A stretch of 64,000 bases of DNA, from NCBI RefSeq assembly GCF_016595525.1, contig NZ_JAENII010000011.1, forward strand, positions 101,450-165,449. Reading direction: 5' to 3'. Positions 1 through 64,000 of the stretch are shown here, piece by piece. The first letter of the stretch is position 1. The number at the start of each line of letters is the position of its first letter. The position numbers were made by a program, and so were the translations under genes. This DNA is from Haloferula rosea. Its GTDB lineage: Bacteria; Verrucomicrobiota; Verrucomicrobiia; Verrucomicrobiales; Akkermansiaceae. Under the pieces are notes generated by a model. It had not been told where the DNA came from. It did not search any database and saw only the letters and a list, made by a program, of their open reading frames with translations.

Positions 1-656
1 CTCCTTCTCCTGAACCGCGTCAGTGAACTCACGCTCCACCTCAAGCAGGGCTGTCCGCGAGATCAGCCCTTCCTTCTCCGCCGAGCGGAACCGTTCGATC
101 TTCTCCGTCATCTGTTTCGCCCTCTCGATCGATGCCTCAAGATTGATCTTCTCTCGATCCGGGCGCTCCTGGGCGAGCACATAGGCCGAACCCACCTTCA
201 CCCGCTCAAGCTCGGCCGTCGCAGTCGACAGCGCAAGCCTTGCCGACTCCAGTTTGATCTCCGCCTTGATCGAATCCAAGGTCAGCAGCAGTTGCCCCTT
301 CCCGACCAAGTCACCCTCCTCAACCTCAACTGAGGTGATGGTCGACATCGGCACCACCGGAACCAGGTAGGGTTCCGCCGAGCAAGTGCCCTCAGCGAGG
401 ATTGGTTTCACAAAAGCACGTTCCTTCACCTCGGCGGCGACCACCGGGAAGTCCTTGCCCATCTTCCGCATCAGCGCCGCGTACCCGAGGCTCGAATCAT
501 ACATCTTCGATCCCGGGTCCTTGTAAGCGGGCCAGAGGACGGTGACGGCGAGCAGGCCACCTGCCACCAGCAACACCATCACGATGCCCAACAGGGTGCG
601 GTTCTCGCGAGCGAGATCCCGCGCAATCTGCAGGCTCTTGGAAAGGAGTCCCTTCA
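1..656 (-). CDS. HlyD-family membrane fusion / periplasmic adaptor protein (partial, C-terminus beyond window edge)
   Basis: Reverse-complement translation from ATG at 656 reads MKGLLSKSLQIARDLARENRTLLGIVMVLLVAGGLLAVTVLWPAYKD..., then ...ILAEGTCSAEPYLVPVVPMSTITSVEVEEGDLVGKGQLLLTLDSIKAEIKLESARLALSTATAELERVK... This gives an N-terminal TM anchor followed by a lipoyl-like and coiled-coil adaptor region typical of HlyD/MFP. The frame stays open to position 1. It is absent from the ORF track because there is no in-window stop. Confidence 0.6.
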
Positions 657-669
657 TCGTCGGTCCTGT

Positions 670-1635
670 TTAGAGACTGACGCGGCTCGCGTCGAGGCAA
701 GTTCGGCGCCCTTCATCAGGACGAACAAGGAAAGTTCCGCCCAACACCGCCATCTCGGCTGCGAGTTGGAGGGCCCTCCATGCCACTGCAATGGCGACAG
801 CTTCCGGAAGTGGCATGACCTGGCCCAACAACCAGGTCATGCCCGCTTCTCTTACGCCAATGCCTCCCGGCACGCCAACAGCGAAGAACCCGATCAACCA
901 GGCCAAGCCATCCACCGAGGCAAAGAATGCCAGACCCTCGGTTTCAGGAATGAAAGCCAGCACCAGCACCTTCAACAAAACCGCGTGGAACACACTGAGA
1001 CCCAGATAAGAAACGAACGCGCGACCAAGAGCGGGAAGATCCCACGAAGCATCTCGCAGCGGCGCCATTCGTCGACACAACGCGTCCCAGATTCGTGACC
1101 GCAACTTGAAAACCACAAGCCCGACCACCACCACAAGAAGCGCGATCCACCCTGCGGTTCTCCCGTCCGGCAGAAGCATCAGCCCGAGCAACTGCCGACC
1201 TGAACCCAACAAACCCAACGTGGCGAGCGTTCCCCACGCCGCAATCGTCAGCAGCAGCTCAACCAACAAACTCGCTCCCGCGACCTGCCGGCCCACCCCG
1301 ATCTCCGGTGCCTTCACCACGCGGGACGCATATCCCCAGATACCCCCGGGAAGCCACTTCATCACCTCACTCCGGATCCACAGGCGCGTCGCGCGCCCGC
1401 GACCGGGGTGCTGACCCAACCCCGCGAGGACGTCGCTCCAGATCGAGGCATTGCACCACGTGTAGGCCACAAGCCCCATGAACACCGCGACCAGGAAGGC
1501 CAGTTTGGCTCCGACCAGGGCCTCCACCGCAGCGGGCAACTGAGATCCAAAGGCGACCAGTAGTAGTGTCACCGCACAGACGGGTAGCAGGCGTTTGATC
1601 CAGATTTTCATCTTGGAGTGTCGTTTGGAGTTCAT
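670..1635 (-). CDS. Polytopic membrane protein, flippase-like / lysylphosphatidylglycerol-synthase-TM-region family (UPF0104-like)
   Basis: The track ORF 670..1716 was trimmed to the internal Met MNSKRHSKMKIWIKRLLPVCAVTLLLVAFG. It has at least 8 hydrophobic helices and is Gly/Leu-rich with no soluble domain. The start overlaps the GT4 stop by 4 nt. This family is typically paired with GT2 enzymes. Confidence 0.5.
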   Translation of the reverse strand: MNSKRHSKMKIWIKRLLPVCAVTLLLVAFGSQLPAAVEALVGAKLAFLVAVFMGLVAYTWCNASIWSDVLAGLGQHPGRGRATRLWIRSEVMKWLPGGIWGYASRVVKAPEIGVGRQVAGASLLVELLLTIAAWGTLATLGLLGSGRQLLGLMLLPDGRTAGWIALLVVVVGLVVFKLRSRIWDALCRRMAPLRDASWDLPALGRAFVSYLGLSVFHAVLLKVLVLAFIPETEGLAFFASVDGLAWLIGFFAVGVPGGIGVREAGMTWLLGQVMPLPEAVAIAVAWRALQLAAEMAVLGGTFLVRPDEGRRTCLDASRVSL

Positions 1636-2882
1636 CCGATGGCAGGGACCCGAGTGATCGCACCGAAACCACGACCCTGATAGATCCTGACGGTCATCGC
1701 GGCACAGCGGTCCCAATCAAAGACCCGGCTCGCGTGGAGCCGGCCTTGCTCTCCAAGGCGCGACGCCAACTCATCATCACTCAGGACACGCAGGATCGCT
1801 GCAGTGAGTGCCTCTTCGTCTTTCTCGGGAACGAGCAACCCAGTCTCACCATCGAGGATCACATCCACGATACCCCCCACTTGGGAAGCAATCACCGGCT
1901 TGCAGTTGGCGAGTGCCTCGATCAGCACCACCCCAAGACCTTCGGTGTCGCCCTTGTCGTCGTGGATCGCGGGATGCACATAGGCCGAGCATTCACGATA
2001 GAGCTTCCCGAGTTCTTCATTGGATACGAATCCGACAAACCGGACAACCGATTCGAGTCCAAGACTCCTCGACAGCTCCTCCCACTCCTGTTTCCGATCT
2101 CCCTCTCCAGTGATCACAAGCTTCACCTCACGTTCGGCGAGGACCGCCGGCAGGGCACGCAGCAGGACATCGATGCCCTTGCGCTGAATCAGGCGACCAC
2201 AAAAGAGGAGCGACGGCACAACACTGGAGGACTCCTCCCCAGAAGGCTCCATGTCCGGCACCGTCGCTCCATAGGGCACCACTTTGGATGCAAAACCGCA
2301 AAGCCGCTTAAGCTCCGCCGCCGTGTGCGAACTGTTCACACAAATCTCGTCGGACTGACTCAGGAAAAATTTCAGGGACCAGCGGACGATCTTGCTGTTC
2401 CGTGCCAAGGCGAGCTCCGCACCGTGGCACATGGCCACGACACGCACTCCGAGGAGCCACTTGGGAAGGAGAGCCCACAAACCGTGCGGGAATGGCCAGT
2501 GAATGTGCAGCACCTTAGTCCGGTCACGCACGCACCAGGCGAACACGGCAAACGCCCCCATGATCAGGTAGGGCAGGATGAGCAACTTGTAGCCCAGCGA
2601 CCGGGTCTTGCTGGGCGCGCCCGAATCATGCGTGAGCATCTCCCTGGACGCCGGGGCGTAGCGGAAGCGGCGGACCTCGATGTCGTCGATCTCGTGCGTC
2701 CGCAGTCCACGAAAGGAAGGGGCATAGACCTTGAGGGACTCAAGACGGTTCGCCGTGCGGGTCGCCATCTCGCGCATCCAGGGAACCTGATGGTCGTCCT
2801 GGCTACGGGCGTAAGTCGAGGTCACGACGGCAACCCGTGGGCGGTTGATACGGCCTTGGAAGGATGAAACGATGGTACTCAT
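1632..2882 (-). CDS. Glycosyltransferase family 4 (GT-B, RfaB/GT1-like)
   Basis: The track ORF 1632..3005 was trimmed to MSTIVSSFQGRINRPRVAVVTSTYA (ATG at 2882). The C-terminal half has the GT4 signature ...FCGRLIQRKGIDVLLRA...VKLVITGEGD...EALANCKPVIASQVGGIVDVILDGETGLLV... Confidence 0.75.
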   Translation of the reverse strand: MSTIVSSFQGRINRPRVAVVTSTYARSQDDHQVPWMREMATRTANRLESLKVYAPSFRGLRTHEIDDIEVRRFRYAPASREMLTHDSGAPSKTRSLGYKLLILPYLIMGAFAVFAWCVRDRTKVLHIHWPFPHGLWALLPKWLLGVRVVAMCHGAELALARNSKIVRWSLKFFLSQSDEICVNSSHTAAELKRLCGFASKVVPYGATVPDMEPSGEESSSVVPSLLFCGRLIQRKGIDVLLRALPAVLAEREVKLVITGEGDRKQEWEELSRSLGLESVVRFVGFVSNEELGKLYRECSAYVHPAIHDDKGDTEGLGVVLIEALANCKPVIASQVGGIVDVILDGETGLLVPEKDEEALTAAILRVLSDDELASRLGEQGRLHASRVFDWDRCAAMTVRIYQGRGFGAITRVPAIG

Positions 2883-2922
2883 GGGGAGGAGTCGGGTTGG
2901 GATACGTTCAAGAAGCAGGCGT

Positions 2923-3927
2923 TCAGGCGACGCGGGTCGCACGGTCAAAGTCGAGATGGCTTGTAGGCGCGGGGGCTTCCACCACCTGCGATACGGGAAG
3001 TTCACGAGCCTCCTTCATTTCACGATACACCCCATGCTCGAGCTGCAGCCCCTGACCGACGAACAGCATCGCAGCGATCGCAAAGAGGACCCCGGCCATG
3101 GCCGGAACCGTGGCGGCAAGGCCAGCCACCGTGAGTCCGATAGCCGTGGCCCACAGCAAACCTGCGACCCCACCTGAAAGCATCGCCAAGCGGCCGAAGA
3201 AGTGCATCGGGCGGTTGCGGTAGGTCTTGAGGAAACTGACCGTGGTCATGTCGAAGATCCCACAAAGGATGCGCTTCACGCCATACTTGCTCACACCGAA
3301 CTGACGGGCGTGGTGCTGAACCACGATCTCAGCCGTTTGGTAGCCCTCGAAAGATGCCAGGGAAGGAACCATGCGGTGCATCTCACCATACATGGGGAGC
3401 ACCTTGACCACCTCACGGCGATAGGCCTTGAAGCCGCAGTTGTGATCGTGAAGGGGAACCCCGACGAGACGGCTCAGCACGGCATTGAACACACGGCTGG
3501 GAAGCACCTTGTGCCATGGGTCGTAGCGCTTGCGCTTCCACCCGGTCACAATGCCGAATCCCTCCTCAAGTTTCTCAAGGAAGCGCGGGATCTCACACGG
3601 ATCATCCTGAAGGTCGGCGTCCATTGTGAAAACGACATCTCCAGCCGCCTGTTCGTATCCAAGCGCCAGCGCATCGGCCTTGCCAAGATTCCGGCGGAAG
3701 CGGAAAGAACGGACGGTTCCCGGATGGAGACGTGCCAGGCGGCTCATCTCACTCCATGACCGATCCGTGCTGCCATCGTCGATGAAGAGGACTTCCCAGT
3801 CGTAGGCGAGCCGTTCCATTTGATTGGCAATGCCACTGAAGAGGGTTTCGAGCGTCTCCTCCTCATTCATCGCCGGGATGATGAAGGAGACCATTTGTAG
3901 GGGGCGGTTGTTGGCGTGGATGTTCAT
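2923..3927 (-). CDS. Glycosyltransferase family 2, polyprenyl-phosphate sugar transferase (DPM1/ArnC/GtrB-like)
   Basis: MVSFIIPAMNEEETLETLFSGI...EVLFIDDGSTDRS...FTMDADLQDDP...GWKRKRYDPWHKVLPSRVFN... plus C-terminal TM helices is the classic dolichol/undecaprenyl-phosphate glycosyltransferase architecture. The start may be the internal Met at about 3894. Confidence 0.75.
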   Translation of the reverse strand: MNIHANNRPLQMVSFIIPAMNEEETLETLFSGIANQMERLAYDWEVLFIDDGSTDRSWSEMSRLARLHPGTVRSFRFRRNLGKADALALGYEQAAGDVVFTMDADLQDDPCEIPRFLEKLEEGFGIVTGWKRKRYDPWHKVLPSRVFNAVLSRLVGVPLHDHNCGFKAYRREVVKVLPMYGEMHRMVPSLASFEGYQTAEIVVQHHARQFGVSKYGVKRILCGIFDMTTVSFLKTYRNRPMHFFGRLAMLSGGVAGLLWATAIGLTVAGLAATVPAMAGVLFAIAAMLFVGQGLQLEHGVYREMKEARELPVSQVVEAPAPTSHLDFDRATRVA

Positions 3928-4167
3928 AATTCAATAGTTGGTTTGGACATCACCTAACCATCACGCCACGTGCCAAAGGCTCAACCGATGCACGCAACAC
4001 GCACCTCTTCAATGACTTATAAAACAACCCTCAAACACACCTCCGGGACCGATCGGAGCAAAACCCTGAACCATTTACCGGATTCGGAAGCGTTTACCGG
4101 AATCATCTACAGCCCCCGTTGTCTTGGCTCGGTTGACCATCCGGATCCTTTTCCTATACTGCGGCCC

Positions 4168-5625
4168 ATGCTCGCCACTTCGCGCATCGCTCTCCCAAGT
4201 GCGGTGCTGACCCTCATACTCCCCTGCTGCACCGTGGGCCCGGATTATGAGGACCCGAATCTCGTAGTTGAAGGCGAGTGGCATTCCTCGGGCGGCGATT
4301 CGGTGGTGCAAGACTACTGGACAGAACGCCTCGACGCCGACCAATCCGCCAAGCGTACCGGTGCCGAACTCTGGTGGAGGAAATTCAACGACAGCTCACT
4401 CAACAAGCTGATCACGCACGCGCGCAGAAACCACCCGACCGCCGCCGCCGCTGATGCCCGCATTCGCGAGGCGCGTGCCCAGCGGAACGTTCTCGCTTCC
4501 GCCTGGTCCCCATGGATCGGCACACGGGGTGAAATCCAAGGGGGCGAGAACAACCCGAGCACGTTCGGGGGAACCACCGGCTCCTCATTCTCCACCAACT
4601 ACATCGCCGGCCTCGAAGCCGGCTGGGAAGTCGACCTCTTCGGAGGGATCCGTCGCGGTGTCGAAGCCGCCGATGCCGAGTGGGAAGCCGCCATCGAATG
4701 GCAACGCGACGCACTCGTCGTGTTGAGCGCGGAAGTGGCACTCCACTACGTGGCCGCGAGGACCCTCGAAGAGCGGCTCGCCCGAGCAACCGAAGCCGTC
4801 GATGACTTCCGCGAGCTCCACAGGGTTCTTGTCGACCGTCAGGCAGAGGGCCTGTCTCCCGAAGCGGACGTGGCCGAGTCCAAAGCACAACTCCTGACCC
4901 GCGAAGCGAGGCTGCCGAAACTCGAGCAGGAGATGAAAGTCGCACGCATCCGACTCGCCAACAGCTCGGGAATCTACCCGAACGATCTGGACCCGATCAT
5001 GAAACGCAACCGTGGTATCCCGGTCCCTCCTTCGAAGATCCTGGTGGCGACTCCCATCGATGCCCTGCGGAATCGTCCCGACGTCCGACGGGAAGAACGC
5101 AAGCTGGCGGCGCAAACCGCGCGCATCGGCCTGGCCGAGTCCGAACTCTACCCCATCCTCTCGATTTCCGGGGGTATCAACTGGGAAAGCACGTCCGCCT
5201 CCGACCTGTTCACACAAGCGAACCGCGCCTTCGGCTTCGGTCCGAAACTCAAGTGGCGGATCTTTGAAGGATGCAAGATCAAGAACCGCATCGCCGAAGA
5301 AGAAGCACAAACCGACATCCGGCTCGCGGCTTATCGCCAGCAGGTGATGGATGCCGTCACGGAAATCGAGATTGCGATGACCCGGCTCGACACCGAAGGC
5401 CGCTACGCGAGCAAGCAAGCCGAGGCTGCCAACGCCCACCTCAAGAGCACCGAGCTGACCCGCAAGTCCTACCTCGCCGGCCTCGTCGACATTCGCCGAC
5501 TGCTGAATGCCCTCATCGACTACCACGACGCCCGAGATGAGGGAGCCGCCGCTCTCGGCCGTCGCGCCGGCTTCGCCGCAGCGCTCTTCAAGTCCATCGG
5601 TGGAGGTCAGATCCCCGATGGCTGA
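4168..5625 (+). CDS. Efflux transporter outer membrane factor lipoprotein, NodT/OprM family
   Basis: The track ORF 3970..5625 was trimmed to MLATSRIALPSAVLTLILPCCTVGPDY (lipobox with Cys, ATG at 4168). Two TolC-like repeats follow (ELWWRKFND...L; coiled-coil alpha-barrel segments). Its 3' end overlaps the convergent histidine kinase gene by 19 nt. Confidence 0.8.
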   Translation: MLATSRIALPSAVLTLILPCCTVGPDYEDPNLVVEGEWHSSGGDSVVQDYWTERLDADQSAKRTGAELWWRKFNDSSLNKLITHARRNHPTAAAADARIREARAQRNVLASAWSPWIGTRGEIQGGENNPSTFGGTTGSSFSTNYIAGLEAGWEVDLFGGIRRGVEAADAEWEAAIEWQRDALVVLSAEVALHYVAARTLEERLARATEAVDDFRELHRVLVDRQAEGLSPEADVAESKAQLLTREARLPKLEQEMKVARIRLANSSGIYPNDLDPIMKRNRGIPVPPSKILVATPIDALRNRPDVRREERKLAAQTARIGLAESELYPILSISGGINWESTSASDLFTQANRAFGFGPKLKWRIFEGCKIKNRIAEEEAQTDIRLAAYRQQVMDAVTEIEIAMTRLDTEGRYASKQAEAANAHLKSTELTRKSYLAGLVDIRRLLNALIDYHDARDEGAAALGRRAGFAAALFKSIGGGQIPDG

Positions 5626-8102
5626 TCGGTCGGAACGACCTCGAGCAACACGCGTTCGAGCTCCTTCGAATTGATCGGCTTGCTCAGGTAATAGTCCATA
5701 CCCGCCTTGCGGCATGCCTCACGGTCCGCCTCGAGCGCGTTGGCCGTCACCGCCACGATCGGGGTTCTCACGACCGCCTCGCCAGCTTCGCCAGCCCGAA
5801 TCCGCTGGCTTGCCTCCAGGCCATCCATCTCCGGCATGCGCATGTCCATCAGGATCAGATCGATGTGCCGTGATTCACCTAGCATCTCGAGGGCCTCCCG
5901 GCCGTTTCCCGCCAGCTCCACGGAAAAACCCAACTTCTCCAGCATCATCTTCAGCAATCTGCTGTTCACCGGGTGATCCTCCACCACCAGAACCTTCATC
6001 CCGCGTCCATCCAGTGCCGGACGGTCGGCCGGCTCCACCTCCGTTCGGGAAGACTCGCCACGAGCCTGCTGCAGTGGCAGGTCCACCACAAACCGCGCCC
6101 CTCCCTCCCTCTCACGGAAGGCCCGGATCTTCCCACCCATCGCCTCGAGCAAACGACGGCAGATCGCAAGACCAAGCCCGGTGCCCCCATGACGTCGGGT
6201 CGACGAAAGATCCACCTGAAAGAACGCATCAAAGAGCTTCTCCTCGTCTCCCTCAGGAAAGCCAATCCCCGTATCCTTGACCGAAAACCGGAGGGTTTCG
6301 TCGTCACGAACATCCAACGAAACAACCACCACTCCCTCCTCGGTGAACTTCACGGCATTGCCCACCAGATTCATCATGACCTGACGAAGCTCGCCACGAG
6401 CTCCGATCACGAGTCCGGGGACCCCCGAACCCACCTCCACGCTCAGATCCAACCCCTTCCCCTCAGCAACCCCGCGATGAAGATCCACCGTCTCGCGCAG
6501 GAATGCCGTAGGGTCGAAAGTCTCCTCACTCAGTACAATCCTGCCACTCTCCGCCCTCGAAAAATCGAGGATGTTGCTGATCAGGCCGAGCAGGACATCC
6601 CCACTCTTGCGGATCATCTCCACCGAGTTGCGCTGATCTTCGGCCATATCCGACTTCTCTAGTAGATCAGCAAACCCGAGGATTCCGTTGAGCGGAGTCC
6701 GGATCTCGTGACTCATGGTTGCGAGGAAAAGCGACTTGGACTCGTTCGCCAGTTCGGCGGCCTCCATCGCCTCCCTGATCTCCCGCTCCCGGCGGCGCTG
6801 ATTGGTCACGTCCCGGACGATTCCCTGCACCACCCGGTCCCCGCCGAGTTCAAACGCGTTGGCCCAGACTTCGGCGACGAAACGGCTCCCATCACTGCGG
6901 GAGAACTCACACTCAAACCGGTGGCGGCCACGCTCAGCCACTTCGGACATCGCCTCGCGCGAGATGTCCAAGGCGCTCTCAGGGTGGAGCTGCGATAGAT
7001 GCTTGCTCGTCAGATCAGAGCGCGAGTAGCCCAGCAGCTTGCACAGCGTCTCATTCACATCGAGGATCACGCCCTTCATGTCGTGGAGCACGATACCATC
7101 GAGCGATTGCTCGAACACCGTTCGGAACTTCCGTTCCCTTTCCACGACAGCCGCCTGATTCTTCCGCCTCTGCGTGAGATCTCTGGCAATCGCATAGACC
7201 CTCTTCTCCCCACCGATCTCGAAGGCGTTGCCCACCATCTCAGCCGGGAAGACCGATCCATCCGAGCGCAGGAGGTCCGCCTCGAAATGACATCTTCCCA
7301 CCTCCCTCACCTGACGGAAGGCAGCAAGTGACCGCCTGATCGAACCACGTTCGACAAGATCACGCAGACCGGCACGCAACATCCCGTCGCGCGTCATCCC
7401 GAACATCCGCACGGCGCTATCGCTGACATCGCGGATTGCACCATCGAAATCAATGATCACGATCGAGTCGACCGAAGCGTGGAAGAGCGACTCGTAACGC
7501 TGTTCCTTCAAACGGATCTCACTCTTGGATTCGCTGCGCTCGAGCTCCGCAGCCACGCCATTGCCCACGAGTTCGACGACCATCCGCCCCAACTCATCCA
7601 ATGGATGGTCCGGATCGAGTTTCATGACCACAGCGCCTACCGGCTGGATCCGGAACTTGAGGGGGATGGCCACATAGGGAACCCCGCCATCCGTCCACTC
7701 ATCGACGACAACCGCCTCCGCTCCTCGACGCCGCGCCGCCTCCGGGATCTGCTCACTCGATGACCACGACGTAATCCAGCGGGTGGTATTCAGCTCCTCG
7801 CTTTCCCGGAGAACCAAATCACCGATCGCCCCCAGGAGACGTCCCCCTTCATCCAACAGCCTGCGGACATTCGCCTCGTGATCAGCGCTCCGGGAAAGAA
7901 GCACATCGGCCAACCGTGACATGGCCTCCCGGTAGCTGCCCAAGGTCCTGCCCTGGCTTGCCAGCAACTTCTCCAGCTCCTGATTCAGCTCATAGAGCTC
8001 CGCGCTCTTTTCTTCAAGAAGCCTCTCGGCCTCGGAGCGTGCCCGTCTCTCCCGATCAAGTCGCCGCTCAATCCGACCCTGTTTGTCCAGCTGTCCACTC
8101 AT
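5607..8102 (-). CDS. Cytoplasmic hybrid sensor histidine kinase/response regulator (coiled-coil, two PAS domains, HisKA, HATPase_c, REC), H-NOX-associated (HnoK/HqsK-like)
   Basis: The 831-aa protein has PAS segments (SLFHASVDSIVIIDFDGAIRDVS...; FRTVFEQSLDGIVLHDMKGVILDVNE...), an H-box ATMSHEIRTPLNGILGF, a G-box DTGIGFPEGDEEKLFDAFFQVD...GGTGLGLAI, and a C-terminal REC (KVLVVEDHPVNSRLL...DLILMDMRMPEMDG). There is no TM helix. Its start overlaps the H-NOX stop by 4 nt. Confidence 0.85.
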   Translation of the reverse strand: MSGQLDKQGRIERRLDRERRARSEAERLLEEKSAELYELNQELEKLLASQGRTLGSYREAMSRLADVLLSRSADHEANVRRLLDEGGRLLGAIGDLVLRESEELNTTRWITSWSSSEQIPEAARRRGAEAVVVDEWTDGGVPYVAIPLKFRIQPVGAVVMKLDPDHPLDELGRMVVELVGNGVAAELERSESKSEIRLKEQRYESLFHASVDSIVIIDFDGAIRDVSDSAVRMFGMTRDGMLRAGLRDLVERGSIRRSLAAFRQVREVGRCHFEADLLRSDGSVFPAEMVGNAFEIGGEKRVYAIARDLTQRRKNQAAVVERERKFRTVFEQSLDGIVLHDMKGVILDVNETLCKLLGYSRSDLTSKHLSQLHPESALDISREAMSEVAERGRHRFECEFSRSDGSRFVAEVWANAFELGGDRVVQGIVRDVTNQRRREREIREAMEAAELANESKSLFLATMSHEIRTPLNGILGFADLLEKSDMAEDQRNSVEMIRKSGDVLLGLISNILDFSRAESGRIVLSEETFDPTAFLRETVDLHRGVAEGKGLDLSVEVGSGVPGLVIGARGELRQVMMNLVGNAVKFTEEGVVVVSLDVRDDETLRFSVKDTGIGFPEGDEEKLFDAFFQVDLSSTRRHGGTGLGLAICRRLLEAMGGKIRAFREREGGARFVVDLPLQQARGESSRTEVEPADRPALDGRGMKVLVVEDHPVNSRLLKMMLEKLGFSVELAGNGREALEMLGESRHIDLILMDMRMPEMDGLEASQRIRAGEAGEAVVRTPIVAVTANALEADREACRKAGMDYYLSKPINSKELERVLLEVVPTDQPSGI

Positions 8103-8629
8103 TGACAGCGGATCACGAACATGGTCCCGTCATCCAATGGCTCCCGCTCAATACTCGCCTCAGTCTTGAAATGAGCGATCGATCCCTCGATCAGACCATG
8201 GCAAACATCATCGAGGTGACGACTGGAGCGGTAGATCATCTCCAACACACCGGGGTCGGGTCGCCGCGTTTCAAAACTCGGCAACTCGGCGTCCGGATAG
8301 AGTTTCCTCACCTCGACGTGGATGTAGCTCTCCACCCCTTCAAGAAAAGTCAGCAGGGAGCTCGCCTTGTTGACGAACTCAGGATAAGACGCAGCGAGTT
8401 TCCCGAACAGGTGCTTCCCATAAACCTGGAGTAAGTCCGGCACGGCGACCCCGCTTCGCTCGCTCAATTCACTGACCAAGGCAACGATTTCACGATGATC
8501 GTAGGTGCCCACGGCCGTGTAAGCCCCGCCCGAAGGAAGATCGCACGCTTCGATGATGTCATCGACCATGTCTTCATCCCATTTCTGCTCTACCAGACCG
8601 AGGAACTCGGTGAAAATGATCCCTTTCAT
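8099..8629 (-). CDS. hnoX: H-NOX (heme nitric oxide/oxygen binding) sensor protein
   Basis: MKGIIFTEFLGLVEQKWDEDMVDDII..., a candidate proximal His in ...SYIHVEVRKLYP..., and the Y-x-S-x-R heme-propionate motif followed by GLIEGS (MIYRSSRHLDDVCHGLIEGSIAHFK), exactly as in characterised H-NOX domains. It is 176 aa and translationally coupled to the downstream hybrid kinase. Confidence 0.8.
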   Translation of the reverse strand: MKGIIFTEFLGLVEQKWDEDMVDDIIEACDLPSGGAYTAVGTYDHREIVALVSELSERSGVAVPDLLQVYGKHLFGKLAASYPEFVNKASSLLTFLEGVESYIHVEVRKLYPDAELPSFETRRPDPGVLEMIYRSSRHLDDVCHGLIEGSIAHFKTEASIEREPLDDGTMFVIRCQ

Positions 8630-8638
8630 ATCTTCTGT

Positions 8639-10012
8639 TCAATTTAGGCTTATCCCGTATCTCCTCATCTTGTTGTAAACCGACTTCTCCGCAATTCCCA
8701 GCCGCCTTGCCGCCTCCGCCTTGTTCCCCTCGCATGCCGCAAGAGTCTGACGGATCGCCTCCACTTCCAATTGCTCGAGGGTCAAACCAGAGAGCCCGAC
8801 AGGAAGTGCCACCGATGCCGCTGGCTCATCGCCTCCTTGAATGAAAGGTGGCAGATCCGCCACACGGATGGTCCGGTCGTCACAAAAGGCACTGGCACGC
8901 TCGAGAACATTCTCCACCTCGCGCACGTTGCCCGGCCACCGGTAAGCCGTCAGCCGGTTCTGGGCCGCAGATTCCACCCGGATCACACCACACTTCCGCC
9001 GCTTTGAAATGCCTGCGAGGATCTTTTCCATCAAGGCAGGAACATCCTCCGGACGCTCCCTCAAGGGTGGCAACTCGAGAGGGATCACATTCAGCCGGTA
9101 AAACAGATCCTCACGGAACTCGCCCGCCCGGATCTTCTCTTCGAAATCAATGTTCGTCGCTGCCACCAGGCGAAAATCCGCCTTGATTCTTTCCTCACCA
9201 CCCACCCGCTGGAACTCGCGATCCTGGAGCACGTTGAGCAATTTCGGCTGCAAGTCCATCGGCATGTCCCCGATCTCATCAAGAAACAAGGTTCCCCCTC
9301 TGGCAGCTTCGATCTTTCCCATGCGACGCTTGATCGCACCAGTGAAGGCACCTTTCTCATGCCCGAACAACTCACTCTCCAGCAATTCACGCGGAAGCGC
9401 CGGGCAACTCACGGTCACAAACGGCGATCCGGGGGCCCCACCACTGGCGTGGATGAAACGGGCGAGCGCTCCCTTGCCCACCCCGCTCTCCCCGGTCAGC
9501 AGGACGGTCGATTGAATCGGTGCCACCTTGCGGGCCTTCTTGAGAAGTTCCACCATCACCGGAGCCTCGGCGACCATCTCGCCGATCGGCGCCGCATCAC
9601 TCAGCGAGGCACGAAGTTCCTCATTCTCCTGCTGCACCTCGCGCAGCTTCGACGCATGTCGAAGGCTCAGGAAAAGGTCCTCGAGATCGAAGGGCTTCGT
9701 CTGGTAGTCATAAGCTCCGAGCTTCAGCGCACGGACGGCGTCCTCCGCCCGATCCGCCGCAGTCAGCACCACACTCGGCATTCCCGGGTGTTCCTTCTCC
9801 AAGCGTTCCAGCAGTTCAAAGCCCGACATCCCTGGCAAACCAAGATCGAGAAGAACCACTTTGACCTCATCGTTGAGGCACTGCAGCGCTTCCTCACCCT
9901 TCTCCACAGCCTTCGCCCGAAACCCGAAGTCCCTTGCTTTCAACATCAGCAACCTCCGGGTCGTCTCATCATCCTCAACGATCAATAAATCAGCTGCCCG
10001 CTCCAACTCCAT
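8639..10012 (-). CDS. Sigma-54-dependent response regulator (REC + AAA+ sigma-54 activator + Fis-type HTH; NtrC/LuxO family)
   Basis: REC (LLIVEDDETTRRLL...VLLDLGLPGMSG), Walker A GESGVGKG, the sigma-54 contact motif GAFTGA (EKGAFTGAIKRR), and a C-terminal HTH (AARRLGIAEKSVYNKMRRYGI). It is the first gene of the RR-H-NOX-HK operon. Confidence 0.9.
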   Translation of the reverse strand: MELERAADLLIVEDDETTRRLLMLKARDFGFRAKAVEKGEEALQCLNDEVKVVLLDLGLPGMSGFELLERLEKEHPGMPSVVLTAADRAEDAVRALKLGAYDYQTKPFDLEDLFLSLRHASKLREVQQENEELRASLSDAAPIGEMVAEAPVMVELLKKARKVAPIQSTVLLTGESGVGKGALARFIHASGGAPGSPFVTVSCPALPRELLESELFGHEKGAFTGAIKRRMGKIEAARGGTLFLDEIGDMPMDLQPKLLNVLQDREFQRVGGEERIKADFRLVAATNIDFEEKIRAGEFREDLFYRLNVIPLELPPLRERPEDVPALMEKILAGISKRRKCGVIRVESAAQNRLTAYRWPGNVREVENVLERASAFCDDRTIRVADLPPFIQGGDEPAASVALPVGLSGLTLEQLEVEAIRQTLAACEGNKAEAARRLGIAEKSVYNKMRRYGISLN

Positions 10013-10251
10013 TGCGGGATAGCATGTTCACCTGGCCCCTTGATGACAAGCGAACTCAACGCCTGCGGAAGATCCTACATTCCACTCACTCCAACCCGGT
10101 AGTTTCTACCGGATTTCCTCCACCCAGAAGTCATCGGACTCAGCTCGACACCATACGTAACTCATTGACTACCAACACCAACACAACACCACAAACCAAC
10201 TCGGCACGGGACATGCCATCTCCGAGTGGCGTTGAACCAACGCCTCCAAAC

Positions 10252-12702
10252 ATGAGAAACAAGATAACCACCCGTCCAAGCACGTGCTTGCAGCTACTTG
10301 CCTCGCCGTGCCTCGCCCTCGCCCTGCACGCGCAGGACGAAGCCCCACCCGTCTTCGAACCCCAACCCGATTTCTATCAAGTCGTCTCAGGACAAGCCAA
10401 CCGCTTGAATCCGAGGTCCGGAGGCTACACCCCCTTGGGGGTAAAAACGGAGTCCTACAATGCCGCCGGCTACAACCCGCTCGATGGCTACGTGTATGCA
10501 TGGGGGCGATACGCTCCCTACAAGGACAAGCTCATCCGCATTCATGGCGACGGTAGCTACCGCATCATTGGCACGCCCGTCCCGAACGCGGATGCCTCCC
10601 CGGAGACCGGCTACTATGCAGCCGACATGGACCACGACGGAAACCTCTGGGTGCGTTCCAACAAGCTCGACTCAGGTTCGGCCCTGATCCGCATCAACGT
10701 GGAAACCAACCGCTACGACATCATTCGTTTCAGCGGCGCATCAGCCGGTGGTGTCGCGGATCTCGTCTACCTGAAGATCGACGGCCGACCCTATTTCTTC
10801 GGTGCAAGGCATCAACGCCTCTTTATCTGGGACGTTGAGGCACGCACCGTCAGCCGAGTCAATGTGGCCAACCTCCCGGAAGGACGAACCACCTATGGCG
10901 CCGCGTACACAGACAAGGACGGCTCTCTCTTCGTCTCGAGCAACAAGGGTGGAGTGTATCAGATCCTCAACTTCACGAAATACAACCCGCGGGCTGTCTA
11001 CCTCCTCGACAGCGCCGTCACGAACAACAATGACGGCTGGAGCATCCCGGAGCAGGCCTCGCCCATCATCGTCCCGGAGAACCAGCCCCCGGCCATCACG
11101 CTCGGGGACTCCGCCACCACCGATCTGCCTGGTGCCAGCGTCAACATCGCGCTTACCATCACCGATGAGGGACTGCCCCTCGAGGGAGACGGCCTGACCA
11201 TTCAGTGGACTCAGGAGAGCGGTCCCGGAGAAGCGAAGTTCTCCCGCAACCACCGGGCAACCACCGACGTCACCTTCACCAAGAACGGCGACTACGTGAT
11301 CCGTGCGACCGCTGACGATGGCGAATACCAGGTCAGCGAGGACTTCAACGTGACGGTGACTAATGATGATGTCTCAAAGATCACCACCTACGCGGTTTCC
11401 GAGGATGCCTACCGGCAGGCTCGCCAGCTGTGGGCTCAGGTAAAGGAACAGCTCCACTGTCGAAATGAAGGTACCCCGCTCGAGACCGAAAAGCTGGGAT
11501 TCAATCCAGAGGACTTCCACCTCCAGGAGGATTCGGAAGTGCTCGTCACCCTGATCTACGACGGCGGGACCAACCGGAACACCCTGGGGTGGCATGATGC
11601 CTCCAATCCCGACCTCAAAACGACGATCTGGCAGGACGCCTCCACCGGCCCGAACCTGCCTCTGCGCCAAGGGGCTCGTGCAAGCCTTGGCGTTCTCCCC
11701 GCGGGCACCGATCTGCGCTTCCACCTGATTCAGGATGGAGCACGTGGTGGCTCACTGATGCTCTATCAGGACGCCTACCTCAACCCGGGCTCCATGGAGC
11801 ATGTCGCCGCACGCCTGTTCACCGGCGTTACCGAGGACCGCCCCCTCATCCTTGCCTTTGAAGACTGGGAACTGGGATACACCGACCTCGACTACAACGA
11901 TGTGATCTTTCAGATCGAATTTCGTCCCGTATCACTCGGCACCACCCAGTATGACAATGTCATTCCCGGAATCTCCGGCATTCACTCGAACCGAGAAGCA
12001 CGCGGAGTCGAGCGGCATCTGCGGAATCTAGGTATCGCCCGAGCGAGCTTCGAACATGTCGGCCAGCTCTACCAGCTGCCAAACCATCCGATCCAAGTCA
12101 CCATGATCGAAGACCGGAGCTCGATGAAGTTCGATCTCTGTGTCTATGACCACGGAAAACTCGACCACCTGGACCCGTCCTCTCTCGAATACCGCAAGAA
12201 GGCCGCGGAGAGCGCCATCTCCATCATGGACGACCGACTCTGCAACATCGGATCGGTTACCACAATGGATCCAGTGGCATTGGGACTGTCCGGCAAGACT
12301 GTCGGCTTCTTCATCGTGCCGAACAACACCCGAAGTACCTTCCTGAGGAACCCATGGCGCTACACGCCAAAGGGTCAGGGCGAGCGCACCAAACGCCAGC
12401 CACTGTTCACACTCAATGGTGCCAATGCCGGGAACCGGGACCAGTTCCTCAGTTTCGTCGGCAACTCAGGCACCGTCTTCGCCATCGAGGACCACAGCCG
12501 CTACGAAGATGAGGCTCTTCCTGAGGATGGGGCCGTGAGCGACAACACCTTTGATGACATCATCATCCACTTCGACACCGTCCTTGAGACCACCGGCGGT
12601 TTCCACGAGGACTACCGAATCGGCTCGCCGGACCCGACAACGGGATTCATTGAAGACGACGGCCATCTCCCTCGTGAGGACGATGTCGAGTGCTGCTACT
12701 GA
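10252..12702 (+). CDS. Large secreted protein (signal peptide; putative beta-propeller-like N-region, PKD/Ig-like middle domain, C-terminal DUF4114-like D-x-DYND modules)
   Basis: The track ORF 9934..12702 was trimmed to MRNKITTRPSTCLQLLASPCLALALHAQDE (signal peptide, ATG about 10252). The middle segment NQPPAITLGDSATTDLPGASVNIALTITDEGLPLEGDGLTIQWTQESGP...VTFTKNGDYVIRATADDGEY is PKD-like. ELGYTDLDYNDVIFQIEF and TFDDIIIHFD resemble DUF4114. Its function is unknown. Confidence 0.5.
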   Translation: MRNKITTRPSTCLQLLASPCLALALHAQDEAPPVFEPQPDFYQVVSGQANRLNPRSGGYTPLGVKTESYNAAGYNPLDGYVYAWGRYAPYKDKLIRIHGDGSYRIIGTPVPNADASPETGYYAADMDHDGNLWVRSNKLDSGSALIRINVETNRYDIIRFSGASAGGVADLVYLKIDGRPYFFGARHQRLFIWDVEARTVSRVNVANLPEGRTTYGAAYTDKDGSLFVSSNKGGVYQILNFTKYNPRAVYLLDSAVTNNNDGWSIPEQASPIIVPENQPPAITLGDSATTDLPGASVNIALTITDEGLPLEGDGLTIQWTQESGPGEAKFSRNHRATTDVTFTKNGDYVIRATADDGEYQVSEDFNVTVTNDDVSKITTYAVSEDAYRQARQLWAQVKEQLHCRNEGTPLETEKLGFNPEDFHLQEDSEVLVTLIYDGGTNRNTLGWHDASNPDLKTTIWQDASTGPNLPLRQGARASLGVLPAGTDLRFHLIQDGARGGSLMLYQDAYLNPGSMEHVAARLFTGVTEDRPLILAFEDWELGYTDLDYNDVIFQIEFRPVSLGTTQYDNVIPGISGIHSNREARGVERHLRNLGIARASFEHVGQLYQLPNHPIQVTMIEDRSSMKFDLCVYDHGKLDHLDPSSLEYRKKAAESAISIMDDRLCNIGSVTTMDPVALGLSGKTVGFFIVPNNTRSTFLRNPWRYTPKGQGERTKRQPLFTLNGANAGNRDQFLSFVGNSGTVFAIEDHSRYEDEALPEDGAVSDNTFDDIIIHFDTVLETTGGFHEDYRIGSPDPTTGFIEDDGHLPREDDVECCY

Positions 12703-12778
12703 GACCCTCGTAGCCAGCCAAGCAAAGGCCGGTTGCCCACCTTCAGGCGGGTGACCGGCTTCTCGCTTTGCACGAGCA

Positions 12779-13150
12779 GTGTCATCGACCACACTGTGGC
12801 GGATGGAAGCCATCGACCTCCCGCATATCGAATCCCTTGGCGGCTTGAGCAGCCCGGAGCTTGTCGAGATCCTTCAGGATTTTGTCGACGGCCTTGATCA
12901 ACAAGCGGCGGCACTCGGATCCCTAATCAATGAGGGGAACCGCCAAGGCCTGCGGGAAGCCGCACACCGACTCAAAGGTGCGGCGCAGATGGCTGGCTTC
13001 CCCGCTGTGGCACGGATCGCTGAGGAACTCGAGACCAGCGCCCGGGATGGCGACACCTTGCCCGAGCAACCCGCCATGCAGAGCCGCCTTAGTCACATCG
13101 CACAGGAAGCGATCTCTTCCTGGAACCACGCCCTTCAGTCGAAGGCCTGA
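12779..13150 (+). CDS. Histidine phosphotransfer (Hpt) domain protein, LuxU-like
   Basis: The 123-aa helical protein carries the Hpt signature AAHRLKGAAQMAGF (phospho-accepting His in the HxxKG context). There is no other domain. The start may be the internal Met MEAIDLPH at about 12803. Confidence 0.65.
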   Translation: MSSTTLWRMEAIDLPHIESLGGLSSPELVEILQDFVDGLDQQAAALGSLINEGNRQGLREAAHRLKGAAQMAGFPAVARIAEELETSARDGDTLPEQPAMQSRLSHIAQEAISSWNHALQSKA

Positions 13151-13330
13151 AACCAGCCTACGGGCTAGAAACCCGGTTGGCGCCGACGCTGAACCATCCG
13201 AATGGCAAGGCTGCAATGGGCAGAGGAACTACGTGATCACGTATTTGACTTGGAATTCCATAAATGCTTAGTTTTCCGTCGTAGCAGATGGGAGTCCCCG
13301 GCCCTTCGACAAGCTGAGGAAATTCCGTAC

Positions 13331-13735
13331 ATGAAATTGCGCAGAAAACCCACCCGCTGGACTCGACCAAAAGGTCTTACCTTGATCGAACTGACCGTCG
13401 TCATCCTTGTCCTCCTCGCGCTGATCAGCGTGCTTTTCATTGGAGGTCGCGCATGGAAACGCGGATCCGACCGGGCTGGATGCATCATGAACATCCGGAA
13501 CGCACAGCAAGCTGTCCGATCCTACCAGAATCTGAGGGGACTCAACGACGGGGTGGCATTCGACTTTGGGGTGGATGTCGTGGGTCCCGGAAACTTCATC
13601 GAAACCTATCCAAGTTGTCCCGGCTACGGCACCTACACCCCGTCACCGACCATCCCCAATCTGGGCACACTCGCGATCACCTGCTCACTGGCAGGGTCTG
13701 AGGACCATGTCCCGGAGGACTACTCGGGCTGGTAA
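13331..13735 (+). CDS. Prepilin-type N-terminal cleavage/methylation domain protein (pseudopilin-like)
   Basis: The track ORF 13202..13735 was trimmed to MKLRRKPTRWTRPKGLTLIELTVVILVLLALISVLFIGG. This is the canonical G|LTLIE prepilin leader with Glu at +5 and a hydrophobic helix. The printed sequence and the track differ by 1 nt here. Confidence 0.7.
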   Translation: MKLRRKPTRWTRPKGLTLIELTVVILVLLALISVLFIGGRAWKRGSDRAGCIMNIRNAQQAVRSYQNLRGLNDGVAFDFGVDVVGPGNFIETYPSCPGYGTYTPSPTIPNLGTLAITCSLAGSEDHVPEDYSGW

Positions 13736-13744
13736 AGGTCGAGG

Positions 13745-15067
13745 TCAGAACGAAACCCGGGCGCCGGTGTGCCAGATCCAGGCGTCGGTCTCGAATCCGC
13801 CGCCGGCTTCATCCTTCATCAGGGCATACTCCACACCATTCAGCAGGACCATCTTGTCCTGGTACACATGGAGGTTTGCCCCGAGGTAGAATGAATGGAA
13901 CTCGTCTCCAATGAAGACCGGCGAGGCATCATAGAACGGATCACTCCCCGCACCCAGGCCACCCACCAAACCGCCCGCCTGGTCGGTATCCGCGTAGTGG
14001 TAACGCCCCACCACCTGCAGCGTACCCGGAATGGCCCAGTAGCTCGGTGTCAACGTCATGCCCCAGGCATTCAGATCACCGTTCGCCAGCTGGAAGTCAC
14101 CCTCAAAGGCAAACCGATCCGCCTCAAGCTCCACACCGGTGGAGACCATGTGACGGAAGGCCGGATTCCGGTTGATCCGCTGTGCTCCGTTCGAAGCAAG
14201 CCGACCCGCCATCTGATAACGCGGAATCGAACGGCTCTCGTCCCCGTCCATGTTGTAGATGTAATCCAGATGCCAGCGCGTGCGCATCGCGCTTCCATCC
14301 TCAAGCCGCTCCGCGGACTCATAGGCCAGATTGGCCACCAGGAAGCCATTTCCCTGGATGCCCGGGATATACCGGTCCTGCGCACCCGAGAACCAACCCA
14401 GCCCCCAATCCCATGGCGCGCAATCCTGGGAGAAGGTCACGCCCAAGGTGCTCGCAGGCATCAACATGCTGCTCAGCAAACTGCGCTCCGGCGTCAACAA
14501 CTCCTGAGGGTCCTTCGACTGCTCAATCCCGAACGTTGGCCGGAACTTACCGTAGTCGACGTAGTGGTTCGGCATCACCCGGGTCCGCCCCTTCAACCGC
14601 TCGATGCGCTGGAAGTTCGCATCTCCCGCGAACTCACCCACCGCCTCCAACTCGGTATTGCCGAAAATCTTCATTCGTGCCCCAAGCCGTGCACGACGGG
14701 TTCTCGTGGTGTCGAGGTTCACATTCGGCGCACCCTCCACCTCCGCCGTCCCCCAAGAGCCGCTCCAGTGAAACATTCCCATCACCGCCAACTGCTGCAC
14801 CCAGGGGTTCGTCTCGTCCTCAAACAAGACGGCCCGTGACCAGACATCATCCAGCACCGGACTTTCCTGCCATGTCGGCGGGACGAAAACCGCAGGCTTC
14901 TCCTCCAGCAGCTCGTCCTCTTCCCCTTCAGGGGCAGGAGGCAACTGGATCTCACTGACATCCTTGTTGCCTTCGAGAATGTCGAGAGCCTCGTTGGCCG
15001 CGGCCTTCCCACCAAGCGAGCATACGCATGCTCCCGTCAAAATCAGAATTGTTCTCATCCGTATCAA
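13745..15067 (-). CDS. Putative outer-membrane beta-barrel porin (signal peptide, acidic linker, C-terminal aromatic residue)
   Basis: MIRMRTILILTGACVCSLGGKAAANE signal peptide, alternating amphipathic beta-strand character, and a terminal ...WHTGARVSF. It starts immediately after the stop of the TPR gene and is the last gene of the TonB2-type operon. The family was not identified. Confidence 0.45.
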   Translation of the reverse strand: MIRMRTILILTGACVCSLGGKAAANEALDILEGNKDVSEIQLPPAPEGEEDELLEEKPAVFVPPTWQESPVLDDVWSRAVLFEDETNPWVQQLAVMGMFHWSGSWGTAEVEGAPNVNLDTTRTRRARLGARMKIFGNTELEAVGEFAGDANFQRIERLKGRTRVMPNHYVDYGKFRPTFGIEQSKDPQELLTPERSLLSSMLMPASTLGVTFSQDCAPWDWGLGWFSGAQDRYIPGIQGNGFLVANLAYESAERLEDGSAMRTRWHLDYIYNMDGDESRSIPRYQMAGRLASNGAQRINRNPAFRHMVSTGVELEADRFAFEGDFQLANGDLNAWGMTLTPSYWAIPGTLQVVGRYHYADTDQAGGLVGGLGAGSDPFYDASPVFIGDEFHSFYLGANLHVYQDKMVLLNGVEYALMKDEAGGGFETDAWIWHTGARVSF

Positions 15068-16594
15068 TCAGTTGGTTTTCCCTGCTTCTTCAGCCTTGGC
15101 AGCCTCCTTGGCGGCACGCTCTTCAGCTTCGCGCTCCTCGCGTTGCTGCTGCCTGTCAGCGGCGCGTTGTACCTTGCCGACATATCCCTTCAGATTCTCG
15201 CTGGGTTTGATCTCCAGAGCCCGCTGCAGGTGAGGCATCGCCTTCACGTACTGGAGTTCCCTAACAAACAATTGCCCAAGGGCGAGACTCGCTCCATACG
15301 AGACTCCCTCATCATGATTCCCGGATGCCAGCTGAAGCCGCGTCTTCGCTTCCATCAGCAGTTCGCCCTTCTTCTTCTCATCCTCTTCCAGCTTCGCCAT
15401 CGAATCGTAGTGACGCCCCAGTTCAAGCAGGACCTCGCCATTTGAAGGGTCACCATCCGCAAGCACCTCAAGCAACCGGCCCACGCGCTCCATCTCGCCT
15501 GCCGTCCGGGCAATCTGAACTTCCACCAGATCCAGGTCAGTCTTCTCTTCCGCACTCAAGCCAGCTCCCGCACGCGATCGAAGTTTCTCGACGAATGCCT
15601 CCGCCTTCTCCGGATACCCATAATCGTTGAGAATCTTCGCCGACTTGAGCGTTCGTGCGATGTCGAGTTTCTCACTCTTGTCCATCGCTGCAAGGTAGGC
15701 AAACAAGGCCAACTGAGGCTCCCCCTGATCCATATAAAGGTTACCCAGCAGATTCAGTTCAGCCTCTCCCGCCAGCCCCTTCATGCGCAGCACTTCGAGA
15801 TTCACTGCCGCCTCCATCTTCCGTTCCTGTCCAAGCAACGCATTCGTCTGCTGCAGCCACAGCTGACTGTCTTCGGGATACGCTTCGATCAAGGTATCAA
15901 GCAATGCCGTCGCTTCAGCCAATTTCTCCTGCTGCAGGAGTGCTTGAGCAAGACCCAGCTTCCAATCGCGGGACTCAGGATCCAGCAGATACGCCTGCCG
16001 GTAGGCATTCTCCGCAGCGAGGGCGTTCTTCTTGAGAAGATAGCAGTATCCCAGAAGCCCGAACACCCGGGGATTCCCCTCGCCCAATGAAACCGCCTCT
16101 TGGAAATGGCGCATCGCCTTGTCGAACTCCTCCTTCGAAATGTAGAGGTAGCCAAGATTCACGTGGGCCCGACGGAACTTCGGAAACCGCCGAATCGCCT
16201 CCAGAAACGCTCGACGCGCCTCATCCGTCCGCTCCGCGGAAAAATACAGATTGCCGAGCACGAATACCATGGCCGCACTGATCTCACGTGGCTGCTTCTC
16301 CGGATCACTTGGAGCTTCCGTTTCCTTGATGAATCTCACCAACTGCTGCTCCGCAGCAGAGAACTGATTCTTCTCAAACAACTCCCGGATCTTCACCAGC
16401 TCCCGACCTTCCGCCGCACTCACCTTCGGTTCGATCTCCGAGTGAAACCCATAACTCCCGACGAACTCTCGAATGAAGGTCGGGTCACGGAAGAGATTAC
16501 TCGGTGGAATGATGCGATCGGCAGCAGCCGGCATGAGCGATGCACAGAACAATAGGAGTTGGAGGAACGGGCGCATGGGATATCTGAACTTCAT
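15068..16594 (-). CDS. TPR-repeat protein, TtpD-like accessory protein of TonB2-type systems
   Basis: The track ORF was trimmed to MKFRYPMRPFLQLLLFCASLMPAAADR (signal peptide). Its start overlaps the TonB stop by 4 nt (ATGA at 16591-16594, confirmed in the printed sequence). It has multiple 34-residue TPR-like helical repeats and a Lys/Glu-rich C-terminus. Confidence 0.65.
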   Translation of the reverse strand: MKFRYPMRPFLQLLLFCASLMPAAADRIIPPSNLFRDPTFIREFVGSYGFHSEIEPKVSAAEGRELVKIRELFEKNQFSAAEQQLVRFIKETEAPSDPEKQPREISAAMVFVLGNLYFSAERTDEARRAFLEAIRRFPKFRRAHVNLGYLYISKEEFDKAMRHFQEAVSLGEGNPRVFGLLGYCYLLKKNALAAENAYRQAYLLDPESRDWKLGLAQALLQQEKLAEATALLDTLIEAYPEDSQLWLQQTNALLGQERKMEAAVNLEVLRMKGLAGEAELNLLGNLYMDQGEPQLALFAYLAAMDKSEKLDIARTLKSAKILNDYGYPEKAEAFVEKLRSRAGAGLSAEEKTDLDLVEVQIARTAGEMERVGRLLEVLADGDPSNGEVLLELGRHYDSMAKLEEDEKKKGELLMEAKTRLQLASGNHDEGVSYGASLALGQLFVRELQYVKAMPHLQRALEIKPSENLKGYVGKVQRAADRQQQREEREAEERAAKEAAKAEEAGKTN

Positions 16595-17244
16595 CGTTTC
16601 ACTTCGAAATTGAATGGCACCAACGCGGTGGCCTTGACCTTCTTGCCGCCTCGAACGGCCGGCTTGAACTTCCACTTGCGGACGGCCTTCAAGGCCGCAC
16701 CATCGAGTTCCCCGTTGCCCGACGACTGGCGGATCTTGGCAGACGTCACACCGCCATTGGCGTCCACCATGACCGCGCATACCACCTTGCCGCCGACTCC
16801 CTTGCTGAGGAGCTTGTTCGGATAGACGGGCTGGGACTTCGAAAACGGCTGAGGCGGACTGTCCATCCCACCCGCACCGAACGGGTCATCGCCTCCTCCC
16901 ATCGCGAACTTCGGGATCTCCACCACAAATGCCCCACCCGTCCCGACACTCAGATCCCCGAGATCCATGCCAAGATCCAGATTCGGCTGTTCATCCATCG
17001 GCTCCTCCGGTGGCTCCTCTTCGGTCTCTTCCGGTGGCGGCGGCTCGTCCAGCTCCGCGAACTCCGGGGGCTCGATCTCGAGCTCAGGGGGAGGGGCGGA
17101 GGTCGGACTCGTCATGTCCGACAACTTCTGCGAGAGAGGGATCGCCACGAATACCGCGATGGTTGCCACGAGACCACCGAGGATCGCAAAGATCCCGGTG
17201 TAGCGCCCCCGAGGCGGTCGATAGACGTGGAGTTCCTTCTTCAC
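16591..17244 (-). CDS. tonB: Energy transducer TonB (N-terminal anchor, Pro/Glu-rich spacer, C-terminal TonB domain)
   Basis: MKKELHVYRPPRGRYTGIFAILGGLVATIAVFVAI (signal anchor), PPPELEIEPPEFAELDEPPPPEETEEEPPEEP (proline-rich rigid spacer), and a C-terminal ...GKVVCAVMVDANGGVTSAKIRQSSGNGELDGAALKAVRKWKFKPA... TonB_C fold. Confidence 0.8.
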   Translation of the reverse strand: MKKELHVYRPPRGRYTGIFAILGGLVATIAVFVAIPLSQKLSDMTSPTSAPPPELEIEPPEFAELDEPPPPEETEEEPPEEPMDEQPNLDLGMDLGDLSVGTGGAFVVEIPKFAMGGGDDPFGAGGMDSPPQPFSKSQPVYPNKLLSKGVGGKVVCAVMVDANGGVTSAKIRQSSGNGELDGAALKAVRKWKFKPAVRGGKKVKATALVPFNFEVKR

Positions 17245-17655
17245 CTACTTCGTGGAGATCGAGATCTTGTCCTTTTGCGCCCCGGCGAGCATCGCCTGCC
17301 CATGGACCTTCTGGACGGTTCCGTGGGATGATTCCTGATCGCCCTGGATGATCACCGGCATGTCAGGCGTTTCGGTCAGCAGAGGCTTGATCTTCCCGAT
17401 CACACCCTGAATCCCGATGCTCTCACCACCGTAGAACACCTTGTCGTCCTTCGTCACCGCCAGGAGAATCGAGTTGCTGTCCAAGGCACTCGCTGCCGCA
17501 CCCACATCAGGCTTGTTCACCTCCACCCCCGTCTCCTCCACAAACACCGTCGAAACGATGAAGAAGATGAGCAGGATGAAGATGCAGTCGATCATCGGTG
17601 AGAGATCGACATGAACCTCTTCGTCGGCTTCTTCGCTGATACCGCGTCCAAACAT
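17245..17655 (-). CDS. exbD: Biopolymer transport protein ExbD/TolR
   Basis: The 136-aa protein has [20 protein letters not shown] (single TM, ExbD signature) and a periplasmic domain. Confidence 0.85.
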
Positions 17656-17666
17656 GAGAATCGTCG

Positions 17667-18263
17667 TTAGTTCTTGAATCGCTTCGTTACGATCATGCTC
17701 TCCAGTTGGGTGAGGGCCGCGGCCACACCATCCCGCTTCCCTTTCACCACCAGAGCGATGAACAAACCGGGCAAGGCGATGGTCAGCCCGGTCTGGGTTG
17801 TGATCAGGGCTTCCTGCATGCCACTCGCCACAGCTTGCATGCCTCCCGCTCCCTGCCCCTTGGAAAGTCCGGCGAACATCGCGAGCATCCCCATCACCGT
17901 CCCCAACAAACCAGCGAGTGGGGCGGCGGCGGTGAGTGTGTTCACCACCATCAGTCGCCGATCAATTGCCGACACCGCATTCAACCGGATCTCGTTGAAT
18001 CGCCTCTGAACGGTCTTGATCGTCAGGGTATCGCCATGAAGGACATAACGAATGGCTTCTCCCATCCGTCCCTCCGCCTGATCGGGATGCTTCAGCCAAG
18101 CTTCCCACTTCGCAGCATCCTTCTTGTTCAGATTGCCGTGGTTCACATAGGTCAATGCCGCGAAGGCCGTTGCGTAGAGAATGAATGCAACCCCGCCCAG
18201 CATGTACATGATCCCCCCTCCCGAAAGGAAGATCTGGAGCGCGTCTCGTAGGATACCCGGCAT
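17667..18263 (-). CDS. exbB: MotA/TolQ/ExbB proton-channel protein
   Basis: The 198-aa protein has 3 TM helices. [19 protein letters not shown] and [16 protein letters not shown] are the conserved ExbB/TolQ TM2/TM3 motifs. Confidence 0.85.
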
Positions 18264-18269
18264 GACTTA

Positions 18270-19703
18270 TCAGACAGGGTTGGCGATCAGTTCAGGATCC
18301 TCGTCGGGGGTATCATCCTCAGACACTGGGGCCGGGCTGCGACCCAACTCGGTTGTTCCGTTCATCAAGGCAATTGCCACACCTTCGACCTCACTGTATT
18401 TCCCCTTCGCTAGACTCTTCATCAACCCATGGAGAACGAGCACGGGGATTGCCACCACCAGACCCTCAGCCGTGGTGATCAGGGCTTCGGAAATGCCTTG
18501 CGTGAAGGCCTTCTGGTTACTGGAGCCATAGAGCGCCATGGCCTTGAAGGTCTTGATGATGCCCAGCACGGTTCCAAGCAGGCCCATCAAGGGCGCCGCG
18601 GCAGCCGTCAGGCCGAGGAAGGGCAGGAAGCGCTCCAACCGCGGCTTCACCACCACCAACTTCTCGAACATCGCCTCTTCCAGAACCCGGCGTTTGTCGT
18701 GGAAACGCTCCACCGCCACCTTCACCAGATCACCGGAAAGCCCACCGACACCCGATGCCTTGGCCATCGCCGCATCATTCCTGCCTTCCAACAAGTCATC
18801 GATGATCTCATTGATCAGGCGTCGGGATGGAACAGCGAAGCGAGTGATTTCCAACACCTTGAACAAGGTCAATCCCACCGCGATGAGCCCGAGACCCAGG
18901 ATGGCATAACCCACGATCCCCCCCTTGGCGATGGTCTCATCAAGGCTCTCCTCGGCCGCAAGCACCTGGACGGCCTTGCCCATCGTCGGATCCAGCGGCA
19001 GCTCACCCGTCATGTTCGCCACAGCATCGGAAATCATGCCTCCTTCCACCGTGGTCAAGCCGACCACGGTCGGAAGCTCGGTGCCGGTCGCCCCGAAAGT
19101 CGCGACTCCTTCGAAGTTTCCATCATCGGACTTCATGTAAACCGATGGTCCCATGACCAACAGCTTGCCCCGGATTGCCTCGGTGCCATTGCGAAGGCCT
19201 TCGCCCTCGAACTGATGGCCACCGATCACCGCCTCCAAGCGGGCCAGACCCACCTCCGCCGCCACCAGACGCTCCTTCAGTTCCGTGGCCTGGTCGTCAG
19301 CAGACGCACCGGCCTTCGCGGTCGCGTCATCCAGTCTCGACTTGTACAGTTGGTTCTCCGCCGGGTGCAGACGGGTCAACATCGCACCGCTGTAGTTGTT
19401 CAGCACCCCCACCGCATAGTTGAACTCCGCCTCGCGCCCCTCGATCTCACGAGTGAGTGCAAGACGACTTGAGTTTCTCCGCTGCGCGGCCTTCTCCAGT
19501 GTGCGCAGTTCCCGCCCAAGCTCCAGCGCCTGATCATCGAGCGTGTTGATTTCCCGATACAAGGCACGCCGCATGGCGGTGTATTCCGCTCTGGTTTCCT
19601 CAAGCTCCTTGCGCGCATCGGCAAGTTGCTTCTCCGCCACCGTCTGGGCACCCAGACCGCCGAGCAGAACCACCGGAGCCAGCATTTGAATCACTCTTCT
19701 CAT
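18270..19703 (-). CDS. Long ExbB-like protein (TtpC-like): signal peptide + ~280-aa periplasmic coiled-coil domain + C-terminal MotA/TolQ/ExbB channel domain
   Basis: MRRVIQMLAPVVLLGGLGAQT signal peptide, a coiled-coil N-terminal region, and a C-terminal ...LTAAAAPLMGLLGTVLGIIKTF...LITTAEGLVVAIPVLVL. This is the same TM2/TM3 signature as ExbB. Confidence 0.75.
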   Translation of the reverse strand: MRRVIQMLAPVVLLGGLGAQTVAEKQLADARKELEETRAEYTAMRRALYREINTLDDQALELGRELRTLEKAAQRRNSSRLALTREIEGREAEFNYAVGVLNNYSGAMLTRLHPAENQLYKSRLDDATAKAGASADDQATELKERLVAAEVGLARLEAVIGGHQFEGEGLRNGTEAIRGKLLVMGPSVYMKSDDGNFEGVATFGATGTELPTVVGLTTVEGGMISDAVANMTGELPLDPTMGKAVQVLAAEESLDETIAKGGIVGYAILGLGLIAVGLTLFKVLEITRFAVPSRRLINEIIDDLLEGRNDAAMAKASGVGGLSGDLVKVAVERFHDKRRVLEEAMFEKLVVVKPRLERFLPFLGLTAAAAPLMGLLGTVLGIIKTFKAMALYGSSNQKAFTQGISEALITTAEGLVVAIPVLVLHGLMKSLAKGKYSEVEGVAIALMNGTTELGRSPAPVSEDDTPDEDPELIANPV

Positions 19704-20485
19704 CTCAGATCAATGGGTAGGTTGATGAACTTCGCATCGGCATCACCGTTGAGCACGGTCACCATCTCGAGAACACGTGGCGCCAACTCGTTCCGTTCCT
19801 CGAACTTCCAACCCTCGACGGTGGGTGCTCCGACCATGGCATAAGTCCCGGAGTCATCGACCGCGTAGGCCGATCCCAGGCCGAAGTAGACCACGTTCAT
19901 GTTGAGCTTCTTCCCGTCCTTGGTCTCATGAAGCTCAGGCTTCAAGTGAACCGTCTGTTGCCACTTCTCGGCCTCACTCAAAACGTTCAGCACGTTGTTC
20001 AGTCTCTTCGTAAGACCACTCTTCGCAGCATCTCCCTTCAAAGTGACGTCCTTCCTGACCTGAGCCATCAACTCCTTGACCCGGGGGTCCTCCACCAAGG
20101 GCTGAGGAAGAAACGGAAGCCGGGCGACAAGCTGCTCCTCAAGAGCCCGCACCTCTGTTTGCATCAACTCCTTGGCCTCGACCAAGGCATCACGTTTGGC
20201 CTCCTGATCCAGTGAATCCTTGTCGGCACCTTCCTTCTCGACCTTGGCTTCCGCCACCTGCCGGGTGAGCTGTTCGATCTCGGTCCGCAAGGCCGTCCGC
20301 TGGTCATCCAACAATTCCCGGTCCTGCTCCCATGAATCCTCCTCTTGCTGGATTTCCCGCATCGTTTCGATCCATTCCCGGACCGAATCCTTCAACTTCT
20401 CCGTGCGGGATTCCCCATCCTCCTGAGCAGAGGAAATCGCGGAGAATCCCGGGAGAAGGGCTATGATCAATGGAAGCGCACGCAT
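19700..20485 (-). CDS. DUF3450-family periplasmic protein (TtpB-like; found upstream of MotA/TolQ/ExbB in TonB2-type systems)
   Basis: The track ORF was trimmed to MRALPLIIALLPGFSAISSAQ (signal peptide; ATG at 20485, confirmed in the printed sequence). It has a coiled-coil core and a conserved C-terminal ...KLNMNVVYFGLGSAYAVDDSGTYAMVG...INLPIDL. Its stop overlaps the TtpC-like start by 4 nt. Confidence 0.6.
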   Translation of the reverse strand: MRALPLIIALLPGFSAISSAQEDGESRTEKLKDSVREWIETMREIQQEEDSWEQDRELLDDQRTALRTEIEQLTRQVAEAKVEKEGADKDSLDQEAKRDALVEAKELMQTEVRALEEQLVARLPFLPQPLVEDPRVKELMAQVRKDVTLKGDAAKSGLTKRLNNVLNVLSEAEKWQQTVHLKPELHETKDGKKLNMNVVYFGLGSAYAVDDSGTYAMVGAPTVEGWKFEERNELAPRVLEMVTVLNGDADAKFINLPIDLR

Positions 20486-20603
20486 GGTTTCGGAAGCGCG
20501 CGAATCAAATGGGTTTCTCCATGCTTTGCCGACTTCCACGATGTGACGGTTTCGTCAGTCAGCCCCCTGAACGAACGCGCCCAATCCGTAACAATCCACG
20601 TAT

Positions 20604-20640
20604 CAACAAAAACCGCCCGATCCTTGCGGACCGGGCGGTT
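20604..20640 (-). terminator. Rho-independent terminator downstream of the beta-helix repeat protein gene
   Basis: The plus strand reads aaaaaaccgcccgatccttgcggaccgggcggtt. On the minus strand this is a 9-bp GC-rich stem (AACCGCCCG/CGGGCGGTT) with a 12-nt loop, followed by a U-run. Confidence 0.5.
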
Positions 20641-20664
20641 CGAATTCAGCAACCGATCCGTGGA

Positions 20665-23652
20665 TCAGTTCCCGTCAGTGAAGCGATAGAACTTCGTTCC
20701 ACTGGGGAGTGGCACATTGACGTCCTGCTCGAATGTCCAGCCACCGAGGGTGGTGGAACCTTCGAGTTGAAGCGTCAGGATCGACCCAGTGCCGTTGATG
20801 GTGTTCGCGAAGTAATCGATGTCCAGCAGCTGCTGGCTGGTCGAAAAGTCGGAGAACAGGCCCGAGTCGTCGCTTCCCACGGTGAAGCCTAGGTCGGCCA
20901 ACTCCTGGGTTCCCTCGAGGGTGTCGGAGATGCCGTCGTTGTCGCTGTCGGCGAACGGAGGCGTGCCACCACCGGTGTCCTCGCTTGGCTTCGAAGCAGC
21001 GATCTGCTCCTTTGAAACGGCACTGAGATAGCCCGCCTTGTAGAGGTAGGACCAACCCCAGAGCCAGTTCGTGTCACCAAAGGCACCCCGGTAATCCACG
21101 GTTTCGTAGAAGTTCAGTGGAGCAACCGCCGGGAACGATGCAAGCGACGCACCGCGCAGCGGGCTGTCGATGGCCGGACGGGGGTCCAGACCACCATCTG
21201 CGATGCGGCTGATACCAGTGAACTTCGGATCGACGCCGATGACGCCATTGTTCGAGCCGGCTGGGTCAGCTGCGGTTCCACCACCGATGCTGGACTGCAG
21301 ACCGGCCGAAGTGAAGTTCCCCCAAGTGTTGTACTGGAAGGTCGGCTTCGGGCTGCCAACTCCATCGTCCTGGTCACCGAGCGCCACGGCGGCTTCGGAA
21401 ATCACGGAGTTGGAGAGCGTTCCCGCGTAGTTGTCCTTCATCTCGATCCCGTTGTTCACGCCCACACCGCCACCGATCAGGGTCGCGTTGTAGATGTTGT
21501 GGAGACTGAAGGGTGTGGCATTGTCAGGCGTACCGTTGCCACCGTCCCACTCACCCAACTTGTCACCGACCGAACCGTCGGCATTTTGAATGGCGAACCA
21601 GAACTGGTGATGACCCACGTGACCTTCATCAAGGTCGAAGGATTCGTCCCAGCAGAAGGCAACCGCGATGCGCTTGGTGTTCACCGTGCCACCGAAGATC
21701 TCGAGGCCGTCGTCGCTGTTGGCGAAGATCTCGACGTTCTCGATGGTGGTTTCGGAACCGACACCACCGAGGGTCAGGCCGTTGATCTCCTTACCAGGCG
21801 AGAACTCGAAGCCGCCCCAGCGGATGGAAACGTAGGTCAGGACACCGCTGTTGTCGGTCGCATCGTTGCCACCGTAGAGCGTGCTCTGGCCGAGCCCGGT
21901 CGGGAAGCCTTCGATCTCGTTCTCGGTCTGCTGGACGTTGCCATCGTAGAAGTTAATCGGTGCGTCACCGAGCAGGATAACACCACCCCAGTAGCTGGCG
22001 TCGAACTCGGGATCGAGCGGAAGCTGGCCGGGATCACCACCCGGTCCATCGCGCTCCTCGAGGGCGGTGAAGACGATGGGTTGCTCGCAGGTACCCTCGG
22101 CCATGATCTGCGCACCACGTGTGATGATGAGCGAGCCGAAGGTGCCACCAACGGTGTCCTCGGTGCCGTAGATCGTGGTGCCGGGCTCAATGGTGAGAAC
22201 GGCGTTGTTGGTCACGAAGATCGGCTTCCTGAGGATGTAGCACTTGTCATTGGTCCAGGTGGTCGACGTGGTGATGTCGGCAGTGACTTCGACGTCGTTG
22301 CAGACTTCACCCAAGTAACCGGCCTGCGACAGATAGGACCAGCCGTCGAGCCAGGTCGTGTCGGTTCCGAAGGCACCACGGTAGTCGACCGTTTCGAAGA
22401 ATCCGGCCGGAGCACCGCCCGGGAATCCCGCGAGAGGCGCGCCAAGCAGCGGGCTGTCCGCCTGCGGACGGGGGTCAAGGCCACCGTCGGCGACCCGGCT
22501 GATGCCGCGCAGCTTGATGTCCACGCCGATCGCACCGTTGTCCGAGCCGGCGGGATCGCCGGCACCGGCTCCACCGATGCTGGCCTGGAGGCCGGCCGAG
22601 CTGAAGTTGCCCCAGGTGTTGAACTGGAAGGTCGGCTTCGGGCTGCCGACACCGTCGTCTTGGTCGCCGAGAGCGATGGCGGCTTCGGAAATCACGGAGT
22701 CGGAAAGCGTTCCCGCGTAGTTGTCCTTCATCTCGATGCCGTTGTTCACGCCGACGCCGCCACCGATCAGGGTCGCGTTGTGAATGTGATGGAGGCTGAA
22801 GGGAGTCGAGTTGTCCGGCGTGCCGTTGCCGCCGTCCCATTCGCCCAGCTTGTCGCCGACCGAACCGTCGGCATTCTGGATGGCGAACCAGAACTGGTGG
22901 TAGCCGACGTGACCTTCGTCGAGGTCGAACGATTCGTCCCAGCAGAAGGCAACCGCGATGCGCTTGGTGTTCACCGTGCCACCGAAGATCTCGAGGCCGT
23001 CGTCACTGTTGGCGAAGATCTCGACGTTCTCGATGGTGGTTTCGGAACCGACTCCACCGAGGGTCAGGCCGTTGATCTCCTTGCCGGGCGAGAACTCGAA
23101 GCCGCCCCAGCGGATCGAAACGTAGGTCAGGGCGCCGCTGTTGTCGGTCGCGTCGCTACCACCGTAGAGCGTGCTCTGGCCGAGTCCGGTCGGGAAACCC
23201 TCAATCTCGTTCTCGGTCTGCTGGACGTTGCCGTCGTAGAAGTTGATCGGCGCGTCTCCGAGCAGGATGACACCACCCCAGTAGCTGGCGTCGAACTCGG
23301 GATCGAGCGGAAGCTGGCCGGGATCACCACCCGGTCCGTCGCGCTCCTCGAGAGCGGTGAAGACGATGGGCTCGTCGCAGGTGCCGTTGGCCCACAGCTT
23401 GGCGCCACGGGTGACGACGAGCGAGCCGAAGGTACCACCGACGGTATCCTCGGTGCCGTAGATGGTGGTGCCGGGCTCGATGGTGAGTTCCGCATCATTC
23501 GTCACGAAGATCGGCTTCTTGAGGATATACTCGTTGTCCTTCGTCCACGTCGTATTCTCAGTGACGTCTGTTGTGATCTCGACATCAGCTGCAAAGCTGA
23601 TCGTCGGGATGGCCAAAGCACCCGCGAGGAGTAGTTTTCTGGTTCGTTTCAT
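20665..23652 (-). CDS. Secreted surface protein with two tandem ~430-aa repeat modules (putative parallel beta-helix / pectin-lyase-fold-like)
   Basis: The track ORF 20665..23694 was trimmed to MKRTRKLLLAGALAIPTISFA (signal peptide, ATG at 23652). Each module starts TTWTKDNEYILKKPIFVTNDAELTIEPGTTIYGTEDTVGG... and contains ...TIENVEIFANSDDGLEIFGGTVNTKRIAVAFCWDESFDLDEGHVG... The copies are about 90% identical. The family assignment is tentative. Confidence 0.5.
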   Translation of the reverse strand: MKRTRKLLLAGALAIPTISFAADVEITTDVTENTTWTKDNEYILKKPIFVTNDAELTIEPGTTIYGTEDTVGGTFGSLVVTRGAKLWANGTCDEPIVFTALEERDGPGGDPGQLPLDPEFDASYWGGVILLGDAPINFYDGNVQQTENEIEGFPTGLGQSTLYGGSDATDNSGALTYVSIRWGGFEFSPGKEINGLTLGGVGSETTIENVEIFANSDDGLEIFGGTVNTKRIAVAFCWDESFDLDEGHVGYHQFWFAIQNADGSVGDKLGEWDGGNGTPDNSTPFSLHHIHNATLIGGGVGVNNGIEMKDNYAGTLSDSVISEAAIALGDQDDGVGSPKPTFQFNTWGNFSSAGLQASIGGAGAGDPAGSDNGAIGVDIKLRGISRVADGGLDPRPQADSPLLGAPLAGFPGGAPAGFFETVDYRGAFGTDTTWLDGWSYLSQAGYLGEVCNDVEVTADITTSTTWTNDKCYILRKPIFVTNNAVLTIEPGTTIYGTEDTVGGTFGSLIITRGAQIMAEGTCEQPIVFTALEERDGPGGDPGQLPLDPEFDASYWGGVILLGDAPINFYDGNVQQTENEIEGFPTGLGQSTLYGGNDATDNSGVLTYVSIRWGGFEFSPGKEINGLTLGGVGSETTIENVEIFANSDDGLEIFGGTVNTKRIAVAFCWDESFDLDEGHVGHHQFWFAIQNADGSVGDKLGEWDGGNGTPDNATPFSLHNIYNATLIGGGVGVNNGIEMKDNYAGTLSNSVISEAAVALGDQDDGVGSPKPTFQYNTWGNFTSAGLQSSIGGGTAADPAGSNNGVIGVDPKFTGISRIADGGLDPRPAIDSPLRGASLASFPAVAPLNFYETVDYRGAFGDTNWLWGWSYLYKAGYLSAVSKEQIAASKPSEDTGGGTPPFADSDNDGISDTLEGTQELADLGFTVGSDDSGLFSDFSTSQQLLDIDYFANTINGTGSILTLQLEGSTTLGGWTFEQDVNVPLPSGTKFYRFTDGN
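20961..23540. repeat. Intragenic tandem direct duplication, two units of ~1290 bp at ~90% nucleotide identity
   Basis: Matching landmarks are ggtcgcgttgtagatgttgtggagactgaag at 21481 and ggtcgcgttgtgaatgtgatggaggctgaag at 22771. Exact stretches of over 70 nt are shared (tcgtcccagcagaaggcaaccgcgatgcgcttggtgttcaccgtgccaccgaagatctcgaggccgtcgtc in both copies). Confidence 0.8.
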
Positions 23653-23696
23653 GTATCTTGGTAGTGGTTGATCCGATGTGGACCGCAACTCCAAGC

Positions 23697-26600
23697 TCAG
23701 TATTCGAACTTGAACGAGAGACTGAAATTGCGGCCAGGACTGTAGGACTCGTAAACGAGGTCCGTCCCGTCGAAGACCTGCTTATCGACCGAATCGAGAA
23801 GGTTCCCGCACTTTAGTTTGACGATTCCGACACCGTCCCACAGATCGAATCTTTTCTGCACCACCAGATCCAGGAGATCGAATGACTCCCTGCGAATCGC
23901 AGGATCGACATCACTCAAGGGAACGCCAGTGAGATACGAACCCGTGAAGTTATAGATCAGATTCGCCGACCACCCACTATCTGCATCATCCCATCCGAGG
24001 TTCATGTTGAAGATATGATTCGGCTGACCCTCGAATGTCGTGCTGATCTCATCAAACATCACACCACGACGCTGAAGATACACCAGCGATGAATCAATGT
24101 AGGTGAAGTTCGAACTGATGGACCAATCCTCCAGAAACCGGTGACTCACCTCGAACTCCACACCCTGCAAGGTCCCCTCTTCCCCGTTCACCCACGTCTT
24201 CCTGCCCAACTCATACGCCTGAGCGATCGGATCCGTCATGCTCTTGTGGAACAGACTGACCGCCACTGAGGTATCGTTGGTCGGACGCCAGCCAACCCGC
24301 AGATCATAGTTACTGATCCTTGTATCCGTCAGATCGGGATTTCCCTGTACCTCGTCACCACTGGCCTGATCCTCCGTGATCACCGGAGCGAACTCGTAGA
24401 AGGTCGGCCGGGCCACGGTCTTGGACCATCCCAAGGTGACATCAAATTGCTGGTCGCGCCCGAACTCCCGCCCGATCACAATCCCCGGAAGCCAGTAGGC
24501 GGAACTCTCGGAAACCGGACCCGGAGTCACGGCAAAGCTCGGATTCAGCCCGGCAAGCACATCATACGTCCGCTCCTCCTCTTCGTAGCGGACACCACCC
24601 ACGATACTCCAACCGGCCAGACTCAGATCCCCCATCAGGTAGCCTGCGGCAAGGTCCGTCGAGGCATCCACATTCCGCACGGTTCGACCCGAGGTCGACT
24701 GCTCGAGAAGAATCAACTTATCGCTCCGATTGGGATTCCCCGACCAGCCATCGAATTTCGGAGTGCCATCCGGTTCATACAACGAGTCGTAGTTGTTCAG
24801 GTAGTCGACGCCATACTGACCGCCATCCCGGTCGAGCAGGTTCCCATTCAAGCCATTGCCCACCCGATTGATGAAGAACCGTCCCCTGACTTCACGATCC
24901 CGATCAAAATGATTCAGGCCGGTTGACAACTTGAACCAATCATTCTCGTTCCGGTCCCAGACAGGGAAGACGAGGTCGACCCTTTCATTGCCTGCTTCTT
25001 CGACGGTCTTCAGACTCTCACGGAAGCTCTCATTCTCCGGCGGGCTCAGGTCATACACATCCGCAGCGGTGAAGACGGTCCCGAGGCTGGGATCATAGAC
25101 ATCCCCTTGTTCCGTCACGATCCGGGGGTCGGCAAAGTCGAGCTGCGAGTAGAACAGGGTCCGTGTGTTCGCCCGGTCCTCAATGGCTTCACTCCTTGAG
25201 AACACCCAGTCGAACTCGATCGGGTTATCCTCATCACCAAACTCGTGACCACCCACGACCTGATTCAGGGTGAGCGTCCGCTGAAGCGGCGTGATGGTAT
25301 CGAATGCCTGATAGGTATAGGCACCCGCACCGAACGGGTTTTGACTGGCCGGAAGATACGTCCCCGTTGTCGACCTTTCATCCAACAGATCGCGACCCCG
25401 CTGGACCTGGTCCTCACCACGATGATTCTGAAAGTACGTATACGAGATCTGATGCCGGTCACCCGCCCGGACCCCGATGCTACCGAGCAGGCCATAGCCG
25501 GCGAAGGCGGTGTATCGATCCTCGATCTGCGTCCGTTCCAATCGATCATCCGCGGTTCCAACCATGCCGTCTGCACCACCGTTGAAAACACGGCCAACTT
25601 CGACGCCTTGTCGGATCTGATCCCCCGCACCCCACACACCGGAACCGACAAACCCCACCTCGAGCCCATTGTCGAACTTGTGCGTGTTGCCGAAGGATGC
25701 CGAGAAACCCCGACCCAGTTCCGGGTCCCTTGCCGCGGGTCTCATGCCACCGCTCAGGTGCAGCGAATTCCACGCCCGGATGCCTTCTTCCGCAGCAGCG
25801 GCCTGGGTCGGGTTGTTGAGATTGGGTGGTCTCCGTCCGTCCCAACCTTCGGACAATCCACCACTGGCCAGATCACCCACCAAGGGACCCAAGCCATCAT
25901 TGGGTTTTCCCAGCAGCCCCAGATCACGTCCGGGCACGGTGTAGAAGGTATCCGCGTCGAGATTCTCGTTGAACCCCGTTTCCATCTCGAACTCCGCGAA
26001 CGCTTCTTCCGGAAACGAAAGGGTGTTGATGGCCACCAAACCACCCGCAAACTCACCGGGATAGTTCGGCGTGAAGGTCTTGAAGATGTTGATGGACTCC
26101 AACAGGTCGCTCGGGAACAGGTCGAGCTGGACTGACTTGCGCGAAGGGTCCGCGCTCGAAATGAGTGCCCCATTGACCGTCGTATTGGAGTAGCGGTCGC
26201 CCAGACCCCGAACCACCGCATACCTGCCGCCAACGATATTCGCCCCTGCGATCTTCGAAACCGCACCCGCGGCATCACTGATGCCGGACCGGGTGAACTC
26301 GGACTTGTCCAAACCCGATCCGATGTTCGCTCCCAGCTCGATCCCCAGGTCGAAGTCCGCCTGGTTCGACTCGTTGTATTCGCCGACAATGACCTCCTCC
26401 GCCAACAGGAACTCACCCTCGTCTGCCCCCGTCGGCTTCACCCTCAGCGCGAGTCGAACCTCTGCGGGAGAACCCGGACGCGGGCTGGCCGTCGTTTCAC
26501 CCATGGAGTATCCCAGCTTCAGAACTTCGATGGAGTAGTCACCACTCGGCAGCCCACCGATCTCAAAACGCCCCTGAGCATCAGTCTCGTCCTCACGACC

Positions 26601-27344
26601 CGTGCCCACCACCGAGACGATCGCGCCGGCAATCGGCTCAAGCGTCGTGGCGTCCGACACCTCGCCCGCGACCGCACATTGCCCGACTTCCTGCTCCACC
26701 ATGGTCGGGTTTCTTGGCCGCTCTCGCAGGATATCGTCCGGGATCTCCGGGTCCTCGCCCCCCTCGGGAGCGTCGGCAGGCACCCATCCTTCGCCATTTT
26801 CCTCGGGCGGATCCATCCCCACCTCGGCGTCCGGCAGCGGCAATTCCTCATCAAGATGCCCGGTGGCCACGGATTCCTCCACCTGGTCGGGATCAGATTC
26901 CTCCGCATAGACCTCCACCCAGTTCTGGGGATGAAGCGGCTGGCCCCACAACGAGCCACTCGTTTCCAACAGCAGCAGGTAGCTCACCCCGTCCGCCGCG
27001 AACGGAACGAACAAGAACGGCGGATCAATTTCGCACCCCACGTGACCCTCACGAAACGTCTCATCCACATCGCTTGACCTGCTCCCCTCTTCAACCCTTT
27101 CCGGAGTCTTGTCGGGAAGGAGGTCGGCTGAAACGGCGGATGCGGAACCCGCCGGCAGAAGGATCGCGGTTTCCAAGGCCAGCGACGGCCCGAGGCACAT
27201 CCATGGCGCGGTCACGACCAGCACAAGGGCAGCCAACAGGCGATGCCGCAGGTTCCCGGCGCTGGGACTGAGCCCCTCCACCACGAACCATGAGGTGAGC
27301 CGACGAAACAACGATGGAAGGGACGATAATGAACTCATCAGCAA
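23697..27344 (-). CDS. TonB-dependent outer-membrane receptor with long N-terminal extension including a carboxypeptidase-regulatory-like (CarbopepD_reg) domain
   Basis: The 1215-aa protein has an acidic ~200-aa N-region, then GEVSDATTLEPIAGAIVSVVGTGREDETDAQGRFEIGGLPSGDYSIEVLKLGYSM (CarbopepD_reg), a plug domain (...RYAVVRGLGDRYSNTTVNGALISSADPS...), and a long beta-barrel ending ...FSLSFKFEY. Confidence 0.8.
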   Translation of the reverse strand: MLMSSLSSLPSLFRRLTSWFVVEGLSPSAGNLRHRLLAALVLVVTAPWMCLGPSLALETAILLPAGSASAVSADLLPDKTPERVEEGSRSSDVDETFREGHVGCEIDPPFLFVPFAADGVSYLLLLETSGSLWGQPLHPQNWVEVYAEESDPDQVEESVATGHLDEELPLPDAEVGMDPPEENGEGWVPADAPEGGEDPEIPDDILRERPRNPTMVEQEVGQCAVAGEVSDATTLEPIAGAIVSVVGTGREDETDAQGRFEIGGLPSGDYSIEVLKLGYSMGETTASPRPGSPAEVRLALRVKPTGADEGEFLLAEEVIVGEYNESNQADFDLGIELGANIGSGLDKSEFTRSGISDAAGAVSKIAGANIVGGRYAVVRGLGDRYSNTTVNGALISSADPSRKSVQLDLFPSDLLESINIFKTFTPNYPGEFAGGLVAINTLSFPEEAFAEFEMETGFNENLDADTFYTVPGRDLGLLGKPNDGLGPLVGDLASGGLSEGWDGRRPPNLNNPTQAAAAEEGIRAWNSLHLSGGMRPAARDPELGRGFSASFGNTHKFDNGLEVGFVGSGVWGAGDQIRQGVEVGRVFNGGADGMVGTADDRLERTQIEDRYTAFAGYGLLGSIGVRAGDRHQISYTYFQNHRGEDQVQRGRDLLDERSTTGTYLPASQNPFGAGAYTYQAFDTITPLQRTLTLNQVVGGHEFGDEDNPIEFDWVFSRSEAIEDRANTRTLFYSQLDFADPRIVTEQGDVYDPSLGTVFTAADVYDLSPPENESFRESLKTVEEAGNERVDLVFPVWDRNENDWFKLSTGLNHFDRDREVRGRFFINRVGNGLNGNLLDRDGGQYGVDYLNNYDSLYEPDGTPKFDGWSGNPNRSDKLILLEQSTSGRTVRNVDASTDLAAGYLMGDLSLAGWSIVGGVRYEEEERTYDVLAGLNPSFAVTPGPVSESSAYWLPGIVIGREFGRDQQFDVTLGWSKTVARPTFYEFAPVITEDQASGDEVQGNPDLTDTRISNYDLRVGWRPTNDTSVAVSLFHKSMTDPIAQAYELGRKTWVNGEEGTLQGVEFEVSHRFLEDWSISSNFTYIDSSLVYLQRRGVMFDEISTTFEGQPNHIFNMNLGWDDADSGWSANLIYNFTGSYLTGVPLSDVDPAIRRESFDLLDLVVQKRFDLWDGVGIVKLKCGNLLDSVDKQVFDGTDLVYESYSPGRNFSLSFKFEY

Positions 27345-27479
27345 GGAAGCTGTGAGCCAATACCCTTCCTGCTCTATCCGACGAAGGGACAGGCAGTGAC
27401 GCTTCCGTCACGGAACCATCACGGAGAAATCATCAGGATCGTAACAGTTCGCGCGAATCCTGTTAGACTCCGGCCGTTC

Positions 27480-27520
27480 GCCAAAAAAAATGGCCGGTTG
27501 CCACAGTGGGCAACCGGCCA
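27480..27520 (-). terminator. Rho-independent terminator of glnB
   Basis: The plus strand reads aaaaaaaatggccggttgccacagtgggcaaccggccat. On the minus strand this is a perfect 11-bp stem GGCCGGTTGCC/GGCAACCGGCC with a 6-nt loop, followed by UUUUUUUU. It lies 33 nt downstream of the glnB stop. Confidence 0.65.
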
Positions 27521-27552
27521 TGAAACAAGAACAACAGAACCAGGAAAACGGG

Positions 27553-27960
<408 letters not shown>

Positions 27961-28114
27961 TTAGAACGCCCCGAATCTATCGCGGCGGCCCGCAGTTTGG
28001 CGAGAGCAAATCAAGGCAGCGCGCGCTTTCATGGCTTCCCAGTCTTGGTAGGGTCCCGCTAGTGCTCGCCCCATTCGTCCCCACACTGGATCTCTCTGCC
28101 GCCCACCCCAATCC

Positions 28115-29446
28115 ATGATCCCTTCCCTTCGAGAGATTCTTAAAAAGACTACATCGAAGTGCCCGGTCTGCCACGAACTCTGCGCTGCCGAGGTCTGGAA
28201 GGACGGAGGCAAGCCGCCGAAAATCTGGATGAGCCGCACGTGCCCGATCCACGGCATTCACGACCACTGCATCGCCAGCGACGCTCGCTTCCACTGGCTC
28301 TCCACCGGCGATCCCTCAAATGCATGCGGACCCGGGTGCGCCTGCCCGACCGCGGACGGCGGCCCGCTGGGCACCCTCGGACAGAACGCCGACAAACCCG
28401 GAACTCCCGAAACGCTCGCAACCTGCCTCGCTCTGATCGAGATCGTCGACTCGTGCAATCTCGCCTGCCCCACCTGCTTCGCCGATTCCCCGGTCGGGGC
28501 GCATGCCGACCGCCTGCAGGCGCACCCTCTGGATGCCATCAAGACCCGCATCGAAGGCGTCCTCGAACGCAAAGGCGGCATCGAAATCCTCCAGCTGTCC
28601 GGTGGCGAGCCCACCCTCCATCCGGAGCTTTTCGAGTTGCTCGACTGGATCCACGAAGAACCGCGGATCGACTACTGCCTGCTGAATACCAACGGCCTTC
28701 GCATCGCCCGGGAACCTGACTTTCGCACCGCTCTGGGTGAACGAGCCAGACGCGGACACTTCCAGCTCTACCTTCAATACGACGGCCCCGAGGAAGCCGG
28801 ACAGCGCGAGCTCAGAGGCACGGACCTGAGGCCCGTGAAGAATGAGGTGATGGCGCACTGCGACACCGAATGCATCCCCTTCACTCTGGCCATGACGGTG
28901 AACTCCCTGAACCTGAACCAGTGCTGGGGCACCGCCAAAGTGGGCCTGAGACATCCCAGTTGCCGCGGGGTGTCTTATCAACCGATGTTCACCAGCGGAC
29001 GCTCCCCCGATGCCCAGCTCGAACGACTGAATGCCAGCGACATCCTGCTGGCCTTGCTCGATGCTGAAGCCAGCCCGCTGGATACCCGAGACTTCACCCC
29101 ACTCCCCTGCGGTGACCCGAATTGCGCGACCATCGGCTACCTCCTACGCACCCCCCTCGGCCTCAAGAGCATCTCGGAGTTCATCGACTTCTCCGGCATG
29201 CACGACTTCCTCCGCGACAAGGTCCGCTACGAGCTGGAGGACCTGATCAAGTGCGGCTGTGAAAACACCGAGCTGGGTGAACTCCTCCACCGCTTTGAGA
29301 TGGACGAAAGCCACGCCTTCCGCCTTTTCATCAAGCCCTTCATGGATGCCTGGGACTGGGATGAGGATCGCATCGACCGATGCTGCACCCACGTCATCCG
29401 ACCGGACGGCCAGCTCGACTCGTTCTGTCGCTACTACGCCTCCTGA
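28115..29446 (+). CDS. Radical SAM enzyme with N-terminal Cys-rich (zinc-ribbon-like) segment and C-terminal Cys-rich tail; function unknown
   Basis: The core 4Fe-4S motif is CNLACPTC (C-x3-C-x2-C). The N-terminus has CPVCHELC...CPIHG. The C-terminal third carries PCGDPNCATIG, KCGCENTE and DRCCTHVIRPDGQLDSFCRYY, possibly an auxiliary cluster. An SGGEPTL-type SAM-binding motif is present. Confidence 0.7.
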   Translation: MIPSLREILKKTTSKCPVCHELCAAEVWKDGGKPPKIWMSRTCPIHGIHDHCIASDARFHWLSTGDPSNACGPGCACPTADGGPLGTLGQNADKPGTPETLATCLALIEIVDSCNLACPTCFADSPVGAHADRLQAHPLDAIKTRIEGVLERKGGIEILQLSGGEPTLHPELFELLDWIHEEPRIDYCLLNTNGLRIAREPDFRTALGERARRGHFQLYLQYDGPEEAGQRELRGTDLRPVKNEVMAHCDTECIPFTLAMTVNSLNLNQCWGTAKVGLRHPSCRGVSYQPMFTSGRSPDAQLERLNASDILLALLDAEASPLDTRDFTPLPCGDPNCATIGYLLRTPLGLKSISEFIDFSGMHDFLRDKVRYELEDLIKCGCENTELGELLHRFEMDESHAFRLFIKPFMDAWDWDEDRIDRCCTHVIRPDGQLDSFCRYYAS

Positions 29447-29476
29447 ACGCACCAGCTCCGTGGGCGGGATCCCTCC

Positions 29477-30043
29477 CTACTTCCAATCGACCTCGACTTC
29501 CTGCAGCTGCCCACCCCGGTCGTGGTACTTCAGATGACCATGTTCCACCGCGTATTCGTGAACGCACTTGGTCACCTTCACGTCGAACGCGCAGTACTCC
29601 GCGATCTTCATCAGCGGCTCGATGTTCCCGGTCTTTTTGTGCTCCTGCCACCACTTCAGCGCATCCAGGCCATCGGCGGTCTTACCCATCCCGAGTGAAC
29701 CCGCCGCAGCGGCATCCAGCTTCAGCCGGAATCCCAGGATCTCCTGCAAGGCCAGCATCATGTCCAGATTCAGCGTCTGGTTCGGCAGGTCGAAAACCGT
29801 GTACCCCTGAAGCACCGGGTAGTCGAATTCCACGTGGTTCCACCCGACCACCAGGTCGGCCTTGAGGAGTTCTTTGACGAGTTCGTCCACCTCGTCTTCC
29901 CCGTAGACCCGATAGCTCTCGTTGGCAGTGCTGTAGGTCACACCCACCGACATCATCATCTTGTCCTTGTGCGCGGAGCCGCCCACATCCGAGAAGCTGC
30001 GCTGCGTCTCCAGATCGAAATACACGATGTTCTTCTCGGCCAC
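29477..30043 (-). CDS. DnaQ-like 3'-5' exonuclease, DEDDy type (RNase D / proofreading-domain-like)
   Basis: Exo I IVYFDLETQ, Exo II GWNHVEFDYPVL, and Exo III AEYCAFDVKV (Y-x3-D). It is a 188-aa stand-alone domain lying 98 nt downstream of the 1711-aa ATPase gene on the same strand. Confidence 0.55.
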   Translation of the reverse strand: MAEKNIVYFDLETQRSFSDVGGSAHKDKMMMSVGVTYSTANESYRVYGEDEVDELVKELLKADLVVGWNHVEFDYPVLQGYTVFDLPNQTLNLDMMLALQEILGFRLKLDAAAAGSLGMGKTADGLDALKWWQEHKKTGNIEPLMKIAEYCAFDVKVTKCVHEYAVEHGHLKYHDRGGQLQEVEVDWK

Positions 30044-30141
30044 GCGCGAAGCCTAAAGGGCAAGTCGGCGAAAGACAAACCACGGAACGCCCCGAATACG
30101 CAGAATCTTCACAAGACCCGCTTTCTCCCCGCGGCGCACTC

Positions 30142-33100
30142 CTACTCCGGCGCCCTGTCCGCATCCTTGTCGCCCGCCGGCTTCTTCTTCGCCTTCCCGA
30201 TCTTCTTCACCGTCTCCTGGCGGACCTCCGGCTGGATATCGATCGGTGACGACTTGGCGACCTTCTCGATCGAACCGTCCTCATCCTGAACCGGCACCAC
30301 CTTGATATCCACCTGCACCGGGACGGCCCGCAGACCATCGATGATCTGCCGCAGTTGGTCGACCGAGGTCTCACTCAGCGACTGGGGTTTCGAGTAGCTC
30401 GAACCAACTTCCGTGATCGTTTCGCCAATGGCGGAAAGTCCGTCGTTGAACTGAGTGAGCTGCGCGACCACTCGCGCAATCGGATCGTCCTCGCCAGCAC
30501 CCCCGAGCATCTTCTGGCGTCCGAACTCCTTCTTGATCTGCTGCCAACGCTCCGCCTGCACGCCGTCGAGAATCCCCTCCATCTCGTAAAACTTGAGCAG
30601 ATTCGCCTCGGCCGCAGTCGTCAGGTTCTGCGACTCGCTCTTGTAGTGATCGAGCACGATCTGCCGCACCTCCTCCTCGGTCATCAGCGGGAGGACCTTT
30701 TCCGCGATGCGGTTCATGTTCCGATAGGAACCCTGCAGCTTGAAGGGGGGCTCGGTCCGGTAGTTGTCCTCCTGCGCCGCACTGCGGATGTACTCGAGGT
30801 TCACACGCAGAATCGTATCCCGGACGACCAGCAGGTGCTTGGTGGCCGCCACCATCTCGTCGATCTCCGCCGGAGTGTAGTTCCCTTCGAAATCCTCACC
30901 GTCCCGGGAGCCGGTCTCGGCGATCCGGATCAGCGTGAGCACATCCTTCTGCGAGCGGCTGGCCAGCCGCGACAGCGCGCCATTGGAAGTCAGCGAGTTC
31001 TCGATGTAGCTCGACTTGAAGGCCGCTTCGTGACCGCCGAGGATGTCACCCAGGTTGTAGGTGTCCGCCCGGTTCGCGAGCATGTCGGGAATCTGGAACT
31101 TGCCGCCACTCTCGGTGTACGGGTTCCCCGCCATGACGACCGCCACCTTGCGGCCACGCAGGTCGTAGGTCCGCGCCCGGCCCTGCCACACCCCTTCGAT
31201 CTTCCGCTGCGCATCACACAGGCTGATGAACTTCTGCAGAAACTCAGAGTTCGTGTGCTGGATGTCATCGACGTAGATCATCACGTTGTCACCCATCTCC
31301 AGCGCCAGGTTCAGACGGATCACTTCCTGGCGCGCCGATGCATTCGGAGCATCCGCCGGATCGAGCGAAACCACATCGTGCCCGAGCGCCGGACCGTTGA
31401 TCTTCACGAAAGTCAGGCCGAGCCGGTTCGCGACATACTCCATCAAGGTCGTCTTGCCGTAGCCCGGCGGAGAAATCAGCAGCAGCATACCCATCCGGTC
31501 GGTCCGCGTCTCGGATCCAGCCGTGCCGAGCTGCTTCGCCAGGTTGCCCCCGATCATCGGCAGGTAGACTTCATCGAGCAGACGGTTCCGCACGAACGCA
31601 CTCATCACCTTCGGCTTGAACTCGTCGAGCCGCATCGACTCACGACGCTCCGTCGTCAGCTGATGCTTCATCCGCGACAGCGCGCGGAAAGACGAGGCCG
31701 GACCCGCTTCGTGGGCCGCCAGACGTTCGAGGAACTCACTGTAGTGCAATTCAAGCCGCCCGCCTTCAACACACTCGTGATCCGAGCGTAGACCATCGAC
31801 GGAAACCGCCAACTCCACATCCTTCACCGACCGCTGCTCGAATCCACCCCGGGCCAGATGCACGGCAGCCTCATCCACCACCGAGCTCCGCAAACCGTCC
31901 GGTGTGCTCTCAACCACCGACGGATCGGTCACCACGAATCCATCCAGCCAGATCCGCGCGATCTCATAGCGCGGACCGGCAGCCACACCATCCTGCTGGA
32001 AGGGTGATTCGATCCGCTTGGACACCAGGGCATGCTCCAGCGCCTTGGCCAGCCGGGCCGCTTCCGATGAAACGATGAACTCCCCTCCTTCCGCCAACTC
32101 TTCGGCGAGATAATCCACCACCTGTTGGGGCGACACCTCGCCAAACAATCCGGTCTCCTCCTGCCACGCCGTGAAAGCACGCTGCAGTCGACCCTTCCAC
32201 CGGCTCGGCCCTTCACCGCCGGGGAATGCACGGCGCCCCCTCCCGTAGGATTCAAACATGCCTGCCAGATCCTCCTTCGATGGAAGCTCCCACGATTCCC
32301 AGAAAAGGACCGCCGCCGCTCGGGTCCGCGGACCGAACCTCAACAAGCCCGCCTCCGCATGAATCGGCAACAGGGACTCCAACAGCCGCGCCGCATCCTC
32401 ATCATGCACCCCCTTCGTGTATCCTTCCTCATAACGCGGCTGCATGAAGGACTGGACGCTCTTCAAAAGATCATCCGGCATCGCCCCCTCGAAGCGTTTC
32501 AGATACTGCCAAGCAAGATACTCGACCCTCGCCACCTGCGGCGACTCGCTCGGCACCTCCATGTCCCACACCTCCCTCGTCGCAAGAAATGCCTCATCGG
32601 TGACCGGCTCGAAAAACTTGGTTCCCGCGAGGTGAAAAGCCATGCCCTCATCATGGGGCACGATGGTCATCTCCAGCGGCTGGGTGTTCACGCTGAAGGA
32701 GTGCTTCCCGAAGCGCAGCACATTCTGCCCGTCGACATACAACTCCTTGCGATCCTTCAGCTGCCTCACCCCGTCCTCGCGAAGCGTCTTCAGCCGCGTG
32801 CGGATGTCATCCGCCTTCACCGAGTCCCCGAGGTCCTCGAGCTGCCCGATCACATCGCGCACCTTCTCGACCATCGCATCACTCGCGAAATAGGCATGGA
32901 TCTCCTCCACCTCCTTGATGGCGGACAGCCGGTTCCCCACACTGGAGAGAATCCGCTCGGCCGACTTGAACAGGGAACCCGCCCTCTTCTGTCGTGCCTC
33001 GAGCAGCTGCGTCCGGCGACCTTCGAAAGCATCGTAGATCTCTTCGCGACGCCCCGTCAGTTCCTCGATGTACTCATCGAACTCGGCGAATCGGCCTTCC

Positions 33101-35277
33101 AGGTCCTCGACCTGAAGCATCAAGCGGCTCAGGGCCTCATCACACTTCTCCGGTGAGTCGCAGAGGTCGAGCTGATTGGCCAGCGCCTGCGCCAACAACT
33201 TCATCTGCGCCGAGAACTGCGCGTCGCCTTCACCACGGGCCAGTTCCTTGCGCCGATTCCGCAGCGTGCCCCGCGTGCCGTTGAGCTTCGCGAAGAGCCC
33301 CGAAATCCGCTCAATGATCGCCGTGGTCTCAGTCGCATCCGCGATCTTCAAGCCACCCACCACATCAATCAGCATCTCGAGCTCCTCACCCGCCTGATCG
33401 AGTGACTCCGCGACCTCATCGGCTTCAAGCACCGTCGCAATCTTCGGCACCCGTTCCTCCTGGTCCTGGATGGCCGCGGCATACTCACCCAACGAATCCT
33501 CGCCCAACAGGAAGTCGACCGTGCGCTGGGAAAGTGACTCGGTGCCCTCCACCACGCGCTGCTCGAAATCATCGATGTCTTCGGTAAGCACATAGCGGAC
33601 GTCACGCAGCCCGATCACCTCACCACGGATCCGGCGCAGAGCCGCCAGGTTCGCCACCAACCCCTTCAGGTCATCGCCAGGCACCGTGGCCGCACTGCGG
33701 AGCGCTTCGTCCACGGATGCCCGAGCAGCCGCAGTCCGCTCTTCCGCCGTCCTGCGCAGCGCACGCACCTTCTCAAACTCACCGATCGCCGCCTCGGCCG
33801 TGCTGCGGATCGCCTTCAGCGGCTCTGCCAGTTTCCCGCAGTCCTCACGACCGAGCCAGAAATACGAGTCCAGCAGATCGCCAGACCGCTTGACCAGATC
33901 CAGATACAGCCCTCCAAACGAATCATCCTTCGACAGCAATCGCAGCAACTCTCGGGATTCCGCCATGCCCCGGACCAGCTCCGGATTGCCGATCTTGAAC
34001 AGGTAGGAATCCTGGTTCGTCGCGGCCTCCGCCGATGCCTCGTCATCCAAATACGGGGTTTGCCATACTTGGAGCGAGTGGTGCTTCTGAGGTTCACCAT
34101 CGGCGCGGAAGAGGACCAGCGAACCATCTCCGAAAAGCGAATAGCCCGAACACGTGATCGGCGTGTCGATCTCTTGCGCGATTCGGTTGTAGGACAGCAG
34201 CACATACTGGCCGTTCGGACGATTGTAGAACGAGTAGAGGACGTCCTCTCCATTCGAACTCATCACCTTGCGCTCGAAGCGCATGTCGACACGACCGTGG
34301 TCGAAGGTCTTCACCTCCCCGCTCTGCAGCAGGTAGCCATTGGCGAAGACGATGCCGTGATCATCCGGAAGCAGCACACAGGAATCCCCGATGGCATCCA
34401 GACGGTGCACCTTCTGGGTCTTCTCGTTGTAGACCAGATAACGATGCAGCTCCTCCCGGTAGGGAAGGATCTTCAGCAGGATCAGCGAGCCCACCGTGGC
34501 GTAGAATATCTCGGCGTCATCCAGCGTCTGATCGCTCTCCGTCACCGGCTCCTCGTAGATCCCCCGGCCCGACGCCGTGTTGTCCTCGACCTTGACCGTC
34601 AGATCACCACCCACGGTTTCGACGAACACGCGGTCTTCAATCGAGATGTGCGGATGCTCACCACCACGGTGCATCCCCCGGTGGGCACGCAGCCACTCGA
34701 ACTCGTGCTGATCCGGATAGACGTATTCGTGATCGAAGCGATTGCCGACATACTCCAGCGATCCATCCATTCCGAGGACCCACTTGAACACCTTGATGTC
34801 CTCGAGCGTCTTCCCCGTCCGCATCGCAATGAAGAGATGCGGCCCGATGACCATGAATTTCTGGAAGACCGTCTCCCGATAATACTTGTACAGATAGAGG
34901 AAATCCTCCTTGAAGGCTGAAACCCCCAGCACTTCCTCGATCGCCACCGGGTGGAACGAATGATCCTCCGGATTGTAATCATACACCTTGAAGACATCGG
35001 CGATGTCCGTGGTCTGCTTGAGACCGAACTGGATGTTGTATCCAAAAAGGAAACGTCGCTTGCCGATCGCGATCAGATCCCGCGCGACGCAATTGTGTTC
35101 CGTCGAGATCCGCTCGGTGCCGAGCAGCATGGTCTCCACCCCGCCGAACACCTCGAGCCGGTCTTCGTTCAGGCGGTCCAGGCCGCCCTGCAAGGCTTCA
35201 CCATGCTTCGCCAACCGGGCACGGATCACCTCATAGGCTCCGCCCTCAAGTTGGTCAGATTGTTGATCGTCGGACAT
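30142..35277 (-). CDS. Giant (1711 aa) multidomain protein with central coiled-coil region, AAA+ ATPase domain of the AAA_5/MoxR/dynein-like type and Lys-rich C-terminal tail; function unknown
   Basis: Walker A LLLISPPGYGKTTLMEYV, Walker B VMIYVDDIQHTNSEFL, and sensor-like VAVVMAGNPYTESGGKFQIPDMLANRADTYNL match the AAA_5 pattern. There is a ~430-aa N-terminal domain of unknown fold. The C-terminus KKIGKAKKKPAGDKDADRAPE is basic. There is no TM helix. Confidence 0.5.
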   Translation of the reverse strand: MSDDQQSDQLEGGAYEVIRARLAKHGEALQGGLDRLNEDRLEVFGGVETMLLGTERISTEHNCVARDLIAIGKRRFLFGYNIQFGLKQTTDIADVFKVYDYNPEDHSFHPVAIEEVLGVSAFKEDFLYLYKYYRETVFQKFMVIGPHLFIAMRTGKTLEDIKVFKWVLGMDGSLEYVGNRFDHEYVYPDQHEFEWLRAHRGMHRGGEHPHISIEDRVFVETVGGDLTVKVEDNTASGRGIYEEPVTESDQTLDDAEIFYATVGSLILLKILPYREELHRYLVYNEKTQKVHRLDAIGDSCVLLPDDHGIVFANGYLLQSGEVKTFDHGRVDMRFERKVMSSNGEDVLYSFYNRPNGQYVLLSYNRIAQEIDTPITCSGYSLFGDGSLVLFRADGEPQKHHSLQVWQTPYLDDEASAEAATNQDSYLFKIGNPELVRGMAESRELLRLLSKDDSFGGLYLDLVKRSGDLLDSYFWLGREDCGKLAEPLKAIRSTAEAAIGEFEKVRALRRTAEERTAAARASVDEALRSAATVPGDDLKGLVANLAALRRIRGEVIGLRDVRYVLTEDIDDFEQRVVEGTESLSQRTVDFLLGEDSLGEYAAAIQDQEERVPKIATVLEADEVAESLDQAGEELEMLIDVVGGLKIADATETTAIIERISGLFAKLNGTRGTLRNRRKELARGEGDAQFSAQMKLLAQALANQLDLCDSPEKCDEALSRLMLQVEDLEGRFAEFDEYIEELTGRREEIYDAFEGRRTQLLEARQKRAGSLFKSAERILSSVGNRLSAIKEVEEIHAYFASDAMVEKVRDVIGQLEDLGDSVKADDIRTRLKTLREDGVRQLKDRKELYVDGQNVLRFGKHSFSVNTQPLEMTIVPHDEGMAFHLAGTKFFEPVTDEAFLATREVWDMEVPSESPQVARVEYLAWQYLKRFEGAMPDDLLKSVQSFMQPRYEEGYTKGVHDEDAARLLESLLPIHAEAGLLRFGPRTRAAAVLFWESWELPSKEDLAGMFESYGRGRRAFPGGEGPSRWKGRLQRAFTAWQEETGLFGEVSPQQVVDYLAEELAEGGEFIVSSEAARLAKALEHALVSKRIESPFQQDGVAAGPRYEIARIWLDGFVVTDPSVVESTPDGLRSSVVDEAAVHLARGGFEQRSVKDVELAVSVDGLRSDHECVEGGRLELHYSEFLERLAAHEAGPASSFRALSRMKHQLTTERRESMRLDEFKPKVMSAFVRNRLLDEVYLPMIGGNLAKQLGTAGSETRTDRMGMLLLISPPGYGKTTLMEYVANRLGLTFVKINGPALGHDVVSLDPADAPNASARQEVIRLNLALEMGDNVMIYVDDIQHTNSEFLQKFISLCDAQRKIEGVWQGRARTYDLRGRKVAVVMAGNPYTESGGKFQIPDMLANRADTYNLGDILGGHEAAFKSSYIENSLTSNGALSRLASRSQKDVLTLIRIAETGSRDGEDFEGNYTPAEIDEMVAATKHLLVVRDTILRVNLEYIRSAAQEDNYRTEPPFKLQGSYRNMNRIAEKVLPLMTEEEVRQIVLDHYKSESQNLTTAAEANLLKFYEMEGILDGVQAERWQQIKKEFGRQKMLGGAGEDDPIARVVAQLTQFNDGLSAIGETITEVGSSYSKPQSLSETSVDQLRQIIDGLRAVPVQVDIKVVPVQDEDGSIEKVAKSSPIDIQPEVRQETVKKIGKAKKKPAGDKDADRAPE

Positions 35278-35288
35278 TCAGTTAATAA

Positions 35289-35743
35289 CCACAGAATACA
35301 CAGAAAACACGGAATAGGTCAGACCACGAAGCGTTCATGTTCCACTTTGGGGAAATGCCCAAAATTCACCAATAAACCAACCTTCATGCGAGTTGCCTTG
35401 AGGTAGTTCATCAACTGCGCGCGATGGACATCCTCCAACTTCTTGACTGCTTTGATCTCAAGAACCACTTTCTGATAGCACAGAAAGTCCGGCTGATACC
35501 TTTGCCTTAGAAGGCGACCTTTGTATCCCAATTCCAGCTTGGGTTGGGATACGAACGGAACCGATTGATCCTCGAACTCGATCTCGAGGCACTCCTGATA
35601 AACATCTTCAAGAAAGCCACACCCCTTCTCGGTATAGACAGCAAAGCAAGAGCCTAGGATCCTGTAAGTCTCGTCTTTTAGCGGGAAACTCATGGCAATG
35701 GATTCAGAGACTCAAGCTTCGGTGTATTCCGTGTGTTCTGTGG
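35289..35743. repeat. Imperfect terminal inverted repeats bracketing the GxxExxY gene (possible miniature mobile cassette)
   Basis: The left arm is ccacagaatacacagaaaacacggaatagg (35289-35318). The right arm gtgtattccgtgtgttctgtgg (35722-35743) has reverse complement ccacagaacacacggaatacac. The shared cores are CCACAGAA...CACGGAATA. The enclosed segment is about 48% GC against about 60% in the flanks. Confidence 0.35.
35319..35693 (-). CDS. GxxExxY family protein (PD-(D/E)xK nuclease-like fold)
   Basis: The 124-aa protein has ILGSCFAVYTEKGCGFLEDVYQECLEIEF (G-x2-E-x2-Y), ...YQPDFLCYQKVVLEIKAVKKLEDVHRAQLMNYLKATRMKVGLLVNFG. This is the canonical family profile. Confidence 0.7.
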   Translation of the reverse strand: MSFPLKDETYRILGSCFAVYTEKGCGFLEDVYQECLEIEFEDQSVPFVSQPKLELGYKGRLLRQRYQPDFLCYQKVVLEIKAVKKLEDVHRAQLMNYLKATRMKVGLLVNFGHFPKVEHERFVV

Positions 35744-35753
35744 TCGACAAGTG

Positions 35754-37829
35754 CTACTTCAACAGCTTGGAAGCCTTCTCATCGGCAAGACCCAAGCGTT
35801 CCGCTCCACCAAGAAGCCCAAGCAACTTCGTGCGCATTTCGCCCTTGGCATCGACCAACAGCTTGCCGAGCACCGCACCGACGGTCAGGTCCTTGACCTC
35901 TTCCGCCGTTACACCGAACTGCCCGGCCCACTCCCTGAGCTGACCTTTGAAGTACTCCGGGTCGCCATTGAAGAAGGTCTCCTTCACGTCGCTCAGGGCG
36001 TCGCTGTGCTCGAGCAGACGGTCGGCTGACTTGCCGCTCGAAATCGCCCCGGCGATCTGGTCAAAGAACTTCCCTTCACCGCCGATGATCTCGATCTTCG
36101 CCGCCTTCATCGCTTCGCCAAGCACGGCAGCCTGAGCCTCCGCGATGTCGCGCTGGACGTGAATCTCCGCAAGTTCGACCTGCTTCTCCTTCTCCAGCTC
36201 GAGCTTGAACTCCTCGTGGCCCTGTCCGGCTTCCTCGAAGAGCTTCATCGCACCAGCCTTCTTCTCGATGCCATCCGCTTCGGCCTGGAACTTCAGTCGC
36301 TCGACTTCGGCCTCGGCCGATCCCTGCTTCTCGGTCGCATCCGCCTTGGCAAGCATCACCTCGACCTCGCCCAGGCCAATCGCAGCCGCTTCCTTCGCCG
36401 TCGCTTCGGCCAGCATCTTCTTGGCGTTGGCCGACTTCTCGCTCGCGGTCTCTTCCGCCTCGGCGGCAACCACGACCTCCTCGGCCCTCAGATCCGCCGC
36501 CTTCTTCGAGGCTTCGGCTGCCTTGACCTCTTCATAGACATGCTGGTCGGCAGCAAGCTCGGCGGCCTGCTTCACCGCTTCCGCTTCCTTCACCCGGCGG
36601 ATGACTTCCTCCTGAGCCTGGGCTTCAGCCAGCGTCACCTTGACCTGCTTCTCACGATCCGCACCGGCAAAAGCCTCGGTGTCCTTGATCCGCTCCTGCT
36701 CGATGACGACCAGCTTCTCGACCGCCACCCGTTCCTTGATGACGTCCTGGATCGCCTTCTTCTCGACCTCGACCGCCTTCTCCTTGTCGATGTCCTTGAG
36801 CTCCGTGAGGCGCTCACGCTCGATCGCTTCGAGGTGCTGGTCACGCTTCACACGCTCGACCTCGACCACATCCGTCCGCTCCTTGTTGCGCTGGGCAACG
36901 AGCACCTGACGCTGCTTGTTCTCTTCCGCCACCTGGATCTCCTCCTCGGCCGCAATGCGTGCCCGCTCCGCCTTCTGGCGTTCTTCCTCCTGCACCTTCT
37001 GCGTCTCCGCCTCTTCCCGGGCCTTGACCACTTCCACCTCACGGGCCTGCTTGGCTTCCGTCTCCGCCAACTGCCGCTCCAGTTCGAGGATCGCCTCACG
37101 GGCTTCCACATCCTGTTGCTTGATCACCTTCTGCTTGTCGCGCTGAATGTGGTTCGAAATCTTCGCCTGCTCCGCGGTCAGATTGTGGATCTTCTTGATG
37201 CCCTCGGCATCGAGGATGTTGTCCGGATCCAGCGACTCAATCGGCGTCTGTTCAAGGTAGTCGATCGCCGCGTCATCGAGCACGAAACCGTTCAGGTCGG
37301 TGCCGATCACCTTGAGGATCTCATCCCGGAAGGTGTCCCGGTCTTCATAAAGTGACGTGAAGTCAAAGCGCTTGCCCACCGTCTTGAGCGCCTCGGAGAA
37401 CTTCGCATCGAAGAGCTCGCAAATCGCCTCCTGCGAACTCGCACGCTCACAACCCACCGACTGGGCCACGCGCAGCACGTCTTCATCGGCATGATTCACC
37501 CGTACGAAGAAGGCCACCTTGATGTCCGCCCGCATGTTGTCCTTACAGATCAGGCCGTTGCGCGCCGTCCGCGCGATCTCGATCCGCTTCAGCGAGATGT
37601 CCATGATCTCGAGTCGGTGGAAGACCGGGAATACAAGCATGCCGTTGAAGTTCACCCGCGTGCCCCCGAAACCGGTCCGGATCAAGGCAGTGCCCTTCTT
37701 CACCTTGCGGTAGAGCATCGCGTAGGCGAGGCCCACCAGCAGAACCACACTGCCCGCGATCAGAAACGTGAGGACGATGATACTGACCCATCCCGGCAGA
37801 TCAAATATGGCTAATACATTCGGATTCAT
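35754..37829 (-). CDS. Flotillin-family SPFH protein (YqiK/FloT-like)
   Basis: N-terminal TM helix (VSIIVLTFLIAGSVVLLVGLAYAML), an SPFH domain, a very long Glu/Ala/Lys coiled-coil, and a conserved flotillin C-terminus ...KLLGLLGGAERLGLADEKASKLLK. Confidence 0.8.
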   Translation of the reverse strand: MNPNVLAIFDLPGWVSIIVLTFLIAGSVVLLVGLAYAMLYRKVKKGTALIRTGFGGTRVNFNGMLVFPVFHRLEIMDISLKRIEIARTARNGLICKDNMRADIKVAFFVRVNHADEDVLRVAQSVGCERASSQEAICELFDAKFSEALKTVGKRFDFTSLYEDRDTFRDEILKVIGTDLNGFVLDDAAIDYLEQTPIESLDPDNILDAEGIKKIHNLTAEQAKISNHIQRDKQKVIKQQDVEAREAILELERQLAETEAKQAREVEVVKAREEAETQKVQEEERQKAERARIAAEEEIQVAEENKQRQVLVAQRNKERTDVVEVERVKRDQHLEAIERERLTELKDIDKEKAVEVEKKAIQDVIKERVAVEKLVVIEQERIKDTEAFAGADREKQVKVTLAEAQAQEEVIRRVKEAEAVKQAAELAADQHVYEEVKAAEASKKAADLRAEEVVVAAEAEETASEKSANAKKMLAEATAKEAAAIGLGEVEVMLAKADATEKQGSAEAEVERLKFQAEADGIEKKAGAMKLFEEAGQGHEEFKLELEKEKQVELAEIHVQRDIAEAQAAVLGEAMKAAKIEIIGGEGKFFDQIAGAISSGKSADRLLEHSDALSDVKETFFNGDPEYFKGQLREWAGQFGVTAEEVKDLTVGAVLGKLLVDAKGEMRTKLLGLLGGAERLGLADEKASKLLK

Positions 37830-37834
37830 GATAT

Positions 37835-38458
37835 TCAGTTGTCTAATTTTGTTAGGGAAGCGACGAGATAGGTGTCACGATCCGTGTCGTGACTGACCAC
37901 GGTGACGAGATCCCCCCGCACCAGTGGTTTTGAAGTTTTGGAAACGTGGGCATTGATCAGCAGAGGCACCTCGGGATCCTCCACCTCGACCTGACCTGAA
38001 CGGGCATCAAGGGTCCTGCTGCGCACCTTGCCACAGCGACCGATCACCGGCTTTGCCTGACCTTCCGAACCACGCAGTATCTTGAAGAACGGACTGATGC
38101 ACAATCCCGTCAGGCGGGTCAGAACCAAGGCAGGCAGCAGTGCCGCCACGACGATGATCGCGGCCCGGATCATCCCTTCGTCCGGATTGAAGAAATAGTT
38201 CCCCAGCATCACGAACCCCCACTCGAAAATCAGGATGAAACTGAACAACGCGCTGACCGGAACATCATCCCCGTAAACCAGCCGTCGCAACCACCGCGTC
38301 GCACCATCGAGGACCGAAACATCCTCCACCCCATCGATCCCCGCATCCCCGGCATCAATGTTGAGAAAGTCGAAATCCAGGGCACCGAGAAAGCATGCCA
38401 CCCAAAATAAGAACATGGGGACCATGAGAATGGTGAAGACCACCACTCCAGGGCTCAT
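37835..38458 (-). CDS. YqiJ-like inner-membrane protein with NfeD-like C-terminal OB domain (flotillin partner)
   Basis: Three hydrophobic helices, then ...GRCGKVRSRTLDARSGQVEVEDPEVPLLINAHVSKTSKPLVRGDLVTVV (NfeD/OB-like). It lies 5 nt upstream of the flotillin gene, as in the E. coli yqiJ-yqiK pair. Confidence 0.55.
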   Translation of the reverse strand: MSPGVVVFTILMVPMFLFWVACFLGALDFDFLNIDAGDAGIDGVEDVSVLDGATRWLRRLVYGDDVPVSALFSFILIFEWGFVMLGNYFFNPDEGMIRAAIIVVAALLPALVLTRLTGLCISPFFKILRGSEGQAKPVIGRCGKVRSRTLDARSGQVEVEDPEVPLLINAHVSKTSKPLVRGDLVTVVSHDTDRDTYLVASLTKLDN

Positions 38459-38575
38459 TGCCAAATCCCAAATCTCTTTCACGTGCCATGCATCCCAGCC
38501 GAATCCAGCAGCCGGCACCACTACAAAACCACCAGGGATTTCAACCCGGTTCCACCAGCCCTCGGCACGTGTTCG

Positions 38576-40201
38576 TTAGAGGTTCCTCAATGACCGCGCG
38601 GCATCGCTCCGGGCGGCAAAGAACGCCGGAAGGAAGGCCGCTCCCGCGCACAGCAGGAAGGCCGCCACCCCGATGATCCCGATCTCCGTGGGATTCACGT
38701 AGGCCGGAAGCACATTGAAGCCGTTGAACGACGCCGGAAACGGGTCGAAACCAAACTGGCGCAGGAATCCCTGGATCCCCTCACGGAACCGGATGACCAG
38801 CAGACCCAGACCGATCCCGATCGCCGATCCCGCCGCCCCCAGGATCATCCCCTGATAGACGAACACCCACACAATCTGCCCGGGAGCCGCCCCGAGGGCC
38901 TTCATTACCCCGATCTCGCGCCGCTTCTGGATCGTCACGGTGAACATCACCGCCGTCATCGAGAAAGCCGACACCAGAATGATGAACGAAAGCGCGAAGT
39001 ACATCATCACCCGCTGCTGCTCGATCAACCGGGAAAAATCGCTGAGCTCGGTGATCCACGTGACCGGATACCATCCCATCGGCAGTTCCTTCATCATCAT
39101 CTGCGCCACCACCCCGGCCTGATAGGGGTCATCCAGACGAACCCCGATCCCCTGCACCTTGTCCCCGATCCCCGCCAAATCCTGCGCGAGGTGGAGCGGC
39201 ATGAACACATCCGGAGTCAGCGCCATCTGGGATGACTGATAGACCCCGATGATCTCCGCCTCTTTCGGCAGGACGATCTCCTCGACACTCTTCAGCACCG
39301 CGGCATCCATCTTCTCCACATCCGTCGTGTTGAGTTCGTCAAGGATGGCCAGAAACTCCGTCGGAGCCTCCTTGCCGAGCACCAGCTTGCCGGTGATCGC
39401 ATTCTCCTCCGCCACATCGATCAGCATCACCGCCTGATGGATGAACTCGAACTCCGCCTCGCGGATCGCAGGCTCATCCTCATACATGACCATCAGCGAT
39501 TCATAGATCGCGTTGAACGTCTCCTTGCTCAGCTCGGACACCTCACCCCTCACCGCCCAGCCGTCGGCGACCTGCTTGCGGATGGCCGCCAGCGCCTGCG
39601 CATGCTTCTCCCGCACCGGCGGCGCCTTCGTCTTCTCGAAGACCCGCTCGACTTCCTCAAAATTCCGCAAGGTCAGAAGCCGGATCGTATCACCCACACC
39701 CGCGCCGAAGGAACGTGCCACCTTCGAGGAAATCACCACCTTGTCATCCAAGCCCATGTCCGCCGCACTCTCCGGGTGGGCTTCCGTATCGAGCATCGCC
39801 CGGATGCCCTCCACCTCGAGCGGGTTCTCCGTATCCACCCCGCGGAAAGAGCCCGCCGAACGATAGGAATGGATGTCGATGAGCAGGCTGTCCTGCACGA
39901 ACGGACCCGCTTCCTGAATGCCCGGGAGCTTGGCCACCTGCTCCGAAGTCTCGCGCCAATCCGCCACCGGCATCGGGAACCCACCCATTGGCGCGTAGTC
40001 CAGGCGGACATGCGGGATGAATCCCAGCAAGCGCCCCTTCACTTCCCGCTCGAGTCCATTGTAAACCGACATCACCACCACCAGCACAAGCACCCCGAGC
40101 ATCACACCGGATACCGAGATGAGGGCCACCGCCGAAAGCATTGCACGGCGGGGATTGAGGTAGCGCCATGCAAGCATGAGGCTGAACGAGCGTCGGGCCA
40201 T
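38576..40201 (-). CDS. ABC transporter permease, FtsX/LolE/MacB-type with large periplasmic domain
   Basis: The track ORF was trimmed to MARRSFSLMLAWRYLNPRRAMLSAVALISVSGVMLGVLVLVVVMSV (the FtsX N-terminal signature; ATG at 40201, confirmed in the printed sequence). It has a ~270-aa periplasmic domain and C-terminal 3 TM helices with ...VMKALGAAPGQIVWVFVYQG... Confidence 0.7.
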   Translation of the reverse strand: MARRSFSLMLAWRYLNPRRAMLSAVALISVSGVMLGVLVLVVVMSVYNGLEREVKGRLLGFIPHVRLDYAPMGGFPMPVADWRETSEQVAKLPGIQEAGPFVQDSLLIDIHSYRSAGSFRGVDTENPLEVEGIRAMLDTEAHPESAADMGLDDKVVISSKVARSFGAGVGDTIRLLTLRNFEEVERVFEKTKAPPVREKHAQALAAIRKQVADGWAVRGEVSELSKETFNAIYESLMVMYEDEPAIREAEFEFIHQAVMLIDVAEENAITGKLVLGKEAPTEFLAILDELNTTDVEKMDAAVLKSVEEIVLPKEAEIIGVYQSSQMALTPDVFMPLHLAQDLAGIGDKVQGIGVRLDDPYQAGVVAQMMMKELPMGWYPVTWITELSDFSRLIEQQRVMMYFALSFIILVSAFSMTAVMFTVTIQKRREIGVMKALGAAPGQIVWVFVYQGMILGAAGSAIGIGLGLLVIRFREGIQGFLRQFGFDPFPASFNGFNVLPAYVNPTEIGIIGVAAFLLCAGAAFLPAFFAARSDAARSLRNL

Positions 40202-40258
40202 GCTTCTGCCTACCCGCCCCGAGCAGCGGGTGCAAGGCTCGCTGGTTCCCACCCCCCG

Positions 40259-41425
40259 CTATTCCACCTCGAGACAGATCGCCTTCAGATACTCCGCCTC
40301 GGCGAAGGCCGCCGGATGGTCCGGGGCATGCCCCGCCGTCCACAGCTCGTTCCAACGCCGCCCACTGCGACCCGCCTCACTGCGAACCGCCCCGAAGAAC
40401 TCCGAACTCGAGACATGCGCCGAGCACGAGGCCGCCAGCAGCACCCCGCCGGATCGCACCCTCGCCATCGCCGCCGCATTCAGCCGCCGATACATCCGCA
40501 CCGCGCCCTCACGGTCCCGCTCACGCTTCGCCAGCGACGGCGGATCCACGATCACCAGATCGAAGTCCTCCACACAGTCCTCGATCCACTCGAACACATC
40601 CGCCTGCACCCCCCGATGAATCGCCCCGTCCAAGGCCGGATTGAGCGCCATGTTCCGGCGCGCACTCTCCAAGGCATGCTCACTGATGTCCACATCCACC
40701 ACCCGGCTCGCCCCGCCCCGCGCCGCGTAGAGCGAAAATCCACCCGAGAAACTGAACAAATTCAACACCTCGCGGCCCTCCGCCATCTCCCCGACCCGCG
40801 CGCGGTTGTCGCGCTGATCGAGGAAAAACCCCGTCTTCTGGCCATGCCGCACCGCCGATTCGAAGCTCAATCCATTCTCCTCAAACACCACCACCTCCTC
40901 GCCCGGCTCACCCCGGAATCCCTCCTCGATGCCGAACTCACCCGCTGCCTTCACCAGATTCCGGCTCAGCCTCAGCACCAGATGATCCGGAGCGAACACC
41001 TCGCGCAGCACCCCCTCGATCTCATCCCAACGCGGCAGCCAGATCGCCGAATACAGCTTCACCACCAGCGTCCCCGCATAGCGATCCACCACCATCCCCG
41101 GAAAACCCTCGCTCTCCCCATTGATCCACCGCCCACCGTTGGTTCCCGCTTTGAAAACCACACCCTCCCGCTTCCCGCGCGCCTCCATCGCCCGCTCCAA
41201 CCACCAATCGCGGTCCACCGTCGCCGGCTTCCCCTGGTGCACCACCCGCACCCGGATCGGCGAATCCGGATCGTAAAGCCCGATCGCCATGAATCGGTCA
41301 CGCCGATCATACATCACCACGAACTCGCCGGCCTTCCCATCCCGGTTCTGCGTCTTGATGCTTTCCCCGAACACCCACGGATGCCCCGCCCTCACCGCGG
41401 ATTCAGCGCGGGGCAGCAAAGTCAT
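40259..41425 (-). CDS. rlmI: 23S rRNA m5C methyltransferase RlmI-like (PUA-like N-domain + class I SAM methyltransferase)
   Basis: ...RAGHPWVFGESIK... (PUA/EVE-like), ...VLNLFSFSGGFSLYAARGGASRVVDVDISEHALE... (SAM-binding fold) and DLVIVDPPSLAK (catalytic DPP motif). Confidence 0.75.
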   Translation of the reverse strand: MTLLPRAESAVRAGHPWVFGESIKTQNRDGKAGEFVVMYDRRDRFMAIGLYDPDSPIRVRVVHQGKPATVDRDWWLERAMEARGKREGVVFKAGTNGGRWINGESEGFPGMVVDRYAGTLVVKLYSAIWLPRWDEIEGVLREVFAPDHLVLRLSRNLVKAAGEFGIEEGFRGEPGEEVVVFEENGLSFESAVRHGQKTGFFLDQRDNRARVGEMAEGREVLNLFSFSGGFSLYAARGGASRVVDVDISEHALESARRNMALNPALDGAIHRGVQADVFEWIEDCVEDFDLVIVDPPSLAKRERDREGAVRMYRRLNAAAMARVRSGGVLLAASCSAHVSSSEFFGAVRSEAGRSGRRWNELWTAGHAPDHPAAFAEAEYLKAICLEVE

Positions 41426-41615
41426 GCGAAGTCGGGATCCACTCACCGCCCCAGCCTCTCGATTTCCCACCCCGCAACAACCCCGAATTCGGAACCTGCT
41501 GAAATCCCATCCTCAACGGGTTCCTCCTACCCCGGCATCACCCGGAGCATCAGACCTCACACTCGACGATACCATGATTCCACCTCGCACCCCTTGCAGG
41601 CGACAGGCCGATTGG

Positions 41616-42152
41616 TTACTCGAGCGCGAGGTACCGTCTGGCAACCCGGTCGGTCAGCCAGACCCCATTCTTCGATAGGAAAAAGGACAGACCTTCCCGG
41701 TGCATCTCACCAGACCGCACGACGAGCACCACGGGCTTGCCATGCCGCCGCCCGACCGCCACCGCGGTTGGCTCGTCCTGAGAAAGGTGCACGTGCTGTC
41801 GACTCCCTGGAATCACCCCTTTCTCGCGGATCGAATCCAAAAAACGCGTTGCGGTTCCGTGGTAGAGGATTTCAGGCGGCTCTTGCGGTGTCAGCCCGAG
41901 ATCCACTCGAATCGAGTGCCCCTGATTGGCTCGAATGCGTTGCCCATCTCCGGAGAAAGCAAAGCGCTGCTTGTTGTTCTCGGAAACCACCATCTCAAGG
42001 TGCTCTCGGGTAACCTCCCCTGACCCAGTCGAAAGTCGAGCGAGCAACTCATCCACATCGACCCAACCGCCGGAGTCCAATTGGAGTCCCAGATGCTCTG
42101 GATCGTGCCGGAGCACCAGACTCAGTAATTTGCTTAATCGCAGGTTGTTCAT
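41616..42152 (-). CDS. kptA: RNA 2'-phosphotransferase KptA/Tpt1 (NAD+-dependent)
   Basis: [32 protein letters not shown], ...[14 protein letters not shown]..., ILYHGT and ...VHLS... This is the full KptA signature over 178 aa. Its start overlaps the macro gene stop by 4 nt. Confidence 0.85.
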
Positions 42153-42643
42153 GACTCACAGGAAAGTAGTTGCTGATAGAGCTGAAGATCGTCGAGGTTG
42201 AAGCAGCAGAACGTGATTTCCAGCTCAGCAAAGAGCTCCGAACCACATGTCTCGACCGCAATCCTAGCCGCGCGATCCTTCGGATAGCCAAAAATGCCTG
42301 TCGAGATGCAGGGAAACACCACGGAGCGGAGGGAACGATCGACACAGATCCTCAAACATTCCCGATAGCATGAAGCGAGAAGTTCGGGTTCTCTATGGTT
42401 CCCGTCCCTCCAGACAGGCCCGACCGTGTGAATGATGTGGCGGGAGGGAAGCCGGTATCCTCGGGTAATCTTCGCTTGGCCGGTCTTGCACCCACCCAGC
42501 AGCCGGCATTCGTGCAGCAACTCCGGACCTGCAGCCCTATGGATGGCCCCGTCGACACCACCTCCGCCAAGCAGACTCGAGTTCGCGGCGTTAACGATGG
42601 CATCGACTTCCAACCTTGTAATGTCACTCTGGATGGCCTTCAT
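42149..42643 (-). CDS. Macro domain protein (ADP-ribose / ADP-ribose-1''-phosphate / O-acetyl-ADP-ribose hydrolase family, YmdB/Poa1-like)
   Basis: The track ORF was trimmed to [39 protein letters not shown]...IIHTVGPVW...[14 protein letters not shown]. This is the canonical macro fold. The start overlaps the upstream ARH stop by 4 nt. Confidence 0.8.
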
Positions 42644-43737
42644 GGAAATGAATCGGTTGATGGTTTGGTTGCAGGACCGGCAGGAAAGATGCCGATGAAA
42701 GGACGAGCCACTCCGTGGGCAAGCACGATGATGAAGAACCACAGGTTCCTCAGCAGAAGTGTCGGAGACCAGGCAGCACGGACCCGCAACTTTCGCTCCG
42801 TGGTCAGGGCCTCCGCCAACCTGGAAAGATCATCCATCGAAGTCGGCCACTCGCAAACACCCTGGATCCATTCTTCCGGGATAGATTCCGGACCATGCAT
42901 CGCTCCACATAGCGCTCCTGCAATCGCCCCTGCGGTGTCGGCATCGCCCCCGGCATCCAAAACACAACCCACGGTCTGCTCGTAATCCCAATGATGAAGA
43001 TTCCCCGCGTGAATCACCGCTGGAACCGTCTGAAACGCAAAACCACTGATCCCCCTGGCACAGCTGCCACCTATGGAATTCAGTAGATCTCCCACGGAAA
43101 GCCGCCGCTGATGGGCCGTTCGAAGCTGCTCGAGGATCTCATCCCAATCCTCCGTGCCATTCGGATCCCTGATGAGTTCGAGCGTCTCTCCGACTGTGGT
43201 CCGCTGAGAAATCGAAAAATGAGCGGCCAATTCAACGACCGCTCGCGATGCAGTCAATGCACGTGGATCCCGATGGGTGATCTTGGTCTGGAGTTCGTTG
43301 AAGCGCGTCCTCTGCTCAGCATCATCAGCGAAGACCACTCCGATGATCGCCGCCCTCATGCACGGTCCATTTCCTGCAGAAAAGACACCGGACTTGGACA
43401 TCGGAAACCCACACCACAACCTCAGGATGGATCGGGCCGTGGCGAGCCCCACACCGGCCGGCAGCCCCACCAGCCACCAACGCAACTGCCTCGCGAAGTC
43501 GCGACCAAACCGGACCTCTTCACCTCCACAGCAGCCCAATGCCTGAGCAAGCATCACGGAATGCTCGGTATCATCACTCCACATTCCTCGACCAAAAACG
43601 AAGCGATGCCTCCAGTCTCCCCTCCAGCCCCGCCTCTTGATCTGGGCGGGCGTCAGACCCTCCGCTGGAAGTCCCAAGGAATCTCCCACAGCCGTGCCCA
43701 TCAGGACACCTTCGATCGAACGGCGGTCCATCGTCAT
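42640..43737 (-). CDS. ADP-ribosylglycohydrolase family protein (ARH/DraG-like), copy 1
   Basis: ...[23 protein letters not shown]...[15 protein letters not shown]... and a C-terminal ...[22 protein letters not shown] (metal-binding D-x-D-T motif). Confidence 0.8.
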
Positions 43738-44699
43738 GCCTCAACCGGATTCATGGTTGCTACCTGATGAAGCCTGTCCGCCGTTTTTTTGATGCGATCC
43801 TTCCACGCCAGCTTGTTCAGCCATTCACTGGGGATTCCCTCCTGTCCGTAGTATGCACCAGCCAACTGACCATACACTGCGCCCGTCGTGTCCGCATCAT
43901 CACCAAGATTCACGGCGAGCAAGGCGCCCTCCCGAAAATTCTTGCCTCGATGAAATGCCCACAGCGCAGCTCGCAGGGACTCAACCACATACCCTGTTCC
44001 CCGAATCGTTGAGGATTCCGCCTCTCGATAGTCACCGTCGGCAATACTCCGGATCCTCGGTTCGAGCTCGCTCAAACGAAGCCCGGAAACCTCATACGCG
44101 TCTGAACCAAACAAGAGGTCTTCCTTCGAATAGCCCCTGATGGCACCGAGAATCAGGGAGCACAATAGACGACAGGCGTCCACCGCCTCGGTAGCACCAT
44201 GAGTGGTGCGTGAAGACTCAGCAGATTGTTCGACTGCGCTGACTGGGTCAGCCGCATAGAAGAGAGGAACGGGCGCAAGCCTCATGATGGAGCCGTTTCC
44301 AGCAGCCATCCGATCCATGGAGCCCGAAGCCCCAGTTCCAGTCACTCGATAGCTCTGAAGGGCGGACCGGACGGTATTGCCAATATCAAAGCATTCCCCG
44401 GTGACCGATAGGTGACCCTCCAGCCACCAGCGGAGGTAGGTTTCGCATTGATCACCCAAGTCCATCCCTTTGCTGACCAGCAGGCTCTCTGCCAGGCACA
44501 GAGCCATCGACGTATCGTCGGTCCATTGCCCAGCCTCCAAGCCGAAGGGTCCTCCTCCAACCATGTCGTCAATCGGTTCGAAAGCGCCCGGCAACTTGAA
44601 TTCAAGCGTGGTCCCCAGGGCATCCCCAACCGCCAGGCCTAAAAGGGAGCCTCTGAACTTATCCTTGGAGAGAGCATTCATCGCCAGGTTTTCGGTCAT
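43734..44699 (-). CDS. ADP-ribosylglycohydrolase family protein (ARH/DraG-like), copy 2
   Basis: ...FRGSLLGLAVGDALGTTLEFK...WTDDTSMALCLAESL... and a C-terminal ...NLGDDADTTGAVYGQLAGAYYG. It overlaps both neighbours by 4 nt. Confidence 0.8.
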   Translation of the reverse strand: MTENLAMNALSKDKFRGSLLGLAVGDALGTTLEFKLPGAFEPIDDMVGGGPFGLEAGQWTDDTSMALCLAESLLVSKGMDLGDQCETYLRWWLEGHLSVTGECFDIGNTVRSALQSYRVTGTGASGSMDRMAAGNGSIMRLAPVPLFYAADPVSAVEQSAESSRTTHGATEAVDACRLLCSLILGAIRGYSKEDLLFGSDAYEVSGLRLSELEPRIRSIADGDYREAESSTIRGTGYVVESLRAALWAFHRGKNFREGALLAVNLGDDADTTGAVYGQLAGAYYGQEGIPSEWLNKLAWKDRIKKTADRLHQVATMNPVEA

Positions 44700-45901
44700 A
44701 CTGCTTCATGAAGGTGGACTCCCGTCCCCTGAGACGCTTCCTGTTCAAGACGGATCACCTTGTCTGGGTTACGCTCCTTGGCGACCAGAACAGCGGTTAG
44801 ATCAGCGCCGGCATCCTTGAGGCGAAGCCATTCGTCGGCTTGAAGTTCAATCATCCGTTGTCGGTGGACCACTTCCGCTTCCTGCTTCTGGGTCAGAAGC
44901 TCGAGTTCCAACTGCTCCTGCTCACGGGTGCCACTGAGTTCATCCAGGCGCGTGCGACGGCTCAGGTCAAGTCGGTGGCTCAGGTTGCGTTGTTCTTCTT
45001 CGCGATCCCGCGCAGCCCGCTCATGATCCCGGGCCTGCTGCAAGTCGGCGACCTCCTGCTTCCGTTGCTCCGTCTCGGACTCAAGCAGCAGCCGAGTCCG
45101 GGTTTCAATCGCATTGTCGTGCATCTGCTGCAGCTTCCCCGGTGCGAGATAGCCGCGATAGACCACTTTGTTGATTCGATAACCGATGCGCTTTGCACCC
45201 GTAGTGAGCTCCTGATAGGTCCTCAAATCATTCAACCTTTCAGCATCCGACTTGAAGGTTTCGAAATCACTGCCACAGGCAAACTGAATCACATCTGCGG
45301 TCAATGCATTGATGAAATCCGCAATGGGGTCATGGGTCGATGCCAGCATGCGCTCGATGTCCATGAGTTCGAAGAACACCATCAACTTCACTGTCACCAG
45401 CGCCTCATCAGACGTACGAACCCCCTCGACATCAAAGTACATCTGATCCGGAATGACCCTCAACTTCTGGAACTTCAGTGCACCCGGCACCTTGCGTCCC
45501 TTACCGTTGTCGGCATGCCAACGGAACTGGTGCAACCATTCGTTCGGTTCCGGAACGTGGACCGCCGGACCCCGAAGAATGCAGTGACGGACACCCTCCT
45601 TTCCTTCGCGGTAGATGACAACGGCTTCGTGCGAATCCAAATCGATTGCCCGCTCCACGTCCATGCGGCTGTGAAGCAAAGGATCAAACCAACGTTCGCA
45701 AGGCCCGGGAATGTGCTCGGTGGTCCCGTCCGCATGATGAACCACGAGGAATTCACCGTCCCGCGCGACGCGTCTTGGCAGCATCTCCATCCGCTCAAAC
45801 GGCGCGAAGATGACGCTTGGTCCGGTGATGATTCGGCGCGTACCTTTGGGGCTCCATAAAATGGCAGCCTCACCGTCTCGGATGGTTCTTGGCAGAATCA
45901 T
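44696..45901 (-). CDS. SPFH/band-7 domain protein with N-terminal unknown domain and C-terminal coiled-coil
   Basis: The central segment ...VRTSDEALVTVKLMVFFELMDIERMLASTHDPIADFINALTADVIQF...YRINKVVYRGY follows the stomatin/prohibitin SPFH pattern, followed by a Glu/Arg-rich coiled coil. The assignment is by pattern only. Confidence 0.5.
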   Translation of the reverse strand: MILPRTIRDGEAAILWSPKGTRRIITGPSVIFAPFERMEMLPRRVARDGEFLVVHHADGTTEHIPGPCERWFDPLLHSRMDVERAIDLDSHEAVVIYREGKEGVRHCILRGPAVHVPEPNEWLHQFRWHADNGKGRKVPGALKFQKLRVIPDQMYFDVEGVRTSDEALVTVKLMVFFELMDIERMLASTHDPIADFINALTADVIQFACGSDFETFKSDAERLNDLRTYQELTTGAKRIGYRINKVVYRGYLAPGKLQQMHDNAIETRTRLLLESETEQRKQEVADLQQARDHERAARDREEEQRNLSHRLDLSRRTRLDELSGTREQEQLELELLTQKQEAEVVHRQRMIELQADEWLRLKDAGADLTAVLVAKERNPDKVIRLEQEASQGTGVHLHEAV

Positions 45902-46857
45902 GTTTCTTGGAGTTGTTTGATGACCTCAATCGGGCCATCAAGATTGCGATTGAATTCGTCGAGATCCTCCGCAGGGATCCAGTATTCCTCGTGCTCCCGA
46001 CTTCCAACGATCTTACGTTCATACTTGCTGAGGAAACTTCGCTTCACCCTGAATCGGGTAACAGCAGCCGATCCGGAATCCGGAACGTTCCATTCTCGGG
46101 CGATCTGTTCAGCATAGCCTTCGTTGGTGACGGGATAGAAGATGGGCTGTTCTGGTAGGCGGGGCGGCCAGCTTCGAAAGCTGCCCTGCACAAGTTTCGT
46201 CAACTCCTCAGGCCCAACCGGGCGGTAAAGGGTTTCCGTTTCGGCCATCACCTCCTCCACAGAACAGATCTCAACCCCTCTACTCTCCATCGCCTCAATA
46301 GCCATCCGAACATCGCCACCTTTCAGGTCCACCCCCTCGCAGGCATCCTCCACCAACACAGTTCTGAATCCTTCATCAACGGCGTCCAGGGCAGTAAACT
46401 TGACACAGTAGTCAGTGGCCACGCCCACCAGATGAACTTCGGTCACCCCTTCACGTTTCAGAAGCCCTGCAAGTCCGGTTGAACGACGACGGCCGTTGTC
46501 AAAAAAGCCACTGTAGCTATCGACCCGAGTATCCCCGCCCTTGCGCACAATGTGGTCGATACGGTGAGTATGGAGTGACTCGGGAAACTCGGCACCTTCC
46601 GAACCAGCCACACAGTGAACGGGCCACAGGATCTGATCAAGCCCGTCGAGGTCAACGACTTCACCGGGACTTCGACCCTCGTGGTTGGCAGCAAAGCTCC
46701 CGTGATCCTTCGGGTGCCAGTCCTGAGTGGCGACAACGAGTTCATAGGACGGCATCAACTCGTTGATTAGCGGGATGACACGATCCGAACCAGACACGGC
46801 CAACGTGCCGCCCGGGAGAAAGTCGTTCTGGATATCGATGACTAAAAGCGCCTTCAT
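45898..46857 (-). CDS. pncA: Nicotinamidase/pyrazinamidase PncA (isochorismatase fold) fused to a ~120-aa C-terminal domain of unknown function
   Basis: MKALLVIDIQNDFLPGGTLAV...DWHPKDH...WPVHCVAGSEGAEF...VHLVGVATDYCVKFTALDA (catalytic Cys in TDYCV, metal-binding D/H/H). The C-terminal extension ...IFYPVTNEGYAEQIAREWNVPDSGSAAVTRFRVKRSFLSKYERKIVGSREHEEYWIPAEDLDEF... is unassigned. Confidence 0.75.
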   Translation of the reverse strand: MKALLVIDIQNDFLPGGTLAVSGSDRVIPLINELMPSYELVVATQDWHPKDHGSFAANHEGRSPGEVVDLDGLDQILWPVHCVAGSEGAEFPESLHTHRIDHIVRKGGDTRVDSYSGFFDNGRRRSTGLAGLLKREGVTEVHLVGVATDYCVKFTALDAVDEGFRTVLVEDACEGVDLKGGDVRMAIEAMESRGVEICSVEEVMAETETLYRPVGPEELTKLVQGSFRSWPPRLPEQPIFYPVTNEGYAEQIAREWNVPDSGSAAVTRFRVKRSFLSKYERKIVGSREHEEYWIPAEDLDEFNRNLDGPIEVIKQLQET

Positions 46858-46869
46858 ATTAGCTTTTTG

Positions 46870-47559
46870 TTAGAGCTCGAAATTGAAACCCTTTTTGAGC
46901 AATGCCTTGTACTGCTTTTGGTCGAAGCGGTAGAGACGAGCAGCCCGATGAGCCACATCGCTCTGAACCTCTTCCGTCTCCTCAAGAATCCCGAGTTTTT
47001 TGACCTTCTTTCGGAAGTTCCGCTTGTCGATCTCCTCGTCGAGGATGCGCTCGTAGAGCTTCTGGAGTTCGGTAAGAGTGAATTTTTCGGGCAGCAGTTC
47101 GAAGCCAATCGGTTCGTATCGAAGCTTGCCCCGCAAGCGTTCGCGGGCGGTCTCGAGGATCTTGCCGTGGTCGAACGCGAGAGTCGGAAGATCATCGAGC
47201 GGAAACCAAGCCGCCTTGCGGGCGTCCGTATCGGCTCTTGGCTGATGCTCAAGCAGGTTGACCAAGGCGTAATAGGCGATGGTCACGACGTGCTCCCGTG
47301 GATCACGCCGCGGATGCCCGAAGCTGTAAAGTTGCTCAAGAAAGACGTTCTTGAGACTGGTCTCTTCACGCAACTCACGGCGTGCACTTTCATCAATGTC
47401 CTCGCCCACGCGAACAAAGCCGCCAGGCAGCGCCCATCGAGCTTCATAGGGCGGGATGTCCCGCTGGATCAACAAGACCTTCAGATCTTCGTCGTCCAAT
47501 CCAAAGACCACACAGTCAGTCGTCAGGGCGGGGCGGGCGTATTCGTAGGTGTAGCTCAT
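46870..47559 (-). CDS. nrtR: Nudix-related transcriptional regulator NrtR-like (Nudix ADP-ribose-binding domain + C-terminal winged-helix)
   Basis: The track ORF was trimmed to [20 protein letters not shown]. The Nudix box is [24 protein letters not shown]. The C-terminal ~90 aa (...[35 protein letters not shown]...RLYRFD...) resembles the NrtR DNA-binding wing. The gene lies immediately upstream of pncA and next to nadE and pncB. Confidence 0.65.
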
Positions 47560-47649
47560 AGAAAATTTGGCCAAATATTGAACCCGGCTGAATGAGGACC
47601 TGCACCATCCAGCACTGCAGGCCCCCTCAAGGTTGACGGGAAGCAAGCT

Positions 47650-47697
47650 CGTGTAATATCAACACTAAGTCAACCCCTAAGTGTCAAAATAACACTT
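47650..47697. promoter_or_regulatory. Two tandem palindromes xGTGT-N7-ACACT upstream of the nrtR-like gene (candidate NrtR operators)
   Basis: cGTGTaatatcaACACT (47650-47666) and aAGTGTcaaaataACACTt (47679-47697) lie in the 208-bp gap between nudix2 and nrtR. They share the half-sites of the site upstream of pncB. Confidence 0.45.
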
Positions 47698-47767
47698 CTA
47701 GAAAATCAAGTAGGAATGAACCAGCACGATTGGGTCCGACCCTAGGCCTTCGCCGCACTTCACCGAG

Positions 47768-48199
47768 TTAGTCCAACTCACGGAATGCCCGCCGGAGGAT
47801 CTCGGCATGATCAAAGGCCAGACGTGGTAGATATCGGACAGGGAACCAGTCGAGCGCCGCCGCATCATCAGCCGCTCGTGGGCAAACCGTCGCCGCATCA
47901 ATCTTCGTCCAGAAGGCCAGCGACACCGTGTGTCCCCGGGGATCCCGCCCGGGATGCCCCCAGAATCCGAGCGGTTGAAACTTCAAGCCTGTCAGCTCGG
48001 TCTCTTCCTCCAGCTCTCGTTCAACCGCCCGATACGGATCTTCGTCCTCGTCGAGAAAGCCACCAGGAAGGGCCCAGTCACCCGCAAAAGGAGCGTGCTT
48101 TCGCTGGATCAGCAACACCTTCAAAGAGTCGCACTCACCGGAGAACACGATGGCATCCACAGTGACGGCGGGACGTGGATATTCGTAGGTGTAGCTCAT
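47768..48199 (-). CDS. Nudix hydrolase (ADP-ribose pyrophosphatase-like; paralog of NrtR Nudix domain lacking DNA-binding domain)
   Basis: MSYTYEYPRPAVTVDAIVFSG... has the same N-terminus as the NrtR-like gene. The Nudix box is GGFLDEDEDPYRAVERELEEETEL. It is 143 aa. Its start overlaps the nadE stop by 4 nt. Confidence 0.75.
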   Translation of the reverse strand: MSYTYEYPRPAVTVDAIVFSGECDSLKVLLIQRKHAPFAGDWALPGGFLDEDEDPYRAVERELEEETELTGLKFQPLGFWGHPGRDPRGHTVSLAFWTKIDAATVCPRAADDAAALDWFPVRYLPRLAFDHAEILRRAFRELD

Positions 48200-50136
48200 G
48201 CCTTCAAGGTCAGCTCACGGAGTTCATCTTCGAAACCACTGCTCAGGATCGGGAATCGACACCAGGTTTTGGGATCCAAATTCTCATCGTCCAGGTGAAA
48301 GCTCGGGGCGTAGCGCTCCCTCTTCCATTGGTTTCTCGACCAGAGCATGAAGAACCGAACCACCCACTCCTTGATAACCTTCTCATCATACTCGGGAAAG
48401 CGATGGCAGGTGAGGCAAAGCACTTCGGCCGGTGCATTCTTGTCCCGAATGGCGAGGCGTTCGATGTGATCAAGCACTGCATAGGGCATGAGATCACCTT
48501 CGTCGGTTTGCTCCTGCTCCGCCGGGCGGAGCTCGGCGGTAGGTCGCTGACCGTTGACCGCCGACAGCGCAGGCACAGCCGGAATGCCGTGGCCACCCTC
48601 GGTCTCCAACCACCGCAACCAATGGAGAAGGAAAGCCTTATCAATTCCCGCGATGGGACTCAAACCTCCACATGTATCGCCATCCATGGTGGCGTAGCCT
48701 ACAGCTGCCTCCGAACGGTTGCTGGTCGACAGCAAAAGGGCCTGCCGGAGGTTCGCCATCATCCAGATCCCTGGTGCCCGCACCCTGGCCTGAATGTTCT
48801 GCAAGGTGATATCATCCTGCTCCCAGTCGAGAGGACGTCCAAGCGTGTTCTCCGCGAGGCTGCGATACTGGTCAACCGCAGGTTGCACATCCCATTCGGC
48901 AAACTCAGCATCGAGTGCATCGGCCAACTGGCGGGCGGCATCTAGCGTAACAGCTCCACTATTCTCAGTCGCCTGATAGACGCATAGCAGGAGGTCCGCT
49001 GCATCAGTCTTCCCGCCGAGGTGGCCAAGTTTGCGATCGAATGCCTCACCGCCAAGCTCCTCCACGGCGAGCACGCGGGTAAGATGCACGAGACAGGCCA
49101 CGGCGGAGGAATCCGCCCCACCGCTCAGCGACACCACGAAGCCGCCTGAACGGCTCTTTCTCAGGTAGTCAAAGAGACCAAGGCAGACCGCTCGCGTAAA
49201 CTCCACTTCCTTGGTCAGGGTCGTCGCCACCTCAGGCAAACTCGGACAGTCGCCACAATTCCAACTGAAAGGCACACGCACAGCTGGCCCATCCTCCGGT
49301 CGCGGCTGCTGAGCCACCGTGCGGGCCTGAGCAAGGCGATTGCGGTCTAGGTCGACGACCGCGGAGCTCACCTCATGATCGAGGAAAGACAATCGACGGG
49401 TTGAACAAATCAGCTGCCCATTGCTGGCGATCATTCCACCTCCGTCGTAGATCACCCTGCCGGCCTCATTTCCCACCAAATTCGCGTAGACATAAGCCAC
49501 GCCGAACGCCCGGGAACCCTCGCTCACGAATTGCTCGCGAATGCTGTGCTTGGCGAACGCGAAGTGGCTCGCGCTGGGATTCAGAATGATGTCGACACCA
49601 AGCCCTGCCAAATGCCGTCCAGGGCGATCAGCCACCCATGCATCTTCACAAATCTCGAAACCTATCCGCACCCCACCAAGGTCGAAGGTCAAGTCGCCCA
49701 GGGGGATGAGATCTCCGTCCACTTGCACAACGGCCTTCACCCCTGACGGCCATGGTTTGAACCAACGGGTCTCGTAGTGCAGCCCATCGCCGGCGAGATT
49801 CTGCTTCGCGTGAAAGCCGAGCAGCTTTCCTTTCGCGATCAAGGCCACAACGTTGTAAACCGCATTCTGGTGCCGGAGCGGGAGGCCAATGGCTACTGCC
49901 ATTCCCCTGGTTTCAGGAAGCAGCTCCCGGAGCTGGTCCAGGGCTCGATCACAGATGTCCGGCGCGAGAAACTGGTCTTCGCATCCATAACCTGTGAGGG
50001 TGAGCTCCGGCAGGCAGAGAAGGTCCGCACGTTGCGCCCGTGCATCCGCAATGCAGTCACCAATGCGCCGCAGGTTGCCACTCCAATCAAGTGGCGTTTG
50101 ATTCACAGTGGCCGTAGCGAGTCGAATCGTCTTCAT
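48196..50136 (-). CDS. nadE: Glutamine-dependent NAD+ synthetase (N-terminal nitrilase/CN-hydrolase domain + C-terminal NAD synthetase domain)
   Basis: The 646-aa protein reads MKTIRLATATVNQTPLDWSGNLRRI...ADLLCLPELTLTGYGCED (CN hydrolase), then ...VVSLSGGADSSAVACL (PP-loop SGGxDS) and NAD synthetase motifs. Confidence 0.9.
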   Translation of the reverse strand: MKTIRLATATVNQTPLDWSGNLRRIGDCIADARAQRADLLCLPELTLTGYGCEDQFLAPDICDRALDQLRELLPETRGMAVAIGLPLRHQNAVYNVVALIAKGKLLGFHAKQNLAGDGLHYETRWFKPWPSGVKAVVQVDGDLIPLGDLTFDLGGVRIGFEICEDAWVADRPGRHLAGLGVDIILNPSASHFAFAKHSIREQFVSEGSRAFGVAYVYANLVGNEAGRVIYDGGGMIASNGQLICSTRRLSFLDHEVSSAVVDLDRNRLAQARTVAQQPRPEDGPAVRVPFSWNCGDCPSLPEVATTLTKEVEFTRAVCLGLFDYLRKSRSGGFVVSLSGGADSSAVACLVHLTRVLAVEELGGEAFDRKLGHLGGKTDAADLLLCVYQATENSGAVTLDAARQLADALDAEFAEWDVQPAVDQYRSLAENTLGRPLDWEQDDITLQNIQARVRAPGIWMMANLRQALLLSTSNRSEAAVGYATMDGDTCGGLSPIAGIDKAFLLHWLRWLETEGGHGIPAVPALSAVNGQRPTAELRPAEQEQTDEGDLMPYAVLDHIERLAIRDKNAPAEVLCLTCHRFPEYDEKVIKEWVVRFFMLWSRNQWKRERYAPSFHLDDENLDPKTWCRFPILSSGFEDELRELTLKA

Positions 50137-51497
50137 GCAGCAAATCCGTTGGTTTTGAGAAGCTGGCCCTTGATCACCTCGATCCCCTCGTCGATCCTTA
50201 CAACAGGAGACCCTTGGGCAAGTTGAGCCCAGGATTTCATCGCCTGCTCTCGGATTTCATCGATGGAGACATCCGGTAGAACCCGGCAACCACTACGAAC
50301 CGCCGGAACCAGTAGCTCGCTGCTTCCTTCAGGCAGACGACTTTCGGCCTCATTGAACAGAAGGTCCTCGATCACCTTGCCCTCGGCATCTCGTGTACGG
50401 GCGACCTGAAGCACGCCGGGATTCGAAACCTTGATCCGATCATTCGACAGCTTGATTCGGTATTTCCAACTGCCGTCTCGATTTCTCAGGGCTCCCAACT
50501 TGTAAACGCCCCCGAGGGCCGGCTGCTCAGCCGCGGTAACGAGCATGGTGCCAACACCCCATATGTCGATTCGCGCACCCGCCGCCTTGAGATCACGGAT
50601 CTTCGTAACGTCGAGGTCATTGCTGGCGATGATCTTGGTATCCGGCAATCCGGCCTCATCGAGGATTAGACGCGCCTCGATGCTCAAGGCAGCAAGATCA
50701 CCAGAATCCAAACGAATCCCAAGCAGCTCGTAGCCACCCGCCCGGAGTTTATGCCCAACTTTGACCGCATTGCGTACTCCTTCAAGCGTATCGTAGGTAT
50801 CCACGAGCAGGACCGCATTGTTTGGCATCGATGCCGCATAAGCTTCAAACGCCTCGAGTTCGGTATCGAAACTCATCACCCAGCTGTGGGCATGGGTCCC
50901 CTTGACGGGAATTCCATACAATTGACCCGCAAGAACATTCGAAGTGCCAACGCAGCCACCAATATAGGCCGCACGACTTGCACTTAGACCACCGTCCGGT
51001 CCTTGAGCACGGCGAAGCCCAAACTCGAAGATCGGATCTCCTCCAGCAGCCGCACAAAGCCGGGCTGCCTGGGTCGCGACAAGCGTCTGGAAGTTGACAA
51101 GATTCAAGAGGGCGGTCTCAACCAGCTGACACTGAAGCAAGGGACCGCGAATCCGCATCAACGGTTGGTTGGGGAACACCAACTCACCCTCCGGGATGGC
51201 ATCAACCTCCAACTGCCAATCGAGCCCGGCGAGGTAGGCAAGATAGCCCGACTCGAAAAGCCCCTCCCCGTCGGCACCCTTGAGCAAACCTAGATAGGCG
51301 AGGTCGGACTCACTAAAACGAAGCCCATCAAGAAACTCTGAGGCGGGCCCGGTACCAGCAACAATGGCAGCATCACCACCAAACGGCGCCCTCCTGAAAA
51401 ACAGATGGAAGACTGCTTCCTGCTCGGCCATGCCTTGCTTCCAGTAGCTGTAACCCATGGTCAGCTGGTAAAGATCTGTGAGGAGGGGTGACTTCAT
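50133..51497 (-). CDS. pncB: Nicotinate phosphoribosyltransferase
   Basis: The track ORF was trimmed to MKSPLLTDLYQLTMGYSYWKQGMAEQEAVFHLFFRR (canonical PncB N-terminus; ATG at 51497, confirmed in the printed sequence). ...GTHAHSWVMSF... carries the phospho-His motif. Confidence 0.85.
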   Translation of the reverse strand: MKSPLLTDLYQLTMGYSYWKQGMAEQEAVFHLFFRRAPFGGDAAIVAGTGPASEFLDGLRFSESDLAYLGLLKGADGEGLFESGYLAYLAGLDWQLEVDAIPEGELVFPNQPLMRIRGPLLQCQLVETALLNLVNFQTLVATQAARLCAAAGGDPIFEFGLRRAQGPDGGLSASRAAYIGGCVGTSNVLAGQLYGIPVKGTHAHSWVMSFDTELEAFEAYAASMPNNAVLLVDTYDTLEGVRNAVKVGHKLRAGGYELLGIRLDSGDLAALSIEARLILDEAGLPDTKIIASNDLDVTKIRDLKAAGARIDIWGVGTMLVTAAEQPALGGVYKLGALRNRDGSWKYRIKLSNDRIKVSNPGVLQVARTRDAEGKVIEDLLFNEAESRLPEGSSELLVPAVRSGCRVLPDVSIDEIREQAMKSWAQLAQGSPVVRIDEGIEVIKGQLLKTNGFAA

Positions 51498-51510
51498 GCC
51501 AAACCTATAT

Positions 51511-51527
51511 AGTGTATTTTTTACACT
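51511..51527. promoter_or_regulatory. Perfect 17-bp palindrome AGTGT-N7-ACACT 14 nt upstream of pncB start (candidate NrtR operator / promoter overlap)
   Basis: agtgtattttttacact is a perfect palindrome with an odd centre. It sits in an AT-rich pocket (tatat just 3' of it on the plus strand) of the pncB/GalU-like divergent intergenic region. Confidence 0.45.
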
Positions 51528-51777
51528 TACAACAATTTTGTGCGATGCAGCCCTCCCCTTGGGACATCCCAACACCCCATCGAGGGCAAGACCCAGATCG
51601 TGTCGGGACCTTTCCCACCGGACCGGTGATTGCTTCAGATCATAGGTCTTCTTCGAGTTGTGACTGATTCGCGAAACGTCCTCCCCAGTCCAGCGAACCC
51701 ACCCGCAATCCCTTTTTGCCATCGCCCTGACGCCGCAGTCTGCCCAAGCTCGCCGCAGCCACCTCTCCCGCGTATTC

Positions 51778-52626
51778 ATGAAAATCAACAAGGCGGTGAT
51801 CACCGCTGCCAGCCCGGAACATCGGACGCTCCCCATCCAGTCCCTCATCGACCACGATGGCGTCGAGCGAAGCGTCATCGAAATCCTCCTCAATGAAGTC
51901 CAGTCCGCCGGCATCGAAGACGTCTGCGTGATCGTCCACCCCGGCGACGCCGAGGCCTATCAGCAGGCCGCCTCCGGCACCTCGCTCAAGCTCCATTTCA
52001 TCGAGCAGACCGAGCGCCGCGGATACGGCCACGCCCTTTCGCTGGCCGCCGACTTCACCGCCGGTGAAAGCTTCCTCCACAGCGTCTGCGATCACCTCTT
52101 CATCAGCCGGGATCCGGACAAGTCCTGCGCCCGCCAGCTCGTCGAGTCCGCCAAGCGCGAGGGCTGCGCCATCTCAGCCGTGCAATCGACCCGCGAAACC
52201 GAAATCCAGCACTACGGCGCCGTCGCCGGTGACCTGCAACGCGGCAGCTCCGCCCATCCGCTCTACGCGATTCGTGAGGTCATCGAGAAGCCCACACCAA
52301 CCATCGCCGAGCAGAAACTCATCGTGCCCGGCCTGCGCAGCGGCCGCTACCTGACCTTCTTCGGCATGCATGTCCTCACCCCCACGGTCATGACCCTGCT
52401 GAAACACCAGACCGACTCCGGCGCCGACAACATCCAGCTCTCCCCCGTCCTCGCCGAGCTCGCCAAGCGCGAACAGTACGGGGCCCTTCTAATCCAGGGT
52501 GACCGCCACCACGTCAGCCTGAAGTACGGCCTCTTCCGTGCCCAACTCGCTCTCGCCCTCGCCGGCCAAGAACGTGAGCAGATCCTCAGCGACCTGCTCG
52601 AACTCGTCGCCCACTCCCGCCGCTGA
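51778..52626 (+). CDS. Sugar-1-phosphate nucleotidyltransferase-like protein (GalU-like fold) with degenerate glycine-rich loop
   Basis: MKINKAVITAASPEHRTLPIQSL... aligns to the GalU N-terminus (KAVIPVAGLGTRMLPATKA). The nucleotide-binding G-loop AGLGTR is replaced by ASPEHR. The rest (...AGIEDVCVIVHPGD...RRGYGHAL...) follows the rmlA/GalU pattern. Confidence 0.45.
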   Translation: MKINKAVITAASPEHRTLPIQSLIDHDGVERSVIEILLNEVQSAGIEDVCVIVHPGDAEAYQQAASGTSLKLHFIEQTERRGYGHALSLAADFTAGESFLHSVCDHLFISRDPDKSCARQLVESAKREGCAISAVQSTRETEIQHYGAVAGDLQRGSSAHPLYAIREVIEKPTPTIAEQKLIVPGLRSGRYLTFFGMHVLTPTVMTLLKHQTDSGADNIQLSPVLAELAKREQYGALLIQGDRHHVSLKYGLFRAQLALALAGQEREQILSDLLELVAHSRR

Positions 52627-52632
52627 CCCCCG

Positions 52633-55600
52633 ATGACGATGCCCGGCACACTCATCGAGTTGATCACCTCAGAGAGCGAGGAAATCAGAAACCGCTCCCT
52701 GGACGAAGCATGCCGCCCACTGGGCCTCACCGAGCTTGTCGCCGAGTGCCTCGCGCTCGACGCCTTCCGCAAGTCCTCCGGCAATCTCTACGACAGCGTT
52801 CGCGCGCTCTTCTTCCTCTCCAACATCCACCGCTTCCACCTGCCGAAACAGGATGGCGTCGGCGCCAGCGGCCACGTCCCCTACCACGGCTACGTCCACC
52901 TGCTGGAAAGACGCTTTGAAGAGGCCATCGAGACCTTCCTTGCCCGAGCGGAAGCCGATGGCTGGAACGAGACCATCTGCAGCGCCCTCGCCAAGGCCTA
53001 CCACCAACTTGCCTTCCAGCTTCTCGCCGACCAGGTCCGCACCAGCGTGCGCTCCGTCGCTGGCAACCAGTGGATGTTCCGCCTCGGCCACCCCCAGGAC
53101 CAACCACTATCGATCCGGCGTGAGCTTCTCGACTCCGCCGACCCGACCCACCCCGTTTTTCCCGTCCTGCGCGAACGCACCCCGGTCCGCATGGACCTCA
53201 CCCACAGTGCGTGGAGTGACATCTTCTTCCTCGGCATGGACTTCCCCGCCGGAGCCCAGGTCATCAATGTCTCGGTGGACCTCGGAATCCGCGGCCGGGA
53301 TCCCTCTCCGGAACCCCCGATCGAGTCCTACCTCCGCGTCATCGACGAACCAGTCATCCGACTCGTCAGCGTCGACCTCGAAGCCCACAAGGACATCACC
53401 CAGCTCGACGAGATCTTCGACTACGCCGCCGACTACCTCGGCCTGCTCAAGGCGGCCCTGGTGGCCTCCGGGCTGGTCCCTCCCGGACTCGAAGGATCCG
53501 GCCAGAAACTCGTCGACCTGTTGGAAAAGCTCGTCGGCCCCGGACGCGGCATCGAACTCGCCAGCCACGTGCGCGGGATTCCGAAAGGATCACGCCTCGC
53601 CGTCTCCACCAACCTGCTCGCCTCCCTCATCTCGCTGTGCATGCGCGCCACCGGGCAGACCACCCGACTTACCGGCCCGCTCGACGAAGACGGCCGCCGC
53701 CTGGTCGCCGCACGCGCCATCCTCGGCGAATGGCTCGGCGGCTCCGGCGGAGGTTGGCAGGACTCCGGCGGCGTCTGGCCCGGGATCAAGGTGATCCGCG
53801 GCCAGCAGTCCGCCCAAGGCGACCCGGAGCACGGCATCAGCCGCGGGCGACTCATGCCCGATCATGAGATCCTCACGCCGCCGAAACTCCACACCGACAT
53901 CGCGAGGAAGCTGCAGGACAGCCTCGTCGTCGTGCACGGCGGCATGGCTCAGAACGTCGGCCCCATCCTCGAGATGGTGACCGAGAAATACCTCCTCCGC
54001 TGCGGCGACGAATGGACCGCCCGCCTGGAAGCCATCGACCTGCTGGGCGAAGTCCTCGACGGCCTCGGGAAGGGTGACATCCAGCAGCTCGGCGACACCA
54101 CCACCCGTAACTTCTTTAGTCCCCTGCAAACCATCATTCCATGGTGCAGTAACCTCTTCACCGAAAGGCTGATCCAGAAATGCCGCGCCCAGTATGGCGA
54201 CCGCTTCTGGGGATTCTGGATGCTCGGCGGCATGGCCGGCGGCGGGATGGGCTTCGTCTTCGACCCCACCATCAAAGCCGAAGCGCAGGACTGGCTTCAG
54301 GAGGAAATGCTCAAGACCAAGCAGGAACTCGGCAAAGCGCTCCCCTTCGCCATCGATCCGGTCGTCTATGAATTCGCCATCAATGACGACGGCACCGCCG
54401 CCAAGTTGTTGGAAGGGACGCATGCACTCCTCGGCCGCCCCTACTACCGGGTCATGCTCCCCACCATCATCCGACAGGATCCCAAGACCCTCAGCCGCGC
54501 CCGCCGCGAGGAACTGCAGCGTCTAGGCGAGGCATTCTCCAGCGACGACACCTTCCGCTCACTCGTCCCGCAGATCTTCCAGCGACTTTTTCCCGAGCAC
54601 AACGAGCAGCAATCCAGCGGCGACCTCCGAGGTCTGTTGGAAGCCAATGGCTTCGACAGCATCCAGCACGAACAAATCCGCGATGAGCTCAAGACCGGTC
54701 GCATCGGCCTCGCCCAGAACCGCATGCCCAGCGGCACCCGCATCGAGGATGTCGCCCCCCATGAAATCAGCCGCCTGACCGGCAAGGACACCGGCCACCC
54801 CGACGAGCTCGCCCTCGGACGCGAAGCACTCGCCCGTGGCGAAGCCGCCGTCATCACCCTCGCCGCCGGCATCGGCAGTCGTTGGACCCAGGGCGCCGGC
54901 GTCGTCAAAGGCCTGCACCCCTTCTGCAAGTTCAGCGGAAAACACCGGAGCTTCATGGAAACCCACCTCGCCAAGAGCCGCCGAACCGGCCTTGAGCACG
55001 GTCATTTCCCGGCCCACATCTTCACCGCCAGTTATCTCACGGAGCGCTCGCTCAGTGATTTCCTTGAGAGCCATGAGAACTTCGCCTACCCCGGCGAAAC
55101 CCTCGTCTCAGGCGGCAGGTCCATCGGACTGCGCATGGTGCCGACCGAGCGCGACCTGCGCTTTGCGTGGGAGGAACTCCCCCAGCAGGCACTCGATGAA
55201 CAGGCCCAGAAGGTTCGCGAAAGCAGCCACGCCGCCCTCATCGGCTGGGCACGCGAAGCGGGGGAAGCCAGCGATTACACCGACAATCTGCCCGACCAGT
55301 GCCTGCACCCCGTCGGCCACTGGTATGAAGTCCCGAACCTCCTGCTCAACGGCACCCTGTCCGCCCTGCTCAAGCGCCAGCCACAGCTGAAGCACCTCAT
55401 GCTTCACAACATCGATACCGTGGGCGCCAACCTCGACCCCGGAATCCTCGGACATCACATCGCCGCAGGATCCACCCTGAGCTTCGAGGTCATCAGCCGC
55501 CACATCGACGACCGCGGCGGCGGCCTCGCCCGCGTCAATGGCCGGCTCGAACTCGTCGAAGGCCTGGCCATGCCCAACGAACAGGCCGAGTTCGCGCTCT

Positions 55601-55971
55601 CCTACTACAACTCCATGACCACATGGATCGATATCGACGGCCTGCTGCTCGCCTTCGGACTGACCCGGGACACCCTCGACGATACCGCCGCTGTCGTGCA
55701 GGGCGTCCGCCGTGTCGCCCGCCGCATGCCCACCTACGTCACCCTGAAGGACGTCAAGAAACGGTGGGGCAGCGGACAAGAGGACATCTTCCCCGTCACC
55801 CAGTTCGAGAAATTGTGGAGCGACATGACCCGCCTCGATGAAGTCCGCTCCGACTTCATCCTCGTCGATCGCCCCCGAGGTCAGCAGCTCAAGGAGCAGG
55901 CCCAGCTCGACGGCTGGCTGCGCGACGGCTCGGCGCACTACGTCGATCAACGGTGCACCTGGGATTCCTGA
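52633..55971 (+). CDS. 1112-aa protein: ~680-aa N-terminal domain of unknown function + C-terminal UDPGP-family (eukaryotic-type UDP-sugar pyrophosphorylase-like) domain
   Basis: The C-terminal half GEAAVITLAAGIGSRWTQGAGVVKGLHPF...HIFTASYLT...MLHNIDTVGANLDP...GGGLARVNGRLELVEGLAMP resembles the LxGGxGTRxG / DNxxxxxDP pattern of UDP-glucose and UDP-GlcNAc pyrophosphorylases. The N-terminal half is unassigned. It starts 7 nt after the GalU-like gene. Confidence 0.45.
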   Translation: MTMPGTLIELITSESEEIRNRSLDEACRPLGLTELVAECLALDAFRKSSGNLYDSVRALFFLSNIHRFHLPKQDGVGASGHVPYHGYVHLLERRFEEAIETFLARAEADGWNETICSALAKAYHQLAFQLLADQVRTSVRSVAGNQWMFRLGHPQDQPLSIRRELLDSADPTHPVFPVLRERTPVRMDLTHSAWSDIFFLGMDFPAGAQVINVSVDLGIRGRDPSPEPPIESYLRVIDEPVIRLVSVDLEAHKDITQLDEIFDYAADYLGLLKAALVASGLVPPGLEGSGQKLVDLLEKLVGPGRGIELASHVRGIPKGSRLAVSTNLLASLISLCMRATGQTTRLTGPLDEDGRRLVAARAILGEWLGGSGGGWQDSGGVWPGIKVIRGQQSAQGDPEHGISRGRLMPDHEILTPPKLHTDIARKLQDSLVVVHGGMAQNVGPILEMVTEKYLLRCGDEWTARLEAIDLLGEVLDGLGKGDIQQLGDTTTRNFFSPLQTIIPWCSNLFTERLIQKCRAQYGDRFWGFWMLGGMAGGGMGFVFDPTIKAEAQDWLQEEMLKTKQELGKALPFAIDPVVYEFAINDDGTAAKLLEGTHALLGRPYYRVMLPTIIRQDPKTLSRARREELQRLGEAFSSDDTFRSLVPQIFQRLFPEHNEQQSSGDLRGLLEANGFDSIQHEQIRDELKTGRIGLAQNRMPSGTRIEDVAPHEISRLTGKDTGHPDELALGREALARGEAAVITLAAGIGSRWTQGAGVVKGLHPFCKFSGKHRSFMETHLAKSRRTGLEHGHFPAHIFTASYLTERSLSDFLESHENFAYPGETLVSGGRSIGLRMVPTERDLRFAWEELPQQALDEQAQKVRESSHAALIGWAREAGEASDYTDNLPDQCLHPVGHWYEVPNLLLNGTLSALLKRQPQLKHLMLHNIDTVGANLDPGILGHHIAAGSTLSFEVISRHIDDRGGGLARVNGRLELVEGLAMPNEQAEFALSYYNSMTTWIDIDGLLLAFGLTRDTLDDTAAVVQGVRRVARRMPTYVTLKDVKKRWGSGQEDIFPVTQFEKLWSDMTRLDEVRSDFILVDRPRGQQLKEQAQLDGWLRDGSAHYVDQRCTWDS

Positions 55972-55974
55972 AAC

Positions 55975-56820
55975 CTACTCCTTCTTGATCTGTACCTTGC
56001 GCAGTCGCTCCGGCCACTCGAATGTCGGCGCACTCGTCGGATCGTATCCCTCGAGGTGCCCCGTCAGGCGGGTCGCAGGCTTCGTGTAGGTCAGCTCGGT
56101 CCTGCCGAAGACCTCTTCACACAACTTCGCCAGTTCCGGATCATACTCGATCAGTTCCTTGCGCGTATTGACGTGGTTGTGGTCGTGGTCCGGCTCGCGG
56201 TTGTTGTCGAACCAACTCTGCACTCCTTCCGCCCAGTACTCCCGGCTGTTGGTCGCCGCATACTTCCCCTTCCACAGACCCTTCTTCATCGCCGCTTCGT
56301 AGGCCTTCTCCAGTCGCGCATCGAAGGTGGGATCCACATGGATCAGCCCGCGCAGGTGAATGTTGTGCGCGAACTCGTGGATGAGGATGTTCTCCGTCGA
56401 GTACGGGTCGCCCTCGAATCCCAACAGATTCTCCTCACCGCACGAACACACCGGGTCCGTCTCCGAACCACCCAGTCCCCGGGCACGCCGGTCCCACCAG
56501 TCCTTCGGCTTCAAGTGCGCATGTCCCGGGATGTCGGTCGTGAATTCGTCATGCGCCATCACCGCCATGCGGGACTCATGCTCGATCATCGCCTTGCGGA
56601 CATCCGGCCGCTCGGCGAGCATCAGATTGATCAGGTAAGCCGCTTCCTTCAGCGCATAGTCATTCACCTTCGCGGAACCGACCACCGGATAGCCCGTCGC
56701 ACTCACATGCTTCTGGTAAAAGTCCGGCAGCTTCAGCTCGGCCGGCACCGGCCCCACCTCGAGCGGCTCCGCCGTCAAGACCGCTCCACAGAAGCACCCG
56801 GCAATTCCAAGAAATTTCAT
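55975..56820 (-). CDS. Secreted putative zinc metallopeptidase (HExxH ... E motif)
   Basis: The track ORF was trimmed to MKFLGIAGCFCGAVLTAEP (signal peptide; ATG at 56820, confirmed). ILIHEFAHNIH (HExxH) is followed by ...REYWAEGVQSW (candidate third ligand Glu). The family was not identified. Confidence 0.45.
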   Translation of the reverse strand: MKFLGIAGCFCGAVLTAEPLEVGPVPAELKLPDFYQKHVSATGYPVVGSAKVNDYALKEAAYLINLMLAERPDVRKAMIEHESRMAVMAHDEFTTDIPGHAHLKPKDWWDRRARGLGGSETDPVCSCGEENLLGFEGDPYSTENILIHEFAHNIHLRGLIHVDPTFDARLEKAYEAAMKKGLWKGKYAATNSREYWAEGVQSWFDNNREPDHDHNHVNTRKELIEYDPELAKLCEEVFGRTELTYTKPATRLTGHLEGYDPTSAPTFEWPERLRKVQIKKE

Positions 56821-56948
56821 CCGCAGCCATACCACCCCCACCGGCCCATCCTTTCGCCCATCGACTCCGGAAAGGATGACAGGAAGAAACAATCCGCGTC
56901 CGCCAGCGCAACCAGAACGACCCACAGACTTGCCAACATGATGCCGGG

Positions 56949-58391
56949 TCAGCCCTTCACATCGAAGCAGAACAACAGGTCCTGATCCCTCAGATACATG
57001 CGCCCACCGATCACCACCGGGTGAGCCCAGACCTTCCCCTGCGTCCCGTCCCGGAGCTTCGTCTTCCCGGGCATCGGGAAGCGACCCTTCTCACGGAATC
57101 CATCGGGAGTCGCTTCGACGAGGAAGACCGAGCCCTCCTCTTCATCCACGCAGTAGAGCATGCCGTCGGCATAATGGACCGCCCCCTTCTGGATGCCCTC
57201 GCCTTTCTCACTCCACACCCGCTCACCGGATTTCAGCTCCTGACAGGTCAGCCCGCCTCCATCGGAAAACCCATAGATGTGACCCTCGTCGAGCACCACA
57301 CCACCATGGTGGTTCTTCATCACCTTGTTGTCCCAGAGCACCTCCGCCTCGGCCCCATCGATCTTCACCAGCTGACTCCCCGAGCCATAGCCCGCCGTCA
57401 TGTAAACCATGCCATCGTGAGGGATCGGAGTCGGGATCACCGCCGTCCGTCCTGCGGCCCATGGCGCCGACCAGAGCAACTTGCCGTCCTCCGCCGACAC
57501 CCCGACGAGCTTCTTCATGAACAACTGCACATACTGACGCTTGCCATTCACCTCGGCCACCGTCACCGAGGAATACTGGGCATCATCCGTCACCTCCTTG
57601 CTGCGCCAGATCTCCTTCCCCGTCTTCTTGTCCAAGGCGACGATCGCCCCCTGGTCACCACCCGGCGTGACGATCAGCTTCTCTCCATCGACAAGAGGCG
57701 ACTCGGAAAAACCCCAGCTCGGCTCGGCACCGCCGAAGTCGTCGACCAGACTCTTGCTCCACTGCTTCGATCCATCCTCGGCACTCACGCACACCAGTTC
57801 ACCATTCGCATTCATCGCGTAGGCCAGCCCATCGTCGATCGTCACCGCACCGCGAGGTCCACCACCCCAGCCGGTGTTGTATCCCTTCCCCTTGTCAGGG
57901 CCGATCGGCGAACTCCACAACTCCTTCCCGTTGGCCGCATCGAGACAGATGATCTCGGCCGCGCCATCGCGGGTCCCGGTGAAAAACAGTTTGCCGCCGA
58001 CCAGACTCACACAGCTGTAGCCAGTCCCACCGTCCTTGAAAGTCCACAGCAATTCAGGCCCATCCTTCGGCCACTCCTTCAACAAGCCCGTGTCCGGCGA
58101 GCGGTTGTCCCGCTTCGGCCCACGCCAGCCCGGCCACTCGCCCGCCACCGCCGCGGGTGCCGCCACCTTCGCCGTTTCGAGGAAAGCCTGATCCTCCTTC
58201 GACAGCCGGCTGATCGCCACCTTCGCGACCTTGCCGGACTTCAGCTTCAGTTGGACCTCCCCCTCACCAACCCCCACCAGTTCCGCATCAATCGTCCGCC
58301 CCGTCTCCGCATCGGTCCACGTTCGGGCATCGGCGGATGAAAGGGTCACCCCGAGGAGGCACAGCGATAAAAAAGCAGCGGTCGGTTTCAT
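56949..58391 (-). CDS. Secreted PQQ-like beta-propeller repeat protein with N-terminal SH3-like (SHD1-type) domain
   Basis: The track ORF was trimmed to MKPTAAFLSLCLLGVTLSSADA (signal peptide). TWTDAETGRTIDAELVGVGEGEVQLKLKSGKVAKVAISRLSKEDQAFL is an SH3-like module. It is followed by repeated ...G.L..D...G...W blades (ELWSSPIG, KQWSKSL, KEIWRSKE, KLLWSAPW, EVLWDNKV, ERVWSEKG). Confidence 0.7.
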   Translation of the reverse strand: MKPTAAFLSLCLLGVTLSSADARTWTDAETGRTIDAELVGVGEGEVQLKLKSGKVAKVAISRLSKEDQAFLETAKVAAPAAVAGEWPGWRGPKRDNRSPDTGLLKEWPKDGPELLWTFKDGGTGYSCVSLVGGKLFFTGTRDGAAEIICLDAANGKELWSSPIGPDKGKGYNTGWGGGPRGAVTIDDGLAYAMNANGELVCVSAEDGSKQWSKSLVDDFGGAEPSWGFSESPLVDGEKLIVTPGGDQGAIVALDKKTGKEIWRSKEVTDDAQYSSVTVAEVNGKRQYVQLFMKKLVGVSAEDGKLLWSAPWAAGRTAVIPTPIPHDGMVYMTAGYGSGSQLVKIDGAEAEVLWDNKVMKNHHGGVVLDEGHIYGFSDGGGLTCQELKSGERVWSEKGEGIQKGAVHYADGMLYCVDEEEGSVFLVEATPDGFREKGRFPMPGKTKLRDGTQGKVWAHPVVIGGRMYLRDQDLLFCFDVKG

Positions 58392-58502
58392 GGCACAATG
58401 AGTTGGCGAAGCGTAGCCAACCATGTCCCTACGCCAGCATCGCGAAAGGTTTAACGAAAAAGCGCCACAAAACGCTCAGGTCACCCCACCGGAAACCCGG
58501 GA

Positions 58503-59840
58503 TCAGCGCAGGTTGTTGATCGCATCGTCGCAGGTCTCATCGATCTCGTCGCGCAACAGCACCACCTGCTGCGCCATCTCACGGTGGAACCATACAAACC
58601 TCTCCGGCTTGAAGTCCCGCATCTGCTGCTTGGACGATGTCCTCAGACCCGAGAAAAACGACGCGATCTTCTTCTTTCGGTCCGACTCACTCACGCCCGT
58701 GCTGCTCCGGCTCCGCTTCTCGAACCACTCCTGCAGCACACGGATCTCCTTCACCACCCGGTGGTCCTCATACTCGCGCAGCTCCCCACTGTCCCACTCC
58801 TCCGGCTGCAGCGCCAGAATCATCAGGTTGTTCAGATCCGTCAGCTCCTTGATCTGCTGACCTTCCTTGAGGAAACTCCCGATCGGCACTTCGTCCCAGT
58901 CCCATCGACGGTCGACCCGGCAGCCAAACCTCCGAATCTCGGAAAATCGCGTCTCCTTCGCCCACTGATCCTTCCGCGCCGCCACCAGATGCGTCACGAC
59001 CCCCAGCACCTCATGGGTCACTCCGTCGATGATCGGCCCTCCACTGTTTCCCTGGATCACATCCGCATCGATCTCGATCGACTCCGCCCCGACCCCCTGG
59101 ATCTTGCCTTCCAGGAAGCCCACCGTGCCGCCACCCCCGGAATTCCCCGCAGCGAAGACCGGCATCTCCTGCTTCGATTGGCCACCCGCATCCCCGAGCT
59201 GCAGCGGACCCGCAAACTCCTCCAGCACCTCGATCCGAACCAGATCCGCCCCACCGGATGCCTCGAACTTCCCGAACTTCGTGATCCTCCGGCCGCTCTG
59301 GAGCTTCACCGCCAACTTCTGGTTGCCCGAAAGTACGTGAGCCGCCGTATAAAGATAAAGCTTCCCTCCCGACTCGGCGAGGAACCCCGTCCCCACACCC
59401 GCGTCACCCTCGATCACCACGATCGCCTGAGCCACCTTGTCGCCCGGCTGCACCACCCTCCCCTTGCTCGCATCCACCGAGGTGATCTTCAACCTGCTGG
59501 ACGGCACCAGCACCGACCACGCCTCCGGCCCCTCCTCCACATCCAGCATCGTCACCCGGTCCAGACCCTCATCGGAATAGCCGATCTCCACCGTCCGGCC
59601 ACTCGCCCCCTTCACCACCGCATCCTTGAAAACCTTTCCCGTCTTCGTTTCCAGCGCGTCATAGCGCCGCCCGATCAAGCCCTCGAGGGCGAAGACCCGC
59701 AGCGCCTCATGCGACTTCGCCAGCTCCTCGATCGCCACCTCCGCCTCGCTCAAACTCATCGACCCCACCTCCTCGGAAAACGCCGCCACACACAGCGAAA
59801 CACTCGCCACTCCAATCCATCCGATACCCCTGATCATCAT
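58503..59840 (-). CDS. Trypsin-like serine protease (S1 family) with C-terminal extension
   Basis: The track ORF was trimmed to MMIRGIGWIGVASVSLCVAAFS (signal peptide). The catalytic His is in LYTAAHVL and the catalytic Ser in GNSGGPII. Confidence 0.65.
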   Translation of the reverse strand: MMIRGIGWIGVASVSLCVAAFSEEVGSMSLSEAEVAIEELAKSHEALRVFALEGLIGRRYDALETKTGKVFKDAVVKGASGRTVEIGYSDEGLDRVTMLDVEEGPEAWSVLVPSSRLKITSVDASKGRVVQPGDKVAQAIVVIEGDAGVGTGFLAESGGKLYLYTAAHVLSGNQKLAVKLQSGRRITKFGKFEASGGADLVRIEVLEEFAGPLQLGDAGGQSKQEMPVFAAGNSGGGGTVGFLEGKIQGVGAESIEIDADVIQGNSGGPIIDGVTHEVLGVVTHLVAARKDQWAKETRFSEIRRFGCRVDRRWDWDEVPIGSFLKEGQQIKELTDLNNLMILALQPEEWDSGELREYEDHRVVKEIRVLQEWFEKRSRSSTGVSESDRKKKIASFFSGLRTSSKQQMRDFKPERFVWFHREMAQQVVLLRDEIDETCDDAINNLR

Positions 59841-59971
59841 CGAAGAATCCTCAGCAGAACCCGCACCATCAAGCTCAAAACAATACCACAAGTGACACAC
59901 GCAGGTCTCTTATCCAAACCTCCCGCCACATCACACGGAGATACCGCCGACTCCCCGGAGCAAAATCCGGC

Positions 59972-60220
59972 CTACTCCTTCCCAAGCTCGCGCGCGACGG
60001 CAAAGAAGAACAAAGCGATCAGGAAGAAGATCACCGAGAAGCCCGAAACCTGCTGGGGCCCGAACAGGCTCGTGACCTGATTGATCCCCCACGGCCCCGT
60101 GCCACCCGCAAGCGCGATCCCAACCGGCTTCACGATCAGCATGATGCCGAAACCCACGAAGACGAGCCCCGCAGAGCCGAACGCCAACACACCGCCCCGA
60201 TACTTCCCCCGAAATCTCAT
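59972..60220 (-). CDS. Small membrane protein (two TM helices), hypothetical
   Basis: MRFRGKYRGGVLAFGSAGLVFVGFGIMLIVKPV... and ...FSVIFFLIALFFFAVAREL. The start was chosen at the internal Met. Coding status is uncertain. Confidence 0.3.
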   Translation of the reverse strand: MRFRGKYRGGVLAFGSAGLVFVGFGIMLIVKPVGIALAGGTGPWGINQVTSLFGPQQVSGFSVIFFLIALFFFAVARELGKE

Positions 60221-60308
60221 ACTCTCCCTGATCCAGACTTCAAACTCCCGTCCCGACGGACCCGGAATGTCCAACCCATGCCATTCCTCCCGCAGCTCGA
60301 TGCCCCAC

Positions 60309-61346
60309 TCACTTCACACTCTTCTCGATCTTCCGGTCACGAATCCCCGCCAAGATCGCATCTCCACTGGATAGGCTGGGATCCACTTCCACCCCGAGCT
60401 CCGCAGGCGACTTGCCGACCCATTCACTGCGGCGTCCCGTCACCTGGATCGTCAGGCATTCCGGGTCGATGACCAGGGTAGCAAACACGCAGTCACGATA
60501 CGGACAGGTGTAAGAAATCGACGGGTGCTTGGCGTGAATGGCTTCGGGATAACTCTCGTGCTGGTACTTGCCACCCACCCACAGATACGAAGCAGAGTTC
60601 ACATGCAAATAGCTCACTCCGTGGATCCGCACCACCTCGTCCACATGCGAATGCCCGTTGACCGCCAGAATCACCCGGTCCGACGCCTTCCCCAGCAGCT
60701 CCTGAATCTCCTCCGCATTGTCCACCGCCGCATAGCCCGCGAGCGGCTGGTGGGAGACGACGATGATCGGCCCCTTCAGCGTTCCCAATTTCTCCTTCAA
60801 CCACCCGACCTGCTCCTTTCCGAGGTACGACACATACCCACCCTTGTAGCTTGGTGAGCCCTTCTCGTTTCCATCGAGAACGATCAAGTCGATCCCTTCG
60901 ATGTTCCGATGGTAGTAGCGCGCCGGCATGCCCCACTCCGTGAGGCACGCCTGCTTCGTATGCCCGCGGTCCGTGTCGTGATTCCCCAGTACATGCAGCG
61001 AATGCTCATGGATGCCGTTGAACCATTGGATCACGTCGCGGTTCTCATCATTGGGATACGCGAAATCCCCAAGCTGCATGACCGCATCCGGCCCGAAGTT
61101 TTCCATCTCCTTGGCGAAGACCTCCATTCGTTCCCGACCATCGTGCATCACATCATGGTGAAGATCAGCAATCACCCCGATCTTCACCGCCTTCTTCAGC
61201 CGACCCACCTCGGACTTCGCCGCACATGGCAGCGCAAAGGAAGCGGTCGCGACAGACCCACGAATAAGAAAGTCGCGGCGCGTCTGCCCGACTCCAGACG
61301 GCTCAAGTGAGGCCGCTCGGGTGGATTCGGAGGGATTCATGCTCAT
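60309..61346 (-). CDS. Tat-secreted metallophosphoesterase (calcineurin-like phosphoesterase)
   Basis: Twin-arginine signal TRRDFLIRGSVATASFALPCAA. Metallophosphatase motifs are GVIADLHHD, GDFAY, GNHD, ...VSHQP..., and GHSH. Confidence 0.75.
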   Translation of the reverse strand: MSMNPSESTRAASLEPSGVGQTRRDFLIRGSVATASFALPCAAKSEVGRLKKAVKIGVIADLHHDVMHDGRERMEVFAKEMENFGPDAVMQLGDFAYPNDENRDVIQWFNGIHEHSLHVLGNHDTDRGHTKQACLTEWGMPARYYHRNIEGIDLIVLDGNEKGSPSYKGGYVSYLGKEQVGWLKEKLGTLKGPIIVVSHQPLAGYAAVDNAEEIQELLGKASDRVILAVNGHSHVDEVVRIHGVSYLHVNSASYLWVGGKYQHESYPEAIHAKHPSISYTCPYRDCVFATLVIDPECLTIQVTGRRSEWVGKSPAELGVEVDPSLSSGDAILAGIRDRKIEKSVK

Positions 61347-61416
61347 GCGGTTTGAGGAGGGATGCTGGATGGGTCGTCAGAGCTCTGCACCGCGGATACC
61401 GATGCGCTCCACCCAC

Positions 61417-61950
61417 TTACCCGTCCGGTCGACCACGCCTTTCAGTCGTGGAATTGAGGGCATCATCAGAAGTGCCATCGAACCGAGCCAAGCAGCATGC
61501 TTCCCTGAAAGCCTCGAGAGACTCAGGCTGCTCTTCGGAAGAGAGGACCATCATTCCCACACAGAAATGGTAGTCCGAGAAATACCAATGCCCATCCGAT
61601 GCCTTCGCGATGAAAATGTCATGCACCTTCGGATCCACCTTGTGGGTTTGGGCCCGATAAACCAACCACGCGCCATCCCTGAAAACCATGGTGTCGGAAG
61701 TCAACCAATTCGGATCCGACATCGCGAACTCACCCAGCGACTGGGGAACCCGTCCAAACCGCTCGATAGGAAAATCGGGATTCTCAAGGTCTTTGCGGAT
61801 TTGCTCAATGGCACTGTCCTTCCACGCCCGGCGCTCCTTGGTGCGATGGATGCCGTCCCTCCTCGTCGCAACGACAACCGCTCCTGCCAGTACGAAAAAG
61901 GCAAGGATCGCTGCCATACTTGCTATGCGTGATTTCAGGGTTCGACTCAT
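61417..61950 (-). CDS. Hypothetical membrane-anchored protein
   Basis: The N-terminal anchor is IASMAAILAFFVLAGAVVVATRRD. The soluble domain has ...GHWYFSDYHFCVGMM... No family was recognised. Confidence 0.35.
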   Translation of the reverse strand: MSRTLKSRIASMAAILAFFVLAGAVVVATRRDGIHRTKERRAWKDSAIEQIRKDLENPDFPIERFGRVPQSLGEFAMSDPNWLTSDTMVFRDGAWLVYRAQTHKVDPKVHDIFIAKASDGHWYFSDYHFCVGMMVLSSEEQPESLEAFREACCLARFDGTSDDALNSTTERRGRPDG

Positions 61951-62057
61951 ACTTGGCGCGCGTTACACCGGAAAGCCGACGCGGCAAGCCGGCCCACAGC
62001 TACAAAAATCAATCAACAGACCGAAGAATTCACAAGGTGCCTTCTAGCATCACCCCT

Positions 62058-62540
62058 TCACCCCGGATCAGGCAACGCAGCATCCTGGTCACCTTCCGAT
62101 ATCTGAGCTAGAAAACCCTCCATGCATCTCTCAATCCGCTCGAAGCATTCTTGAAATGCCGCCTTGGGTTGATGGATCGGATCCGCGATCTCCAACTCCA
62201 GATCCATCTCGTCGTAAGCTCCGAGCAATTGCACCTTCTGCTCATCGACTCCGTACGTCGACACCAGGACATCCCGATGGCGAATTTCCATCGCAAGAAA
62301 GCGGTCGATGCCATCCAAGTCGAGACGCCCCACGAAAAGCGACTCCATCTTCGAAATGGAGGTGCCGTTCCTGAGGCAGGTGATCCAGGCATTGTCTGCT
62401 GGCGGAGTCCCGGTGAAATCAAGGATACCGGCGGATGTCACTTCGAGGTCAAGGTGACGCTCCCGGGCCATCCTTTCGAGGATCGCATGGGCCATCACGC
62501 TCCGACAAACGTTGGCCGTACAGATGAAAGCAATGCGCAT
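62058..62540 (-). CDS. Low-molecular-weight protein-tyrosine phosphatase / arsenate-reductase-fold protein
   Basis: The track ORF was trimmed to MRIAFICTANVCRSVMAHAILERMAR (P-loop C-x5-R-S; ATG at 62540, confirmed). The catalytic Asp region is ...EIADPIHQ... near the C-terminus. Confidence 0.8.
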   Translation of the reverse strand: MRIAFICTANVCRSVMAHAILERMARERHLDLEVTSAGILDFTGTPPADNAWITCLRNGTSISKMESLFVGRLDLDGIDRFLAMEIRHRDVLVSTYGVDEQKVQLLGAYDEMDLELEIADPIHQPKAAFQECFERIERCMEGFLAQISEGDQDAALPDPG

Positions 62541-62831
62541 GTTTCCTAGCCGACAAGAAATTCGGGAAACCCGACGCTTCCATCGCGCCGAATCCAACGA
62601 CATAAAAACAGATCGAAAGGCCATCGGCAAGCGTCAACAATTTTTCTGTTAGGTCATCTCTCTTCCGACTTGCCCATCATGATTCTCTTGGGCCAGAGAG
62701 GAAAAAAGCGCACCCGCGGAGCTCACCACGAACCTCAAGGACACTGGCTTATCCACATGAAACGAGCAACCGGTCAGGAGAACACGCCCAATGCTGCATC
62801 ACGCTTTCAAGGCAGGCGTTCACACCCCTGG

Positions 62832-63167
62832 TCAGTGTGCGCGACGCCTGCGCAACGCAGTTGCACCCGCAAACGCCAGTAATACCACCGCACTCGGCTC
62901 AGGAACTTGCACCGCTGAACCGAAGACATCGATCTTACGGGAGACGTCAGTAATCATGGTGGCGCTACGATGCGGGTATCGTCCAAGCGCACCGGTGTTG
63001 TCTGTGTAGCCGGTAGATTCCAGGAATGCTTGGAAGATCGAATCGACCCGTCTGAGGTGCTCGCCCAAACGCCCATATGCTTCTGGAGAGTCCAGTGCCA
63101 TTCTTCTAGCCAACGTAAAAGCTGTGGCGACCCCGGTAACCGCACCAGAGAGGCCGGGAACAATCAA
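62832..63167 (-). CDS. Small PEP-CTERM sorting-domain protein (111 aa)
   Basis: The C-terminus ...FGSAVQVPEPSAVVLLAFAGATALRRRRAH is the canonical PEP-CTERM tail (VPEP, a hydrophobic helix, then an Arg cluster). The N-terminus MIVPGLSGAVTGVATAFTLA is signal-peptide-like. Confidence 0.6.
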   Translation of the reverse strand: MIVPGLSGAVTGVATAFTLARRMALDSPEAYGRLGEHLRRVDSIFQAFLESTGYTDNTGALGRYPHRSATMITDVSRKIDVFGSAVQVPEPSAVVLLAFAGATALRRRRAH

Positions 63168-63240
63168 TCAGGTCCCGAAGCTGGCGGCAAGAATTCAACA
63201 AAGCCGCTGATAGGGATCGTCCACCAGCGTCTTGTTCGCG

Positions 63241-63666
63241 TTACTCGTTCCCGATGGTCGGCGGTGCCCTGAATACGACCAGGTCATCTCCATTGCCGGG
63301 ATGATCCGAGAAGACTTGGTCCTCTCCGGCTGACCAAACCAGAACCCCTGCACTGCTGGTGAATATTCTGTAGCGGATTCCCCAAGCGTCCATGCCCCAT
63401 GATCTGTCCCCTTGCTGCTGGGTATAGAGATACTCGATTCCCCTCGGGTTCCCTCCAAGAAGCGCTTCGAAAAGGGAATCGTAGTCTTGGGGTGGCAATG
63501 ATCCAAACTCGTCCGAATAAGACTCGATACCACGCGCGATCTGGCTCATCCGACTGTGGGTCCAATCCCCGACGCTACGGGGGAGCGAACCCGTCATCCA
63601 AGTCAGCCAAGCTAGCAACAATCCGCCTGACAGAATGCCGATAGCGATACCTACTTTGCGGTTCAT
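63241..63666 (-). CDS. Membrane-anchored protein with T2SS GspG-like C-terminal domain (no canonical prepilin leader)
   Basis: MNRKVGIAIGILSGGLLLAWL is the anchor. The C-terminal ...YRIFTSSAGVLVWSAGEDQVFSDHPGNGDDLVVF resembles the pseudopilin GspG C-terminal S-x-G-x-D-G/D-D-I region. Confidence 0.4.
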   Translation of the reverse strand: MNRKVGIAIGILSGGLLLAWLTWMTGSLPRSVGDWTHSRMSQIARGIESYSDEFGSLPPQDYDSLFEALLGGNPRGIEYLYTQQQGDRSWGMDAWGIRYRIFTSSAGVLVWSAGEDQVFSDHPGNGDDLVVFRAPPTIGNE

Positions 63667-63751
63667 AAGGCGCTAGATCCATTCCATCGCGAGACCCTAT
63701 GGCTGCCGGTTGATCTGGGCGCAGCATTTCGGGCCGATTTCAGGTTGGTAA

Positions 63752-64000
63752 GAGAGGTGGTGGGTCTGGTTCAACTCGTGGGCTACCCCGACAGGTCGGG
63801 GCCTTTCCACATTCAATGCATTACGAACAACGAAAACAAACTCAGACACACCGCAGAAACTCTATCTTGGACTCGACATCGATAAAGCACAAACCACCGT
63901 CGCCGTCGCCGATCCCGGCGCCGGAGGGGAGGTCCGCCACTACAGTTCGGTCGCGACCACCCACACCACCTTCGAGCGGGTGGTGCGGCGAATCGCCAAA
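63752..64000 (+). mobile_element. IS110-family transposase, N-terminal fragment running off the 3' window edge
   Basis: The frame-2 translation ...QKLYLGLDIDKAQTTVAVADPGAGGEVRHYSSVATTHTTFERVVRRIAK matches the IS110/DEDD-transposase N-terminus (x-L-Y-hGhDhuK...h-A-h......F.N...G...L...h). The frame is open from the stop at 63749-63751. No in-frame ATG, GTG or TTG lies upstream of the motif, so the start codon is unresolved. Confidence 0.5.

Follow-up and report, generated by a model that had tools for sequence, protein, structure and literature searches.

A predicted, genetically linked H-NOX phosphorelay with candidate sigma-54 target promoters in the verrucomicrobium Haloferula rosea

The cultured marine verrucomicrobium Haloferula rosea (Verrucomicrobiota) encodes a sigma-54-dependent response regulator (RR), an H-NOX sensor, a hybrid histidine kinase (HK) and a stand-alone phosphotransfer protein (Hpt) between positions 5607 and 13150 of the 64-kb stretch of its DNA analyzed here (the window). 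We propose that these proteins form a dedicated, genetically linked NO-responsive phosphorelay with two sigma-54 target promoters that flank the RR operon, and we put the probability of this reading at about 60%. The signaling route is already known from Vibrio; the H. rosea locus is a new, fully linked example of it. H-NOX signaling has been worked out almost wholly in Proteobacteria, where whatever lies past the kinase is as a rule unlinked, and screening was needed to identify it. Full-text searches of the literature for H-NOX in Verrucomicrobia returned incidental mentions only and no H-NOX study of the phylum.

Results

The initial annotation of this DNA had named four signaling genes in what it took for a verrucomicrobial background, and we found all four where it had placed them, in a source that does belong to the Verrucomicrobiota. 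Pfam searches and motif inspection showed that the catalytic residues are intact in all four proteins. The genes, and the secreted-protein gene (SEC) that lies among them, are as follows.

5607-8102, minus strand: HK, cytoplasmic hybrid histidine kinase, 831 aa (Pfam, NCBIfam, motifs)
8099-8629, minus strand: H-NOX, stand-alone heme sensor, 176 aa (Pfam, PDB sequence search, alignment, AF2, Foldseek)
8639-10012, minus strand: RR, sigma-54-dependent response regulator (bEBP), first gene of the operon (Pfam, NCBIfam, motifs)
10252-12702, plus strand: SEC, secreted protein, 816 aa, divergent from RR and a candidate sigma-54 target (Pfam, sequence, synteny)
12803-13150, plus strand: Hpt, stand-alone phosphotransfer protein, 115 aa (Pfam, motif), with an alternative start at GTG 12779

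The RR stop codon lies 9 nt from the H-NOX start codon, and the H-NOX stop and HK start codons overlap as ATGA, which is the 4-nt overlap that had been reported.

H-NOX matches PF07700 (E=9.4e-40) and, in a search of PDB sequences, 6bde (E=2.5e-39). Its AF2 model (pLDDT 89.9) aligns with the K. algicida and the S. oneidensis H-NOX structures with a TM score of 0.91 in Foldseek. Loss of the proximal His had been named beforehand as an outcome that would refute the assignment; the proximal His is kept, and the pocket is apolar. His104 falls at the aligned position of the proximal His in H-NOX proteins of known structure, and the Y-x-S-x-R and GLIEGS pocket motifs that had been noted earlier lie at residues 133 to 137 (YRSSR, with Y133, S135 and R137) and 145 to 150, with Pro117 corresponding to Tt P115. 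The proximal His, the YxSxR residues and Pro117 vary little or not at all across 38 homologues. The cysteines of the protein are Cys29, Cys143 and Cys175. In the distal pocket, F9, L74 and V142 occupy the positions aligned to W9, N74 and Y140 of Tt H-NOX (a sequence checked solely against published residue numbers), and there is no hydrogen-bonding Tyr. A distal pocket as apolar as this would not be expected to hold O2 stably. Judged by its residues, the protein fits the NO-selective subclass, which lacks the distal Tyr network, and NO is its probable ligand.

We consider it very unlikely that the protein instead reports CO, O2 or cysteine redox state. The precedent is the heme-free Vibrio cholerae H-NOX, which can serve as a thiol/zinc redox sensor (PMC7108781), and the H. 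rosea protein does have the three cysteines listed above. However, the proximal His, YxSxR and Pro117 are all intact, the residues of Tt H-NOX that stabilize O2 have been replaced, and its nearest relatives of solved structure are H-NOX proteins of the NO type.

The partner kinase has two PAS domains, HisKA (with H465 in HEIRTP), HATPase_c and REC (D753), with the N, G1 and G2 boxes present. Its highest Kyte-Doolittle 19-residue mean is 1.21, which implies that it has no transmembrane segment, so that Pfam and hydropathy together bear out its earlier description as a PAS-PAS hybrid kinase without a membrane anchor. It shares with the HahK/HqsK type its place directly after H-NOX, its cytoplasmic location, the HisKA, HATPase_c and REC domains, and the conserved His and Asp. 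Some 190 extra N-terminal residues precede PAS1. They consist of a conserved helix motif (residues ~12 to 45), which is common to the H-NOX partner proteins in 20 of 29 loci, and a region (~55 to 190) with no domain assignment. A six-orthologue profile of this region matched nothing among PDB sequences outside the start of PAS1, and a single-sequence AF2 model of residues 1 to 330 was unusable (pLDDT 45.9); a GAF-like alpha/beta pattern in this region is conjectural.

RR contains REC, Sigma54_activat (E=1.5e-65), AAA_lid_14 and HTH_8 domains (Pfam), with the phosphoacceptor position at D56, Walker A (GESGVGK) at 174 to 180, GAFTGA at 221 to 226, Walker B (DEIG) at 245 to 248 and the Fis-type HTH_8 at 411 to 452. 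The REC Asp, AAA+ domain, GAFTGA and C-terminal HTH are those of an NtrC-family bEBP, and the operon is thus led by such an activator, as had been proposed. Hpt matches PF01627 (E=5.6e-16) and carries HRLKGAA with the phospho-accepting His (HRLKG at residues 55 to 59), in agreement with the earlier description of a stand-alone Hpt beyond the secreted-protein gene; ATG 12803 is most likely its start. The same annotation had called the system LuxO/LuxU-like. This is apt for the wiring, but the two proteins are not LuxO and LuxU orthologues: NCBIfam places RR in the generic NtrC/AtoC family, under every equivalog cut-off, with 320.5 bits against the LuxO model NF041946 (cut-off, 800), and Hpt scores 20.8 bits against the LuxU model NF041948 (cut-off, 140).

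We then compared the locus with those of relatives. The linkage of the four genes is kept in at least five verrucomicrobial genera, and RR, H-NOX and HK are codirectional and tightly spaced in ten loci.

L001-L003: Haloferula spp.
L005: Roseibacillus persicicus
L006: MAG JB023
L009 and L011: two further MAGs
L029: Bacteroidota MAG, in which the contig stops within the kinase gene
L030: Rubritalea marina
L031: Verrucomicrobiaceae bacterium 227

Eight of the verrucomicrobial loci reach far enough on that side to be scored for Hpt, and seven of them have an Hpt gene or domain alongside the unit; L003, which ends inside SEC, is not among the eight. The gene order is Hpt-SEC-RR-HNOX-HK in L001 and L002 (SEC-RR-HNOX-HK in L003), Hpt is directly divergent from RR-HNOX-HK in L005, L006 and L031, and a REC-Hpt fusion is placed between RR and H-NOX in L009 and L011. 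In L007, Hpt is divergent from H-NOX. The label of orphan that Hpt had been given can be dropped, as it belongs to the conserved content of the locus, with orthologues that adjoin the RR operon in L001, L002, L005, L006 and L031. Its retention in three different positions points to a functional tie and not to mere inheritance of gene order, and the fact that it is mobile yet retained supports the wiring suggested at the outset, in which H-NOX would signal to the cytoplasmic hybrid HK, and HK through Hpt to the sigma-54 RR. Phosphotransfer along HK, Hpt and RR would presumably be specific.

Could Hpt, RR or both be noncognate to HK, such that HK feeds a paralogue of the GT2 glycosyltransferase described below that bears a receiver (GT2-REC), or c-di-GMP enzymes, and another kinase phosphorylates RR? 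We found no Hpt within 10 kb of the unit in R. marina (L030), and a Haloferula MAG (L004) has H-NOX and HK without RR. GT2-REC proteins also occur widely and are found paired with Hpt genes. Known H-NOX kinases are also promiscuous, with HahK using SypF and LuxU (PMC12369376) and HnoK using several RRs. Against this stand the tight, codirectional spacing of RR-HNOX-HK in the ten loci (in L029, up to the contig end) and the fact that, through all rearrangements, Hpt stays beside the module in all but one of the eight scorable verrucomicrobial loci, and we regard noncognate partners as quite unlikely.

The initial annotation had predicted a sigma-54 regulon of unknown targets. Candidate targets can now be named, namely, two promoter regions, one on each side of the operon, the features of which are listed here with the genes downstream.

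10096-10112, no strand: perfect palindrome CCGGTAGTTTCTACCGG (CCGGTA-N5-TACCGG), candidate UAS for RR, which starts 106 nt upstream of the SEC -24 element
10202-10217, plus strand: candidate sigma-54 promoter of SEC, CGGCACGGGACATGCC (GG-N10-GC), 34 nt before ATG 10252
4065-4081 and 4084-4100, no strand: two copies of the palindrome with 2 mismatches each, which on the promoter strand begin 106 and 125 nt before the -24 element of GT2
3960-3975, minus strand: candidate sigma-54-type promoter of GT2, TGGCACGTGGCGTGAT, 32 nt before ATG 3927, with GA rather than GC at -12
2923-3927, minus strand: GT2 glycosyltransferase of the ArnC/GtrB-like polyprenyl-phosphate sugar transferase type, operon gene 1 (Pfam, NCBIfam)
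1632-2882, minus strand: GT4 glycosyltransferase, operon gene 2 (Pfam, NCBIfam, synteny)
670-1611, minus strand: polytopic, flippase-like membrane protein with no direct Pfam or NCBIfam match, operon gene 3
From 657 to beyond the window edge, minus strand: membrane-fusion-like gene that follows the flippase-like gene
4168-5625, plus strand: NodT-family outer-membrane efflux lipoprotein gene, convergent on HK (TIGR01845, 273.7 bits; cut-off, 210)

SEC has DUF6923, PKD and two DUF4114 domains and a signal-peptide-like N terminus, and it is found at this position solely in Haloferula-like loci. Its start had earlier been put at 9934. We rejected the long open reading frame 9934-12702 as the true gene and preferred ATG 10252 because the 5' extension is poorly conserved and contains indels.

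In the candidate SEC promoter, the -24 GG and the -12 TGC(C) are invariant in all four orthologous intergenic regions, whose identity is otherwise 67%, and the site ends 34 to 35 nt before the ATG across four loci. With 3 mismatches to TGGCACG-N4-TTGCW, it is a weak match to the full consensus and is not above chance alone; a consensus search of the window allowing up to 2 mismatches gave 5 matches, against 9.3 expected. Consensus searches in one window do not tell these promoters from chance; only cross-genome conservation and geometry separate them from background. The site is itself palindromic, and its orientation rests on conservation (4/4 versus 3/4) and on the position of the palindrome as enhancer. 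The reverse reading, towards RR, keeps GG-N10-GC in three of four loci and would put the enhancer downstream, and it is less likely.

At the GT2 promoter, TGGCAC(G)-N4-nTG(A/G)T is kept in the window and in L001, L002, L005 and L006, with GA or GG in these five at the -12 dinucleotide, where GC is the near-invariant norm. Orthologous or analogous GT2-side sites have the canonical GC in L031, L011, L030 (two sites) and L009. Another sigma-54-like site, at 551-566 on the minus strand (score, 13.6), was taken as a chance match because it lies inside the membrane-fusion-like coding sequence and is not conserved in L001 and L002. The intergenic region of the GT2 operon is common to the NodT gene, a conserved neighbor, which is preceded by a sigma-70-like TTGACC-16-TATACT at 4133-4160.

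Across genomes, 13 of 14 SEC, GT2 or EPS-type genes adjoining the module have, 26 to 46 nt before the ATG, a 16-mer of sigma-54 type with a score of 8.5 or more on a matrix that is our own approximation of the published consensus (background expectation, 0.022 per 75-nt window). The palindrome begins 105 to 106 nt upstream of the element in 10 of these 14 promoters, which include orthologues and so are not independent observations. All three matches to the palindrome in the 64-kb window (up to 2 mismatches) sit in the two intergenic regions that flank the operon, and they cluster alike in L001, L002, L003, L005 and L006. This arrangement suggests that RR may bind the palindromes and that the SEC and GT2 promoters may both be sigma-54 dependent. 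A canonical sigma-54 promoter, TGGCACGCCCCCTGCT, also precedes the ATG of a P-II gene in the window by 26 nt, which, with the intact GAFTGA of RR, is circumstantial evidence that sigma-54 is in use in H. rosea. An rpoN gene was not among the ten large open reading frames of the window or the other window proteins scanned, and a literature search gave nothing usable on rpoN in Verrucomicrobia.

The relay might also be wired as proposed and have its regulon elsewhere, in which case the flanking elements and palindromes would serve other regulators and the GT2 promoter would be independent of sigma-54. The -12 C is absent at the GT2 site in five loci, the SEC site is weak by consensus, and bEBPs often act far from their own genes, as LuxO does on the qrr genes (PMC6769237). 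The palindrome could be bound by a different regulator. We nevertheless think such a distant regulon unlikely, given that two unrelated promoters in one genome share a palindrome that stands equally far from the -24 element in both, that this geometry recurs in nine other loci, with fully canonical sites in L030, L031, L011 and L009, and that the neighborhoods of the compared loci encode no other bEBP.

Our preferred reading remains the linked relay with flanking targets. One operon would yield RR, H-NOX and HK. In the absence of NO, phosphate would pass from His465 to Asp753 of HK, then to the Hpt His and on to Asp56 of RR, and RR~P would assemble on the CCGGTA-N5-TACCGG enhancers and activate sigma-54 holoenzyme at the two promoters flanking its operon. 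One would drive the SEC (DUF6923/DUF4114) gene, with possible readthrough into hpt that would create a feedback loop, and the other would drive the GT2-GT4-flippase-like operon and then the membrane-fusion protein gene. NO bound by the H-NOX heme would lower HK autophosphorylation, as in every H-NOX/kinase pair characterized so far: NO-bound H-NOX inhibits hybrid kinases that signal via Hpt to LuxO or SypG (PMC6769237, PMC12369376) and likewise inhibits kinase signaling to a diguanylate cyclase (PMC4436077). With a relay that is active without NO, NO would be expected, by analogy with these pairs, to switch the SEC and GT2 genes down.

The GT2 operon probably serves to make or export a glycan or glycolipid of the cell surface. 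Its role as an output of the relay gains support from the GT2 orthologues of L007 and L011, which have a C-terminal REC domain, and from L033, in which an Hpt gene precedes a GT2-REC gene. We call its third product flippase-like because the counterpart in L031 (316 aa), matched by position and not by sequence, hits PF03706 (LPG_synthase_TM).

Discussion

In its wiring, the H. rosea locus especially resembles HnoX-HahK-SypF-SypG-syp of V. fischeri (PMC12369376). There, too, the H-NOX gene is cotranscribed with that of a hybrid HK of the cytoplasm, signaling runs by way of an Hpt (the SypF domain or LuxU) to a sigma-54 RR (SypG), the syp output comprises glycosyltransferases and proteins that export a surface polysaccharide, for which the H. 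rosea counterparts are candidate targets, and NO is expected to lower the pathway. The V. fischeri Hpt, however, is a domain of the sensor kinase SypF and is common to the RscS and BinK inputs, whereas that of H. rosea stands alone. SypG is encoded within the syp locus, unlinked to hnoX-hahK, whereas the H. rosea parts and candidate targets share one locus. The 18-gene syp cluster is also unrelated to the ArnC-like GT2, GT4 and flippase-like genes, and the phylum differs.

The H-NOX/HqsK-LuxU-LuxO-qrr pathway of V. harveyi and V. parahaemolyticus (PMC6769237, PMC6759604) has the same order of components, and in neither system does the kinase itself carry a membrane or ligand-binding domain with which to sense the gas. 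There, RR and Hpt are a common hub encoded elsewhere, whereas the H. rosea RR, which like its Hpt falls outside the Vibrio orthologue families, leads the H-NOX operon. The H. rosea locus has no parallel autoinducer kinases, and its HK has two PAS domains and the extra N-terminal region. An Rfam scan of the 64-kb window found no family at the gathering score, Qrr RNA included, and a tRNA scan of the window was empty.

In Silicibacter sp. TrichCH4B (PMC4436077), H-NOX adjoins a hybrid HK that NO-bound H-NOX inhibits, and a stand-alone Hpt is obligatory. Its output is a c-di-GMP enzyme (diguanylate cyclase) that was found by screening orphan RRs, whereas that of H. rosea is predicted to be a transcription activator from the same operon. 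The HahK relay of Pseudoalteromonas atlantica reportedly belongs with such H-NOX/HK-to-Hpt systems. Shewanella oneidensis HnoX/HnoK, which signals to HnoB, HnoC and HnoD (PMC8846402), resembles the H. rosea system in its H-NOX-controlled cytoplasmic kinase and its H-NOX fold (TM 0.91 to 4u9b), but HnoK is not a hybrid and needs no Hpt, and it signals to a phosphodiesterase and to regulators that do not depend on sigma-54.

A broader interpretation, which we offer tentatively, is that one NO-gated H-NOX/HK/Hpt module controls an ArnC-like GT2-GT4-flippase surface-glycan pathway throughout the Verrucomicrobiaceae by two interchangeable routes. One would be transcriptional, with the sigma-54 activator acting on CCGGTA-N5-TACCGG (Haloferula, Roseibacillus, Rubritalea and strain 227), and the other posttranslational, with Hpt acting on the receiver of GT2 itself (GT2-REC in L007); L011 would have both.

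The finding is incremental and brings no new principle. What is new in this locus is the candidate targets of RR and the full linkage: sensor, kinase, Hpt, regulator and candidate cis elements all lie within ~13 kb in H. rosea, and the recurrence of this layout across several genera makes each step of the relay directly testable. The predicted output, a surface-glycan/export operon and a secreted repeat protein, fits the theme of NO control of attachment and biofilm and extends it to another phylum. If the reading with two routes is true, H-NOX signaling would gain a new type of terminal output, a polyprenyl-phosphate glycosyltransferase under receiver control, and the family would offer a natural experiment in which one pathway has been rewired between gene control and enzyme control.

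Proposed relay proteins encoded by the H-NOX operon and its neighborhood

Three closely packed genes on the reverse strand encode, in order, a sigma-54 response regulator (RR), H-NOX, and a hybrid histidine kinase (HK). Divergent from RR lie genes for a secreted protein (SEC) and for a stand-alone Hpt protein.

Genes of the H-NOX locus
5607-10012 (-), gene 1: RR, 457 aa; REC, Sigma54_activat (E=1.5e-65), AAA_lid_14, and HTH_8
5607-10012 (-), gene 2: H-NOX, 176 aa; PF07700 (E=9.4e-40)
5607-10012 (-), gene 3: HK, 831 aa; two PAS domains, HisKA, HATPase_c, and a C-terminal receiver
10252-12702 (+): SEC, 816 aa; signal-peptide-like N terminus, DUF6923, PKD, and two DUF4114 domains
12803-13150 (+): Hpt, 115 aa, ~100 nt past SEC; PF01627 (E=5.6e-16)

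The initial annotation had singled out RR, H-NOX, HK, and Hpt as the parts of one phosphorelay, and all four are present with intact key residues. By motif inspection, every residue required for activity was found in RR (D56, Walker A GESGVGK, GAFTGA, and Walker B DEIG), HK (H465 in HEIRTP; the N, G1, and G2 boxes; and receiver residues D753 and K808), and Hpt (the histidine within HRLKG). The RR stop codon is separated from the H-NOX start by a 9-nt gap, and the H-NOX stop and HK start share an ATGA, the 4-nt overlap previously described. HK had also been described as a PAS-PAS hybrid kinase free of transmembrane segments; it carries two PAS domains and no hydrophobic segment (the top 19-residue Kyte-Doolittle mean was 1.21). 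The verrucomicrobial origin that had been suspected is right, because H-NOX is 100% identical to an annotated Haloferula rosea protein.

Two further elements of the operon are conserved. A TTGTCA-N17-CATGCT block (10020-10055, minus-strand sense), kept in all four Haloferula-like loci ~10 to 45 nt before the RR start codon, may be a constitutive promoter or leader of the operon. HK residues ~12 to 45 (7968-8066) contain a helix motif, R-x-L-x-R-E-[RK]-x-A-R-x-x-A-E-x-L-L-E-x-K-S-x-E-L-[YF]-x-x-N, that opens the protein encoded directly after H-NOX in 20 of 29 loci from several phyla (L001 to L015, L021, L023, L025, L026, and L029). The motif, of which no description was found in the literature searched, is carried by hybrid kinases and also by GGDEF-EAL proteins (Rhizobium/Allorhizobium L014 and L021), and it could serve as a general helix for coupling to H-NOX.

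The proposed H-NOX heme pocket

By sequence, the nearest H-NOX proteins of solved structure come from Kordia algicida (6bde, E=2.5e-39), Shewanella woodyi, and S. oneidensis, and His104 aligned with the proximal histidine of the Kordia and Shewanella structures. An AlphaFold2 model built from 38 homologues (mean pLDDT, 89.9) superposed with a TM score of 0.91 on the crystal structures from K. algicida and S. oneidensis. The proposed heme pocket was also compared with Tt H-NOX, using a sequence checked against published residue numbers only. His104 corresponded to H102, so that the loss of the proximal histidine, which the initial annotation had named as grounds for rejecting the relay, was not observed; Pro117 corresponded to P115; the Y-x-S-x-R motif is Y133, S135, and R137. 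The O2-stabilizing triad W9/N74/Y140 is replaced by F9/L74/V142. In this alignment, the pocket follows the pattern seen in NO-selective H-NOX proteins from aerobes.

Linkage of Hpt to the module across loci

One genome per species was scanned, yielding 29 loci encoding an H-NOX relative, to which L030 and L031 were added via exact-protein look-ups. The window proteins were mapped onto the 29 loci, and ORFs were then scanned with the Hpt sequence and Pfam.

Gene layouts at the compared loci
L001 and L002 (Haloferula-like): Hpt-SEC / RR-HNOX-HK, identical to the window
L003 (Haloferula-like, 3.8-kb contig): SEC / RR-HNOX-HK; contig stops within SEC, Hpt not scorable
L005 (Roseibacillus persicicus), L006 (MAG JB023), and L031 (Verrucomicrobiaceae bacterium 227): no SEC; Hpt directly divergent from RR
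L009 and L011 (MAGs): REC-Hpt fusion gene between RR and H-NOX
L007: Hpt divergent from H-NOX; no RR
L029 (Crocinitomicaceae, Bacteroidota): sigma-54 RR-HNOX-HK; contig stops within the kinase gene
L030 (Rubritalea marina): RR-HNOX-HK, but no Hpt within 10 kb

Outside exceptions such as L030, Hpt differs in position and fusion state from locus to locus yet is kept close to the module, which is good evidence, from conserved neighborhood, for Hpt as a putative functional partner. The same conservation supports the proposed reading from H-NOX through HK and Hpt to the sigma-54 RR. In an uncultured Haloferula MAG (L004, 8546-13062), a PUA/SAM-methyltransferase gene replaces the sigma-54 RR upstream of HNOX-HK, whose products are 74% and 67% identical to the window proteins. 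Two readings fit: a second, paralogous copy, or loss of the linkage in this lineage. The R. persicicus locus also holds a MetH-like ORF (4029-7511; B12-dependent methionine synthase domains) with an internal IS200-like Y1 transposase match at residues 882 to 959.

Candidate promoters and enhancers of SEC and GT2

Among four orthologues, the RR/SEC intergenic regions are 67% identical overall, with two conserved blocks. The first, ending 34 to 35 nt before the SEC start codon, contains GG-N10-GC inside (C/T)GG(C/T)A(C/T)(G/A)-N4-(A/C)TGCC; by consensus, this candidate sigma-54 site alone is not above chance. The second, starting 106 nt upstream of the first, is a palindrome, CCGGTA-N5-TACCGG, a candidate enhancer for RR whose window copy (10096-10112) is perfect.

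On the HK-side flank, a conserved convergent NodT-family outer-membrane gene is followed by an operon running away from the locus, in the order GT2 (ArnC/GtrB-like), GT4, a polytopic protein, and a membrane-fusion-like gene. The window polytopic protein had no Pfam or NCBIfam match; a PF03706 match comes from its strain 227 (L031) counterpart, which corresponds by position alone. Across three genera, the GT2 upstream region is 53% identical and keeps TGGCACG-N4-nTG(A/G)T, ending 30 to 32 nt before the ATG, with GA or GG, not GC, at -12 in five loci. Two palindrome copies start 105 to 106 and about 124 to 137 nt upstream. With up to 2 mismatches allowed, the palindrome has just three matches in the 64-kb window, all in the RR/SEC and GT2 intergenic regions, and matches in L001, L002, L003, L005, and L006 cluster at corresponding places; 18 loci of other phyla (330 kb in total) gave 17 scattered matches.

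Similar elements occur in other genera. In strain 227, GT2 is preceded by TGGCACGGGCGGTGCC, with the palindrome at -103, and in R. marina both of the GT2 genes that diverge from RR are preceded by TGGCACGGTG(C/T)TCGCA. L009 has TGGCATGGGGAATGCC and two palindromes heading an EPS-type operon (GT4, GT2 plus sugar transferase, acetyltransferase, and WecG) that continues into the gene for RR. In L011, TGGCACGTGCCCTGCC precedes a gene for GT2 fused to a receiver (GT2-REC), and the upstream palindrome (~9178-9195) reads CGGCA-N5-TGCCG instead of CGGTA-N5-TACCG; both half-sites are altered symmetrically, as expected if a dimeric regulator had drifted together with its site. Overall, for 13 of 14 SEC, GT2, or EPS-type genes, the 75 nt before the ATG contain a site that scores 8.5 or more on our own approximate sigma-54 matrix (background expectation, 0.022 sites per 75-nt window); the 14 include orthologous promoters, which are not independent observations. 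These sequences make the SEC and GT2 units candidate sigma-54/RR targets, a step beyond the initial annotation.

P-II genes are classic sigma-54 targets. In the window, the best match to a sigma-54 promoter is TGGCACGCCCCCTGCT (27942-27927), which lies 26 nt before the ATG of a P-II nitrogen-regulatory gene and was used as the internal positive control for such promoters.

Features around the P-II gene
13745-27344 (-): long codirectional cluster; porin-like, TPR, TonB, ExbD, ExbB, and MotA/ExbB-family proteins, a 1009-aa protein, and a 1215-aa TonB-dependent-receptor-like protein with a CarboxypepD_reg domain
27525-27480 (approximate): hairpin with a T8 run, 3' of the P-II gene
27553-27900 (-): P-II gene; PF00543 (E=5e-35)
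28115-29446 (+): radical-SAM protein with an N-terminal HMPTM-type zinc ribbon, divergent from the P-II gene
30142-35277 (-): 1711-aa protein; DUF3686 ("ATPase involved in DNA repair," E=2e-183), DUF7902, and a C-terminal AAA domain

Because a canonical-type site precedes the P-II gene, there is circumstantial evidence that the H. rosea genome uses sigma-54; rpoN was not found within the window.

A possible glycosyltransferase output

In L007 and L011, GT2 carries a C-terminal receiver domain at the corresponding position. GT2-REC proteins form a large family (>100 clusters; genes at L007 5550-6959 [-], L011 9393-10829 [+], L032 10001-11437, and L033 9595-11416) and often head a GT2-REC/GT4/LPG_synthase_TM triad, a paralogous copy of which strain 227 has elsewhere in its genome. 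An Hpt gene adjoins GT2-REC in L007 and in a Rubritalea genome (L033), where it is immediately 5'. L007 combines H-NOX, HK, Hpt, and GT2-REC but has no sigma-54 RR, and no site of the sigma-54 type was found there. The receiver fusion, the pairing with Hpt, and the content of L007 suggest an output common to all these lineages, one glycosyltransferase system that some would control at the level of transcription and others by phosphorylating it directly.

Proposed mechanism and relation to known systems

Without NO, HK would autophosphorylate at H465 and pass the phosphate to D753, then to the Hpt histidine, and on to RR D56; phosphorylated RR on the palindromes would activate sigma-54 holoenzyme at the promoters of SEC and GT2. 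H-NOX with bound NO would inhibit HK, so that transcription of both units would fall, a sign of regulation that we infer from every characterized H-NOX/kinase pair (PMC4436077, PMC6769237, PMC12369376, PMC8846402). We saw no convincing terminator between SEC and hpt (a hairpin read by eye at ~12730-12760 pairs 12 of 15 bp), so that in Haloferula expression of Hpt may itself be under feedback from the relay.

The likeness to Vibrio H-NOX/HqsK-LuxU-LuxO that had been proposed holds for component order but not for family membership: RR scored 320.5 against a LuxO cutoff of 800, and Hpt scored 20.8 against a LuxU cutoff of 140. No Qrr RNA was detected in the window. HnoX-HahK-SypF(Hpt)-SypG of V. 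fischeri, in which the sigma-54 RR SypG drives a polysaccharide locus (PMC12369376), is a closer analogue. Four features set this locus apart from all described cases: RR heads the H-NOX operon; genes linked to that operon include a stand-alone Hpt and the candidate targets; HK combines two PAS domains with an extra N-terminal region; and the host phylum is Verrucomicrobiota, for which no H-NOX study was found in the literature searched. The candidate cis-elements and targets extend the interpretation of this system, which is an unusually self-contained member of a known pathway type rather than a new kind of system.

Follow-up and report, generated by a model that had tools for sequence, protein, structure and literature searches.

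The ADP-ribose/NAD operon of Haloferula rosea is real and widely conserved in bacteria, and we establish here its gene identities, operon structure, conserved operators, and linkage across phyla. We consider it moderately probable that it constitutes an ADP-ribose-induced regulon for NAD turnover and de-ADP-ribosylation built around a vault-like cage. This regulon would comprise ten genes under two NrtR-repressed promoters (pncB-nadE-nudix and nrtR-pncA::ART-mvpL-arh1-arh2-macro-kptA), and would handle the consequences of non-redox NAD+ consumption. The initial annotation of this DNA left its two most informative parts unexplained: a domain with an ART fold and a protein related to MVP that is predicted to form a cage. 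Features of the window, the whole 64,000-nucleotide stretch that was analyzed, are listed in Table 1.

Table 1. Genes, domains, and operators of the H. rosea locus
Feature	Coordinates	Strand	Assignment
NrtR-type operator	51511..51527	.	AGTGT-N7-ACACT palindrome, ~15 nt upstream of pncB start codon
pncB	50133..51497	-	nicotinate phosphoribosyltransferase; NF006695, 512 bits (cutoff 469)
nadE	48196..50136	-	glutamine-dependent NAD+ synthetase (CN_hydrolase + NAD_synthase); 4-nt overlap with pncB
small Nudix hydrolase	47768..48199	-	PF00293 E 4e-20, NF050029 74 bits; 4-nt overlap with nadE
two tandem NrtR-type operators	47651..47696	.	nudix-nrtR intergenic region
nrtR	46870..47559	-	Nudix-wHTH ADP-ribose-responsive repressor, 229 aa, ATG 47559; NrtR_WHD 103 bits, NUDIX 76 bits
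PncA (nicotinamidase) domain	46237..46857	-	fusion residues 1-207; NF008623 236 bits (cutoff 174), residues 2-206
PncA-fusion C-terminal domain	45898..46236	-	112 residues; minimal ADP-ribosyltransferase fold; no Pfam family
mvpL	44696..45901	-	short major-vault-protein-like protein, 401 aa
ARH-1	43734..44699	-	ADP-ribosylglycohydrolase; PF03747 261 bits; metal-site motifs intact
ARH-2	42640..43737	-	divergent ADP-ribosylglycohydrolase; PF03747 177 bits
macro	42149..42643	-	MacroD/YmdB-type hydrolase, 164 aa, ATG 42643; PF01661 164 bits, NF001664 227 bits (cutoff 200)
kptA	41616..42152	-	PF01885 179 bits; NF002014 256 bits (cutoff 239)

Operon structure and NrtR operators

All six minus-strand ORFs at 41616-46857 were confirmed, with the pncA fusion occupying 45898-46857 and the macro gene starting at an internal ATG. 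The letters bear out the five ATGA junctions originally described (45901-45898, 44699-44696, 43737-43734, 42643-42640, and 42152-42149), and the chain of 4-nt overlaps reaches further upstream, through pncB/nadE (50133-50136) and nadE/nudix (48196-48199). The unit is bigger than first stated: it comprises pncB-nadE-nudix and nrtR-pncA-...-kptA, each behind AGTGT-N7-ACAC palindromes. These overlaps mark a compact operon in the H. rosea genome but are no proof of the stoichiometric coupling claimed earlier, and the gene order of relatives is shuffled; the window has similar overlaps at three other places (19703, 8102, and 1635). The evidence supports the proposal that NrtR controls a co-transcribed ADP-ribose/NAD cassette in which PncA supplies PncB-NadE.

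The listed pncB ORF extends to 51914 solely because an in-frame stop is absent; the true ATG lies at 51497, where the start reads MKSPLLTDLYQLTMGY. The small Nudix hydrolase is a paralog of the Nudix domain of NrtR but lacks the winged helix; its Nudix box is intact, it has the N-terminus MSYTYEY in common with NrtR, and it is a likely ADP-ribose pyrophosphatase. NrtR itself scores 180 bits, below the NCBIfam equivalog cutoff of 400, which counts against the regulon reading; its orthologs in L001-L003 are also 229 aa long.

The palindromic sites that the initial annotation placed with NrtR are real; nrtR and pncB are each preceded by them, but none lies between nrtR and pncA. AGTGT-N7-ACAC gives five strand matches in the window against 0.30 expected, confined to these two promoter regions, with a perfect AGTGT-N7-ACACT palindrome at 47680-47696 and AGTGT-N7-ACAC at 47651-47666 forming the tandem pair. 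Among 80 related loci, the palindrome is found at promoter positions in 61 (205 strand matches against ~10 expected), always close to the starts of nrtR, pncB, pncA, or mvpL. In most related loci nrtR is preceded by a tandem pair at the corresponding position, the AGTGT-N7-ACAC(T) motif precedes pncB in many, and an operator stands directly before mvpL where nrtR is not adjacent (L006, L051, and L072). ADP-ribose is the NrtR effector (PMC2330246); release of NrtR from its operators by the free ligand is established at the family level and would extend to the H. rosea locus, where derepression would allow PncA, PncB, and NadE to remake NAD+ from nicotinamide.

Enzymes predicted to consume NAD+ and process ADP-ribose

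In favor of the initial annotation, both ARH products score far under the DraG equivalog cutoff of 337 bits (ARH-1, 173; ARH-2, 92). The closest named model to ARH-1 is the ADP-ribosylarginine hydrolase Tri1 (NF041672, 329 bits, cutoff 490), while ARH-2 has a hydrophobic C-terminal tail (residues ~318-350, WxPxLLLRNLFFLxVVLxHGFxRLxP, hydropathy 1.84) conserved in 19 loci across phyla. Together with the macro protein (PARG in relatives), both would remove ADP-ribose from macromolecules, or may act on ADP-ribose-1''-phosphate or O-acetyl-ADP-ribose; the small Nudix hydrolase would then degrade the free ADP-ribose.

KptA is closest among characterized homologs to Runella Tpt1 (E 1e-51), and the four essential residues are aligned (R-H-R-R tetrad; PMC6097658). 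The PncA domain, which matches Isochorismatase at 96.6 bits, is fused to the ART-fold domain, and the latter co-occurs with KptA in the window and six related loci (L012, L019, L031, L085, L087, and L089). KptA and the ART-fold domain are the presumptive NAD+-consuming members, with phosphorylated RNA ends or 2'-phosphates as their most likely targets; the nicotinamide and ADP-ribose phosphate species given off as by-products would be recycled by the neighboring enzymes, and the PncA fusion would clear nicotinamide where it is produced. Alternatively, the ART-fold domain could be a non-catalytic binder of NAD+ or ADP-ribose. Co-induction of the NAD+ consumers with NAD+ salvage seems odd, and counts against our proposal.

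The same two proteins could instead belong to an NAD+-dependent RNA end-healing module, in which they act by removing 2'-phosphates or by processing phosphorylated RNA ends, the macro protein clears ADP-ribose-1''-phosphate and the cyclic phosphate, salvage replaces NAD+, and the SPFH/MVP-like protein holds RNA or repair enzymes. The Runella Tpt1 ortholog is located in an RNA-repair cluster (PMC6097658), macro domains hydrolyze the by-product that Tpt1 releases (PMC8883491), eukaryotic vaults carry RNA, and in Pedosphaera a stand-alone mini-ART lies between a Band_7 gene and genes for RtcB, RNA ligase, HD/kinase, and two RlaP proteins. However, ligase, kinase, 2H, and RtcB are absent among the families detected in the window and the 80 related loci, no RNA family was detected in the window, KptA is missing from many loci, and the two ARH genes are left unexplained. 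We regard end healing as improbable.

A short homolog of the major vault protein

The mvpL product consists of three beta-repeat modules (residues ~1-145), an SPFH 'shoulder' (~150-255), a helix of 109 residues (255-363), and a C-terminal tail that is conserved and ends in LHLHE. Its earlier designation as an SPFH protein agrees with the predicted structure, although the protein encoded in the window has no Pfam or NCBIfam hit and PDB sequence searches with it gave the designation no support; the accompanying description as a membrane scaffold is wrong, a hydrophobic segment or membrane anchor being absent. [quoted passage not shown] Its top 12 Foldseek matches are all MVP, Pfam Vault_3 recognizes family members at 44.1 and 30.3 bits (cutoff 28.8), and a family profile searched against 177,635 PDB sequences matches MVP only (human MVP, E 9.2e-7). 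The profile match takes in human shoulder residues 516-600, and the HMMER alignment does not extend into the 'keyhole loop', which makes up much of the human pocket. In two NrtR-KptA operons (L087 and L089), a different anchor-less Band_7 protein holds the mvpL position.

Recent work shows that NAD+, ADP, and ADP-ribose bind to the shoulder of the human vault, which also contains PARP4 and the NADase TEP1 (PMC12280208; bioRxiv 10.64898/2026.05.01.722283). The putative parallel with the mvpL operon is striking. Through its long helix and C-terminal tail the protein is predicted to form an SPFH/vault-type ring or cage, with a shoulder that may bind ADP-ribose or NAD+ as human MVP does, and it would concentrate or organize the operon enzymes, perhaps docking ARH-2 by its conserved tail.

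Linkage across related loci

Linkage was counted over the 54 related loci, drawn from several phyla, whose flanking DNA was long enough. A comparative search found that it is not confined to H. rosea, but extends through Verrucomicrobiota, Planctomycetota, Acidobacteriota, Armatimonadota, Omnitrophota, and Lentisphaerota. The partners of mvpL, all on its strand, are NrtR (45 loci), ARH (36), PncA (35), PncB (31), NadE (26), KptA (26), and macro or PARG (21). Minimal nrtR-mvpL pairs occur in L003, L030, L042, and L060, and, as a point against the regulon reading, seven of the 54 loci have mvpL without any of these partners; Myxococcota and some Planctomycetes relatives, many of them N-extended, lack both NrtR and the operator. 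Accessory genes and gene order differ between genomes. Given NrtR in 45 loci and KptA in 26, NrtR and the MVP-like protein form the conserved core, to which KptA is an accessory; the short soluble MVP homolog is the most conserved non-salvage component.

These counts bear directly on the initial annotation, which had KptA as a dedicated writer on 5'-phosphorylated RNA or DNA ends, with the macro and two ARH proteins as dedicated erasers in a DarT/DarG-like reversible switch that recycles nicotinamide. Part of this idea survives: the catalytic tetrad is intact, 25 of the 26 KptA-containing loci also have an ARH, macro, or PARG gene, Streptomyces KptA ADP-ribosylates 5'-phosphate RNA in a reaction that a MacroD-type protein reverses (PMC6582358), and phosphate-linked ADP-ribose is removed by ARH3, PARG, and MacroD enzymes (PMC8883491). 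KptA is nevertheless not the center of the system, as 15 loci have erasers without it and a further 13 have neither, and the locus is therefore unlike an obligate writer-eraser pair of the DarT/DarG kind. Runella Tpt1 acts as a genuine 2'-phosphotransferase and showed no activity in capping 5'-phosphate DNA (PMC6182162), a two-gene toxin-antitoxin architecture is absent, and no PADLOC defense model matched at the locus. With the core lying elsewhere, we think a dedicated KptA writer unlikely.

The variable accessory genes, together with the Tri1-like ARH-1, could also be read as counter-defense, in which the hydrolases strip ADP-ribose that phage or competitor toxins put on host molecules, NrtR senses the freed ADP-ribose, and the MVP-like protein is a chaperone or sequestering module, as in the ARG-centric NrtR/WYL systems predicted by Iyer et al. 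2022. That work describes ARG systems under NrtR control, with Macro or NADAR as accessory domains, in planctomycetes and other bacteria (PMC9503650, section 3.8), and antiphage relatives are known for the vault component TEP1 (bioRxiv 10.64898/2026.05.01.722283). ARG systems are, however, defined by having no linked ART, whereas KptA and an ART-fold domain are both present at the H. rosea locus. With 44-69% identity across phyla, the MVP-like protein evolves slowly, the operon is joined to housekeeping genes for NAD salvage and flanked in the window by ordinary housekeeping genes, and alongside the negative PADLOC result, 2.9 million viral contigs held no relatives. A counter-defense role is doubtful, and an ADP-ribose-induced NAD-turnover regulon remains our preferred reading.

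Comparison with known systems

The locus resembles the NAD-salvage regulons governed by NrtR (Rodionov et al. 2008, PMC2330246) in its Nudix-wHTH repressor, its palindromic operators before pncA, pncB, and nadE, and its presumptive ADP-ribose effector, and nrtR adjoins a draG-like gene in Streptomyces (same source). The H. rosea regulon adds the MVP-like protein, two ARH enzymes, macro, KptA, and the ART-fold domain; a text search of that paper did not find Planctomycetes or Verrucomicrobia. With the ARG-centric systems (PMC9503650) it has in common an NrtR-type sensor, an ADP-ribosylglycohydrolase core, optional Macro/NADAR, and occurrence in planctomycetes. Those systems typically carry rhodanese-phosphatase, chaperone, and REase modules, while the H. 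rosea locus has NAD salvage, KptA, the ART-fold domain, and the MVP-like protein.

DarT/DarG likewise encodes a nucleic-acid-acting ART-superfamily enzyme with a macro-domain hydrolase, but as an obligate toxin-antitoxin pair, whereas here the writer is dispensable; DarG does not reverse KptA products (PMC6582358). The Runella slithyformis cluster (HD-Pnk, ligase, and Tpt1) offers a close KptA ortholog, yet the H. rosea locus lacks the ligase and end-healing kinase/phosphatase.

Compared with membrane SPFH cages (stomatin, HflK/C, flotillin, prohibitin, erlin, and QmcA-YbbJ), mvpL has neither a membrane anchor, transmembrane or hairpin, nor an NfeD partner, and its N-terminus consists of vault-type beta-repeats. 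The bacterial MVPs reported so far, from Cyanobacteria, Myxococcales, and Cytophagales, are ~820 aa long (bioRxiv 10.1101/2023.11.10.566534). Eukaryotic MVP has nine repeats in ~860-890 aa against three in 401 aa here, where assembly and ligand binding are predicted, and the H. rosea locus is without TEP1, vault RNA, or a PARP4 MINT-type partner. The shell-protein architecture of beta-repeats, SPFH shoulder, and long cap helix is nonetheless alike, with sequence similarity in the repeats and shoulder, and both systems are linked to ART-superfamily NAD+-consuming enzymes.

The mvpL product is predicted to be a short homologue of the major vault protein

The gene mvpL encodes a 401-aa protein that the initial annotation had described as an SPFH membrane scaffold; it shares 100% identity with an NCBI entry from Haloferula rosea, the species of the window. 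Searched alone or with a first, closely related alignment, this protein matched nothing in Pfam, NCBIfam or the PDB sequences, even at E<=10, and the Band_7 profile gave no match to it at the same threshold. AlphaFold, supplied with 31 homologues, gave a model (pLDDT 83.8) in which three beta-repeat modules (residues ~1-145) are followed by an alpha/beta SPFH domain (152-252), a single 109-residue helix (255-363) and, at the end, a short tail that is conserved. [quoted passage not shown] The SPFH identity thus stands as a fold, although not as a Band_7 sequence match. A hydropathy scan for a transmembrane segment or hairpin found no membrane anchor (the 19-residue maximum, 1.26, lies inside a beta-strand), and the role of membrane scaffold is therefore unsupported.

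Similarity to MVP extends to the sequence. Pfam Vault_3 is matched by 8 of 31 members of the MVP-like family; longer members exceed its curated cutoff of 28.8 bits, with 44.1 bits for P0243 (809 aa) and 30.3 bits for P0241. MVP was reached in the PDB-sequence search only with a more diverse alignment: a profile from diverse members matched MVP only among 177,635 PDB sequences (human MVP, E 9.2e-7). The matched stretches took in the repeats as well as shoulder residues 516-600, the latter aligned to the most conserved block of the family. A shoulder-only profile ranked MVP first without reaching significance (E 0.12), and with it HMMER left the keyhole loop unaligned. The invariant K137-x-P139-x11-P151-D152 would stand in ungapped register with human K506, P508, P520 and D521, a register that we infer rather than compute; in human MVP, K506, P508 and D521 line the nucleotide pocket (PMC12280208). 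The protein shares vault-type beta-repeats with MVP, and its SPFH shoulder leads into a long cap helix, but it has three repeat modules where MVP has nine repeats over ~860 aa. Judged by profile matches and the predicted structure, it is a putative short MVP homologue.

The MVP-like family comprises 1712 representative clusters with lengths from ~400 to 809 aa. P0243, on an AT-rich soil metagenome contig, has ~9 repeats and the length and layout of full MVP; its neighbouring genes are all unannotated, and a word-indexed homologue search with it returned the query only. A planctomycete subclade carries an N-terminal MshEN domain (see table), which is a c-di-GMP receptor domain, and neither an NrtR gene nor its operator was found near these loci. 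It therefore seems likely that in this subclade the same cage protein is coupled to another nucleotide signal. Myxococcota members carry other N-terminal extensions.

Operon layout and regulation

The six minus-strand ORFs described for this region do fill it in the ORF listing of the window, and the five ATGA junctions between them were read in the sequence exactly where the initial annotation had placed them. Further upstream, 4-nt overlaps of this kind also join pncB to nadE and nadE to nudix, and the unit is therefore pncB-nadE-nudix, a 208-nt gap, and nrtR-pncA::X-Y-arh1-arh2-macro-kptA (X, the tail of the PncA fusion; Y, mvpL). The overlaps argue for a compact, co-translated operon but not for the fixed stoichiometry also claimed, as ATGA overlaps are present at three further, unrelated sites within the window; their genome-wide frequency is only a rough figure, because the simple greedy gene caller that supplied it missed some real junctions. 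An 858-aa plus-strand ORF lying across kptA and its downstream neighbours was rejected as a GC-rich antisense artefact, its translation being rich in R, P and H.

Coordinates of features in the window and in related loci from other genomes
Feature	Locus	Coordinates	Strand	Remark
Six-gene operon, PncA fusion to KptA	window	41616-46857	-	
mvpL	window	44696-45901	-	
ARH-2 C-terminal tail	window	42643-42786		
Small Nudix protein	window	47768-48199		
858-aa ORF	window	39437-42013	+	rejected
Stand-alone mini-ART context, Pedosphaera parvula	L084	5099-10768		
P0243	L090	3824-6253		
MshEN-bearing MVP-like member	L068	9392-11287		MshEN 57-64 bits
MshEN-bearing MVP-like member	L080	9485-11236		MshEN 57-64 bits
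MshEN-bearing MVP-like member	L081	2646-4532		MshEN 57-64 bits

The NrtR-type regulator reported upstream of the PncA fusion was recovered by profile search: it combines Nudix and NrtR winged-helix (NrtR_WHD) domains with a palindromic operator ahead of NAD genes, and scores only 180 bits against the NCBIfam equivalog NF050029 (cutoff 400). The palindromic sites noted at this gene take the form AGTGT-N7-ACAC(T) and occur three times within the 64-kb window, once ~15 nt before the pncB start and as a tandem pair before nrtR (5 strand matches observed vs 0.30 expected). The same element is present in 61 of 80 related loci, in every case where nrtR, pncB, pncA or mvpL begins (205 strand matches observed vs ~10 expected), and at three loci where nrtR is not adjacent to mvpL (L006, L051 and L072) it lies directly ahead of mvpL. 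That ADP-ribose releases NrtR from DNA is established for the family (PMC2330246). Scans found no RNA family in the window (Rfam) and no sigma-70 promoter site in 41300-52000, and terminator-like matches were no commoner than chance. The small Nudix protein has no winged helix and is paralogous to the Nudix domain of NrtR: both proteins begin with MSYTYEY, and its Nudix box is intact, that of NrtR itself nearly so.

Conservation of the operon across phyla

A scan of one genome per species yielded 80 mvpL loci, in Verrucomicrobiota, Planctomycetota, Acidobacteriota, Armatimonadota, Omnitrophota, Lentisphaerota, Myxococcota and others; six-frame ORFs of these loci were searched with the window proteins, and partners were counted in the 54 with enough flanking DNA. 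The linkage, which the initial annotation had proposed to check in other genomes, recurs across phyla: encoded on the same strand as mvpL are NrtR (45/54 loci), ARH (36), PncA (35), PncB (31), NadE (26), KptA (26) and a macro or PARG protein (21), with none of these partners at seven loci. The commonest gene order is pncB-nadE-nrtR-(ARH)-pncA-(PARG)-(ARH)-mvpL-(Nudix)-kptA, shuffled between lineages, and minimal nrtR-mvpL pairs are found at L003, L030, L042 and L060. From the partner counts, these minimal pairs and the operator positions, the conserved core is therefore NrtR and the MVP-like protein, which PncA usually joins; as accessories, KptA, the ARH genes and macro/PARG are often present. 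A vault-like RNA, considered for the ~500-bp mvpL-kptA gap of planctomycete loci, was rejected, as a Nudix ADP-ribose pyrophosphatase gene is located there.

At two Opitutae-type operons (L087 and L089) a different, anchor-less Band_7 protein takes the place of mvpL beside KptA. Comparison of the MVP-like family with the L087 protein by hhalign gave no significant match, so that the two are analogous SPFH proteins from different families, and the presence of a Band_7 protein in this same place strengthens the case that SPFH-type cages are functionally connected with ADP-ribose metabolism. DUF4291 (often adjacent to KptA), NADAR, DUF1152, bacterial-type PARG and an unannotated ~315-aa protein adjoining Band_7 also recur in the NrtR/KptA operons of L085, L087, L089 and L001.

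ADP-ribose enzymes of the operon

Profile searches bore out the enzymes that had been named: PncA (NF008623, 236 bits, cutoff 174), KptA (PF01885, 179 bits, GA 26; NF002014, 256 bits, cutoff 239), a macro protein of MacroD/YmdB type (NF001664, 227 bits, cutoff 200) and two ADP-ribosylglycohydrolases (261 and 177 bits). KptA is closest to Runella slithyformis Tpt1 (E 1e-51), and its R15, H16, R63 and R118 align with Runella Arg16, His17, Arg64 and Arg119, the Arg-His-Arg-Arg tetrad essential in that enzyme (PMC6097658). For ARH-1 the closest match is the immunity hydrolase Tri1 (329 bits, cutoff 490). A DraG/nitrogenase reading, which the initial annotation had itself named as fatal to its model, was rejected on equivalog scores (TIGR02662, 173 and 92 bits, cutoff 337), and no nitrogenase genes appear in the window ORF lists. 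ARH-2 ends in a hydrophobic tail, WxPxLLLRNLFFLxVVLxHGFxRLxP, with R-N and H-G invariant, kept in 19 orthologues from several phyla, all adjoining the MVP-like gene; it could be a membrane (tail) anchor or a docking peptide.

These enzymes had been cast as a switch centred on KptA, which would add ADP-ribose that the macro and ARH enzymes remove, in parallel with DarT/DarG. A Streptomyces KptA does modify 5'-phosphate RNA, reversibly by a MacroD-type protein (PMC6582358). KptA is accompanied by an eraser at 25 of the 54 loci and stands without one at a single locus, but erasers occur without KptA at 15 and neither is present at 13, so that the obligate pairing implied by the DarT/DarG parallel does not hold. 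The 15 eraser-only loci weaken the switch model, as does the nearest characterised Tpt1, that of Runella, a genuine 2'-phosphotransferase that is inactive in 5'-phosphate DNA capping (PMC6182162). It is also possible that the operon provides anti-ART counter-defence such as Iyer et al. 2022 predicted, but the core MVP-like protein is slowly evolving, the operon is joined to housekeeping salvage genes, PADLOC matched nothing except one generic Nudix model, and no MVP-like relatives were found in viral contigs; the latter two results led us to reject a defence-island reading.

An ADP-ribosyltransferase fold joined to nicotinamidase

The C-terminal third of the PncA fusion has no Pfam, NCBIfam or PDB-sequence match, even at E<=10, and this 112-residue domain has an ADP-ribosyltransferase (ART) fold. 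Its relatives, which we term mini-ART, are mostly stand-alone proteins of ~115-125 aa, with at least 7999 matches at 59-69% identity across phyla; a Pfam search gave no significant match for any family member. R5, Y34, T60, H82 and E84 are invariant in sequence, and any correspondence to the H-Y-E or R-S-E catalytic motifs would be putative. The joining of a nicotinamidase to an NAD+-cleaving fold, whose activity is predicted, makes chemical sense, because the nicotinamidase would remove the nicotinamide product.

Four MVP-like loci carry mini-ART (the window, L012, L019 and L031), all with KptA, and stand-alone mini-ART genes lie in KptA-containing NrtR operons at L085, L087 and L089; two further contexts were uninformative. 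In Pedosphaera parvula a stand-alone mini-ART gene sits between a Band_7 gene and an RNA-repair cluster (RtcB, an RNA ligase, an HD/AAA_33 kinase-like gene and two RlaP nucleotidyltransferases), where it holds the position of Tpt1 in the Runella repair cluster. A role of the operon in RNA repair fits, in that it accords with KptA, mini-ART and the Pedosphaera context, but it leaves the ARH genes unexplained, and the window locus has neither ligase nor kinase. The ADP-ribose switch, counter-defence and RNA repair overlap as explanations and are not mutually exclusive.

A possible bacterial mini-vault

ADP-ribose accumulation is the footprint of non-redox NAD+ use. Its build-up would derepress both promoters; the salvage enzymes would then rebuild NAD+, while the ARH, macro and Nudix enzymes would free ADP-ribose and subsequently destroy it. 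KptA and mini-ART may use NAD+ to process phosphorylated substrates, of which RNA ends are the most plausible, with their by-products recycled within the operon. The MVP-like protein may assemble into a ring or cage, bind ADP-ribose or NAD+ and organize the operon enzymes, a step based on homology and on two recent reports on the human vault. Our tentative proposal, possible rather than probable, is that the short MVP forms a bacterial "mini-vault" whose shoulder binds ADP-ribose/NAD+ and which works with KptA, mini-ART and the ADP-ribose hydrolases under an ADP-ribose sensor. If this is true, the link of vaults to NAD+/ADP-ribose (PARP4, the TEP1 NADase and shoulder-bound ADP-ribose) is ancestral and older than eukaryotes, and these bacteria are a tractable system for working out vault function.

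Vault function has been an open question for ~40 years. Structures from 2025-2026 have shown that the MVP shoulder binds NAD+ and ADP-ribose and that the vault encloses an NADase: the human shoulder pocket binds NAD+ and ADP, with the ADP-ribose complex in PDB 9mxj (PMC12280208), and vaults contain an active NADase and carry native ADP-ribose at the shoulder (bioRxiv 10.64898/2026.05.01.722283). Genome context that independently ties bacterial MVP-like proteins to ADP-ribose metabolism would support this direction, and would open the way to simple tests in Verrucomicrobia or Planctomycetes that can be cultivated.

Earlier work has described NrtR regulons, ARG-centric NrtR systems and Tpt1/macro chemistry. 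We found no account of the mini-ART family or of a short, NrtR-linked MVP family in the searchable literature, and earlier mention of either, or of the SPFH link, is possible. Bacterial MVP homologues reported so far are of ~820 aa and come from Cyanobacteria, Myxococcales and Cytophagales (bioRxiv 10.1101/2023.11.10.566534). Two findings seem to be new: a putative short MVP homologue that, in several phyla, is the signature component of an operon under ADP-ribose control, and a very large family of ~115-residue proteins with an ART fold and no Pfam or NCBIfam model, here joined to nicotinamidase.
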